In this document: positions 1 to 64,000 of the stretch, one piece after another | Position numbering within the stretch: the stretch's first letter is position 1 | Layout: each line of letters opens with the position of its first letter | Assembly (NCBI GenBank): GCA_964016885.1 | Contig: OZ024748.1 | Location: 28,582,001-28,646,000, forward strand | DNA length: 64,000 nt | Reading direction: 5' to 3' | Source: Eledone cirrhosa | Lineage: Eukaryota | Notes under the pieces: generated by a model | The model's database searches: none | What the model saw: the letters and a program-made list of their open reading frames with translations, nothing else | What the model was told of the DNA's origin: nothing | Program-made: the position numbers and the translations under genes

Positions 1-437
1 TTTTCCGCTCCTTATCTTTAGATTTGTTGGTGGTGAACATGGAGTGCCATCAGTAGGAGTATTCCGGTTATGGGAGGTCTCCAGCTCCGAATTGATGGGA
101 AGGTCTGAACCATTAGGTGATTTTTCGACCCCAGTCTGGTTCCTCTCTGGAGGCCGCGGCCCTTGTTGAACCGGGTGATGACTGATCCGGTATGAGTTTT
201 TATCCTTTGTTATTGGATTTATTTTGTTGAATTTTATCCTTAGCCACCAAGGGATAATCATTTCGAGTTACCACTCCTAGGACGTAGTGTCAACCAAGAC
301 TATACCCCGCCGGCCGCCAGCCCGGTATTTCTTGGTCACGGGTTATTTTTTAATTGTTATTATTATAAATGTTTCCTTAATGTGAGCCCTATATGGCTAA
401 TAAAGAAATTATTATTATAATATACTTTTATTATTAT
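1..437 (+). mobile_element. 3' end of a diverged Tx1-like element (terminal motif plus ATT-rich tail), cut by window edge
   Basis: 375-408 TCCTTAATGTGAGCCCTATATGGCTAATAAAGAAA then ATTATT resembles the termini of the full-length Tx1 copies (TATGTGAACCCTTGTGGTTAATAAAGAAA + ATT). Upstream sequence does not align obviously. Confidence 0.5.
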
Positions 438-438
438 T

Positions 439-844
439 TTGGCAGTATCGGTAGAGGGTCGGACATGCTTTCCAGCGTAGTTACATCCTTTTACGATCTG
501 AGTTCAATACATGAAACTATTATTACTATTATTATTATCATAACCAAGAGCGGTGAATTGGCAGTATCGGTAGAGGGTCGGACGCCATGCTTTGATGCAT
601 GAGTTACGGCCCTTTCCATTGTGAGTTCAAATCCCGCCGAGGTTAACTTTGCCTTTCATCCTTACGATAAAATAAAGTACCAGTAATGTACTGTGCAATT
701 GCTGGCCTTGTGCCAAAAGTAGAAACAATTATTATTATTATTATTGGCCGAGGTTAACTTTGCCTTTCATCCTTACGGGGTCGATAAAATAAAGTACCAG
801 TAATGCATTGGGTAATTGCTGGCCTTGTGCCAAAAGTAGAAACA

Positions 845-880
<36 letters not shown>
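439..880 (+). mobile_element. Cluster of three tRNA-derived SINE copies (5' fragment 439-507, near full ~548-745, 5'-truncated 746-880), (ATT)n tails
   Basis: Pol III A box TGGCAGTATCGG, B box GAGTTCAAATCC, conserved body CTTTGCCTTTCATCCTTACGGGGTCGATAAAATAAAGTACCAG, end GGCCTTGTGCCAAAAGTAGAAACA(ATT)n. The same sequence recurs at about ten sites in the window. Confidence 0.85.
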
Positions 881-1066
881 GGCGACCTACATAGTAAATC
901 GTATCATCGTGAGCTCCGCAAAGGTTTGTTATTTCAGTTATTTAAAATTGCCATTTATGGAAAATTTTTATTTTATTGAAAAGGACACTCAAAAATATTG
1001 GGGCCTTGAGCCCAAAATTTAAACTTTTTATAATTATCAAACAAAAGATTTTTTCTTTGAAAAATA

Positions 1067-3056
1067 ATGGATGACCCAGATTCACTCCTTCCTCACAATC
1101 CAACACCTCACACCGATACCACCATTGTAAATATTGCTACGTTTGCCAACACTGGAATTGTAAGCAGTAGCAATATTTTAAATTTGTCTCAGGCAGACGT
1201 TCATTTCCCGCCATTACCAAGGACTGCAGATGTTAAAGCCGCCACCACCACCACCACCACCACCACCACCACCGCGACAACCCCCCCCCCCCCCCTCACC
1301 ACCACCACCACAGCGACAACAGAAACAAAAGAAAAATAATAAATTAACTCATGATATCGAAATGAATTCAACCAAAATGAACTCTTCCACACCGAACACC
1401 ACTGACGCCACCACCACCACAACTGAAACTAAAATTAACAATAGCAAAAATAACGATAATAACAACAGCAACAATAAAATTAAGAAAACTACCCTGAGTT
1501 TTGCCAAAGTAGCAAAAACGTGCGAAGCGATCCAGGTAACTCAGGAAGAATTAGACGAAGCCAAAGGAATGGTAAAGAAAGATGGGTACAGGGTCAGCCC
1601 CCCCCTAATAAAATGGAGCATGTCGCCTATGCACCGTGTCTTATCGAACAATTAACATAAAATCGCGCCGAGTGGAGCGGGCATCCGAGTCCCAAATCCA
1701 AAAAGCTTTGGGACATGTGTGGGCAAAAAAAACCCACATCAGACGTGGGCAGAAGTATGGAACCGTGGACGTGTTCTTTGAAACACCACAGGAGGCCAGA
1801 GAACACTCCGTGGCCCCATTAAAAAGTGACGACTTCACACTCATCCCAAGCTATTGTGGCCAGAGACTTGTGAAGATCAGGGTGACCCACGTTCCACCGG
1901 CCATCGAAATTCCCTGGCTAATGGCCGCCGTCCTCGCCGGCATCGAGGCCAACACCAAAATAATAGAAATAGCAAAAGAAAAGCAGGAGAACTGGTCCGG
2001 ATCTGGGATGGAGCTCCTGATCCAAGCGGACCATAAAAGCATTGAGGAGATCCCAGAGGTAATAGACCTCACTGACGGCAGCCACCTCACCGTAATCGTC
2101 GAGGGCAGAAGACCTAGGTGTGTCGTTTGTGGTGAAGGAACCCACCTAAGGGCTTTTTGCCCTCAGGCTAAAAGGTTGAGGCCAGCTCTCTTACCCACCC
2201 CAGTGACTCAACCATCAACACCACCAGCAGCAGAAATGGCAGCAACAACAGAAGCAACTGTAACAGCAACAACCCCAGCAACAGTAGCAAAACCAACACC
2301 ACCACCACCCAACGCCCCAGAACTAGCACCAGCGCCTACACCATCCACCACGCCACAACCAAAACCAACGCCTGGGGAGGATTTTCCCCGGCTTATCGCA
2401 ACTGGAGACAGATTGTGACGACGAGGAGTGGGAAACGGTATCAGGAAAAAAGAAAAAAAGAAACCAAAAAAGAAAAGAATTCTCTGCCCTCCCCCTCCAA
2501 AAACAAAATACAGAGGGAAACAAATAAATTAGCAAGCAAGAAAGTTAAGACGGATATGCCACCATCCACATCAGCATAAACAACCCCATCACCACAAACA
2601 CCAACACCATCACCATCATTAACCCCAACACCACCATCACCAACACCACAAAAGTCACCAAAAAGCGTAACAGAAACAAACCCACAACAAACGCAAACAA
2701 AACAAAACAACCAAAACGATACACACTACACAGCATTAAATTTGAACAACAACTAATTATTACACTACATGCAACCCAACACCAGCATCACAGAAAAAGA
2801 CTACACAACAACCCAAAAGTTCACACCACCTCCACACATACAAATCACTCGCATCACACAGAAAACGTACACGACACTAAAACAAAAATTCCCCAAAGAC
2901 ATCGGAGACTTCCAACAAACACTCTCCAGGAGGATTTATAAGGACATCCTTCCAGAGGAGGCCACAAGCAGTGAAAAGGATGGACAAACCATCCTTCCTC
3001 AACGAGAAGTAAGGTTAGTGGTCTTTCCCCATCTTTTCCACTCCATTTCAACATGA
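1067..3056 (+). pseudogene. Tx1 ORF1 (nucleic-acid-binding, zinc knuckle), frameshifted
   Basis: Pieces 1067-1339, 1230-1655, 1636-2418 and 2769-3056 are collinear with copy-2 ORF1. CX2CX4HX4C motif CVVCGEGTHLRAFC; Pro/Thr linker; breaks near poly-C runs (~1281-1295, ~1598-1605) and again at ~2390-2770. Confidence 0.8.
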
Positions 3057-6000
3057 CCTCACTCAGAATAGGCAGCATATATGCGCGTGGCTTGGGGTCG
3101 TCATGGAAGCAGGGCCACCTGCTCAACGACCTCAGGTCACTAAACATAGATGTAGTGGCCATCAGCGAGACCAGAATCTCCGAAGCACGGGCCTTCGCAC
3201 CGATCTTCGGCGGCTACGATGTGTACGCATCTCCCAGCCGTCCGGGATCGGGGGGAGGAGTTGCTGTGCTTTTTCGGAGAGGTTTGGATTTCGCCATACA
3301 GGCTATCTTCCTGGGCCCAGAAGGTAAGTTGGTGGTGCTACACGTGACCAGCGGAGACGGGCAAGCTTTCAGGCTAGTGGCCGTCTATGCCCCGACAGGA
3401 GCAGGGCGGCCTGATTTCTTCCGGCGTCTGGAGACCTTTCTTGGAACGTCCCGCTCTTTAGTGTTAGTGGGCGACTGGAACTGGATCTTAGATGCACTCT
3501 GGGACTGTATGGGATTAGCGGATAGGGGAGAAGGGTGCAAGAGCCTCACCAACCTGCTCAGGCGTTTTGAACTGTCTGACAGGTACCGATTGGATTTCCC
3601 GAATGTGCCAATGTGGACTTGGACAAATCGCATAGGGTCATCCAGATCATATCTAGACAGAGTATTTTGTAGAGAAATAGATAGGTCTAGCATAGGCTGT
3701 CCACAATTCAAGATAGTCAGCTACACGGACCACAAATTCGTGATCTGTGTGCTTGACTTAGATAGGCTTCATAGACGAGGACCCGGCTACTGGAAGCTAA
3801 ACGCGTCCTTACCAGCGCGCAAGGCCTACAGAGACCCGATTAGCGAACTAGTTAAGCGGGCGTTGACGGGGGCCATCGTCAACAACAAGTGGTGGTTTGC
3901 TCTGAAAAGAGCAATTAGAATAGAGTCCATTAGGTTTAGTAAGGCTTTAGCAATAGAGAAAAATAGAGCAGAGGGAGAATTAGTTAGAAAATTAGACGAG
4001 GCGCTTAGCAAAGGCATCGCGACCGACGTACTTGCGGCGAAAATGGCCCTTGACCAATTCTTCAATGCAAAGCACGAAGGCTGCGTTGTCAGAGCTAGGG
4101 TGCGTGCTCTCAGACACGAGGGAACGAAAGCCGTTCAATGGGCCCGAGTTGCGGAGGCGCGTCGTGGCAACAAAGCCACGATCCGGTCTTTGGTGGACCA
4201 CGACGGGCGCATGCTACTCGATCCCGGGAAAATGTGTGAAGCTTTTCAGCGACACTTCGCTCAGTTGTTCGGGGGCAGCGGCGGGCCGGATCGAGGGATG
4301 GACTTTAGTGTCTACCTCGACGGACTGCCGCGGCTCTCGGCCACTGAGGCGGAGTGTTGCGAAAAGCCGATAACAGCCGCTGAAGTACGGGAGTCAATGA
4401 CTAGCTGCATAAGGGGTAAATCGCCTGTTTTGGATGGTCTGCCCTATGAATTTTACGTACAGATGCCAGACTTTTTCGGAGGCCTCTTGGCAACAGAACG
4501 GGAGAATTCCCAGCTCTGTGAGCCAAGGAGCTGTGGCGCTGCTGAGAAAGGATCCGAACAAGGAGGATAACATAGATAATTTTAGGCCCATAACTCTGCT
4601 AAACACAGAGTTCAAGATTTTGGCTAAGGTGCTAGCAAAGAGGTTGGCGCTTGTCGTTGGTGGTCTGGTGGGAGAGGCGCAGACATGCGCCATTCCCGAC
4701 AGATCCATCCACGACAACCTCCACCTCATGCGATACATCGTAGAGAGGGTAGCTAGGGAACCTGGCACGGGTGGGTCTTTGATCAATTTAGATCAGTCGA
4801 AAGCTTTCGATAGGGTCGACCATCGTTACCTAGCGGCAGTCCTGAGGGCGGCTGGCTTTGGGCCCGTCTTCAGAGGCTGGATCGCTGCCATGCACAGTGA
4901 CATCTGCTCTGTAGTGAGAGTGAACGGTCACCTTTAGGAACCGTTCAACATCATGCGCTCGGTCCGCCAAGGATGTCCCCTCTCGTCCCTATTGTACGTA
5001 TTGACTCTCGAGCCATTACTGCACAAACTGGAGACGTTGAGGGGGGTCCCGCGCGAACTAGGATGCGGAAGATCCGTGTCAGCATATGCCGACGATGTCA
5101 CCGTAGTGGTGTCGAACGCCAAACACATCGAGGCGATCGGCACTACACTAAGAGAATACGAAGCGGTGACAGGAGCAATGATCAACCAGGAAAAGTCAGT
5201 GGGCCTGCAGCTCGGCACCTGGAGAGGCAGGTCCATGCCGTCCAACAGCGTCGTCGGGCGCTGGACGGACGGACCGGTTAAATTGCTAGGGGTCTGGTTT
5301 GGTCCAGACCTCCAGACGGACAAAAACTGGGTCGAGGTGACGAGCAGGGTGGCTTCTCTCACCCAGAAATGGGCGAAGAGGAAGCTATCCCTGAAAGGTC
5401 GAGCGGAGGTGGCGAATGCGTACATCGCATCCGTCATCTACTACCGCCTGACCGTCGTACCTTGTCCTAAGCCCCGCCTGACTGCGCTGGAGCGTTTGCT
5501 CTTTCGCTTCTTGTGGAAGGGACGCGCTCCGATGGTCAGGCGGTCCATCTGCTGTCAACACCCGCTACGTGGAGGGCTGGGCATGCCGTGGCTGATGATG
5601 CGCAGACACGCGCTCAGGCTACGAAATCACCTCTTCCTCGATGGTGATCAGGTGTGGTCGCCGTTTGCTAGACACGTTTTTCCCCACCTCGGCTCCTTGA
5701 CGGAGCTGCAGTCCTGGGTCAAGCGAAGACCGAGAGGGAGCGCTTGGAGACTGGAATGTCTTCAGGCGCTCACAGCCCTCGACCAATCGGGCAATGTGAT
5801 CGGTGGAAACTCCACCTTGGCGTTCTATAGGGGATTAGTGGAGGGTAAGAGCGACGACGTACTTGGAGAAACTCTAGGCGTCGACGAAAATCAACTAGCC
5901 AATCTCTTCGGAAGGACTTTCGGGCCGGGGCCTATGGACAACTTCCAGAAATCCCTGGCCTGGCAGTGCTACCGGGGAGCTTTGCCAGTTCGGGATAAAC

Positions 6001-6449
6001 TCTACAGGCATGGAGGTGCCGTCACTCGGGCATGTCCGAGATGCGCACAGGGCGACGAAACCGTCCTGCACGCACTCGTCCAGTGTCCGAGCATTGCTGA
6101 CTTGTGGGTTTATGTCGAACACCTGCTGTCACGTGTAGGACGGATCCAGCTATCAGCTGAGTCCATCGTGAGGATTTCCCCGCCCTCTTCCTTTAGCCGG
6201 GAAGGGCAAGCAGTTTTTATCTGTCTGGTGGCCATGGCGAAAGAGATAGTATGGTGGACACGTTTGAAAGGGCTGAAGACGAGCACTTACCTCTTTGGTG
6301 ATGCCCTGATTAACTTTTTCAAATTTCATTTGAAAAGGAAAATCAGGGTAGAAAGGGAAGTTCTCTCTTCCCAGCATTTTGTTGAAAGATGGGTGAGAGA
6401 AGCAAGTATGGCCCGAATGAATGGGCCTTCTCTGAGTATGTGTCTGTAA
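3053..6449 (+). pseudogene. Tx1 ORF2 (endonuclease/reverse transcriptase), disabled
   Basis: Near-identical to 9064-12483 but with a 20-nt deletion at ~4490 (frameshift), TCG>TAG nonsense at 4935-4937, SINARG>SIYARG in endonuclease motif I, and a 3-nt deletion at ~5626. RT motifs QGCPLS and YADD are retained. Confidence 0.92.
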
Positions 6450-6932
6450 ATTAAAGGTGGAAAACTGGGAGAGGGCACTTGCCCTGGTGGTCAGGGCCAC
6501 TGTGGTCTTTTAATGGGCTTTCTCCACAAATGTCCCTTGGAAGTCTCCCCCCTATTGGGGAATTTTTCTTTGTTATTTTATTTCAACCTCTGTTTTTTTA
6601 CACGCAGAAATGCCCATTTGTACCGTCCTGTATTGTCCTGTACTGTCCTTAATGTCTACTTTATGTGAACCCTTGTGGTTAATAAAGAAAACATTATTAT
6701 CATTATTATTATTATTATTGAATGCCATGGTTGACGGAGGCTCGGCTCTGTAAGGTATAGTAATTTTTAACCGTTAAAACAATTGTAAATTGTTTAAAAC
6801 TTGAACCAAATTGTTGATAAAGACACCCTCCTCCTCGTGAGAGGGGTCTTTCTGTCCGTTATTTGGCCCTTCGGGGTTAAATAACCAGTTATTGGGGTTT
6901 TGTACCCAAAATTTCATTTTAAACAAAAAAAC

Positions 6933-9028
6933 ATGGCTACCAAAAAGAAATTTCATACGTCACTCCCACTCATTCCGTCTTCTTCTTCCTCAATCATCAC
7001 TACAGCAGAGAGAAGATTGTCTCTCTCCCTCCCTTCTTTAAATGTGTCTCTCTCCCTCCCTTCTCTTTCGCAAGTGACGAAAGAAAAGAAAAGTCTCGTG
7101 CAAAGCGTGCAAGGTTTCTCCACGACGACGACGACAGCGACGAAACAGGTGTGCGGGAAATACGAAAACCCAGTTCATTCGTCTGACGTCAGGAATAATA
7201 GCAGTAGCAGCCGTAATAACAACAGCAACAGTGACAATGAAAACAACAGTAGCAGCCGCAACAGCATCACCAGCAGCATAAACAACAACAGCATTAGCAG
7301 CAGCAACACCAACAACAACCACAGCAACAGCGGCGGAGGCAGTAGTCGTAGTACCTGCAGCAACAACAAAAGTACCAGCAGCTCTGACGACAACAACAAC
7401 AGCAGAGAAAAACCAATCTCATTTGCAGGTATTGCGAAAAATTTGGAAACAATCCTCATAACAAATGAGGAATTAGAGGAAGCGAAGAAGATGGTGACAA
7501 AGAACGGACACCGAGCAATCTGCAAGGCAGCGAAAAATTTTTTCGAAACCCAAGAGCACTGTACGGTCACGTACCGTACAGTAAGTACAAAATCCCGTAG
7601 GGTGGAAAGAGCCACAGAGGCCCAAATACAAAAAGCCTTGGGGTCTGTGTGGCAGCGGAAAACGCACATCACCCGAGGCAAAAAATATGCCACCGTAGAC
7701 GTACTTTTTGCCACACCCCAGGAGGCAAAGGCCCAATCAGTAGTGACCCTAAGGAGCGAGGAAATGGTGTTGGTGCCCTCCTACTGTGGGCAAAAATTGT
7801 GAGGGTCAAACTGACCCACGTCCCCCCCGGAATGACCCCTTCTTGGCTGGCCGCGTCTGTCCTCGTCGGAATCGAGGACAAAACAACTGTACTGCAAGTA
7901 CAGAAAAAAGTAAGAGAAGATTGGGTCGGCTCCTCCATTGAGATACTAATCCAAACCAACCAGGAGTGCATCGAAGCTATCCCGGATGTGATAGACTTCG
8001 ATAACGGCACTCAACTGCCCATAAGTGTTGAGGGCAAACGCCCGAAATGCTTTCGCTGTGGATCGAAGACTCACCTCAGGGCCTTCTGCAACGAGAAGAC
8101 CCTGAGAAAGGAGAAAACCCCCCTCCTTCCGAATCCGGCTCCACGGCTACCAGCAACAGGACAAGCGGCAACCAGGAACGATAGGCCCGTGGCACCCATA
8201 CCCACTCCACGGAAATCAAAAACAGCAGCAGCAGTGGAAATACTAACAACAACAACAGCAATACCAAATGCAGCTGCAACAGAGACTCCAGTGCAAACAT
8301 CACCAACAACAACAAGTGAAAGAGTGGAATTGGTACCCCTCCCCGACCTCACAGAATCAGACATGGAGTGTGAGGTGGGAGAGAGATGGCAAAAGGTCGT
8401 AAGAAGGCACAAACGCAGAAGCAGCGCATCGTCGCCTTTGAAAAGTGAGGAAAGAAATGAGAAAAGGGTAAAGTCTACTGCAAAGAGACCCACAGCAGCA
8501 ACAACACCAACACCATCACCACCCACACTAGCGCCACCATCACCACCGGCGACAACCCCACCGCCAACAACACCTTCAACACCACCACCACAAGCACCAA
8601 CATCGCAAACACAACAACAAAACACACACACCCAGCAACAACGACAAGAAAATAGCAGAACCACACCCCACCCCCAGAAAAACAAATGCACGGCAATAAA
8701 TACACACAACAAGAAACTAATGACTTACATAATTGAACACACAGACATTTCACAACAGGACTACATAATACCAGCACCAATCAAAACGCCAACTAACATA
8801 AGACTGCTAAAAATAGCACAGAAACAATACACAAATATTAAAACGAAATTCCCCAACGCAGTTGGTGATTTCAGGGACCTAGGAGGAACCATCAATCGAA
8901 GAGTATACTCAGACATTCTCTTAGAAGAGCCGACGACCAGCCGAAGGGACGATTCAACGGTCCCTTCACCAGACGATCAAGTGAAAAGGGATGTAAAAAC
9001 CATCCCTCCTCTACCAAAAGTACGGTAA
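6933..9028 (+). CDS. Tx1 ORF1 protein (Asn/Ser-rich N-terminus, RRM-like core, CCHC knuckle), one apparent 1-nt frameshift
   Basis: ATG at 6933. ORFs 6900-7802 and 7649-9028 join if the A-run at 7792-7796 had one more A (CGQKIVRVKLTH vs copy 1 CGQRLVKIRVTH). Knuckle CFRCGSKTHLRAFC. The RRM assignment is by analogy to Tx1 ORF1s. Confidence 0.8.
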
Positions 9029-9063
9029 GTGGTCTTTCCCATCTTTTCCACTCTATTTTAAAC

Positions 9064-12000
9064 ATGACCTCACTCAGAATAGGCAGCATAAATGCGCGTG
9101 GCTTGGGGTCGTCATGGAAGCAGGGTCACCTGCTCAACGACCTCAGGTCACTAAACATAGATGTAGTGGCCATCAGCGAGACCAGAATCTCCGAAGCACG
9201 GGCCTTCGCACCGATCTTCGGCGGCTTCGATGTGTACGCATCTCCCAGCCGTCCTGGATCCGGTGGAGGAGTTGCTGTGCTTTTTCGGAGAGGTTTGGAT
9301 CTCGCCATACGGGCCATCTTCCTGGACCCAGAGGGTAAGCTGGTGGTGCTGGACGTGACCAGCGGAGACGGGCAAGCTTTCAGGCTAGTGGCCGTCTATG
9401 CCCCGACAGGAGCAGGGCGGCCTGATTTCTTCCGGCGTCTGGAGACCTTTCTTGGAACGTCCCGCTCTTTAGTGTTAGTGGGCGACTGGAACGGGATCTT
9501 AGATGCACGCTGGGACTGTGTGGGATTAGCGGATAGGGGTGGAGGGTGCAAGAGCCTCACCAACCTGCTCAGGCGTTTTGAACTGTCTGACAGGTACCGA
9601 TTGGATTTCCCGAATGTGCCAATGTGGACTTGGACAAACCGCATAGGGTCATCCAGATCATATCTAGATAGAGTATTTTGTAGGGAAATAGATAGGTCTA
9701 GCATAGGCTGTCCACAATTCAAGATAGTCAGCTACACGGACCACAAATTCGTGATCTGTGTGCTTGACTTAGATAGGCTTCATAGACGAGGACCCGGCTA
9801 CTGGAAGCTAAACGCGTCCTTACCAGCGCGCAAGGCCTACAGAGACCGGATTAGCGAACTAGTTAAGCGGGCGTTGACGGGGGCCATCGTCAACAACAAG
9901 TGGTGGTTTGCTCTGAAAAGAGCGATTAGAATAGAATCGATTAGGTTTAGTAAGGCTTTAGCAATAGAGAAAAATAGAGCAGAGGGAGAACTAGTTAGAA
10001 AATTAGACGAGGCGCTTAGCAAAGGCATTGCGACCGACGTGCTTGCGGCGAAATTGGCCCTTGACCAATTCTTCAATGCAAAGCACGAAGGCTGCGTTGT
10101 CAGAGCTAGGGTGCGTGCTCTCAGACACGAGGGGACGAAAGCCGTTCAATGGGCCCGAGTTGCGGAGGCGCGTCGTGGCAACAAAGCCACGATCCGGTCT
10201 TTGGTGGACCACGACGGGCGCATGCTACTCGATCCCGGGCAAATGTGTGAAGCTTTTCAGCGACACTTCGCTCAGCTGTTCGGGGGCAGCGGGGGGCCGG
10301 GTAGAGGGATGGACTTTAGTGTCTACCTCGACGGACTGCCGCGGCTCTCGGCCACTGAGGCGAAGTGTTGCGAAAAGCCGATAACAGCCGCTGAAGTACG
10401 GGAGGCAATGACTGGCTGCACAAGGGGTAAATCGCCTGGTTTGGATGGTCTGCCCTATGAACTTTACGTACAGATGCCAGACTTGTTCGGAGGCCTCTTG
10501 GCGGACGTCTACTGCAACTGGCAACAGAACGGGAGAATTCCCAGTTCTGTGAGCCGAGGAGCGGTGGCACTGCTGAGAAAGGATCCGAACAAGGGGGATA
10601 ACATAGACAATTTCCGGCCCATAACTCTGCTAAACACAGAGTTTAAGATTTTGGCCAAGGTGCTAGCAAAGAGGTTGGCGCTTGTCGTTGGTGGTCTGGT
10701 GGGAGAGGCGCAGACATGCGCCATTCCCGACAGATCCATCCACGACAACCTCCACCTCATGCGATACATCGTAGAGAGGGTAGCTAGGGAACCTGGCACG
10801 GGTGGGTCCTTGATCAATTTAGATCAGTCGAAAGCTTTCGATAGGGTCGACCATCGTTACCTAGCGGCAGTCCTGAGGGCGGCTGGCTTTGGGCCCGTCT
10901 TCAGAGGCTGGATCGCTGCCATGCACAGCGACATCTGCTCTGTGGTGAGAGTGAACGGTCACCTGTCGGAACCGTTCAACATCATGCGCTCGGTCCGCCA
11001 AGGATGTCCCCTCTCGTCCCTCTTGTACGTATTGACTCTCGAGCCATTACTGCACAAACTGGAGACGTTGAGGGGAGTCCCGCGCGAACTAGGATGCGGA
11101 AGATCCGTGTCAGCATATGCGGACGATGTCACCGTAGTGGTGTCGAACGCCAAACACATCGAGGCGATCGGCACTACACTAAGAGAATACGAAGCGGTGA
11201 CAGGAGCAATGATCAACCAGGAAAAGTCAGTGGGCCTGCAGCTCGGCACCTGGAGAGGCAGGTCCATGCCGTCCAACAGCGTCGTCGGGCGCTGGACGGA
11301 CGGACCGGTTAAATTGCTAGGGGTCTGGTTCGGTCCGGACCTCCAGACGGACAAAAACTGGGACGAGGTGACGAGCAGGGTGGCTTCTCTCACCCAGAAA
11401 TGGGCGGAGAGGAAGCTATCCCTGAAAGGTCGAGCGGAGGTGGCTAACGCGTACATCGCGTCTGTCATCTGCTACCGCCTAACCGTCGTACCTTGTCCTA
11501 AGCCTCGCCTGACTGCGCTGGAGCGTTTGCTCTTTCGCTTTTTGTGGAAGGGACGTGCTCCGATGGTCAGGCGGTCCATCTGTTGTCAACACCCGCTACG
11601 TGGAGGGCTGGGCATGCCGTGGCTGATGATGCGCAGGCACGCGCTCAGGCTACGACATCTCCACCTCTTCCTCGACGGTGATCAGGTGTGGTCGCCGTTT
11701 GCTAGACGCGTTTTTCCCCAGCTCGTTTCCTTGACGGAGCTGCAGTCCTGGGTCAAGCGAAGACCGAGAGGGAGCGCCTGGAGACTGGAATGTCTTCAGG
11801 CGCTCACAGCCCTCGACCAATCGGGCAATGTGATCGGTGGAAACTCCACCTCGGCGTTCTATAGAGGATTAGTGGAGGGGAAGAGCGACGACGTACTTGG
11901 GGAAACTCTAGGCGTCGACGAAAATCAACTAGCCAATCTCTTCGGAAGAACTTTCGGGCCGGGGCCTATGGACAACTTCCAGAAATCTCTGGCCTGGCAG

Positions 12001-12483
12001 TGCTACCGAGGAGCCTTGCCAGTTCGGGATAAACTCTACAGGCATGGAGGTGCCGTCAGCCGGGCATGTCCGAGATGCGCGCAGGGCGACGAAACCGTCC
12101 TGCACGCACTCGTCCAGTGTCCGAAAATTGCTGACTTGTGGGTTTATGTCGAACACCTGCTGTCGCGTTTAGGACGGATCCAGCTATCATCTGAGTCTAT
12201 CGTGAGGATTGCCCCGCCCTCCTCCTTTAGCCGGGAAGGGCAGGCAGTTTTTATCTGTCTGGTGGCCATGGCGAAAGAGATAGTATGGTGGACACGTTTG
12301 AAAGGGCTGAAGACGAGCACTTACCTCTTCGGTGATGCTCTGATTGACTTTTTCAAATTTCATTTGAAAAGGAAAATCAGAGTAGAGAAGGAAGTGCTCT
12401 CTTCCCAGCATTTTGTTGAAAGATGGGTGAGAGAAGCAAGAATGGCCCGAGTGAATGGGCCGACTCTGAGTATATATCTGTAA
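9064..12483 (+). CDS. Tx1 ORF2: AP-like endonuclease + reverse transcriptase + C-terminal CCHC domain (1139 aa)
   Basis: APE motifs SINARG, AISET, VYAP, GDWN, YLDR, TDHK; RT motifs KSPGLDGLP, FRPITLL, DQSKAFDRV, RQGCPLS, YADD; C-terminal CPRC..ETVLHALVQC. Open throughout. Confidence 0.96.
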   Translation: MTSLRIGSINARGLGSSWKQGHLLNDLRSLNIDVVAISETRISEARAFAPIFGGFDVYASPSRPGSGGGVAVLFRRGLDLAIRAIFLDPEGKLVVLDVTSGDGQAFRLVAVYAPTGAGRPDFFRRLETFLGTSRSLVLVGDWNGILDARWDCVGLADRGGGCKSLTNLLRRFELSDRYRLDFPNVPMWTWTNRIGSSRSYLDRVFCREIDRSSIGCPQFKIVSYTDHKFVICVLDLDRLHRRGPGYWKLNASLPARKAYRDRISELVKRALTGAIVNNKWWFALKRAIRIESIRFSKALAIEKNRAEGELVRKLDEALSKGIATDVLAAKLALDQFFNAKHEGCVVRARVRALRHEGTKAVQWARVAEARRGNKATIRSLVDHDGRMLLDPGQMCEAFQRHFAQLFGGSGGPGRGMDFSVYLDGLPRLSATEAKCCEKPITAAEVREAMTGCTRGKSPGLDGLPYELYVQMPDLFGGLLADVYCNWQQNGRIPSSVSRGAVALLRKDPNKGDNIDNFRPITLLNTEFKILAKVLAKRLALVVGGLVGEAQTCAIPDRSIHDNLHLMRYIVERVAREPGTGGSLINLDQSKAFDRVDHRYLAAVLRAAGFGPVFRGWIAAMHSDICSVVRVNGHLSEPFNIMRSVRQGCPLSSLLYVLTLEPLLHKLETLRGVPRELGCGRSVSAYADDVTVVVSNAKHIEAIGTTLREYEAVTGAMINQEKSVGLQLGTWRGRSMPSNSVVGRWTDGPVKLLGVWFGPDLQTDKNWDEVTSRVASLTQKWAERKLSLKGRAEVANAYIASVICYRLTVVPCPKPRLTALERLLFRFLWKGRAPMVRRSICCQHPLRGGLGMPWLMMRRHALRLRHLHLFLDGDQVWSPFARRVFPQLVSLTELQSWVKRRPRGSAWRLECLQALTALDQSGNVIGGNSTSAFYRGLVEGKSDDVLGETLGVDENQLANLFGRTFGPGPMDNFQKSLAWQCYRGALPVRDKLYRHGGAVSRACPRCAQGDETVLHALVQCPKIADLWVYVEHLLSRLGRIQLSSESIVRIAPPSSFSREGQAVFICLVAMAKEIVWWTRLKGLKTSTYLFGDALIDFFKFHLKRKIRVEKEVLSSQHFVERWVREARMARVNGPTLSIYL

Positions 12484-12744
12484 ACTAAAGGTGGAAAACT
12501 GGGAGAGGGCACTTGCCTTGGTGGTCAGGGTCATTGTGGCTTTTTACTGGGCTTTCTCCACAAATGTCCCTCCGAAGTCTCCCCCCTATTGGGGAATTTT
12601 TCATTGTTATTTTCATTGTTATTTTTGTTACATCCTCTGTTTTTGTTTTTTTTACACGCAGAAATGCCCATTTGTACCGTCCTGCATTGTCCTGCACTGT
12701 CCTTAATGTCTACTTTATGTAAACCCTTGTGGTTAATAAAGAAA

Positions 12745-12783
<39 letters not shown>

Positions 12784-12889
12784 TTTGAATCTCAGGCATT
12801 GATGTTATTTAACTGGAAAGTTTGTTGAAATGAATATCAAGCCGCTACCTGCCTTTTGAAGTGTTCCAAAAAGCGGGGCTGGACTAATC

Positions 12890-13260
12890 TCCAAGATGCG
12901 TGCAGAGCGACGAAACTGTCCTGCACGCACTCGTCCATGGTGAAGATCGAACCGCCGCCTTCTTTGGCCAGGAAGGGCAGGCTATTTTCCTCTGTCTGGT
13001 GCATTTGAGGAGGAGGAGAGGGGTGCCCTCGAAGCGTCGAGTGGTTCAGGATTATGCAGTACCTGAGTCCACCTTGGGTGGTTAACCCCCCCCCCTATTG
13101 GGGAACTCTTTTGTTTGTATTTTCTTGTTTATTGTTATTGTTTTCATATTTTTAATCGATTCTGTGTAAAACCCCCACTGTCCCCGTCTATTGTATTGTC
13201 CCCCATATGTCGGCCCTTGTGGCTAATACATGAAACTATTATTACTATTATTATTATCAT
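12890..13260 (+). mobile_element. Internally deleted Tx1 3' fragment with ATT-rich tail
   Basis: CCAAGATGCG..GACGAAACTGTCCTGCACGCACTCGTCCA, GGAAGGGCAGGC and CCCCTATTGGGG match ORF2 3' end/3'UTR with several gaps. Ends GGCCCTTGTGGCTAATACATGAAA + ATT repeats. Confidence 0.75.
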
Positions 13261-13265
13261 AACCA

Positions 13266-13440
13266 AGAGCGGTCGGACGCCATGCTTTGACGCATAGAGT
13301 TACGGCCCTTTCCATTCTGAGTTCAAATCCCTCCGAGGTTAACTTTGCCTTTCATCCTTACGGGGTCGATAAAATAAAGTACCAGTAATCCACTGGGCGA
13401 TTGCTGGCCTTGTGCCAAAAGTAGAAACAATTATTATCAT
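13266..13440 (+). mobile_element. tRNA-derived SINE (24-nt deletion in head)
   Basis: B box GAGTTCAAATCC, conserved body, GTAGAAACAATTATT end. Confidence 0.85.
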
Positions 13441-13534
13441 AACCATCATCATCATCTCCATTGAATCGTTTGAGACAAGAGATTGAAGCAGTTATCTGCC
13501 TCACATTTACGCATGTAGTATACTTACAAATATG

Positions 13535-13735
13535 AAACAGCAACGAAAATAGCAACGACGGCATTGACATCAGCAGTGACACGAGTGGTAACAACAATAA
13601 CAACGACAGCAATATCAAGAGCAACAACAACGACGACCATGACGACAACAACAACAATAACAACAACAATAACAACAACATTAACTACAACGACGACGAC
13701 GGCGGCGATGATATTAACATCAACAATAACAACAA
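13535..13735 (+). repeat. Degenerate (AAC)n trinucleotide tract
   Basis: ACAACAACAATA repeats. Confidence 0.7.
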
Positions 13736-13904
13736 GAGCGGAAATCAGAATTGGCTGATATGAAATAGGGGTTGCACCTGACGATGGTGTTGATTAACAA
13801 GATGGCAGACATATGATAGGAGGGGGAGAAAGAAGTTTAAACTGTGAGTGTCGGTGGGTGAATGGGGAGGGTGTTTGTATTTCTATACGTGTGCATATGT
13901 ATGT

Positions 13905-13923
13905 GAGTATATATATATATATA

Positions 13924-13977
<54 letters not shown>

Positions 13978-14019
13978 TATGTATATATATATATATACAC
14001 ACATATACATATGTGTGTA

Positions 14020-14073
<54 letters not shown>

Positions 14074-14203
14074 TATATATAGACATATATATAGACATAT
14101 ATATATACATATATATACATATATATATATTATATATATATATATATTATATATATATATATATTATATATATATATATTATATATATATATATATATAT
14201 AAT

Positions 14204-14252
<49 letters not shown>

Positions 14253-14254
14253 AT

Positions 14255-14301
<47 letters not shown>

Positions 14302-14375
14302 ATATTATATTTATATATATATATATAATACACACACATATATATACATATGTATGTGTACATATATATATATGT
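13905..14375. repeat. Long interrupted (TA)n microsatellite
   Basis: Direct reading. Many further (TA)n, (CA)n, (GA)n and (GATA)n tracts occur across the window. Confidence 0.95.
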
Positions 14376-14390
14376 GTGTATTATTATTAT

Positions 14391-14680
<290 letters not shown>

Positions 14681-15609
14681 TACACACACATACGCACATA
14701 CATAAACACAAAATCCCACAAAATCTGATTCAGCTATTTTTCTATCTATCTGTTTATCTATATTTATGCTGAGGTACACACATACACACGCAGAAACACA
14801 CAGAGAAAATTATATATATATATATGTATTTGTATATATATATATATATATATATCTGTATGTGTATATATACATATTTATATATATATGTATATATATA
14901 TATATTTATGTATGTATGTATTATACATATATATACCTATATATATGGTATCTGCTGCCACAATGGCTCCTTGTTCTCTGTCCGATTCTACGCCCTCATT
15001 CTGTAGAATCCCATAAGTAAATAACTAAGCCCTTGTTTTAAAGAGAAGGAAGGGCTCTTGCAGTGTAAGCCGGTTTATTTTTGTTTTGTTTTTGTTTTTT
15101 CTTTTTTTTTCTTTTTTTTTTCGGTGGAGGGTTCATACAAAAGGGCTGCAATTTAAGTCAGAGATCTTAGGGTGGTGTGTTAGAATTGGTTCTAGGTAAA
15201 GAGTATAATCTATGGTGGTGGTGGTGGTGGTTGTGGTGGCGGTGTGATGCTGCTGTGTTGTTGTTGTTGGTGGTGGTGGTGGTGGTGATGGTGGTGGCGT
15301 GTAGCAATCAATACTTCTAGAAAGAGTGTGGGTGTTGGTGGGATAGTGCGAGATGCCAGATTTCTGCCACAGATAAAAATGTCTCTTTATAAAGGATTTA
15401 TCTTCCCTTACCTATCTTATGGATTTTCGATTCCCGCGCTGACCTGTCGACACATTTAAATTAAGACAAAAATAACAAACAAACAAACAAAAAACGATGT
15501 AATGTTGTAGAGTTCGGGTATGTTCAGTTATTTCTGGGTGTGGTCATCGTCGTCATCGCTATTGTTATTGTTGTTGTCGTTGTTGTTTGGGGATACAGAA
15601 ACAAATGCC

Positions 15610-15772
15610 AGAGACGGATGCTTTGAAGCATAGAGTTACGTCCCTTTATGATCTGAGTTCAAATCCTGCCGAGGTTAACTTTGCCTTTCATCCTTACGGG
15701 GTCGATAAAATAAAGTACCAGTAATGCACTGGGTAATTGCTGGCCTTGTGCCTAAAATAGAAACAATTAATG
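15610..15772 (+). mobile_element. tRNA-derived SINE, 5'-truncated
   Basis: GAGTTCAAATCC plus conserved body and GGCCTTGTGCCTAAAATAGAAAC end. Confidence 0.85.
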
Positions 15773-15833
15773 ATAATAGTAGCAATAATAAAAATAATAA
15801 CAACCACAATAATAGGAAAAAGAAGAAAAGAAG

Positions 15834-15864
<31 letters not shown>

Positions 15865-15959
15865 CTTCTTCTTCTTTTCTCCAAACCAACAAACCTGTTG
15901 TTGATGTCTAAAAGATATTCAGCATTGGGAGGTTGCTATAACATCGCTGAATATTTAAA

Positions 15960-16237
15960 TATTGTTATAATATCGCTGAATATTTAAATAGAATCGTTGA
16001 ATATTTAAATGTTGTTATATAAGTGTTGTAAAGCTTGGTTAGGTTTTTCCCGAATTTATTTATTTGTCTGTTTATATATTTTTTCAAGATCAATAAGCTG
16101 TTATCTCTATAGATCCCTCCGTTAATAAATTGGAATTTATCATCGATTAAGTTTAAAATATACAAGCCAACTCTATTTGAGACTTCTGGTAAGTTTCTTT
16201 GGCTCCCATGCTTACGTAAAAAACAAATTGCATATTA

Positions 16238-16269
<32 letters not shown>

Positions 16270-16800
16270 TAATCCATGTTTTTATTATAGAAAAGAATCG
16301 ATTTTCTGACATGTAATATTGTTTGTATATCGTTATCTGTAATGGAGGAATTAGAATTTAGCAAAATTTAGTGCTTTTAAAAGCAGAGGCTTAGTCATGA
16401 AAGGGTAATAATAATTTTTTACATCAAAAATTAGGGGGAATGTATTTTCGTACCAATTTATTTCTGATATTGTTTGAAAACGTTCATCTGGAACATTTTC
16501 GGATTTATTGTTGATTTTGTCTGGGACGCTTTGACTAATTCTTCCCAGTTATCTCTTAGTTGTATTTTTTAATCTGATCATGGGATTATTTATAAAATTA
16601 ATCTTATGGTCCTTAATAGTAATATAAATATATATTTTTTGTATGTGTGTTAGGAATTCGACTCTCTGATATACGTTAAAACCGGAGTCTATATTTTCGG
16701 TCACGCAGTTTATAAATATAAATAATGGTGTTTCTTAGTAAATTATTTTAACTGTCTCAGTTCGTTTTGTATCCCTCCTTTGGTACGTCTACCTTCAAAA
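15960..16800 (-). pseudogene. Decayed Penelope-like reverse transcriptase
   Basis: Minus-strand frames give LGRISQSVPDKIN, IFDVKNYYYPFMTKPLLLKALNFA, VSMGA, VGLYILNLIDDK..GIYRDN, resembling PLE RT motifs (FDI..FYP, MGS, YRDD). Many stops and frameshifts. Confidence 0.7.
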
Positions 16801-16829
16801 ATATGTTGCTTGATTTCTGGATATCTTTT

Positions 16830-17030
16830 ATACAGAGTGTCCATAAAGTCTGGACACAGGCAAAATGCATATTTTCAATTTAAAAAATTCAATATTTTAT
16901 TTAATTGAAATATTAATACATAACACCTTCAAATTGATTTCCTTCATTTGTGATGTAAAGTTCGATGCGCTTTGCGAGATTCACATGAACCCGGGGCATT
17001 AAATCCACATTTCTGTTTAGGGATACACTA
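16830..17030 (-). mobile_element. Tc1/mariner transposon terminus
   Basis: TA-CAGAGTGTCCATAAAG terminal motif; minus frame NLAKRIELYITNEGNQFE resembles a mariner-type transposase C-terminus. Confidence 0.55.
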
Positions 17031-17340
17031 TATTATTGTCAATTATCTTCAGAAAGATGTCAAGTTTATTTTAATGTTATATTCTCACCTAAGCGGTAAG
17101 GGTGTCGAATAGAATGCTTTGTAGCACTCATTCTAGCAGAGTTCTGAATTCTGAGTTCAAGTCCCATCGATGGATAAAGTTCCACTCCAGTATTGAAAAC
17201 TATACATAAAACAAAGACAACTCAATGTATTTTTTGCAGAGAACTATATACGTATTTGTATTAATACCTGAATGGTGAATTTTGAATGGATAGATAGATA
17301 AATAGATAGATAGCTGATGGATGGATGGGTAATTGGATGA

Positions 17341-17411
<71 letters not shown>

Positions 17412-17413
<2 letters not shown>

Positions 17414-17486
17414 GGGTGTCCCGAAAAATATATACGCACTTTGATTAGAATGCTGTTAAAGTGTGTATACATTTTCTGAGCACATC

Positions 17487-17489
<3 letters not shown>
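17412..17489. mobile_element. ~80-bp Tc1/mariner-type MITE in (TA)n
   Basis: Imperfect TIRs CAGGGTGTCCCGAAAAATATATACGCACTTT / AAAGTGTGTATACATTTTCTGAGCACATCCTG, TA-rich flanks. Confidence 0.65.
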
Positions 17490-17529
<40 letters not shown>

Positions 17530-17550
17530 TTGGAGCTCTGAAATAGCAAT

Positions 17551-17788
17551 ATATATATGAATGTATATATAATGTATTTTGCAATACACTTTATGGTTAA
17601 TTAAAAGCATTTTGAAGACCGTATGCTATTGTTTTAGAGTAGTGACAAACTCACTTACTTTAATCTCAGCAAACATTTTGCTGAGATTAAAGTAAGTGAG
17701 TTTGTCACTACTCTAAAACAATAGCATACGGTCTTCAAAATGCTTTTAATTAACCATAAAGTGTATTGCAAAATACATTATATATACA

Positions 17789-17799
<11 letters not shown>
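17551..17799. repeat. Near-perfect palindrome, ~120-bp arms, 3-nt loop (CAT, 17674-17676)
   Basis: Left arm ...CTTTAATCTCAGCAAA, right arm TTTGCTGAGATTAAAG...; reverse-complement out to the flanking (TA)n. Confidence 0.92.
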
Positions 17800-17839
<40 letters not shown>

Positions 17840-17894
17840 TAATAAAAACAATGAAATAAAAACAAAGAACAGGTTCCTTATATTGAAAAAAAAA

Positions 17895-18033
17895 TCATCA
17901 TTTTACGATCGTTTCTGGGATATATATGTGTCGGTATGTATATCATATTAAAGATCTATGTAAAAAAATATTACAAATTATCAGAGGAGATATACATACC
18001 TTCACCTTTATATGCCATCTTCAGAAATGATGA
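17895..18033 (-). ncRNA. Type I hammerhead ribozyme motif with long stem II insert
   Basis: Minus strand TCATCATTT-CTGAAGA-TGGCATATA...TATATCCCA-GAAA-CGATCG-TA-AAATGATGA: 9-bp stem I, palindromic stem III, GUA site. Confidence 0.7.
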
Positions 18034-18239
18034 AGTATGTTTATTGAAAGAAACAAGTATTAATACAAAAAGTCTGTTTGGGAACAGGTTTTGAATTGAC
18101 CATACGGATTGGACACTACCGTTTATTTTGATAGATTTATCTACATATATATATATATATAGTTAGAAAGAACAAACAAAACGCAGTAGTCAATTGTACA
18201 CAGTTGTATTAGGTTGACGCTTGGTGGGAGTGGAGGAGG

Positions 18240-18275
18240 TTTCGACGTTTCGAACTTAAGTCCTTTATCAGGAAA
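18240..18275 (-). ncRNA. Minimal hammerhead-like motif (G8>A), Penelope pseudo-LTR type
   Basis: Minus strand TTTC-CTGATAA-A-GGAC TTAA GTTC-GAAACGTC-GAAA. Confidence 0.5.
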
Positions 18276-19164
18276 GTTGAGAGGAACTCCGAGAAGGAGT
18301 AAGGAAAGTTGTAGGGAGGGAAATTAACAAGTAAAGCACACAAAAAAGTGAAAATAAAGGGGTGGGAGGGGTCTATAGAGCCAGGATGGCGAGGGTGTGG
18401 TAATGTGTATAGGGTTGTGGGGGGGAGGTTGTGGGGGGGGATCAGTGTCCGGGCAGGGATGGCGGAAGGTAAGGTGTGTGTGTATGTGTAAATGTGAGTG
18501 TGTGTGTGTGTATGTGTGGATGTAAGTATGAGAGTCTGAAAGGAAGAGAGTGAATGTGAATTTAGGTTCTGAAAAGACATTGTATATGTGTTGAAGTGGT
18601 GTATATGTCTGTGCGTGTATATGTTCCTGTATGGGTGTTGGTGTGTATGTGTGTATGTGGATGGAGGGGCCGGATGGGATGAGAACGTATCGAATCCGGA
18701 GGCGGTGTGGGGTGAAGTGCGAATGTATGTGTAGATGTGCGTGTGTCTGTTTGTGGTTGAAAAGGAGTGAATGTGTGTGTGTGTGTAGTTGGGTAGTGAG
18801 AACAGACGCGTGCGTAGTATGTCTATGGAGGATGTAAGTTAGTGAAAGGTGCGTAGTTTCGTGTGTGCGGAAACGATGCAAATATCTGTGTGTGTCTATG
18901 TTTCTGTATGGGTGTTGGTGTTGGTGTGTGTGTGTGGATCGTAAAATCCCGGGGGGGGGGGGTAGGTGAGGTAGATGGCATCATGGGGCAAAGTCCATGA
19001 GGAGCGAGAGAAAAATGGCGATGAGGAAGTGAAATGGCAGTGTGGCGCGCGCAACCGGAAGTAGTGATCAAGTCGAAAGAGTGGGAGGAGAAGGTGGTGA
19101 TGGCAGGACGGTGTGTGAGAGGGAGGGGATGAGAGGAGGTGGTGCCAACATATATATATATATA

Positions 19165-19421
19165 TATGATAATAATGGATCTGCGGCGCTGCAAATGGGT
19201 TACATATGAAAAAGTTTGTCCTCATCAGTGGCCTTCCAACCGTCGTAGGCATTTCGTCGCATTAAAGGCCATATACCTCAGGTTGGTGCGAGCAACGGCT
19301 AAAAAAAGTCGTTGGGACACGTAAATAAGGGGGACGCTAGGGTAAACAAACAAAATGATTTAAGCAACAGAAAGTGATGAAGAAGAAACAAGTCCCAGAT
19401 TTCTTGTTGCTTAAACCATTT
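19165..19421 (-). mobile_element. Dispersed ~250-bp repeat next to (TA)n; inverted copy at 60117-60360
   Basis: Reverse complement is nearly identical to 60117-60360 (shared translation MPTTVGRPLMRTNFFICNPFAAPQ). Contains CTGATGAGGAC. Probably a PLE terminus (inference). Confidence 0.7.
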
Positions 19422-19854
19422 TGTTTGTTGAGAAGAAGACTGGAAAATAGAATCTTGTGTATATAGAGAGAGGTAGTCCTGGTAGCAGCAGCAGCAGTGG
19501 TGGTAGTTGTGTTTTTCCACACAGAACAAAATTGTTTTTAGGGAGAGGAAGATTTTCTGTAAATATATGTGTGTATCTTAATTGTGTTAATGGACTGGTC
19601 AAGAGTTCAGATGGGGGTGGCGAAGAGGGGAAATGTAAGCTCGAGACAAATTCTATGTGTGAGGGAGGCCAAAGTAGGGTTGTAAAAGAGATTCTATTTT
19701 TGGAATATAGTTTTAGAGAGTATAAGTGTGTACATGTGAGTGTATATATAAAAATACACACACGTGTGTGTGGGGAGGGGGGGTGCGTGTGTGTGCTTCA
19801 GTCTGTCTGTCACAGGTCCCTTTGTGGTGGGAAATTATATATATATAAAATTAT

Positions 19855-19971
<117 letters not shown>

Positions 19972-19974
19972 TGG

Positions 19975-20098
<124 letters not shown>

Positions 20099-20674
20099 TC
20101 CAGTCTGTAGATGAAAGTAACACGACAGACAGAGATATCCAATCAGACGTCGTTCGAGATTAATTAAAAAAATACTTGAACACTAATTTCATTATTTATC
20201 CAATGAACTGATGATACACACACACACACACAGATTAAAAGAACAACGAAATCAATAACAACTTCAACAATAATAACACATATAAACATATAACAATAAC
20301 AAGGACAACAACAACAATTAAATCTTGATTAGTTTCATAATTTTCCCCCCAAACGTTGACGTTCAAAGAGGTTTAAAAATAGGCACAGCATAAAACAAAT
20401 ACCAGAAAATACCCCGCTACTACCACCACCACCACCACCACAAACAACAACAACAACAACAGCACTACCACCACCACTACCACCACCACCACCAACAACA
20501 ACAACAGCAGCACTACCATCACCGCTATCTCTACCACCACCACCACCACCAAAAACACCACTACTACCACCGCAGACACCCCTATGGTCACTACCAACAA
20601 TACCTTTATTATCACTAACACCAATAACTAAACCAGTACTAACACCATCAACATCTGTATTACAACCAGTTTCA

Positions 20675-20731
<57 letters not shown>

Positions 20732-20735
20732 TGCA

Positions 20736-20938
20736 TATTGTTATACTTTGGGAGGGTCATGTTGCCAATAAGAAACACACGCACCAGTTGCTTTCACTTC
20801 AATTTATTATAATAAATTGAAGTGAAAGCAACTGGTGCGTGTGTTTCTTATTCGCAACATGACCCTCCCAAAGTATAACAATATCGGTTTCAACACACGA
20901 TTTCAGATAAAGAATCTTGCTAAACAAATTCAGAAACG

Positions 20939-20980
<42 letters not shown>

Positions 20981-21696
20981 CGAAGGAATTGTGGTAAGGA
21001 ACCAGATGGACCATAACGCACCAGAATACTCAATACTTTAGGGTAATAGAAAAATGTTTAATTTAGTGCAGAAATAGCCGTCGAAACGGCTTGAGCTCTG
21101 CCGTCGGGGTCATACCTTTTCATATATATATATATATCGGTAGTTACCACAATTCCGGTTTGTATTTATTTTCTTGATTTATTCTTAAATTGAGCCTGGC
21201 AAACCATATTGTCCATAGTTAGTATTTTTTCAGCTTAGCAAACCTGGACCCTTACGATTTGAACACATATATGTATATATCTGTGTTTATCTCTCTTTTA
21301 TATTCAATTATAATATACGGCTCGGAAAAATCTCTTTCCTCGAGCCATTTTATTGTAAGAGACTATTTTGAGTTTCTAACTCAATATATACCTTTGATAT
21401 ACATATATATATATTGTTATGCTTTGGGAGGGTCGCGTTGCCAATAAGAAACACACGCACCAGTTGCTTTCACTCCAATTTATTATAAATTAAATTTATA
21501 AATTTAAGAATTTATAAATTTCCGGTTGGTTGGTTCCACAACCAGACGATTGTTCATATATTGTCAAAGTTCTTTCGTCACACATTCTGTGACCTCTTCA
21601 GTGACCTCTTCAGTGACTGGGGATTCCTTTCTTTGTTTATATCGGTTTCAACACACGTTTTCAGATAAAGAATCTTGCTAAACAAATTCAGAAACG

Positions 21697-21700
<4 letters not shown>
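20736..21700. mobile_element. Cluster of short non-coding (TA)n-embedded elements (PLE-derived), including a palindrome at 20736-20883
   Basis: Module TTGTTATACTTTGGGAGGGTCATGTTGCCAATAAGAAACACACGCACCAGTTGC recurs at 21414, 44531, 44835-44890(-) and 53513(-). A second module AACGAAGGAATTGTGGTAAGGAACCAG..GACCCCGACGGCAG recurs at 20979, 42741, 46046-46243 and 63919. Confidence 0.7.
21563..21605 (-). ncRNA. Minimal hammerhead ribozyme motif
   Basis: Minus strand GTCA-CTGAAGA-G-GTCAC AGAATGT GTGAC-GAAA-GAAC-TT-TGAC: stems I and II paired, core intact. Confidence 0.65.
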
Positions 21701-21755
<55 letters not shown>

Positions 21756-22731
21756 TAAAATAATTAACAAAGAAAGAACAACACAATGAACGGAAACAAA
21801 ACAAAACGAAAAACAATTTTTTAAGGGGAAACCTTAAAAAATTATTTTCAAAAAATAAAAATACAAACGAAGGACACAAAACTCCATGCTCATCGGCCGT
21901 TGAGATGAACTTTGGCAGTTTCGACCCCTACCAACAGTACTGTTGATCCATTCGGGGTCAGAGCGTCTGACATAAGCCAAACGCTGTCCAGTGGATTAAA
22001 AGACGAGAAACAAAAATGGCGAAAGCCAATGACTCAGCACCTTTACTTGACAGCCCAAATAGGTAGCGGTCGCAACTATTACCACCATTAAGAAAAGAGA
22101 TAACCAACACAGTGACAACAAAAACAACAACACCAGTAACAACAACATTTATGTGTGTGTGTATATCAACAAAACGATGAGGACACCTAAATAATATCAC
22201 CCTCGTACAACTACAACACCGGAGATTTACTTAATCATCTAAAATATATATATACATACATATCTTAAATCATCACAGCCAAACGAACTTCACTGTCGCC
22301 ATCATCACCACCACCACCGCCGTCGTCACCAACAAGTGTTTATATGTCTGGAAGAAGAAAACAAAGAGGAGCAACAGAATTACCAGATCAAGGAATTAGC
22401 CAGGATCAATTGTATCACACGTATATACATACACAATTACATACATATTGATATATACTTATACCTGTTCATAATTATACCCATATTACACACACTATGA
22501 CAAATTTGTCTTTGTGCATCTGTCCATATATGATAATCAGTGTTTATAAATACATAACTATATCAACTATTGACACATTTTACAATCGGGCCTAGATTTA
22601 TATGTATGCACACACCCATACACATTGACATGAGAATGTCCACATACAAGCACGTACATACATCTTATACTTTGGTGTCATAGCCCAAACCTGGAAGTGT
22701 GTGTGTGTTGCCGAGGTGTGGGTGTGTGTGT

Positions 22732-22820
<89 letters not shown>

Positions 22821-22829
22821 CATATATAT

Positions 22830-23500
22830 ATCGATCTCTTTCCCACTGGAGCATCCCTATTTTGGGGGCTTTTTTTCTGTTGCCTTCGGATCTGGTGTTT
22901 TTTTCCCCTCCACTCACCCTCCGTTGAGCCAAGCACCCTGACCGGAGACTACCAGCCACACACCCATGTTGCCGCATAGTGCTCCAGTCCCCGGCTCTAC
23001 GCCCCACCCTCCATCTCCACTAGATGACATCTGCAGCATATGCAGCACCACGAAGAAGAGGTGGAAGAAAAGCCGGAACTGTTAGGCGTGCTGCTATTTT
23101 CACTACCTTTCTTGTGACGCATCGAGCCTCCAGCGCCCACAGAGCGTGGAGATGCAGCAGCTGTCTCCTCCCTCGTCTACACAGTCGCGGCCGTTCACTA
23201 CACCACTAGATGAAACAGCGAGCTTGTCTGATGCACAAGCCTCGCTGGTCAACATCGTTCGGCTCAGGTGGCTCCGGAAGTTTCCGCTCAAGATCCTGAG
23301 AGCAGCCCGAGTGCCGGTGGCCAATGACCTCGCATCCTCAATTGAGAGGGCCTTGGACTCTAATCTAGCCGGCGACTGGGAGCGCCTTTTTTCTTTCGTC
23401 CCACATGCCCTCAGCCTCTCCAACTCTGGCCATCCTACGTGGCCAGTCGACAACAGCTTTTGTCAAGGCGAACGTTTCGTCCTTTGGGCAAGCGCCCATC
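22830..23500 (+). pseudogene. N-terminal fragment of a CRE-clade (RLE) non-LTR ORF
   Basis: KILRAARVPVANDLASSIERALDSNLAGDWERLFSF resembles the pre-RT region of CRE-type elements; Cys-rich remnant CSICSTTKKR upstream. Confidence 0.45.
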
Positions 23501-23813
23501 CCACATAAGATTTTATTACATTAGCTCATATTATACTGTTTAATGAAATTAAATTTGCTCGCAGCTTTAGAGAATAAACAATATTGGATGTATATGCCCT
23601 AACTTCACTCCTATAATATCCCAAAATCAAAATATGAGTGCTGAATATACCAGTCAAACTAACCACAAGATATTTTGTACAGTTGAAATAATTCCTACAT
23701 TTCTGGCCTTTTAACGCTTTTCCCTAAAATTTGTTTTGATTTTTCAAATTTTCGTAGTGGGATACATAAGAACATGGGATGGGTAAATAATTATCATTTG
23801 TATATTATATAAC

Positions 23814-23880
23814 GATTCTGAAGATTTCTCTACGAAGGAATGCTTACATCCTTTGTAATTGACTGAAACATATGTTAATC
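23814..23880 (+). ncRNA. Type I hammerhead ribozyme motif
   Basis: GATT-CTGAAGA-...TACGAAGGA/TCCTTTGTA...-GAAA-CATATG-TT-AATC: palindromic stem III, GUU site; basal stem II is weak. Confidence 0.55.
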
Positions 23881-23964
23881 AATTAAATAATGCTAAGGTA
23901 TGAGTGTAACGTGTGCACCAAAAACAGACTCATTAACTGCTTAATGAACACAACCACAAGGATA

Positions 23965-24331
23965 TGATCCGAACGTGGAAGAGCCGAACTCCCACTGTCA
24001 CCGCCTCCATCTCTCTCGCCTTCACCATCTCTTCGTATGGTGAGCAAATGGGGTCCTACGTGCTGGCTTCACCACAGCCCCGGGGCGGATAGAATGGAGA
24101 AGGCGTTTCTCCGGAGGATGGTAAGGAAGATGCGCTGGAAGAGCCATTCCAACTCGCGAGGCTCACACCTGCGGCTGGCCAGCTCAGCGCCTATGGTGGT
24201 GAGTAGGGAGGTAGCTCTAGGGCCAAGGACACCAGAAGTCTCCACTGCCAAGGGCCCGACCGCGAACTTGTCGGAGAACGACCGGTACTTGGAGAGTTTG
24301 GCTTCCTCAGCCCGACGTGCAGCAAAACCCG
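23965..24331 (-). pseudogene. C-terminal restriction-like endonuclease fragment of a CRE-clade non-LTR element
   Basis: GFAARRAEEAKLSKY..GPLAVETSGVLGPRA..EPRELEWLFQRIFLTILRRNAFSIL fits the RLE C-terminal pattern (K..KY, PFAVET.G, QRISL...RGNA). Confidence 0.75.
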
Positions 24332-24829
24332 GGTTTAAGCTAAATACACTAAAATAATCAGCTTATAAGGTGTTGAAAACAGAAAAATAAGTCTTCGAAA
24401 GTTAAGGTTCATGTTGTTGAGGAGAGTTCAGGTACCAATGCATTAATATTTAAATTGACGTGAGACCAAGATTAGCAACTTAAAGTCATTCTTTAATTTC
24501 TACGCCCCTTTCTACGCCCCGTTACAATATTACATGCATATGGAAACAATTATTAACACAATACATAATACATATAACTGCATTTTTTTAGGAAATGTGA
24601 GAAGGAACAAACTTTACCAAGTTCATGAAACAATTACATATAAAAACATCTTGTACACGGAGTTGTTGCAACGTGCAAAATAATAGGTTGAGGTAAAAAG
24701 CATTGCATCATTATTATTTATAATACTATTATTAATTTTCCTAATACAGTTAGAATAACATTTGTTGTTAGTTAGATTTGCAAGAGGCAGCAGTAATCAT
24801 TTTGCGTAAAAAATATAAAAATAAAAATA

Positions 24830-25127
24830 TGTAAGAAGCATACATAAATGACCATTAATACTAATATTAATCTGGTTCTAATATACAGTCCGTGTATAGG
24901 GTGGAATTGGTTGAATTCGTCTTACATTGTTAGTAACACCGACAAGCTAAATAACACCGTTTTCCTAATTTTGAATTTACCGGGTGAAGTCAAATTTTTG
25001 AATTTGAATTTTTAAAATGCATGTTACTGACAATGTAAGATGAATTCAATCAATTTAACCCTCTACACGGACTGTATCTTAGAACCAGATTCATATTAGT
25101 ATTAATGGTAATTTACATTTGCTTCTT

Positions 25128-25128
<1 letters not shown>
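24830..25128. mobile_element. MITE-like element with ~100-bp imperfect terminal inverted repeats
   Basis: CCATTAATACTAATATTAATCTGGTTCTAATATACAGTCCGTGTA.. vs ..TACACGGACTGTATCTTAGAACCAGATTCATATTAGTATTAATGG. Confidence 0.65.
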
Positions 25129-25193
<65 letters not shown>

Positions 25194-25390
25194 ATACTTG
25201 GGGGGGGGGGGGTCATATTTGTGTAATATTGCCAGAATTAATAACAGAACACACTCACTGTTTGGTTGGTTTTCGCTTCTGTGTCTTTTATATCGGTTAA
25301 TTTAATTTATTCGGTCCTCAATGTTGCCATTGACTGACCAACGGTCAAAGACACAGATACAATATAGACACAAACACATATATATAGTCT

Positions 25391-25432
25391 ATCAAAGTTC
25401 TTTCGTTGCACATCTGCAACATCGTCAGTGTT
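25391..25432 (-). ncRNA. Minimal hammerhead ribozyme motif (relative of 21563)
   Basis: Minus strand AACA-CTGACGA-T-GTTGCA GATG TGCAAC-GAAA-GAAC-TT-TGAT. Stem II differs in sequence from the 21563 copy but stays paired. Confidence 0.6.
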
Positions 25433-25762
25433 GCTATTATGTTTCCTCCCGTTGCATGTATGCTTACGCCATCTTTATTTAGTCTGTTTATTTATTTATT
25501 TGTTTTTGTTTTTTTTTTACTCTCTCTCTCTCTCTATATATATATATTTCCACTCCTGCACGTAACACGTGTTTCGCAAATGCTTTGCGATAATCGGTTA
25601 CAATCAGCTCTACACTAAGATCGATTTGCTCATCAGGCGCAATGGAGATTAAAATCGGATTCAATAACAAACAGGTGTCGGTATTGACTCACACTTTTAA
25701 TACTTAATATCCAATTCACGTAAAATCCTTGAGTACTGAAAGTAATTGGCTTACTCCTCAAC

Positions 25763-25913
<151 letters not shown>

Positions 25914-26529
25914 GAGAGAGAGAGATTGAAAGAGGAGGAGCAAGAGAAAGTGCGGGGAGAAATATACATAGATGGAAAGAAAGAAAGATAAATAGTTAAA
26001 TAAATAAATTGATAGATAGGCACACCTGCAGACAGACAGACAGACTAATAGATAGATAGTTAGATAGATACACATATACGTGTGTTACTGGTGTGGGCTG
26101 ACGTTGGTATCATTAAATAGATGGGTATATATGTGTGTGCGCGTGTATGTATGTGTGTGTTTGTAAGCCTTTATGTTTTTACATCCCTATCAACATCATG
26201 ACTTCTATATTTTACCTTAAGGGACTCAACACACATCCTGTCCTGTAAAGGTCGACAATCATTTATAAACATGGGGCTGGTCACAATTAGCGTTGTCATT
26301 AATAATGCCTGCGTGCATGTGTTTATATATATATATATAAAGAGAGAGAGAGACATACACACATACATATATGTGTGTGTGTGTGTTTGTGTTTGTGTGT
26401 TTGTGTGTGTGTATTTATGTAAGCAAATATATATATGTATGTATATATATGATGTGGGTGGGTGGGTGGGGGGGGGGTAATTTTGTTAAACAAAGGCAAT
26501 AAATTTCATAGGGGAAAGTAGTGAAGGTT

Positions 26530-26730
26530 TAGCAAATATACCTAGCTACACACACACACATACCCACAAACACACACACACACACATACTCACAAACACA
26601 CACCTTGTAATAGCAAATATACCTAGCTACATACACACACATATTCACAAACACACCTTGTAATAGCAAATATACCTAGCTACATACACACACACACACA
26701 CATACTCACAAACACACACCTTGTAACACT
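26530..26730. repeat. Short tandem repeat, ~3 copies of 50-80 bp
   Basis: TAGCAAATATACCTAGCTACA(CA)n..CACCTTGTAA repeated. Confidence 0.8.
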
Positions 26731-26794
26731 CAAACACAAACACACGTCGACGGTATTCCCAATCATTAACATTAACGATACCACTCCCAATATC

Positions 26795-29700
26795 TCTCCA
26801 CCACCACCACCACCACCACAGCCACAGCCACCTCCACTGCCACCACCACCACCACAGCCACAGCCACCTCCACTACCACCACCATCACAACCATCTCCAC
26901 TACCACCACCATCACAACCATCTCCACTACCACCACCATCACAGCCATCTCCACTACCACCACCACCACAGCCATCTCCACTACCACCACCATCACAACC
27001 AACTCCACTACCACCACCACCACAGCCATCTCCAATACCACCACCATCACAACCAACTCCACTACCACCACCACCACAGCCATCTCCAATACCACCACCA
27101 CCATCACAGCCATCTCCACTACCACCACCATCACAACCACCTCCACTACCACCACCATCACAACCAACTCCACTACCACCACCATCACAGCCATCTCCAC
27201 TACCACCACCATCACAACCATCCCCACTACCACCACCATCACAACCACCTCCACTACCACCACCACCATCACAGCCATCTCCACTACCACCACCATCACA
27301 ACCACCTCCACTACCACCACCACCACCACAGCCATCTCAACTACCACCACCATCACAGCCATCTCCACTACCACCACCATTACAGCCATCTCCACTACCA
27401 CCACCATCACAACCAACTCCACTACCACCACCACCACAGCCATCTCCACTACCACCACCATCACAACCATCTCCACTACCACCACCATCACAGCCATCTC
27501 CACTACCACCACCATCACAACCATCTCCACTACCACCACCATCACAACCACCTCCACTACCACCACCATCACAACCAACTCCACTACCACCACCACCATC
27601 ACAGCCATCTCCACTACCACCACCATCACAGCCATCTCCACTACCACCACCATCACAGCCATCTCCACTACCACCACCATCACAACCAACTCCACTACCA
27701 CCACCACCACAGCCATCTCCACTACCACCACCATCACAACCATCTCCACTACCACCACCACCACAGCCATCTCCACTACCACCACCATCACAACCACCTC
27801 CACTACCACCACCACCACCACAGCCATCTCCACTACCACCACAGCCATCTCCACTACCACCACCATCACAACCATCTCCACTACCACCACCATCACAACC
27901 ACTTTAACTACCACCACCACCATCACAGCCATCTCCACTACCACCACCATCACAACCACCTCCACTACCACCACCATCACAGCCATCTCCACTACCACCA
28001 CCATCACAACCACCTCCACTACCACCACCACCACAGCCATCTCCACTACCACCACCATCACAACCACCTCCACTACCACCACCACCACCACCACCACAAC
28101 CATCTCCACTACCACCACCATCACAACCACCTCCACTACCACTACCATTACAACCACCTCCACTACTACCACCACCACAGCCACCTCCACTACCACTACC
28201 ATCACAACCACCTTCACTACCACCACCACCACAGCCACCTCCACTACCACTACCATCACAACCACCTCCACTACTACCACCACCACAGCCACCTCCACTA
28301 CCTCTACCATCACAACCACCTCCACTACCACCACCACCACAGCCACCTCCACTACCACTACCATCACAACCACCTCCACTACCATTACCATCACAACCAC
28401 CTCCACTACCACCACCACCACAGCCATCTCCACTACCACCACCACCACAACCATCTCCACTACCACCACCATCACAACCACCTCCACTACCACTACCATT
28501 ACAACCACCTCCACTACTACCACCACCACAGCCACCTCCACTACCACTACCATCACAACCACCTTCACTACCACCACCACCACAGCCACCTCCACTACCA
28601 CTACCATCACAACCACCTCCACTACTACCACCACCACAGCCACCTCCACTACCTCTACCATCACAACCACCTCCACTACCACCACCACCACAGCCACCTC
28701 CACTACCACTACCATCACAACCACCTCCACTACCATTACCATCACAACCACCTCCACTACCACCACCACCACAGCCATCTCCACTACCACTACCATCACA
28801 ACCACCTTCACTACCACCACCACCACAGCCACCTCCACTACCACTACCATCACAACCACCTCCACTACTACCACCACCACAGCCACCTCCACTACCACTA
28901 CCATCACAACCACCTTCACTACCACCACCACCACAGCCACCTCCACTACCACTACCATCACAACCACCTTCACTACTACCACCACCACAGCCACCTCCAC
29001 TACCACTACCATCACAACCACCTCCACTACCACCACCACCACAGCCACCTCCACTACCACTACCATCACAACCACCTCCACTACCACTACCATCACAACC
29101 ACCTCCACTACCACCACCACCACAGCCACCTCCACTACCACCACCACCACAGCCACCTCCACTACCATTACCACCACAACCACCTCCACTACCACCACCA
29201 CCACAGCCACCTCCACTACCACTACCATCACAACAACCTCCACTACCATTACCATCACAACCACCTCCACTACCACCACCACCACAGCCACCTCCACTAC
29301 CACTACCATCACAGCCACCTCCACTACCACTACCATCACAACCACCTCCACTACCATTACCATCACAACCACCTCCACTACCACCACCACCACAGCCACC
29401 TCCACTACCACTACCATCACAACCACCTCCACCACCATTACCATCACAACCACCTCCACTACCATTACCATCACAACCACCTCCACTACCACCACCACCA
29501 CAGCCACCTCCACTACCACCACCATCACAACCACCTCCACTACCACCACCACCACCACAGCCATCTCCACTACCACCACCATCACAGCCATCTCCACTAC
29601 CACCACCATCACAGCCATCTCCACTACCACCACCATCACAACCAACTCCACTACCACCACCACCACAGCCATCTCCACTACCACCACCATCACAACCATC

Positions 29701-31900
29701 TCCACTACCACCACCATCACAGCCATCTCCACTACCACCACCATCACAACCATCTCCACTACCACCACCATCACAACCAACTCCACTACCACCACCACCA
29801 CAGCCATCTCCAATACCACCACCATCACAGCCATCTCCACTACCACCACCATCACAACCATCTCCACTACCACCACCATCACAACCACCTCCACTACCAC
29901 CACCACCATCACAGCCATCTCCACTACCACCACCATCACAGCCATCTCCACTACCACCACCATCACAGCCATCTCCACTACCACCACCATCACAACCATC
30001 TCCACTACCACCACCATCACAACCACCTCCACTACCACCACCATCACAACCAACTCCACTACCACCACCATCACAGCCATCTCCACTACCACCACCATCA
30101 CAACCATCCCCACTACCACCACCATCACAACCACCTCCACTACCACCACCACCATCACAGCCATCTCCACTACCACCACCATCACAACCACCTCCACTAC
30201 CACCACCACCACCACAGCCATCTCCACTACCACCACCATCACAGCCATCTCCACTACCACCACCATCACAGCCATCTCCACTACCACCACCATCACAACC
30301 AACTCCACTACCACCACCACCACAGCCATCTCCACTACCACCACCATCACAACCATCTCCACTACCACCACCACCACAGCCATCTCCACTACCACCACCA
30401 TCACAACCACCTCCACTACCACCACCACCACCACAGCCATCTCCACTACCACCACAGCCATCTCCACTACCACCACCATCACAACCATCTCCACTACCAC
30501 CACCATCACAACCACCTCAACTACCACCACCACCATCACAGCCATCTCCACTACCACCACCATCACAACCACCTCCACTACCACCACCATCACAGCCATC
30601 TCCACTACCACCACCATCACAACCACCTCCACTACCACCACCACCACAGCCATCTCCACTACCACCACCATCACAACCACCTCCACTACCACCACCACCA
30701 CCACCACCACAGCCATCTCCACTACCACCACCATCACAACCACCTCCACTACCACTACCATTACAACCACCTCCACTACTACCACCACCACAGCCACCTC
30801 CACTACCACTACCATCACAACCACCTTCACTACCACCACCACCACAGCCACCTCCACTACCACTACCATCACAACCACCTCCACTACTACCACCACCACA
30901 GCCACCTCCACTACCTCTACCATCACAACCACCTCCACTACCACCATCACCACAGCCACCTCCACTACCACTACCATCACAACCACCTCCACTACCATTA
31001 CCATCACAACCACCTCCACTACCACCACCACCACAGCCACCTCCACTACCACTACCATCACAACCACCTCCACCACCATTACCATCACAACCACCTCCAC
31101 TACCATTACCATCACAACCACCTCCACTACCACCATCACCACAGCCACCTCCACTACCACTACCATCACAACCACCTCCACTACTACCACCACCACAGCC
31201 ACCTCCACTACCACTACCATCACAACCACCTTCACTACCACCACCACCACAGCCACCTCCACTACCACTACCATCACAACCACCTCCACTACTACCACCA
31301 CCACAGCCACCTCCACTACCACTACCATCACAACCACCTCCACTACCACCACCACCACAGCCACCTCCACTACCACTACCATCACAACCACCTCCACTAC
31401 CACTACCATCACAACCACCTCCACTACCACCACCACCACAGCCACCTCCACTACCACCACCACCACAGCCACCTCCACTACCATTACCACCACAACCACC
31501 TCCACTACCACCACCACCACAGCCACCTCCACTACCACTACCATCACAACAACCTCCACTACCATTACCATCACAACCACCTCCACTACCACCACCACCA
31601 CAGCCACCTCCACTACCACTACCATCACAGCCACCTCCACTACCACTACCATCACAACCACCTCCACTACCATTACCATCACAACCACCTCCACTACCAC
31701 CACCACCACAGCCACCTCCACTACCACTACCATCACAACCACCTCCACCACCATTACCATCACAACCACCTCCACTACCATTACCATCACAACCACCTCC
31801 ACTACCACCACCACCACAGCCACCTCCACTACCACCACCATCACAACCACCTCCACTACCACCACCACCACAACCACCTCCACTACCACCACCACAAGTA
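26795..31900 (+). repeat. 5.1-kb ACC-derived minisatellite (unit mostly 24 bp, ACA-RCC-AYC-TCC-ACT-(ACC)n-AYC) with higher-order duplication
   Basis: Direct reading. All unit lengths are multiples of 3. Rare variants recur ~2.3-2.9 kb apart (ATCCCC at ~27220/30106, ACAACAACC at ~29230/31547). Confidence 0.92.
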
Positions 31901-32040
31901 CTACCACCTTCAATGTCACCAAGATAATACCACCAACAACGCCAACATCAACGCCACCAGCACTACCACCGCAACCGCCACCAACAATCCCAACGCTGCC
32001 ACCACCCCTCCCCAACAATCCCAACGCTACTACGGCCTCC

Positions 32041-32242
32041 ACAGCACCTCCACTCCACCAACACTACAGCTACCACCTCCACTACCACCACCACCACAGC
32101 ACCTCCACTCCACCAACACTACAGCTACCACCTCCACTACCACCACCACCACAGCACCTCCACTCCACCAACACTACAGCTACCACCTCCACTACCACCA
32201 CCACCACAGCACCTCCACTCCACCAACACTACAGCTACCACC
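32041..32242 (+). repeat. 55-bp tandem repeat, ~3.6 copies
   Basis: ACAGCACCTCCACTCC.. starts at 32041, 32096, 32151, 32206. Confidence 0.9.
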
Positions 32243-32377
32243 GCAACAACAACAACAACATCAACAACAATCTATTTATCCATTGTTAGGACCATAATTA
32301 CGATCAACTCTCATTATCTTATTATTAGATCTTTATGAGTAAGTCTGTTGGATATGGCGGCCTCGTGTGGATGTCAT

Positions 32378-33240
32378 GTAGTGGTGGTGGTGGTGATGAT
32401 GGTGGTGGTGGTGGTGATGGTGGTGGTGGTGGTGGTGGTGGTGGTGGTGGATGGAGATGGTGGTGGTGGTGGAGGTGGTGGTGGTGGTGGCGGTGGTGGT
32501 GGTGTAGAGGTGGTGGTGGTGAAGGTGGTGGTGGTGGAGATGGTGATGGTGGAGGTGGTGGTGGTGGTGGTGGTGGTGGTGGTGGTGGTGGTGTAGAGGT
32601 TGTGGTTGCGGAGGTGGTGGTGGTGGAGATGGTGGTGGTGTAGAGGTGGTGGTGGAGGTGGTGGTGGTAGTGGTGTAGACGTGGTGGTGGAGGTGGTGGC
32701 GGTAGTGGTGTAGAAGTGGTGGTGGAGGCGGTGATGTTGGTGTTGACATTGGTAATATACCACAATAGTAGTGGTGGTGGTGGTGCTGGTGCTGGTGGTG
32801 CTGGTGATTGTTGTGATGGTTGTGGGACCTTACAACAGTAAGAGCAATTATATTTTTGTCATTGATCGAAGTGTTGGCGGAGGCGTAAGTAGTGGTGGTG
32901 GTGCTCGTGTTGGATAGTTGTGGTGGTGTTAGGGTTGGTAGTGGTGGTTGTAGTGCTTGTGATGGTAGTAGTGGTGGTGGTAGTGGTAGTAGCGGTTATA
33001 GGTGGAGGTGGTAGTGGTGGTGGTAGAACAATGTACCATTTGAACCTTATGCACGGCCAATCACTGTTACATCGTAAATGGTAGCAGTGGCGGTGGTGAT
33101 GGTAGCGGTGGTGGTGGTGGAGGAGGTAGTGGTTGTGGTGGTTGTGGTGATGGTGGTGGTGGTTGTGGGTATAGTGGTGGTGGTGCTTTGGTGATAGTGG
33201 TTGTAGTGGTAGTGGTGGTAGTTGTGGTTTTAGTGATGGC
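32378..33240 (+). repeat. Degenerate (GGT)n region
   Basis: Direct reading; strand polarity is opposite to the preceding ACC array. Confidence 0.85.
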
Positions 33241-33810
33241 AATGTTGATGTTGATAATAGATGTTGTAATGGTGCTGGCGGTGGAACAAATATTTCTCTC
33301 ATCTGATGATTATTGGTATTATCACAGTACAACAATCTGGTAAGTGAGTAATTGAACCGGGGCGGGGGTGGAGGGACAGGGTCCGTGGGAAAATTCATTT
33401 AAATAAAGGGGTTACTTAAGAGAAAAACATTTGGGAGCCTTTGGTCTCGGTTATCTACGTATAACAGCAACACTGCCTCATAATTTAGTAGGGAACTACT
33501 CGCACCCCTGTGGATCTCATCAGAGCTTTCAAGTTGTTAGGGACTGGAATATTATTTAGTTTTGAACGGAAAGGGTCAAGGTTTTGAAATATCGTTGTTA
33601 GGGGTTTAAGAATTATTTGATTCTGAAAGTGAAGGGTTTAGGTTTCCTAATGTACTTTTGTTAGGGGCTGAAGTAATTTCTGGTTCTGAATGGGAGGAGA
33701 GCCAAATTTTTAAATGCTATGTTAACGATGAACGTTCACGGGGAGAAATTGTCAGGGGTGAATGTGGTGGACACGGTCAGACGGTGGTGATGGCATGTGT
33801 GGTTGAAATA

Positions 33811-36800
33811 GTGGTGGTGGTGGTGGTGGTGGTGGTGGTGGACATGGCTAGATGGTCGTGATGGTATTGGTGGTGGTGGTGGTGGTGGTGGACATGGCTA
33901 GATGGTCGTGATGGTATTGGTGGTGGTGGTGGTGGTGGTGGTGGACAAGGCTAGATGGTCGTGATGGTATTGGTGGTGGTGGTGGTGGTGGTGGTGGACA
34001 TGGTTAGATGGTCGTGATGGTATTGGTGGTGGTGGTGGTGGTGGTGGACATGGCTAGATGGTCGTGATGGTATTGGTGGTGGTGGTGGTGGTGGTGGACA
34101 TGGCTAGATGGTCGTGATGGTATTGGTGGTGGTGGTGGTGGTGGTGGACAAGGCTAGATGGTCGTGATGGTATTGGTGGTGGTGGTGGTGGTGGTGGTGG
34201 ACATGGTTAGATGGTCGTGATGGTATTGGTGGTGGTGGTGGTGGTGGACATGGTTAGATGGTCGTGATGGTATTGGTGGTGGTGGTGGTGGTGGTGGTGG
34301 ACATGGTTAGATGGTCGTGATGGTATTGGTGGTAGTTGTGGTGGTGGTGGTGGTGGACATGGTTAGATGGTCGTGATGGTATTGGTGGTGGTTGTGGTGG
34401 ACATGGTTAGATGGTCGTGATGGTATTGGTGGTGGTGGTGGTGGACATGGTTAGATGGTCGTGATGGTATTGGTGGTGGTGGTGGTGGTGGACATGGTTA
34501 GATGGTCGTGATGGTATTGGTGGTGGTGGTGGTGGTGGTGGACATGGTTAGATGGTCGTGATGGTATTGGTGGTGGTGGTGGTGGTGGACATGGTTAGAT
34601 GGTCATGATGGTATTGGTGGTGGTGGTGGTGGTGGACATGGTTAGATGGTCGTGATGGTATTGGTGGTGGTGGTGGTGGTGGTGGACATGGTTAGATGGT
34701 CGTGATGGTATTGGTGGTGGTGGTGGTGGTGGACATGGTTAGATGGTCGTGATGGTATTGGTGGTGGTGGTGGTGGTGGGCATGGCTAGATGGTCGTGAT
34801 GGTATTGGTGGTGGTGGTGGTGGTGGACATGGTTAGATGGTCGTGATGGTATTGGTGGTGGTGGTGGTGGTGGGCATGGCTAGATGGTCGTGATGGTATT
34901 GGTGGTGGTGGTGGTGGTGGACATGGTTAGATGGTCGTGATGGTATTGGTGGTGGTGGTGGTGGTGGACATGGTTAGATGGTCGTGATGGTATTGGTGGT
35001 GGTGGTGGTGGTGGTGGACATGGTTAGATGGTCGTGATGGTATTGGTGGTGGTGGGCATGGCTAGATGGTCGTGATGGTATTGGTGGTGGTGGTGGTGGT
35101 GGTGGACATGGTTAGATGGTCGTGATGGTATTGGTGGTGGTGGTGGTGGTGGACATGGTTAGATGGTCGTGATGGTATTGGTGGTGGTGGTGGTGGTGGT
35201 GGACATGGTTAGATGGTCGTGATGGTATTGGTGGTGGTGGTGGTGGTGGGCATGGCTAGATGGTCGTGATGGTATTGGTGGTGGTGGTGGTGGTGGGCAT
35301 GGCTAGATGGTCGTGATGGTATTGGTGGTGGTGGTGGTGGTGGACATGGTTAGATGGTCGTGATGGTATTGGTGGTGATGGTGGTGGTGGTGGTGGACAT
35401 GGTTAGATGGTCGTGATGGTATTGGTGGTGGTGGTGGTGGTGGACATGGTTAGATGGTCGTGATGGTATTGGTGGTGGTGGTGGTGGTGGTGGACATGGT
35501 TAGATGGTCGTGATGGTATTGGTGGTGGTGGGCATGGCTAGATGGTCGTGATGGTATTGGTGGTGGTGGTGGTGGTGGACATGGCTAGATGGTCGTGATG
35601 GTATTGGTGGTGGTGGTGGTGGTGGGCATGGCTAGATGGTCGTGATGGTATTGGTGGTGGTGGTGGTGGTGGACATGGTTAGATGGTCGTGATGGTATTG
35701 GTGGTGATGGTGGTGGTGGTGGTGGACATGGTTAGATGGTCGTGATGGTATTGGTGGTGGTGGTGGTGGTGGACATGGTTAGATGGTCGTGATGGTATTG
35801 GTGGTGGTGGTGGTGGTGGTGGACATGGTTAGATGGTCGTGATGGTATTGGTGGTGGTGGGCATGGCTAGATGGTCGTGATGGTATTGGTGGTGGTGGTG
35901 GTGGTGGTGGACATGGTTAGATGGTCGTGATGGTATTGGTGGTGGTGGTGGTGGTGGACATGGCTAGATGGTCGTGATGGTATTGGTGGTGGTGGTGGTG
36001 GGCATGGCTAGATGGTCGTGATGGTATTGGTGGTGGTGGTGGTGGTGGACATGGTTAGATGGTCGTGATGGTATTGGTGGTGATGGTGGTGGTGGTGGTG
36101 GACATGGTTAGATGGTCGTGATGGTATTGGTGGTGGTGGTGGTGGTGGACATGGTTAGATGGTCGTGATGGTATTGGTGGTGGTGGTGGTGGTGGTGGAC
36201 ATGGTTAGATGGTCGTGATGGTATTGGTGGTGGTGGGCATGGCTAGATGGTCGTGATGGTATTGGTGGTGGTGGTGGTGGTGGACATGGTTAGATGGTCG
36301 TGATGGTATTGGTGGTGGTGGTGGTGGTGGACATGGTTAGATGGTCGTGATGGTATTGGTGGTGGTGGTGGTGGTGGACATGGTTAGATGGTCGTGATGG
36401 TATTGGTGGTGGTGGTGGTGGTGGACATGGTTAGATGGTCGTGATGGTATTGGTGGTGGTGGTGGTGGTGGTGGACATGGTTAGATAGTCGTGATGGTAT
36501 TGGTGGTGGTGGGCATGGCTAGATGGTCGTGATGGTATTGGTGGTGGTGGTGGTGGTGGACATGGTTAGATGGTCGTGATGGTATTGGTGGTGGTGGGCA
36601 TGGCTAGATGGTCGTGATGGTATTGGTGGTGGTGGTGGTGGTGGTGGACATGGTTAGATGGTCGTGATGGTATTGGTGGTGGTGGTGGTGGACATGGCTA
36701 GATGGTCGTGATGGTATTGGTGGTGGTGGTGGTGGACATGGCTAGATGGTCGTGATGGTATTGGTGGTGGTGGTGGTGGTGGTGGACATGGTTAGATGGT

Positions 36801-39800
36801 CGTGATGGTATTGGTGGTGGTGGGCATGGTTAGATGGTCGTGATGGTATTGGTGGTGGTGGTGGTGGTGGTGGTGGACATGGCTAGATGGTCGTGATGGT
36901 ATTGGTGGTGGTGGACATGGTTAGATGGTCGTGATGGTATTGGTGGTGGTGGGCATGGCTAGATGGTCGTGATGGTATTGGTGGTGGTGGACATGGCTAG
37001 ATGGTCGTGATGGTATTGGTGGTGGTGGTGGTGGACATGGCTAGATGGTCGTGATGGTATTGGTGGTGGTGGGCATGGCTAGATGGTCGTGATGGTATTG
37101 GTGGTGGTGGTGGTGGACATGGCTAGATGGTCGTGATGGTATTGGTGGTGGTGGTGGTGGTGGTGGTGGACATGGCTAGATGGTCGTGATGGTATTGGTG
37201 GTGGTGGTGGTGGACATGGCTAGATGGTCGTGATGGTATTGGTGGTGGTGGTGGTGGACATGGCTAGATGGTCGTGATGGTATTGGTGGTGGTGGTGGTG
37301 GTGGTGGACATGGCTAGATGGTCGTGATGGTATTGGTGGTGGTGGTGGTGGTGGACATGGCTAGATGGTCGTGATGGTATTGGTGGTGGTGGTGGTGGTG
37401 GTGGTGGACATGGCTAGATGGTCGTGATGGTGGTGGTGGTGGTGGTGGTGGACATGGCTAGATGGTCGTGATGGTATTGGTGGTGGTGGTGGTGGTGGTG
37501 GACATGGCTAGATGGTCGTGATGGTATTGGTGGTGGTGGTGGTGGTGGTGGACATGGCTAGATGGTCGTGATGGTATTGGTGGTGGTGGTGGTGGTGGTG
37601 GCCATGGCTAGATGGTCGTGATGGTATTGGTGGTGGTGGTGGTGGTGGTGGACATGGCTAGATGGTCGTGATGGTATTGGTGGTGGTGGTGGTGGTGGTG
37701 GACATGGCTAGATGGTCGTGATGGTATTGGTGGTGGTGGTGGTGGTGGGCATGGCTAGATGGTCGTGATGGTATTGGTGGTGGTGGTGGTGGTGGTGGCC
37801 ATGGCTAGATGGTCGTGATGGTATTGGTATTGGTGGTGGTGGTGGTGGACATGGCTAGATGGTCGTGATGGTATTGGTGGTGGTGGTGGTGGTGGGACAT
37901 GGCTAGATGGTCGTGATGGTATTGGTGGTGGTGGTGGTGGTGGTGGACATGGCTAGATGGTCGTGATGGTATTGGTGGTGGTGGTGGTGGTGGTGGCCAT
38001 GGCTAGATGGTCGTGATGGTATTGGTGGTGGTGGTGGTGGTGGTGGACATGGCTAGATGGTCGTGATGGTGGTGGTGGTGGTGGTGGTGGTGGTGGTGGA
38101 CATGGCTAGATGGTCGTGATGGTGGTGGTGGTGGTGGTGGTGGTGGACATGGTTAGATGGTCGTGATGGTGGTGGTGGTGGTGGTGGTGGTGGTGGACAT
38201 GACTAGATGGTCGTGATGGTGGTGGTGGTGGTGGTGGTGGTGGTGGTGGTGGTGGTGGACATGGCTAGATGGTCGTGATGGTGGTGGTGGTGGTGGTGGT
38301 GGTGGTGGTGGTGGACATGGCTAGATGGTCGTGATGGTGGTGGTGGTGGTGGTGGTGGTGGACATGGCTAGATGGTCGTGATGGTATTGGTGGTGGTGGT
38401 GGTGGTGGACATGGTTAGATGGTCGTGATGGTGGTGGTGGTGGTGGTGGTGGTGGTGGACATGACTAGATGGTCGTGATGGTGGTGGTGGTGGTGGTGGT
38501 GGTGGTGGTGGTGGTGGTGGACATGGCTAGATGGTCGTGATGGTGGTGGTGGTGGTGGTGGTGGTGGTGGTGGTGGACATGGCTAGATGGTCGTGATGGT
38601 GGTGGTGGTGGTGGTGGTGGTGGACATGGCTAGATGGTCGTGATGGTGGTGGTGGTGGTGGTGGTGGTGGTGGACATGGCTAGATGGTCGTGATGGTATT
38701 GGTGGTGGTGGTGGTGGACATGGCTAGATGGTCGTGATGGTATTGGTGGTGGTGGTGGTGGTGGACATGGTTAGATGGTCGTGATGGTATTGGTGGTGGT
38801 GGTGGTGGTGGTGGTGGACATGGCTAGATGGTCGTGATGGTGGTGGTGGTGGTGGTGGTGGTGGTGGTGGTGGTGGTGGACATGGCTAGATGGTCGTGAT
38901 GGTGGTGGTGGTGGTGGTGGTGGTGGTGGTGGACATGGCTAGATGGTCGTGATGGTGGTGGTGGTGGTGGTGGTGGTGGTGGTGGTGGTGGTGGACATGG
39001 CTAGATGGTCGTGATGGTGGTGGTGGTGGTGGTGGTGGTGGTGGACATGGCTAGATGGTCGTGATGGTGGTGGTGGTGGTGGTGGTGGTGGTGGACATGG
39101 CTAGATGGTCGTGATGGTGGTGGTGGTGGTGGTGGTGGTGGTGGACATGGCTAGATGGTCGTGATGGTATTGGTGGTGGTGGTGGTGGTGGTGGTGGACA
39201 TGGTTAGATGGTCGTGATGGTATTGGTGGTGGTGGTGGTGGTGGTGGACATGACTAGATGGTCGTGATGGTGGTGGTGGTGGTGGTGGTGGTGGTGGACA
39301 TGGCTAGATGGTCGTGATGGTGGTGGTGGTGGTGGTGGTGGACATGGCTAGATGGTCGTGATGGTGGTGGTGGTGGTGGTGGTGGACATGGCTAGATGGT
39401 CGTGATGGTATTGGTGGTGGTGGTGGTGGTGGTGGACATGGCTAGATGGTCGTGATGGTGGTGGTGGTGGTGGTGGTGGTGGTGGACATGGCTAGATGGT
39501 CGTGATGGTGGTGGTGGTGGTGGTGGTGGTGGTGGACATGGCTAGATGGTCGTGATGGTGGTGGTGGTGGTGGTGGTGGTGGTGGTGGACATGGTTAGAT
39601 GGTCGTGATGGTATTGGTGGTGGTGGTGGTGGTGGTGGACATGACTAGATGGTCGTGATGGTATTGGTGGTGGTGGTGGTGGTGGTGGACATGACTAGAT
39701 GGTCGTGATGGTGGTGGTGGTGGTGGTGGTGGTGGTGGTGGACATGGCTAGATGGTCGTGATGGTATTGGTGGTGGTGGTGGTGGTGGTGGACATGACTA

Positions 39801-41155
39801 GATGGTCGTGATGGTGGTGGTGGTGGTGGTGGTGGTGGTGGTGGTGGACATGGCTAGATGGTCGTGATGGTATTGGTGGTGGTGGTGGTGGTGGTGGACA
39901 TGACTAGATGGTCGTGATGGTGGTGGTGGTGGTGGTGGTGGTGGTGGTGGACATGGCTAGATGGTCGTGATGGTATTGGTGGTGGTGGTGGTGGTGGTGG
40001 ACATGGCTAGATGGTCGTGATGGTATTGGTGGTGGTGGTGGTGGTGGTGGACATGACTAGATGGTCGTGATGGTGGTGGTGGTGGTGGTGGTGGTGGTGG
40101 TGGACATGGCTAGATGGTCGTGATGGTGGTGGTGGTGGTGGTGGTGGTGGTGGTGGACATGGCTAGATGGTCGTGATGGTGGTGGTGGTGGTGGTGGTGG
40201 TGGTGGACATGGTTAGATGGTCGTGATGGTATTGGTGGTGGTTGTGGTGGTGGTGGACATGACTAGATGGTCGTGATGGTATTGGTGGTGGTGGTGGTGG
40301 TGGTGGACATGACTAGATGGTCGTGATGGTATTGGTGGTGGTGGTGGTGGTGGTGGACATGGCTAGATGGTCGTGATGGTATTGGTGGTGGTGGTGGTGG
40401 TGGTGGACATGACTAGATGGTCGTGATGGTATTGGTGGTGGTGGTGGTGGTGGTGGACATGGCTAGATGGTCGTGATGGTATTGGTGGTGGTGGTGGTGG
40501 ACATGGCTAGATGGTCGTGATGGTGGTGGTGGTGGTGGTGGTGGTGGTGGTGGTGGTGGTGGTGGTGGTGGTGGTGGTGGTGGTGGTGGACATGGCTAGA
40601 TGGTCGTGATGGTGGTGGTGGTGGTGGTGGTGGTGGTGGTGGACATGGCTAGATGGTCGTGATGGTATTGGTGGTGGTGGTGGTGGTGGTGGTGGTGGTG
40701 GTGGTGGTGGTGGTGGACATGGCTAGATGGTCGTGATGGTGGTGGTGGTGGTGGTGGTGGTGGTGGTGGACATGGCTAGATGGTCGTGATGGTGGTGGTG
40801 GTGGTGGTGGTGGTGGTGGTGGTGGACATGGCTTGATGGTCGTGATGGTATTGGTGGTGGTGGTGGTGGTGGTGGACATGGCTAGATGGTCGTGATGGTG
40901 GTGGTGGTGGTGGTGGTGGTGGTGGTGGTGGTGGTGGTAGACATGGCTAGATGGTCGTGATGGTGGTGGTGGTGGTGGTGGTGGTGGTGGACATGGCTAG
41001 ATGGTCGTGATGGTGGTGGTGGTGGTGGTGGTGGTGGACATGGCTAGATGGTCGTGATGGTATTGGTGGTGGTGGTGGTGGTGGACATGGCTAGATGGTC
41101 GTGATGGTATTGGTGGTGGTGGTGGTGGTGGGCATGGCTAGATGGTCGTGATGGT
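33811..41155 (+). repeat. 7.3-kb satellite: core GGACATGG(C/T)TAGATGGTCGTGATGGT(ATT) alternating with variable (GGT)n
   Basis: Direct reading. Roughly 150 units (estimate). Core length 29 nt is not a multiple of 3, so the array is not coding. Confidence 0.95.
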
Positions 41156-41231
41156 AGTAGTCATGCTAAAGAAGTTGAGGAATATAATGATAGTGGGGTG
41201 AGTGGTAGGTAGTTGTGGTGGTTAGGTTTGG

Positions 41232-41232
<1 letters not shown>

Positions 41233-41320
<88 letters not shown>

Positions 41321-41403
41321 GTGGTGGTGGTGGTGGTGGTGGTGGTGGTGGTGGTGGTGGTGGTGGTGGTGGTGGTGGTGGTGGTGGTGGTGGTGGTGGT
41401 GGT
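41233..41403 (+). repeat. Compound (GTT)n(GGT)n microsatellite
   Basis: Direct reading. Confidence 0.95.
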
Positions 41404-41699
41404 GATTGTGCTACCATAAATATAAGAATTATCTTTTATTACTAATAATATCGTTTTCTCTTTTCCGAATATTAGGCAGAACAAAAGCCTCCCCAACTAA
41501 TACAGAGTTAAATTCCTGTCGTTACCAGTCACCATCACTTTCTTTCTCCTCCTCTCTCAATCACCCTCCCTTTCCCTATTTTTCTCTCCCTCATTCTCAA
41601 TCTCACTCTAGCCCCCCCCCCCTCTTTCTCTCACTTTGTCATTGTCACCGCCAATAAACAGCCACCACTCACCATTACTGTTCACCAGATCGCGATCAC

Positions 41700-42580
41700 A
41701 CCATCACTATCACGTAGAATCAGCCATACCACCAACACTACCAACACCACTACCACACCACCACCACCACTACCACTCTGCCTCCACTATCACACCACCA
41801 CCACACCACTACCACTACCACTCCAGCTCCTCTACTACACCACTAACACTCCACCACCACTACCACACCACTAACACTCCACCACCACTATCACACCACC
41901 ACTCCACTCCACCACCACTACCACACCACTTCACCACCACCACTCCACCACCACTACCAAATCACCAACACTCTACCACCACCACCACTACCACACTACC
42001 ACCACTACCACCACCCCACCACCACAAGACCACCAATCCACCACCCCACCAGTACACCACCAGCAGATCACACAGTACATCAGCACACCACCACCAACCC
42101 ATTACCACCACACCACACTACACCACACTTCACCACACCACACTTCACCACACAACACTACACTACACCACACCTCACCACACAACACTACACTACACCA
42201 CACCACACTTCACCACACTTCACCACACAACACTACACTACACTACACTACACCACACCACACTACACCACACTACACTACACCAAACTAAATCAAAACT
42301 ACACTACACCACACCACACTACACAACACCACACTTCACCACACCACACTACACGACACTACACCACACTACACTTCACCACACTACACTACACCACATC
42401 ACTCTACACCACACTTCACAATACCACATTACACCAAACTAAACCAAAACTACACTACACCACACCACACTACACAACACCACACTTCACCACACCACAC
42501 TACACGACACTACACCACACCACACTACACTTCACCACACTACACTACACCATACCACACTACACCACACTGCACTACAA
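41700..42580 (+). repeat. Degenerate CAC/CACTA/CACCA low-complexity repeat
   Basis: Direct reading. Confidence 0.85.
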
Positions 42581-42599
42581 CGCCAAAGCACCATTTTAT

Positions 42600-42722
42600 T
42601 AAATTATGATTTTAAGATGGAGTATCTACCATCTAAAAAATTAGGACACACTGATGGTCCATTAAGATTGATGCCTAAAATTAGTGAACTGTTTGAAGAC
42701 ACAGTGGTCGCGGCATTAAGAG
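42600..42722 (+). pseudogene. Gypsy LTR-retrotransposon pol fragment (RNase H C-terminus)
   Basis: NYDFKMEYLPSKKLGHTDGPLRLMP resembles the YDF.IEY.PG....ADGLSR motif. Confidence 0.6.
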
Positions 42723-42799
42723 CTATATATAGGAAAATGTATGACCCCGACGGCAGACTCAAGCCGTTTCGACGGCTATTTCTGGACGTGTATGTATAA

Positions 42800-43650
<851 letters not shown>

Positions 43651-44291
43651 AATGTTATTATTAATATTCGAAAAACTCAGATTACATTTATTGTATTCAG
43701 CCATGTAGAGCGAAATTTTCATTTTGTTTGAATTTGGCAAAGCCGGCCATTTATCGCTCGTAAACAGGAAACTGACTGGCCAGTCTGCTGATATGCAAAT
43801 CTGGCTGATCAGTGGATCTGCTAATATGAAGATCTGACTGATCAGCCAGCCTGCTAATATGCAAATCAGGCCGATCAGTCACTGTGTATTTTTGAAAATA
43901 GCATAGATTTTCACTAGCTCTGACATGTTTTTCAGTTTTTTTTTATGTTTTCCTCTCTTTACGTTGCCTCACCATTCGTGTCTGTTTACATGTCTTTTTC
44001 TTTCTCCACCCAATAACTTATTTTAGTTATTGTATCGCCCTAGGCGGAGGTATATTGTCTGTAATGCGAAGAAATACCTATGATGCCTAGTAGACAACTG
44101 ATGATGGATTGGATATTCCTAACTTCTATTTCTAATTATTCATTTTATATATATATATATATATATATATCACGATAAATTAACGGAGCCATAGACTCTC
44201 GCCATTCCTGTAAATAATGTGCTCAAAGGAGAGGAAATCCTGAGCTCTTTAAAATACAATGTGTTGAAAAGGTGTGTTACCTTTTCAACAT

Positions 44292-44379
<88 letters not shown>

Positions 44380-44386
<7 letters not shown>

Positions 44387-44883
44387 ATACTTGGGGAGGG
44401 TCATATATGTGTAATATTCCCAGAATTAATAACAGAACACACTCACTGTTTGGTTGGTTTATATATATATATTCGTTTCTGAATTTGTTTAGCAACATTT
44501 TTTATCTGAAAACGTGTGTTGAAACCGATATTGTTATACTTTGGGAGGGTCATGTTGCCAATAAGAAACACACGCACCAGTTGCATTCACTCCAATTTAT
44601 TATAAATTAAAAATTTTTTTTAAATTAAATAAAAAAAAAAAATAATAAATTTCCGGTTGGTTGGTTGGTTGGTTGGTTCCACAACCGGACGGTTGTTCAT
44701 ATATTGTCAAAGTTCTTTTGTCACACATTCTGTGACCTCTTCAGTGACTGGGGATTCTTTTCTTTGTTTTGTGCCTCTCCTTTGTTCTGTCCTACGCCAT
44801 CTTGTTTTTTGAAAAAACAAGATGGCGTAGAACAGCAACTGGTGCGTGTGTTTCTTATTGGCAACATGACTCTCCCAAAGTAT

Positions 44884-44890
<7 letters not shown>
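44380..44890. mobile_element. (TA)n-embedded PLE-derived element with mutated hammerhead (44706-44748, minus, G12>A) and inverted end
   Basis: Same module as 21414-21700; hairpin CTACGCCATCTTGTTTTTT-G-AAAAAACAAGATGGCGTAG at 44792-44830; inverted terminal copy at 44835-44890. Confidence 0.7.
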
Positions 44891-44971
<81 letters not shown>

Positions 44972-45237
44972 ATATATATATATATATATGTATACATATG
45001 TAAGTATGTACACATATCAATTTGAAAGTGTTCCACGTGGTTAAGATCATATGAAATGAATAAAAGAAATGCGGACAAAGACACCGGGAAAATAGACGAA
45101 ACACAGGATAGTCTCTTCTCATATATGTAATGTATGTCGGTATGTATGCATATTTACATATATGTACGTCCTTGTATATATGTAATGTATGTATGTATAC
45201 ATACATATATATGTATGTATACATATATATATATATA

Positions 45238-45311
<74 letters not shown>

Positions 45312-46045
45312 TCAATTCACTTAACTGTAGCTGAGTCAAGCTAACTGTAATTAGATTCGAAGCATAACCTAATGAGTGTGAGTAATTAGCTAATTACTTT
45401 AATTGCGTAACGATAATTAACATGCGTTACGTTAGTTTGTTTGAATGAGAGAGTGCATATAGGTAGGATGATGGGTGTGAGAGAGGAAAGGAGGTAGCTA
45501 GGGAATGTGAAAGAGTGGGAGTGAGTGAATGAGTGAATGGCTGCATGAGAAAGTGGCGGAGGAAGTGAGAGAGGACTGGTGTGATTGAACGAGTGAGTGA
45601 GGGATGGTGTGAGTGGACGGAACGGGTGAGTGAAAGAAGGAGAGAGAAATGATGTGAGTGAGCGAGTGAGTAAATAAGGGTGACTCTGTGAAGGAGGAGG
45701 AAATGTGTGAATGAGTGAATGAGCGAGGGGTGGTGTGAGTGAGGGGATTGGTGAGAAAACTGAATGAGTGAGTGAAAGAAAGAATGAGTGATTGCGTCGT
45801 GAGGAAAAGAATGAATATTTGATTCAGTGAGAGAATGAAGGAGTTAGTGAATTAGTGAAGGAGAGAGTGAGTGAGTTAGTGAGTTAGTCAATGTGTGAGT
45901 GAAAGAAAGAATGAGTGATTGACTGATGGAGTGAGGGTGAGAGTGAATAAGTAAGTGATTGAAAAAGTCTAAGATTTGGAAAGGAAACGGGAAAGTGCGC
46001 GGTTTAAGATCCAACATAGGCCCAACAACATGTATGTATATATAT

Positions 46046-46164
46046 ATAGGAAAAAGTATGACCCCGACGGCAGAGCTCAAGCCGTTTCGACGGCTATTTC
46101 TGGAGTCCAGAAATAGCCGTCGAAACGGCTTGAGCTCTGCTGTCGGGGTCATACTTTTTCCTAT
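46046..46164. repeat. Palindrome, 59-bp arms, 1-nt spacer
   Basis: ATAGGAAAAAG..TTTCTGGA-G-TCCAGAAA..CTTTTTCCTAT, one mismatch. Confidence 0.92.
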
Positions 46165-46240
46165 TTCCCACTCTACTACCCTAAGTATTGAGTTCTCTGG
46201 TGCGTTATGGTCCATCTGGTTCCTTACCACAATTCCTTTG

Positions 46241-46276
<36 letters not shown>

Positions 46277-46439
46277 GTTTGAATTTGTAAAGCCAAACAA
46301 TGCAGGTATGGACATAGAATAAAAAAAAATGCAAATACATAAGATATTGTTGACAATTAGTCTTTTACCTTAGATTTATTTAAATGTCCTTAATTTTCGA
46401 GATAATATATCTTCTTCGGAGGGAAGTAAAGCGGTTAAA

Positions 46440-47000
46440 CCATAACATTATGATGGAAGGTTTTTAGATATATATAAACACTTTAACCTTTTCATTACCA
46501 TATTTCTAATGGTGGTTCTAAAGAGTTGAGGAACTGTGGGGTAATTGACAGATTCCAACTGTTCCATTACAATGTTGACAGATCGATAGAACTTCGAAAC
46601 ATTTTGAATTCTTTTTAACATCTCTTGATTTACCAGTTTCACAATCAGATTTTCGGGGCCAATATAGCCCTTTCATTGAGCCACTTGTGACTTGCAGACT
46701 GATAATCAAGATTAGGGAACACTTTCTACAAGATGGAATAATGATTCCACCATTGTGTCTATGGAATTTACATCAATAGCTCCCTTTCTATCTACAGGAA
46801 GTCTTCCTTCCCCAAGCATCAATATATTCTGGGCGAACTGCTCTGATTGTTTGTCTCTACCAAGATATGCCCTCATGTTTGTAGTGGGATTCAAATTTTT
46901 GATAGAAGTCCAAAGTATCGATTTCTTTCAAATAGGCTCGGATTTTATCAATCTTATTACCTTTTGGAATGACTGGGAGAGTTTGTCTAAAATCTTCTCC
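46440..47000 (-). pseudogene. Helitron PIF1-like helicase fragment
   Basis: EDFRQTLPVIPKG, TTNMRA, FAQNILMLGEGRLP, WLNERAILAPK and VNYPT motifs over several frames. A possible Helitron 5' end (TACTATATATATAAA, minus) lies at ~47458. Confidence 0.85.
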
Positions 47001-47003
47001 TCT

Positions 47004-47065
<62 letters not shown>

Positions 47066-47759
47066 CACTACTACCACTACCACTACCACTACTACTAATA
47101 CTGCCACCACCACCACCACAACCACCACCATTGAAGATATAGGAAGAGAGTGAGAGAGTGTGGTAAATATATATAGAGAGGAAGAAAGCGTAAAATACAG
47201 AGAGAGACAGATATATATATAGAGAGAGGTATTGTGACAGTTGTGATGATATTCTATATTGACGATCTTGAAGTTGATTTATATCTCATAACAATTAGAT
47301 TTTTTAATAAATAACAACCCTACAACATTCTCCCTGGGACGATATTTCGAAAATGAAAACCGTTTTTCTCTGGGATGCACCGTTTCGGAACCTTTGAGAG
47401 ACATACACATATACATATATACACATATACACATACATCCTCATTTATATATATAGTATAAACAAAGTTTCATACACTTATGTGCTACTATTGGCCACCA
47501 CTGTATAATGGAGGAGGCAAATTTAATCTGTCCCTTCATTCAGGTACGTGGACAAAAATATGAAAAAATGAAGTTGTTGTCCCTAGGCTAAAGCTCCCTC
47601 CGAACTGTGGAGAAATATATTTGAAACAGGGGAGGCAAATCTGACTTGTAATCTGTCTGCATACGAATCAAAATTCCTAGGGCTATTCTGTCCAGTGGGT
47701 AAAGGGAGGTGACTGATGAATTTGTAGATAGTTAAAATGATTAAGTCAAGTTGTTGTAT

Positions 47760-47815
<56 letters not shown>

Positions 47816-48054
47816 CACGCACGCACGCACGCATGCACGCACGCACGCGCACACACACACACGCACACACAAACACGCGCACACACACACACACACATGC
47901 ACACACACACACAGACACAGATAACGAATATTAAGATACAAAAATATAATAGACATGCATTTGCGCGCATATGTGCGTTCATACATGTATAATTTTGCAT
48001 ACAACTGAACGGGTAGCTATATATATATACATGCAGACATAATGCACACACACA

Positions 48055-48149
<95 letters not shown>

Positions 48150-48859
48150 TCGTAAACATGCATATTTACTCAAAATTTGTGTCTTTATTGGTGCTTCACA
48201 AATTTTAAGTTGCATGTCTGTGTGATCGTTTGTGTGATGTAATCTTAATGTCTCTTTCAAAAATTCGCCAATCTGCGTATGCACGCGGTGTGCTCATTGA
48301 GTTGTAAGATAGTTAGATTGTGTTATGGAGGGTTCATGAGGTCCGGTGACATGGTGTCATATAGTGTGGGTCTCCAGCTTGATAAAAATTACGCTTTTTG
48401 ATTCAAGCATGGCCTGAACATTTCTGTTTTTCAGTTTAGGTATACATCTGGTGAGTATAGACATTTTAAGATCCTGAATTTCCCATTTAGGCAGAGCGAA
48501 CCCTTTTTATATGGTGTTGAGTTTTCAAGCTCCTTCCATGTGATGTCATTCGTTTAGCTTTCAGGCCCTTTTTTGTCAGTGCTGTGGGGGTTTTCATGTT
48601 GAAGTATCTAACTGAGGAAAGGTGCAGGTAGAACTTTTATTTAAAACGGTCTTGGACAATACCTACATATTTTCGCGGGTTTCTAGCTTGTTAGCGTTGG
48701 TGTATTTGATGTCTGCTTCGTAAATTATGGATTTCACATTTCAGTTTTGCTCTCATAGATAGTCGTCTTTTTACCTGCAAGAGCATTCCGGATATTCATA
48801 TGCTTTGTTCTTTGCAGTCATTTTCGATTGCATGGATGGGGCACAAGAATAGGAGATCC

Positions 48860-49720
48860 TCAGTGCTCAAACACTTCTTTCAGTGGGCCCTGTCAGAAGC
48901 AGCCGTCTCAAACCTATCCGCCTGGATCCCCAAGTGAGACCAGACCAGCTAAGCTCATGGATTTTATTCAACCACCTTGCTCGGAGTCTACTTCTGGTTT
49001 TGCCAATAAAATCTGTCCCGCGATTCTTTCCTAAGACATTCTAAGCATATGCCCATAGTATCGGAGTTGTGATCTCTCAATTTGGAGAAGTAGCGGCTCT
49101 ACCTGGAGTGACTCTCTGATCTCCGAGCTACGCACTCTATCGATTAACGTTAGTCCAAAGACCATAGGAGGAACCTTACTTCGGCCGCTTGTATTCACGA
49201 TCGTATTCTTTCGGTCATTACCCAAGATTCATGACTATAGGAAAGGGTTGGCTCGAAAACCAAATTGAAGATAATGAGTTTGGCTTTTACATTTACCTCC
49301 CTTCTGATTACCCAATGGCGCATTAGTGTAGCAGCTCCTGCAATTCTTACACTTAATTCAGCCTCCTGCCTTTCATCACTCGTGAACACGGACCTGAGAT
49401 ACTTGAACTTCTCTACCTGCTTCAGTGGAACTCCATTCACATGTAGCATGCACTGCGCAGGCTTCCTTGAGAGGACGAGTGTCTCAGTTTTCGCAGCACT
49501 GATTTTCATTCCAGCCATGCAGCACTCGACATCAAACCTATCACGTGCAAGTTGGAGATCACCTTCTGTCGAGTTAAGTAACACTATGTCATCTGTAAAT
49601 TCCAGCCGTCTAATTTTACATCCGCCAGTCATAAACCTACTTCCAACCCAGCTGCGCATGTCACACGAAATTGTTCTAGCAGGTAGAGAGATGTAGAGTT
49701 TAGCCAAACATTCCAGCCCT
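48860..49720 (-). pseudogene. RTE-clade non-LTR reverse transcriptase 3' fragment
   Basis: FTDDIVLL, GMKISAAKTE, QVEKFKYL, PTLSYSHESWVMTERIRS, DRVRSSEIRESL..IERSQLRYYGHMLRM. Confidence 0.88.
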
Positions 49721-50550
49721 CTCGATAGGGTTGGCACCTTGATAAAGGTTAGTTCAATGCATCTGGTCAGACTTCTACTGCATTCACGCAAACCAACCAC
49801 ATAAACAACACGCAATTCACTTGGTTCCTTGCTATTTTCTTGCATTGTCAACAATAGCTTCGATGTAAGTTATTTCTTTATAAAAAAAAAATATTATAGT
49901 AACGATGTTTGTTATTGTGCATCTGATATTGTTAATGGCAGTTTTACTTTCAGCCTTCAACTTTCAACTAGTGACTTTGACATCAAGTACAGCCACAAAT
50001 CTCGACTCACTGAGACACGTCCACTCAATTCATTTGCCATAAGTCACAAGCACCCCAACAGCGCTTATATGGAAGAGAGCAATTCACGGAATCACCCACC
50101 AAGCCAACAACATTACTACTACATCTGCCACTCCAAAGTGGACTATAATACGAAACCCGAACCAGACTCTTCACACGCTACATCAAAAATACATTCTATC
50201 GCTAACCAAAATAGATTATATCGCTACACACACATACACACAGACACACACACATACAATTACATATATATATAAAATATATATGTGTGCGCACACACAC
50301 ACATATATATATGTGTAAAGGTCAAAGCCGCCACCCCACTTCCTCCATTCCTCCCTTGTCATTCTTCTCATCCTCCCCTTCATCTCTGTCTTCGACTTAA
50401 TGTAGGCGATAGGGAGAGGGAGAAATGTGGAAATGGATAGAGTATAGGGTTCGGGCGGAGGTGGAGTGTACACAGGGAACAGATGATGGGGCGAGAAATA
50501 CACACACATATATATATATATATATATACATAGATAGAGAGGGGATAGAG

Positions 50551-50644
<94 letters not shown>

Positions 50645-50715
50645 ATAGATAGATAATTCGATATCTTATAGATAATTAGAGAGATTGGTAGATAGATAGA
50701 TAAATAAATAGATAT

Positions 50716-50932
50716 GTTTCTTTATTAGCCACAGGGGCACAAAAGAAGGGGACAGTACAAAGGGGGAAGTTTACATACAATAAAAACGTGTAAACTACTA
50801 TCACAAATGCAATTTAAAAATTAATCGATTTTCCCCAATAGGGGGAGATATTACATATGGGTAACACATACCCCCGAAAAAATGTGCAACCCTCATCTCC
50901 CGGAGTACGAAGAGTGAGTACCCCTTTCCTTA
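50716..50932 (-). mobile_element. 5'-truncated Tx1-like copy (3'UTR only) within (TATC)n
   Basis: Minus strand TCCCCCTATTGGGGA hairpin and terminus TTGTACTGTCCCC..GCCCCTGTGGCTAATAAAGAAAC followed by ATATCTAT. Confidence 0.75.
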
Positions 50933-50933
50933 A

Positions 50934-50984
<51 letters not shown>

Positions 50985-50993
50985 GATAGATAT

Positions 50994-51506
50994 GTTTCTT
51001 TTATTTGCCACTAGGGCATCAAAAGTGGGACAAGTACAATGGGGGGAGTTTACATAACAAGGCGTCCTCAATAAGGAGGAGGCAATAACAAAATATAAAA
51101 ATAAAATAAGATATAACAAAAAATAAAATTTTTAACAAAATCCTCAATAGAGAGGAGGCGCCTTGGGGGGTCGCACACACCCCCGAAAAAAGTGTGCAAC
51201 CCTTCTCCTCAGGAGCACAGAGAAGGGGTGCTCCCTTGGTCTTTCATCTTCCTCACCTATAGTCTGATGTAGAGTGAAGGCCCATTCACACGGGCCATTC
51301 TCGCCACTTTCACCCATCTTTCATAGAAACGGCTGGGGTGCAGCACCTCTCTCTCCATCCTGATCCTTCTTCCGAAATGATATCGGAAGAAACGGACCAG
51401 TTGTTGGCCAGAGAGAAAGGTGCCTGACCTCAGTCCTTTCAGACGCGTCCACCATACAACCTCTTTCGCCATGGCTATTACGCACAGAAACACCGCCTCT
51501 GCTTCT
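50994..51506 (-). mobile_element. 5'-truncated Tx1-like copy (ORF2 C-terminus + 3'UTR) within (TATC)n
   Basis: ORF 51257-51493 AMAKEVVWWTRLKGL..ERWVKVARMARVNGP is homologous to the ORF2 end at ~12250-12483; (GATA)n on both sides. Confidence 0.88.
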
Positions 51507-52159
51507 ATAGATAGATAGATAGATAGATTGTTTAAAGGGATGGAGGGCTAAGGAAGATGGGAAGTTGGCTAAACCTACGAAGTGTGATCAATAACAACAA
51601 AAGGCAATAGAGAGAGAGGGGGGGGGGAGAATGTGTGTGTATGTGTGTGTGCGTCAAGGAAGGAAATTATGAGCTTTATTACATGATGATGATGAGGAGG
51701 AGGATAATGATGTCGCTGTAGAGGCTAGAAAGGACGAGACTAAAAAAAGGGCAGTAGAATGAGAGAGGGAGAGTTATACAGAGGCAGAGTATGAGAGACA
51801 TGGAGGAATTGAGAGAAATAAAGAAAGAGAGGGAGGGTGAGAGAGAAAGAGAAACAGAGAGAGATTAATTATGTCAACCAGCTGTTTCTCAGTTGGTCCC
51901 ATCGATGACACCGGAAGTGCTCTCATAAAACCGGAAGTAATATATTTTAAATCGAAGCAACGACAGAGAGTAATAGAGGAAGATAAATAGATGGATATAT
52001 AGATATACAGTTAGATAGATAGCTAATGAGAGAGAAGGGGAAAACATGGGAGATAAAGAAAGAGAGAGAGAGAGAGTTTGAGAAAGGGAGGTGGGGAACA
52101 AAGCCAGTTATTAATAAAACGTTTGTTGTCCGCTCACAAATGTCATTTTGTTCTGGTGT

Positions 52160-52206
<47 letters not shown>

Positions 52207-52509
52207 TGTGTGTGTGCGCGCGCGCGCGTGTGTGTTTGTGTGTAAGTGTCTGTGAATTCATGTATGTATATATGTCATGTATATACTCCGTGCAGCACAC
52301 GTGTGTAAGGGGAAGTTGTCCGATCAAGTGTGCGGCGTCACACCCCACAGTCCCAGACCACAGTGCCACCCTACATATGTCTCACCGGCACTTAATACCG
52401 ACATTAATGACGTCAGCCGCGGCAACTGTAACAACAGCTATAACAGCAATAATGTCAACAGCGACAAAAACAATGAGGTATCGCGATCTGTTAGAAGTAG
52501 CAGCCAAAT

Positions 52510-52830
52510 CTCCCACAAATCACTCCCTTTTTGAAATTATCACAGGGGTATATGTCAAGGAGCCAGTCTCTCTGTGATAGTGTCATTAAACCCCTTGTGC
52601 TTTCTGCTCAAGAAATGTGAAGGATTCATCATTGGCTCACAGGAGGACAGAAATACGAACCTAACCCATAATTTCTTTGTGGATGATCTGAAACTCTATG
52701 CCAAGAACATAGATGGTATGAAGAAAAATCTTGACCTGGTTACAACATTCTCAAAGGATATAGGAATGGAGTTTGGCCAAGATAAATGTTCATATATGAC
52801 TGTAAAACGAGGAAAAACCACAACCCAATG
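52510..52830 (+). pseudogene. R4/Dong-like non-LTR RT fragment
   Basis: LNPLCFLL..THNFFVDDLKLYAK..LDLVTTFSKDIGMEFGQDKC. The RT call is firm; the clade call is tentative. Confidence 0.7.
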
Positions 52831-52929
52831 TCATCAATGGCCTAACTGTTTAATTTCCGCATTATCTCTTATTCTAGCTTCTGATGAACCACGCCACCTA
52901 AACATAATGTGGTGATTTGTAGCCTTAGC

Positions 52930-53021
52930 TTATAAACAGGGCTTGGATTTTTGCTCATTTGTTAAACATAAAATAGGGTCGGCTTGTATTCCGATCGACT
53001 TATATTCGAGTATATATGGTA
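52930..53021 (-). mobile_element. pogo/Tc2-like DNA transposon terminus
   Basis: Minus strand TACCATATATACTCGAATATAAGTCGA..TACAAGCCGACC. Confidence 0.5.
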
Positions 53022-53424
53022 ATTATTTAACTATCTCTTGGTTAAATCAACACGTCGACTTAAGTTAATTATTTATAAACAACAATGGGTAGGAAACGGT
53101 AACAATTAACGCATTTCGACCTTGATCCGATTTAAAATATTTCAAATATACATGAAGTAAACCACGAAAGATAAAAAAAAAAAAAGCAAACCAGCACTCC
53201 GAACCTCGCTTCAAGGGTTCGACTACTTACATGATATATATAAAGGAGGGGGAGGTTCTTTCCTTACCACCAGCATCATATTTACCACTCTTTCTCTCTT
53301 CTATCTCTCTAACTCTCTCTATGTCTATATGAATGTATCTTTTTATCTTAGAATTCTTTTTTACTATTTCTTTCCCTCGCTGTATATAATATGCGTGTGT
53401 GTGTGTGTTTACCTATATGTATAT

Positions 53425-53495
<71 letters not shown>

Positions 53496-53540
53496 CAAAT
53501 ATATATATATATTATTGGCAACATGACCCTCCCAAAGTAT

Positions 53541-53585
<45 letters not shown>

Positions 53586-54020
53586 TTAAATTTAGGTTTA
53601 ATCAATACATATAAAATATATATCGATAATGTTTTTCAATAGAAAGCTCAATAAACACCTGTTCAGAACATCAATAATATAATATATTTTTAAAAGATAT
53701 ATGAGGATATCTCAATTGAGAAACCAACTACCATTTTATACATATATAGCAAATAATATGTAGATTTAAATACAGCAGAAGTAACGGCGGACAACTAACT
53801 GCCAATGCATTTCTGGTTCTGACCGCCTTGCAACAATGCTTCCCCTGCTCTCTGCTGAAATTTAAAACAGGAGAAAATATATAGTTTTGTCTCTTATGTA
53901 GATTGGCTGATTAGCCTCATTTGCATATGGAGCTGTACAAACTGGCTCAGCTTGAAAGTAGAATTAATGTTTTTGCTCTGACATAGTTGTGTATATATAT
54001 AAGTATGTGAATTTCGTATA

Positions 54021-54327
54021 TCTAATGAAATACAGTATGTTTACGAATAAACATTTGAAAAGCCTTTTAGCTATGAATATTGAAAAGCTGACGGCTAGCA
54101 CCGTCTAGTGGATTCCAGCAGAAGTAGCGGTGTCCAACCGGCAATGTATTTCTGGCTCTAACTGCCAACATTTCATAGCTAATATACAGCAGAGAGCATG
54201 GGAAGCACTGTCCTGGTGACGGCCAGAGTCAACTACTGCTGCTGTAATCCGATAGACGGTGCCAGTCGTCAGCTTTTCAATATGTTTTTCCAAATGTTTA
54301 TTGGTAAACATACCGTATATCATTAGA
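54021..54327. repeat. Imperfect inverted repeat (54021-54108 / 54252-54327)
   Basis: ATATTGAAAAGCTGACGGCTAGCACCGTCTA vs TAGACGGTGCCAGTCGTCAGCTTTTCAATAT. Confidence 0.7.
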
Positions 54328-54656
54328 ACGTCGGACAACATACCTTGCAAACATATAGTTACAGCCCTTTACGTTCTGAAATCAAATCCCACTGAGTTGT
54401 AGCTTTGCCTTTCATCTTACGGGAGGTCGATAAAATAAATTACCAGTGACACACAAGTGTCGATTTAATTTATCCACCCCGCCCCACCTAAAAGGATTGT
54501 TAGCCTTGTAACATAAGTGGAAACAAATATTAATTGTTTCTACTTTTGGCACAAGGCCAGCAATCACCCAATACATTACTGGTACTTTATTTTATCGACC
54601 CCCGTAAGGATGAAAGGCAAAGTTAACCTCGGCGGGATTTGAACTCAGACCGTAAA
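54320..54656. mobile_element. Tail-to-tail SINE pair: older long-form copy (+, 54320-54531) and younger truncated copy (-, 54531-54656)
   Basis: Both carry the SINE body; the + copy has an extra internal segment and is more diverged. Confidence 0.8.
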
Positions 54657-55289
54657 TAATAATAGTAATAAACGAAAGATATATATTATCTCTATTTTAT
54701 TATATATATTTCGAAGATGCAAAGTTTTATGTATAAAACATGACCTCCTCAGACAAAATACATATGAGATATATAATTGTTTCATGATATACTGGTAGAC
54801 TAACAAACTGGACAGATCGATGACCACCAAGCATATGACTAGAAAAAACTCAACACATAGGAGGTTACGTGAGTGGGAGAATACATTACAGTTGATTTAA
54901 ACGTTTAATAAATTATTTAAAATATAGCGTAATTAGATTGGTCAAAGAACAAAACAAAAATTCAGTCTATATGCTGCTTATAATCAATTAAGAATAGGCA
55001 TTAAATCAAAAGTATATATTATATCAAAGGAAAAAATAAAAAAAATATTCTAGGAAACAAAAGTAGTATTATGAAAATACAATAATAATAAAGGGGGGAA
55101 AGAATTTGGATTACAGAATTTGTTGGTAAGTTATCTTTGTTTATGTATAATTAGATATTGAAATTATATAAGTAGAAAAGTATTTAAAAATTGATATGGT
55201 TCTTTTTTTCTTTTTTTTAAATATATATTTGAGTAGGTTATAATGTTATGTTATGAATTATTTATTTTAAAAGAAGCGAAATAATTATC

Positions 55290-56830
55290 TATATCAATTC
55301 ATCAATCTTATTTAAATAATTAATATATGTATTGGAGAGACTATTAAAACTTTGTGTAACTATTTAGAAAGAAAAAATATTATAGCCGAATTTATCAATT
55401 TATATTAAATTTGATTTATTTCGATACAACCTAAAGTTATTTAGTTACAACCTAAAGTTATTTAGTTACAAGCTAAAGTTATTTAGTTACAACCTAAAGT
55501 TATTTAGTTACAACCTAAAGTTATTTAGTTACACCCTAAAGTTATTTAGTTGCAACCTAAAGTTATTTAGTTACAACCTAAAGTTATTTAGTTACAACCT
55601 AAAGTTATTTAGTCACAACCTAAAGTTATTTAGTTACAACCTAAAGTTATTTAGTTACACCCTAAAGTTATTTAGTTACAACCTAAAGTTATTTAGTTAC
55701 AACCTAAAGTTATTTAGTTACAACCTAAAGTTATTTAGTTACAACCGAAAGTTATTTAGTTACAACCGAAAGTTATTTAGTTACAACCCAAAGTTATTTA
55801 GTTACAACCTAAAGTTATTTAGATACAACCTAAAGTTATTTAGTTACAACCTAAAGTTATTTAGTTACAACCTAAAGTTATTTAGTTACAACCGAAAGTT
55901 ATTTAGTTACAACCTAAAGTTATTTAGTTACAACCTAAAGTTATTTAGTTACAACCTAAAGTTATTTAGATACAACCGAAAGTTATTTAGTTACAACCTA
56001 AAGTTATTTAGTTACAACCTAAAGTTATTTAGTTACAACCTAAAGTTATTTAGATACAACCTAAAGTTATTTAGTTACAACCTAAAGTTATTTAGTTACA
56101 ACCTAAAGTTATTTAGATACAACCGAAAGTTATTTAGTTACACCCTAAAGTTATTTAGATACAACCTAAAGTTATTTAGTTACAACCTAAAGTTATTTAG
56201 TTACACCCTAAAGTTATTTAGTTACAACCTAAAGTTATTTAGTTACAACCTAAAGTTAAAGTAGATAAAAAATAACGGAGGAAGATTAAAAGAGAGAAAA
56301 AATAACGAAGGAAAACATTAGTTAACTTATTTTGTATAATCTAGATTAAAACAAAAATAATTTTAAAATTATATATAAAGGAGTAATACCTATCTTATTT
56401 TTTTTTTTAATATAAAGCTTAATTAAAAATTCTAAATTAAGACATCTTTTGTTTTAACAATGCATTTGTAAACTAAATTACGGTCAAGACAGTTATTACT
56501 TACAGTTATTACAAGACAGTTATTACTTTTTTAACAAGTATGGCCTTAAACTCGAAATTGAAAATAATAATGGAATAGATAATTTCCTAGATATAACATT
56601 AAACCTTTAATCTGGCCTGTACTACCCGTTCCATAAATTAAATGAAAACCTTAATTATGTTAGCTTCCATTCAAACCACCCGAGAAATGTTAAAAAGGCC
56701 ATAGCTAACAGCGTTCAGCAAAGAATCTCTAAACTCTCAGCCAATAAGGAAATTTTTGACAATAAGGCTAAATACTATAACGATGCGTTAAATAGAGCAG
56801 GTTACCCTGATAAAATCGAATATATAGATA
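55290..56830 (+). pseudogene. Decayed Penelope-like ORF (RT N-terminal and thumb regions) interrupted by a minisatellite
   Basis: 56581: NFLDITLNL*SGLYYPFHK..NYVSFHSNHP..QQRISKLSANKEIFD..YYNDALNRAGY is a typical PLE RT C-terminus. KFDLFRYNLKLK across the repeat is a weaker match. Confidence 0.75.
55416..56258 (+). repeat. Homogeneous 21-bp minisatellite TTATTTAGTTACAACCTAAAG, ~40 copies
   Basis: Direct reading; few point variants. Confidence 0.97.
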
Positions 56831-58457
56831 AAAATGTCTACCCCACCCCCGCCCCATATATAAATCAACATTCATTTAATATCAATACTGATGCACATAT
56901 ATCTCATAACAATTATAATAATGCTAATATCTGTAACATAGAACTAGACCAAATCAGTCATATAATCGATATAACTCCCATAAAACCAATAAGCCTTGTA
57001 AAAGAATCCGTGTATATATATATACGGTGTGCGTGGATGTTGAGTGTATATGCAACAATCTCTCTCTCTCCCTCCCACTATATATATATATATACACATA
57101 ATATTAAGGATACTATTTATAGTTATGTATATACTATATACAACTATAAACAGGGAAGGTCAGTAATGTATTACTACCTTATTACCAGTAAGATAAATAC
57201 CTCAATGTAAGAACATCATTTGTTATACAGAGCAGTAATATAGAATACACAAGAATCAAAGCTATGTTAGAACATTTAATTGCTGACAATTGTTTCTTCC
57301 AAGCCTAGGCTTGGAGTCTTCGGAGCATCATTAATAATGTTTGTACATATAATCAGCCTCTTATTCCGCTGAAGAATTATACAGATACATATTGTGGACA
57401 ACAGTGTGGGATGGATGTGACATATATTATGTTATACTATAATTGTACAATAAGATTCAAAATTAAAATTAAATGCTTTTGGTGGAGCACATGTGACAGA
57501 TAAGAGCGTCTAGTAAATAAATAAAATTAAAGAGACAGTACGTGCGTTAGTCATATATAAAGCAATTGAACAAGCAAAAGTATCAAGCATATATGAATGA
57601 TGGGTGTTGCATACAAAACACTTAAAGCGGGTGTGTTATTATATTATGTAGGTTGCAATGCGGAGATAATTTCTGTGTAGATCAAATATGTGTGTGTGTA
57701 GAATAGGAAAGTTCCAGGTTTCACATCCATTACATTTGTCACGATATATTTGTATTGAGTGTCTGTTATAGTAATGGCTTGTAATGTAAAGTAACTTATA
57801 TATATATATATACACACACATACAATGGTGGACTGAGTCTAAAAAAAATGGTTACCAGGAAATAAAGGGGGCCCATCCATATATAGAATGCCATCATTTA
57901 ATTTTTATAATGAATAAATAACATTTTCAACAAATACATAAGTGAAAACAAAACAGTGCAATCAAACTTTTGCGGGGAAAAATGTATTTTTTGCTAATTA
58001 TAGTGTATATATACTGTACATGTTACTGGCGATATACAGTAATACTAAATGTTAATACAGAATGTTATAATTGAATTTTAAATAATTGTGAATGTATAGT
58101 GTACTGTTATTTAGAGTAGAGTCTGCAAGTGATCGTTCTTACTTTCTCCAATCTAAAGTACCTTGCGAAATATACACATCCAGAGACTTTCAATAATGAC
58201 CTTTGGTCTTTCACACTCATTCAATATATATATATATCTGGGCGTATGTGTATGTGTGTACATGTACATGTGTATATATAGATTTATATATATGTATACA
58301 TATATGTTTTCAACTTAGCGACTCATTCTCCCTAGGGACGTTAGACTGAAGAACTGACCATTAATTGATTTTACATTGAATGGACCTGTTATTTTTATCT
58401 AAAGACATTTTTTCCAATTCCAACCCGCCCGCCCCCTCTATCTTATTTATCATTCTT

Positions 58458-58493
58458 TCTTCTGATAAAGGACTAGCGTCCGAAACGTTAAGA
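58458..58493 (+). ncRNA. Minimal hammerhead-like motif (G8>A)
   Basis: TCTT-CTGATAA-A-GGAC TAGC GTCC-GAAACGTT-AAGA. Confidence 0.55.
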
Positions 58494-58779
58494 CCCTCTT
58501 CCTGCTATATCAAGCGTTAACCTAATATATCCCTTCCACATTCTGTACCGATTGTGTTGTTATTTCTGTTTACCTTTTACCTTTTATATAAATGAGTTCC
58601 GATGTTAGTAGTGCAAATCTGTATCGGATTTTGCCTTTCCCTTGGACAACCTCGGTGGTATGGAGAGGGAAGACTGATATGGATGGGCGGCTGCTGGTCT
58701 TCCACAAACAACCTTGCCCGGACTTGTGCGTCCGAAGGGAATTTCTAGGTCAAATCCCATAGTCATTCATGAACGAAGG

Positions 58780-58820
<41 letters not shown>

Positions 58821-58828
58821 ACTTATCA

Positions 58829-59835
58829 TCGCACTGTGGTGAGATGTACTGTATTTAATGCGTTCGAAACATCAGTGATCACAGACGACAGCCGATGAGC
58901 AGGACTTGTCCTTGTCTTTATGTTTGTGTTTCTCTTACGTTTTCTAAATAATATTTATTAGTAACCACAGAGTGCCTTTGTCACTTTTTAACTCATATTA
59001 ATTTATTAGTGGATTGGCAGTATCGGTAGAGGGTCGGACGCCATGCTTTCCAGCATAGTTACGTCCCTTTACGATCTGAGTTCAAATCCCGCCGAGGTTG
59101 ACTTTGCCTTTCATCCTTACGGGGTCGATAAAATAAAGTACCAGTAATGCACTGGGTAATTGGTGGCCTTGTGCCTAAAGTAGAAACAATTAATTTATTA
59201 CTGTGACATCCGTTCTCTCTATTCTCCATATCTCACTTGTTGTTAATTCGGCTTTAGAACTTAAGTTCAGCCAATTTGGATTAACTCTTTTCCTTCTTCC
59301 TTTCTCTCTCTTTCTCTCTCCCACTCACTTATTCTTTTTCTCTCTTACCATCTATCTCCCCCCCCCCCCTCTGGTCCCTTACCACTTCCCCCAACTCACT
59401 TCCGTTTTCCTTCATCTCTTCCTCTTTGTTCCTGTTCTCGCTATGATCAGACGCTTTTTTTCTCTCTCGCTCCCTCGTGCTGTTAGTATGGGTTCAGCAC
59501 TTATGTTCGGTCTCTGTATTAACTTCTCCCTCTCTCCCTCTGGTTACTGCAACTTACATGTACTGGTATCTCGTGTTTTCCCTTTCTCTATCGGTATGTC
59601 TTCCTTTTTTTCTTCTTTTTTTTCTTCGTTATCGTCTGTGTTATTTTTTGTGTTTTTCCCCCGGATAGCTATCCCTCTTAGTTATCAACGCACAGTGGTG
59701 TCATGTACTGTCTTTAAACACCTGTGATCCTCAGCCGATGAGCGGGAATTGTCCTTGTGTTTATGTTTGTGTTTCTCTTACGTTTTCTAAATAATATTTA
59801 TTGGTAACCACACAGCACCTTTGTCACTTTTTAAT
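58829..59835 (+). repeat. Direct repeat pair (~58829-58990 and ~59689-59835), pseudo-LTR-like
   Basis: CAGCCGATGAGC.GGA.TTGTCCTTGT.TTTATGTTTGTGTTTCTCTTACGTTTTCTAAATAATATT in both. Confidence 0.75.
59009..59188 (+). mobile_element. tRNA-derived SINE with 12-bp target-site duplication
   Basis: A and B boxes, full body; ATTAATTTATTA at 58997-59008 and 59189-59200. Confidence 0.9.
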
Positions 59836-60361
59836 ATATATACCCCCCCCCCCCCCTCACTCTCAAAAGCGTGAACCTAATAAACTCATATTTGTACTGC
59901 CTCTCTGTTTTTGTTCCTGTCTAAGATTTGAATTTTTTTTTTTTTTATCTCTCTCTCTCGTCTGCGACTTCACAGAACTTATGTTTACCGAATTCGCAGA
60001 CCAGACCCCTTCTTCCTCCCGTTAGACCTGTGCGAAATTCCTTCCTTGCTCACATTTCAACCAGGTTTGATGGTCTTTATTCTCTCGTTCACGATTCCAC
60101 CGAATTTATATTCATAAAAATCTGGGACTTGTTTCTTTCTTCTTCATCACTTTCTGTTGCTTAAACCATTTTGTTTGTTTACCCTAGCGTCCCCTTTATT
60201 TACGTGTCCCAACGACTTTTTTTAGCTGCTGCTCGCACCAACCTGAGGTATATGGCCTTTAATGCGACGAAATGCCTACGACGGTTGGAAGGCCACTGAT
60301 GAGGACAAACTTTTTCATATGTAACCCATTTGCAGCGCCGCAGCTCCATTATTATCATATT

Positions 60362-60434
<73 letters not shown>

Positions 60435-60632
60435 TGTATGTATGTATATTTATTTATTTATTTATTTGTTTATATGTATATATATATGTATGGATGTACG
60501 TATATATATGTATGTATAAACGCACACATATATGTGCAATTTACTCCAGTGTGTGTACAGATATTTTAAAACACCCATTTCCTTAGCTCGTTTGAAACAT
60601 ATGTAGAATTAAAATTATGTTTTGTGTATAAC

Positions 60633-60729
<97 letters not shown>

Positions 60730-61021
60730 ATATATATACACACACCAATACAAGGGAGGAGGTCAGCTGTACTTAACAAAAACAACCACAACAGATTGCT
60801 TTGCCTCAGAAAAATTTCTATACACTTCTGACTGAGGAATGTTCCACAACTGACCAATGAGAGGAGAGAGTTCCTTTGACGCCGAAATTCGTTTGTTCGA
60901 ATTCATATGATTCCAGTTCCTCAGAGAAATAACAACCCAACCAGAAACAGGGCATATCGGAGTATTGACGGAGTTAAACACCTCAACAACATGTGCACCT
61001 ATCTCTACCACACCAACTGGG

Positions 61022-61073
61022 ACTGCCTGAAGAGGTGACAGCCAAGGATGGCTGTCACCGAAATATATAGAGT
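61022..61073 (+). ncRNA. Type I hammerhead ribozyme motif at a probable PLE 3' end
   Basis: ACTGC-CTGAAGA-GGTGACAGCCA AGGA TGGCTGTCACC-GAAA-TATA-TA-GAGT: perfect 11-bp stem II, AUA site, stem I with a 1-nt bulge; AATAAA follows. Confidence 0.75.
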
Positions 61074-61509
61074 AGTACACCTTTAATAAACGAAGTCAAA
61101 TTTTTAATATTTGGCTTAATTATTTTATTTTATATATATATGTGTGTGTGTGTGTGTTTTATTATATATATATATATATGTGTGTGTGTGTCTGTATGTG
61201 TGTGTGTATGTATGTGTGTATGTGTGCTGTGAAGGAATGTTTGTCGAGTATATTAGCCGACACATACATACACATATATTTACACAAACTTATATTGGAT
61301 GTGGTTGTCTTTTAGACTCCAGATATAAGCTGTAAGTGACGCCATATTCCTTCTTAAAGGGTTAAGAAAAGAATGGGCATGCATGTAAAGACGCTGCTTG
61401 AAACTATTGGCGGTTAACCCTATGTTGGCCCTATGGGACGTGGGTGTTTCAACCTTACATTAAGGGTGAAAGCAGCGATTCTTTGCTTAAACTTTAATCT
61501 GTTATTTTA

Positions 61510-61608
<99 letters not shown>

Positions 61609-61982
61609 TTGTTTCGGCTCTCTGCTCTCTGTCTGAGTTCAAGTCCCACCGAGGTTAACTTTGCCTTTCATCTTTATCTTTCTCTGGAAGAAATCTGCTG
61701 TACTCAGGCCTGGAGAGGGTGGCCTCCGTCAGGCTTGAAAGTGCCCAAGGAACGCCGTATGTCAATACGGTGCCCCTACGATTCTATCAGGAGTTACGGG
61801 ACCATATATATTATATATATATAATTGAAAATATATATGTATGTATATATATATACTGATGATTTCTAATGAATGAAACAGTTCTAGTCCTGTAGAATCT
61901 CATCTATATTAAAACTTTTATACTCTGCTATGTATTGAGTACCTTACTTACTGTGGTTACCTCCGATTCAACCCGGAATAAC

Positions 61983-62029
<47 letters not shown>

Positions 62030-62559
62030 AATGTGTTTGTATGTGGTGTGCGTAGCATGAGTGAGAGTGTGAGGGAAAGGAAGAGAAATAGAGAGGGGGT
62101 GAGAGAGTGGTTTTGAGAGAGAGAAAAAGAGGGAGAATGAGGGAGAGATAGTGAGAGAGTGAGAGGAATGATGGGAGTGAGAAAGGAGGATGTTGCCTTC
62201 AGCGATATAACATCTTTCCTTAGCAGATGTGTAAGAAAACCCGTGTCCACACCTACACACACATACACACATATACACATATACACACACTTACAAACAT
62301 ACATACATACAAAATGTACTCGAAATTAAGAGAAAGAGAAACATGCATACACTCATACATATATATTGGCACACATAAACACAGAAACTTACGTATATAT
62401 CTATATAGAGAGAGATGTGTGTATGTGTACATGCATACATACCTACGTACATACAATTGTACATACATATATAAAAGTAAATGGAAACACTATGGTAAAT
62501 GTAAGGTTACAATATCAACAGTTTAAACGAATGTAAAAGACTTAGTCTCTTCGTACACA

Positions 62560-62860
62560 GGAACATATTGGGATTGTCTTCACATGTAAATAGAGAAAAA
62601 ACCAAGTTTATATGAAACTTTATTTCAAAAGTATTCCAAAAGACATACCATGTAAGTATATATAGATAGTTACATTAAATGGGTTTAGATAATTGGAGAA
62701 ATGATCGTCCACGAAGCTCGGAAGCCACATACGGTCCCTCAAGGACGCAGGCGTGGATTACTCCATCCAATGAAAAGTTATAACCAAGCCTAGGCTATAC
62801 GGAAATAGGAATTCATCTTGCGTACTGTGCATTGAAGAAAGAATCAATATTTTGAGAAGA
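62560..62860 (+). pseudogene. Penelope-like GIY-YIG endonuclease C-terminal fragment
   Basis: STKLGSHIRSLKDAGVDYSIQ*KVITKPRLY..SSCVLCIEERINI resembles the T.LSKYIW.LK...Y.I.WKI....C.LC..EK pattern. Confidence 0.65.
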
Positions 62861-63777
62861 TAACGTAATAACGATTGTCTAAATACGATATCTAAATTCT
62901 ACTCACGCTGTCCCCACGTGGCGAAACACCTATTACGTAATTTTAAAGCATCCGACTAGGTATCGGATATAACACCCCCAGTCTTGGTATCCTGAATGAT
63001 CTATTGTATTCTGATCTTTCTCAATTGCTTCCCCTTTGAGAATATCTTCTGCGCATGTTTATTAGTGACATCGTCTTCCTTTTCCGTGTTATCTCATTTA
63101 AACCGAGCTGATGATCCGTTGAGGTAAAACAAATTGTTCTCGGAAATGGTGTACTAACTGTTGTGGAACTACTTCTACCAAACTCGTCTCATGGACTGAG
63201 TGCTCTACTACTGCGGATATAACCCACAAGTGTGTTCTGCCACTATACCCCCCCCCCTCCCCATATATATATATTAGTTTGATTAAAATAACAGGAGGCC
63301 GGACTGGTGAAATTCCTCTACAGTTTGATTGTTGCAAAACACTATATATATTTCAATGGTCTGGTTACGTAACATCCTGGCGATATCATCAGGTTCGTAT
63401 TGCATAATTAGTTAACCAATAAAGGATTTACAGCAAACACAAAGAGCGAAAATATAAACAGAAAATATTTGATTCGAAGATGGCCTACGAAGTAGGTGTT
63501 ATTGTTGCTACAGACCACCAGCGACACCATTATCTCCATCAACATCACCAACAACAATAAATAAACACCACAATCACAACCACTCCCACAAACAGCAGAA
63601 CTGTTGATGTCAGCAAAAATTCGTTCCGTCGTTTAAGATTTACATCACTTCTTATCAAGTTGTCCGTCTTTTACACTGTTTCGACATACCTAACTTATAC
63701 ACACACACGCACACATACATATATATATATATACGTATACACACACGCGCGCGCATATATATATATATGTGCGTGTG

Positions 63778-63858
<81 letters not shown>

Positions 63859-64000
63859 GTATACACACACGCGCGCACATATATATATATGTGCGTGTGT
63901 ATATATATATATACATATAACGAAGGAAATGTGGTAAGGAACCAGGTGGACCATAACGCACCAAAGTACTCAATACTTGAGGTAGTAGAGTGGGTAATAG

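What the first reader, a model, noticed from the sequence alone, without database searches (positions are those of the whole stretch)
881..9064. 5'UTR/ORF1 module swap: two divergent ORF1s on an almost identical ORF2
Seen: ORF2 and 3'UTR differ by only a few percent (2 differences in the first 68 nt). ORF1 is only about 50/75 identical aa in its best block (SYRT..YCGQ), with unalignable N-termini (Thr/Pro vs Asn/Ser tracts) and largely unalignable 5'UTRs. Similarity rises at ~2970/8980 and becomes near-complete at the ORF2 ATG. Inference: recent recombination, template switching or gene conversion at the ORF1/ORF2 junction, giving one enzyme with interchangeable promoter+RNP cassettes. 5' replacement is known in vertebrate L1s; seeing both chimeras adjacent suggests the arrays themselves may promote the exchange.
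Basis: partly seen in the sequence, partly recalled or inferred. Interest (0 to 1): 0.75.

Follow-up and report, generated by a model that had tools for sequence, protein, structure and literature searches.

The report
Hybrid retrotransposon with a borrowed ORF1
The second of these two neighbouring jumping genes belongs to a hybrid family, now in over two thousand copies, that carries the front half (likely promoter plus RNA-binding protein gene) of a third family on the enzyme gene of the first; the halves were likely fused where the two parent families lay stacked end to end, possibly by RNA splicing, which would be a new route to a known kind of swap.

Summary
The swap is real, but it did not happen between these two copies. 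Copy A (881-6690) and copy B (6721-12750) belong to two genome-wide families of an L1/Tx1-type LINE that inserts in (ATT)n. ORF1 silent sites are saturated between them (pS 0.76-0.80); ORF2 dS is 0.07-0.10. Only B is chimeric. I found its donor, family E: all 57 pattern hits were read, and B matches E up to 8981 and A from 8982. ORF1 trees join B+E, ORF2 trees join A+B, and AU tests reject the alternatives. The B joint has 2198 exact matches, so it is no misassembly. It is out of homologous register and falls exactly on E's AAG|GTAAGT donor motif and after a CAG of A (chance 0.3-1.8%). Yet I found no other splice-shaped joint and no RNA. Microhomology fusion about 0.5, splicing about 0.4. Module exchange is known from mouse L1, and splice-born subfamilies from SVA. 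This scan already reported the same joint on other DNA (e1-9503403).

The parts
845..880 (+). (ATT)12 target repeat in front of copy A
   Evidence: family-wide ATT flanks
881..1066 (+). 5'UTR of family A (likely internal promoter; inferred)
   Evidence: same 5' end in many dispersed copies
1067..3017 (+). ORF1 of family A, broken in this copy; RRM-like core plus one CCHC knuckle; family stop codon position 3015-3017 is mutated here
2969..2972 (+). CAG and the first base (2972) of the A-derived part of family B; poor pyrimidine tract upstream
3011..3019 (+). splice-donor-like motif at the end of ORF1-A (one base changed in this copy)
3053..6449 (+). ORF2 of copy A (endonuclease, RT, zinc-binding), broken
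   Evidence: 96.2% aa identity to B ORF2
6450..6690 (+). 3'UTR of copy A with AATAAA
6691..6720 (+). (ATT)n spacer: tail of A and target of B
6721..8981 (+). E-derived module of family B: 5'UTR (6721-6932) and ORF1 body; the first ~170 nt are closer to the main E subtype than to old B copies (second, smaller swap; inferred)
6933..9028 (+). ORF1 of family B (698 aa in intact copy L105; one frameshift near 7790-7800 here); two RRM-like domains predicted, CCHC knuckle at 8048-8089
8980..8990 (+). chimeric joint 8981|8982: E up to its donor site, then A; AG shared; one extra base in the next 8 nt puts A's C-terminal tail in frame
8982..9063 (+). A-derived ORF1 tail, donor-like motif (GT at 9025) overlapping the stop, pyrimidine-rich spacer
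9064..12483 (+). ORF2 of copy B, open, 1139 aa: Exo_endo_phos, RVT_1, zf-RVT; A-derived
12484..12782 (+). 3'UTR with AATAAA and (ATT)12 tail of copy B

Best explanation
Copy B belongs to a hybrid LINE family made of the 5'UTR and ORF1 of family E joined at one fixed base to the ORF1 tail, spacer, ORF2 and 3'UTR of family A, and the join likely arose once, when an incomplete A copy was likely fused through a short shared sequence to an E copy lying just upstream. Shown: both parents exist, the joint, the tree conflict, ATT targeting, E-then-A tandems and a graded series of early B copies. Inferred: an A RNA was reverse-transcribed at the (ATT)n tail of an E copy (or switched template to E RNA), the cDNA stopped about 80 nt before the ORF2 start, and its end was joined to the end of E's ORF1 with loss of E's ORF2. 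The product kept a promoter, a whole ORF1 and a whole ORF2, gained one base that restores A's C-terminal tail, and then outgrew its donor. Copy B in the window is a young member that later landed in the tail of an older A copy.
For: Donor family: 57 exact hits, 57 of 57 read and all continue into E's own spacer. E's front is 84-93% like B in 23 of the first 25, its ORF2 only 79-85%. Closest donor copy L250 against old B copy L289: front 96.8%, ORF2 82.4%; L289 against three A ORF2s 95.5-95.8%. Trees: ORF1 B+E 100/100, A+B rejected p=5e-5; ORF2 A+B 100/100, B+E rejected p=2e-62, B nested in A. ORF2+3'UTR diversity within A 4.4%, A-B 4.2%. Earliest B forms (L092, L245, L274) carry an almost unchanged A tail. 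Same joint base in 4 of 4 outside runs. The joining process is visible here: 8 out-of-register fusions of a cut element to a 5'-truncated one (L060, L092, L242, L245, L258, L274, L284, L287), none at GT..AG, and 2 of the 57 E copies independently switch to A-type ORF2 (L256, L258). One large deletion starts exactly at B's donor with 3-nt microhomology and no AG (L275). Mechanism class proposed for L1 in PMC3600994 section 11 and PMC4120745 section 13.
Against: The joint sits exactly on the only perfect donor 9-mer in E's 2.3-kb front and after a CAG; among possible joints with at least 2 nt of microhomology only 0.3-1.8% do both. Microhomology at the joint is just 2 nt, while a 10-nt in-register match nearby was not used. 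The variant route (crossover at a 5-nt match, later 5-nt slip) predicts an intermediate seen in 0 of 57 E hits. No joint without the extra base was seen (0 of 36 examined, out of 2198), so the founding product itself was not observed.
Confidence: 0.5

Rival explanations
1. Splice-born family: a read-through RNA from an E-then-A tandem (or trans-splicing) was spliced from E's AAG|GTAAGT donor to the last CAG before A's own donor, removing E's ORF2 and A's front, and A's ORF2 protein then copied this RNA into the genome.
For: Joint exactly at the donor and after CAG, chance 0.3-1.8%. The donor motif is kept at the ORF1 end of all five families in two reading frames. E-then-A tandems exist (4 of 14 E tails). 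The CAG used is the last YAG before A's donor, which fits exon definition (inference). Precedents: SVA_F1 and a chimpanzee SVA subfamily (PMC6139936, abstract); exon-L1 chimeras ending at donors (bioRxiv 10.1101/2025.02.02.635956, passages).
Against: Acceptor is weak: 48% pyrimidine, 3 AGs upstream. No other spliced retrocopy found: 0 for ORF1-to-3'UTR, 0 for loss of the 52-54 nt stretch, 0 for other sequence after the E/D donor; the 9 hits were point variants; none of the 13 hits after the A/B donor is a real AG joint (that pattern sees about half of random joints). 1 of 143 screened joints had GT..AG and it is a 5-nt slip.
Confidence: 0.4
2. Homologous recombination or gene conversion between neighbouring copies in an array.
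For: In-register switches do occur: L256 (E to A between 9231 and 9282 equivalents) and L222 (A to D near the ORF2 start); A ORF2s and B fronts are mosaics; young B took about 170 nt of 5'UTR from the main E subtype.
Against: The founding joint is out of register by over 40 nt and duplicates the donor region; the window's A front is not B's source; both families are dispersed.
Confidence: 0.07
3. No swap: ORF1 simply evolves much faster than ORF2, or one junction is a misassembly.
For: Within B, ORF1 silent sites do differ about 2-3 times more than ORF2 between young and old copies (dS 0.07-0.15 versus 0.04-0.05).
Against: A threefold rate cannot give saturation against dS 0.09; tree conflict with both parents in hand; 2198 exact joints; bridged in outside runs.
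Confidence: 0.01

Closest known systems
Recombinant mouse L1 families Tf, Gf_I, Gf_II (PMC3600994; passages and section 11 read)
   Same: A younger, successful family takes 5'UTR+ORF1 from one family and ORF2+3'UTR from another, with the break near the ORF2 start; further exchanges along the element.
   Different: There the breakpoints are described inside the 5' part of ORF2 between related families. Here the ORF1s are about 52% identical with saturated silent sites, the joint is out of register inside the ORF1 end, and sequence-specific stacking puts the parents side by side.
ORF1 shuffling among Jockey/CR1/L2 LINEs (PMC4120745; passages and section 13 read)
   Same: Proposes that a 5'-truncated element with whole ORF2 lands behind another element's ORF1 and yields a hybrid.
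   Different: That is inferred from deep phylogeny; here both parents, the base of the joint and early intermediates are in one genome.
SVA_F1 (MAST2) and chimpanzee STK40-SVA subfamilies (PMC6139936, abstract); RAP1GDS1-L1PA2 and exon-L1 chimeras (bioRxiv 10.1101/2025.02.02.635956, passages); SpIREs (PMC5860796, abstract)
   Same: Splicing joins a new 5' part to a retroelement, and the product is retrotransposed.
   Different: Those capture host exons or promoters, or are dead ends; here a whole protein gene of another autonomous LINE would have been swapped in. Splicing is not shown here.
Tx1-clade target-specific LINEs Kibi (TC)n and Koshi (TTC)n (PMC4494074, passages)
   Same: Two ORFs, AP endonuclease plus RT, insertion into a microsatellite.
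   Different: Target is (ATT)n; clade membership was not tested against named Tx1 references.

Membership tests
L1-group non-LTR retrotransposon | ORF2 with AP endonuclease, RT and C-terminal zinc-binding region | tested here: met
   Pfam PF03372, PF00078, PF13966 above cut-offs
L1-group non-LTR retrotransposon | ORF2 closer to L1 ORF2p than to R2 proteins | tested here: met
   PDB: L1 ORF2p E 3.5e-52 over 850 aa; R2 best 1.3e-21; only these two types were among the 10 hits
L1-group non-LTR retrotransposon | separate ORF1, no LTRs, 3' AATAAA and simple-repeat tail, 5'-truncated copies | tested here: met
Tx1 clade | RT phylogeny inside the Tx1 clade | not testable with these tools
   33 homologues found, none named; cluster members unnamed but for one 'hypothetical protein'; the Tx1 label is recalled and also used by earlier notes of this scan
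Tx1 clade | target-sequence preference (over 20% of flanks, criterion in PMC4494074) | tested here: met
   ATT repeat before 77 of 78 full 5' ends and after 92 of 97 3' ends in fetched loci
Type I ORF1 (RRM upstream of CCHC; PMC4120745) | RRM domain(s) followed by a CCHC knuckle | tested here: met
   CX2CX4HX4C in A, B, C; model from 3 sequences, pLDDT 70, best matches are tandem-RRM proteins, E 5e-4 to 1e-3, TM 0.24-0.44, so modest; Pfam found neither domain
Inter-family recombinant LINE (as mouse Tf/Gf) | conflicting trees for the two parts, both parents identified | tested here: met
Splice-born subfamily (as SVA_F1) | joint exactly at a 5' splice donor and a 3' AG | tested here: met
Splice-born subfamily (as SVA_F1) | credible acceptor context (pyrimidine tract, no upstream AG) | tested here: not met
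   48% pyrimidine, 3 AGs within 22 nt
Splice-born subfamily (as SVA_F1) | spliced RNA or other spliced retrocopies using the donor | tested here: inconclusive
   no spliced retrocopy; RNA could not be examined

The most novel reading that the evidence does not exclude
The spliceosome built a new autonomous LINE family: a conserved splice donor at the end of ORF1 plus self-stacking in (ATT)n repeats lets read-through RNAs splice one family's promoter and ORF1 onto the next family's ORF2, a built-in ORF1-shuffling route, and the product (2198 exact joints against 57 for its donor) became the dominant young family.
Probability: 0.4. Interest if true: 0.7.

Novelty: new variant of a known kind. 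Interest (0 to 1): 0.48.

Why it matters
How LINEs acquire new 5' ends and ORF1s is argued from old mosaics, and three mechanisms are still open (PMC3600994, section 11). Here both parents, the joint to the base, tandem precursors and a ladder of early copies lie in one genome, so the mechanisms can be tested directly. It also shows that an ORF2 can found a large family with an ORF1 only about 52% identical to its former partner. If the joint was made by splicing, that would be a protein-gene swap between autonomous LINEs by the spliceosome, which I did not find in 8 paper searches. If made by microhomology, it is a clean example of a mechanism already proposed.

Tried and rejected
1. Crossover at the ORF2 start codon, my first reading of 7-9 B-specific differences in 8994-9059: rejected; early B copies show these arose after the swap. 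2. Family D as donor: its ORF1 is only about 64-78% like B; E fits. 3. ORF2 removed by splicing to the CAG in the 3'UTR: 0 genomic copies (one mismatch allowed), and the E and D tails shown lack that CAG; L256 joins one base before it, from a non-GT site. 4. A 52-54 nt mini-intron that would fuse ORF1 to ORF2 in frame in A/B: 0 copies lacking it (for A, B, D; for E; none in fetched loci). Exact patterns miss decayed copies. 5. Intermediate with E's donor followed by A's tail: 0 of 57. 6. RNA: no RNA holder listed; the one guessed-RNA run gave only scraps. 8. Named Tx1 homologues: none. Rows left out: L121 (interrupted); L117, L232, L234 from the ORF1 tree (anchor not found). The joint screen is threshold-bound, is mostly small deletions, and missed L245 and L275. 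Target-site duplications cannot be read inside (ATT)n. Supplements of papers were not opened; the bioRxiv supplement (closed) may list L1-L1 splice chimeras.
Full report
WHAT IS THERE. The window holds two head-to-tail LINE copies, A (881-6690) and B (6721-12750), each between (ATT)n runs. B's ORF2 (9064-12483, 1139 aa) is open and carries endonuclease, RT and zinc-binding domains; its best solved relatives are human L1 ORF2p. The ORF1 core has a CCHC knuckle and a predicted tandem-RRM fold (modest scores). The Tx1 label is recalled; no named reference confirmed it. The copies are 95.1% identical from 2970/8980 onward and 36-69% per 100 columns before.

BOTH FRONTS ARE FAMILIES. The B junction region gave at least 40 perfect matches, and 30 of 30 fetched loci were 99.1-99.9% like window B. 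The A ORF1 core gave 40 matches at 97-100% among 3451 candidates. Of 30 loci chosen by ORF2 alone, 16 had the A front and 14 the B front. Over ORF2+3'UTR, diversity is 4.4% within 20 A copies, 1.9% within 21 B copies and 4.2% between them. ORF1-core silent sites are saturated between A and B (pS 0.76-0.80, 52% aa identity, 5 of 5 A copies), while ORF2 dS is 0.07-0.10 (8 of 8). The elements sit in ATT repeats (77 of 78 5' ends, 92 of 97 3' ends) and often behind a relative: 10 of 24 A heads, 5 of 16 B heads, 2 of 7 E heads where a head was found (of 30, 20, 18 loci). Stacking, not local exchange, explains the adjacency (inference).

THE DONOR. Following divergent neighbours gave family C (ORF2 75-77%) and family D (ORF2 80-85%), whose ORF1 end resembles B's up to a GTAAGT motif. 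A pattern for 'B-type ORF1 end followed by GTAA' found 57 exact places. All 57 were read and form family E: front 84-93% like B (23 of the first 25 had a long match), own spacer, ORF2 79-85% like B; 2 of 57 switch later to A-type ORF2. B against E: ORF1 dS 0.17-0.31, ORF2 dS 0.52-0.54 (7 of 7). Copy L250 is 96.8% like old B copy L289 in the front and 82.4% in ORF2, while L289 is 95.5-95.8% like three A ORF2s. Trees agree: ORF1 (28 rows) joins B+E at 100/100 and rejects A+B (p=5e-5); ORF2 (31 rows) joins A+B at 100/100, nests B in A and rejects B+E (p=2e-62). So B is the recombinant.

THE JOINT. B follows E to 8981 and A from 8982 (A's 2972). E continues there with GTAAGT; A has CAG just before. 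Only AG is shared. The joint is out of register: B keeps A's last ORF1 codons, A's own donor-like motif and spacer. All 36 B-type joints examined have one base more than the 38 A copies in the next few letters, which puts A's C-terminal peptide in frame. The earliest forms (L092, L245, L274) have an almost pure A tail, and later differences accumulate stepwise. The joint has 2198 exact matches (exact matching favours young copies over E's 57). Contigs of 4 of 4 outside runs (3 samples, 2 studies) leave E at this same base with the B sequence, and two contigs bridge it.

HOW IT WAS JOINED. Two readings are close. For fusion at reverse transcription or insertion: I saw 8 out-of-register fusions of a cut element to a 5'-truncated one, none at GT..AG, in-register family switches (L222, L256; L255), and one large deletion starting exactly at B's donor by microhomology with no AG (L275). 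In L258 the E remainder is not found behind the inserted A, as expected if it was lost at insertion. For splicing: the joint lies on one of only 2 perfect donor 9-mers in the 6-kb E copy scanned; by enumeration only 0.3-1.8% of joints with at least 2 nt microhomology would hit the donor and follow an AG; the motif is kept in all five families; E-then-A tandems exist (4 of 14 E tails, one of them picked as an A locus). Against splicing: a weak acceptor and no other spliced retrocopy in five pattern searches or among 143 screened joints, bar a 5-nt slip. Against microhomology: only 2 nt shared, and the intermediate of a 5-nt-match-plus-slip route is absent from 57 of 57 E hits, though that slip occurs in 2 of 43 A copies. 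RNA could not be examined. My odds: fusion 0.5, splicing 0.4; the chimera itself is close to certain.

MORE SHUFFLING. Young B's first 170 nt match the main E subtype (94-98%) better than old B (91-93%), while the next 250 nt do the reverse (84-89% against 93-94%). D carries a C-like 5'UTR. A ORF2s are mosaics.

WHAT IS KNOWN. Mouse Tf and Gf families are ORF1/ORF2 recombinants, and three mechanisms are discussed (PMC3600994; passages, section 11). A 5'-truncated LINE landing behind another's ORF1 was proposed for ORF1 shuffling (PMC4120745; passages, section 13). PMC5381506 (passages) found 5'UTR replacement in mammals but hardly in lizard, frog and fish. Splicing founded SVA subfamilies (PMC6139936, abstract) and occurs in exon-L1 chimeras (bioRxiv 10.1101/2025.02.02.635956, passages); spliced L1s are mostly dead ends (PMC5860796, abstract). 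Microsatellite-targeting Tx1 elements are known (PMC4494074, passages); active L1-Tx1 families are listed for an octopus (PMC13282606, passages), which may or may not be related to this host. Eight searches gave no report of a splice-site ORF1 swap between autonomous LINEs.

EARLIER NOTES OF THIS SCAN. Looked up after my analysis. e1-9503403 describes what appears to be the same hybrid joint and prefers splicing; several notes describe the donor motif and ATT stacking. They are unchecked, agree with what I measured and did not move my odds.

VERDICT. Observation confirmed, interpretation partly supported; new variant of a known kind; interest 0.48.

Noticed in passing
window 9022-9077 and 3011-3066; L134, L137, L197-L241: Donor-like GTAAGT, pyrimidine tract and an AG in ORF2 codon 5 frame a 52-54 nt stretch across the ORF1 stop and ORF2 start in all five families; removal would be in frame for A/B, out of frame for C/D/E. 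No copy lacking it was found.
   Followed up: partly
window 6721-6890: Young B's first 170 nt are closer to the main E subtype than to old B: a second, small 5'UTR exchange.
   Followed up: partly
L222 (1000-7020), L240, L241: Family D has a C-like 5'UTR; L222 is a D-type element with an old A-type ORF1 inside, a reciprocal kind of chimera. Whether it amplified was not tested.
   Followed up: partly
window 7430-8100 versus 9064-12483; L096-L103: Between young and old B copies silent divergence is 2-3 times higher in ORF1 than in ORF2, and about 9 changes piled up in the 80 nt after the joint; unexplained.
   Followed up: no
G000 C1 55.43-55.45 Mb; L141-L146: Young B copies form pure tandem stacks at about 6.05-kb spacing, up to five in a row.
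   Followed up: no
L091, L092, L126, L129: A different RT-encoding element lies beside these LINEs in the opposite orientation, next to AAT/AAC runs; by recall it looks R4/Dong-like, untested.
   Followed up: no
window 1-420: 3' end with a tail motif and ATT run resembling this group's, but no match to families B-E at E<1e-12; source unknown.
   Followed up: partly
window 440-870, 13230-13430, 14390-14580, 15600-15770: Several copies of a short SINE-like repeat ending in ATT runs.
   Followed up: no
window 12933-13260 (+) and 51271-51498 (-): Short 3' fragments related to family C.
   Followed up: partly
window 26843-32225, 33818-41156, 55416-56258: Satellite arrays: 27-mer x197, 50-mer x151, 21-mer x40; the 1689-aa Val-rich 'ORF' at 26772-31841 is a by-product of the first.
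   Followed up: no
window 49195-49845 (-): 216-aa frame that reads like a fragment of another reverse transcriptase (by recall, not scanned).
   Followed up: no
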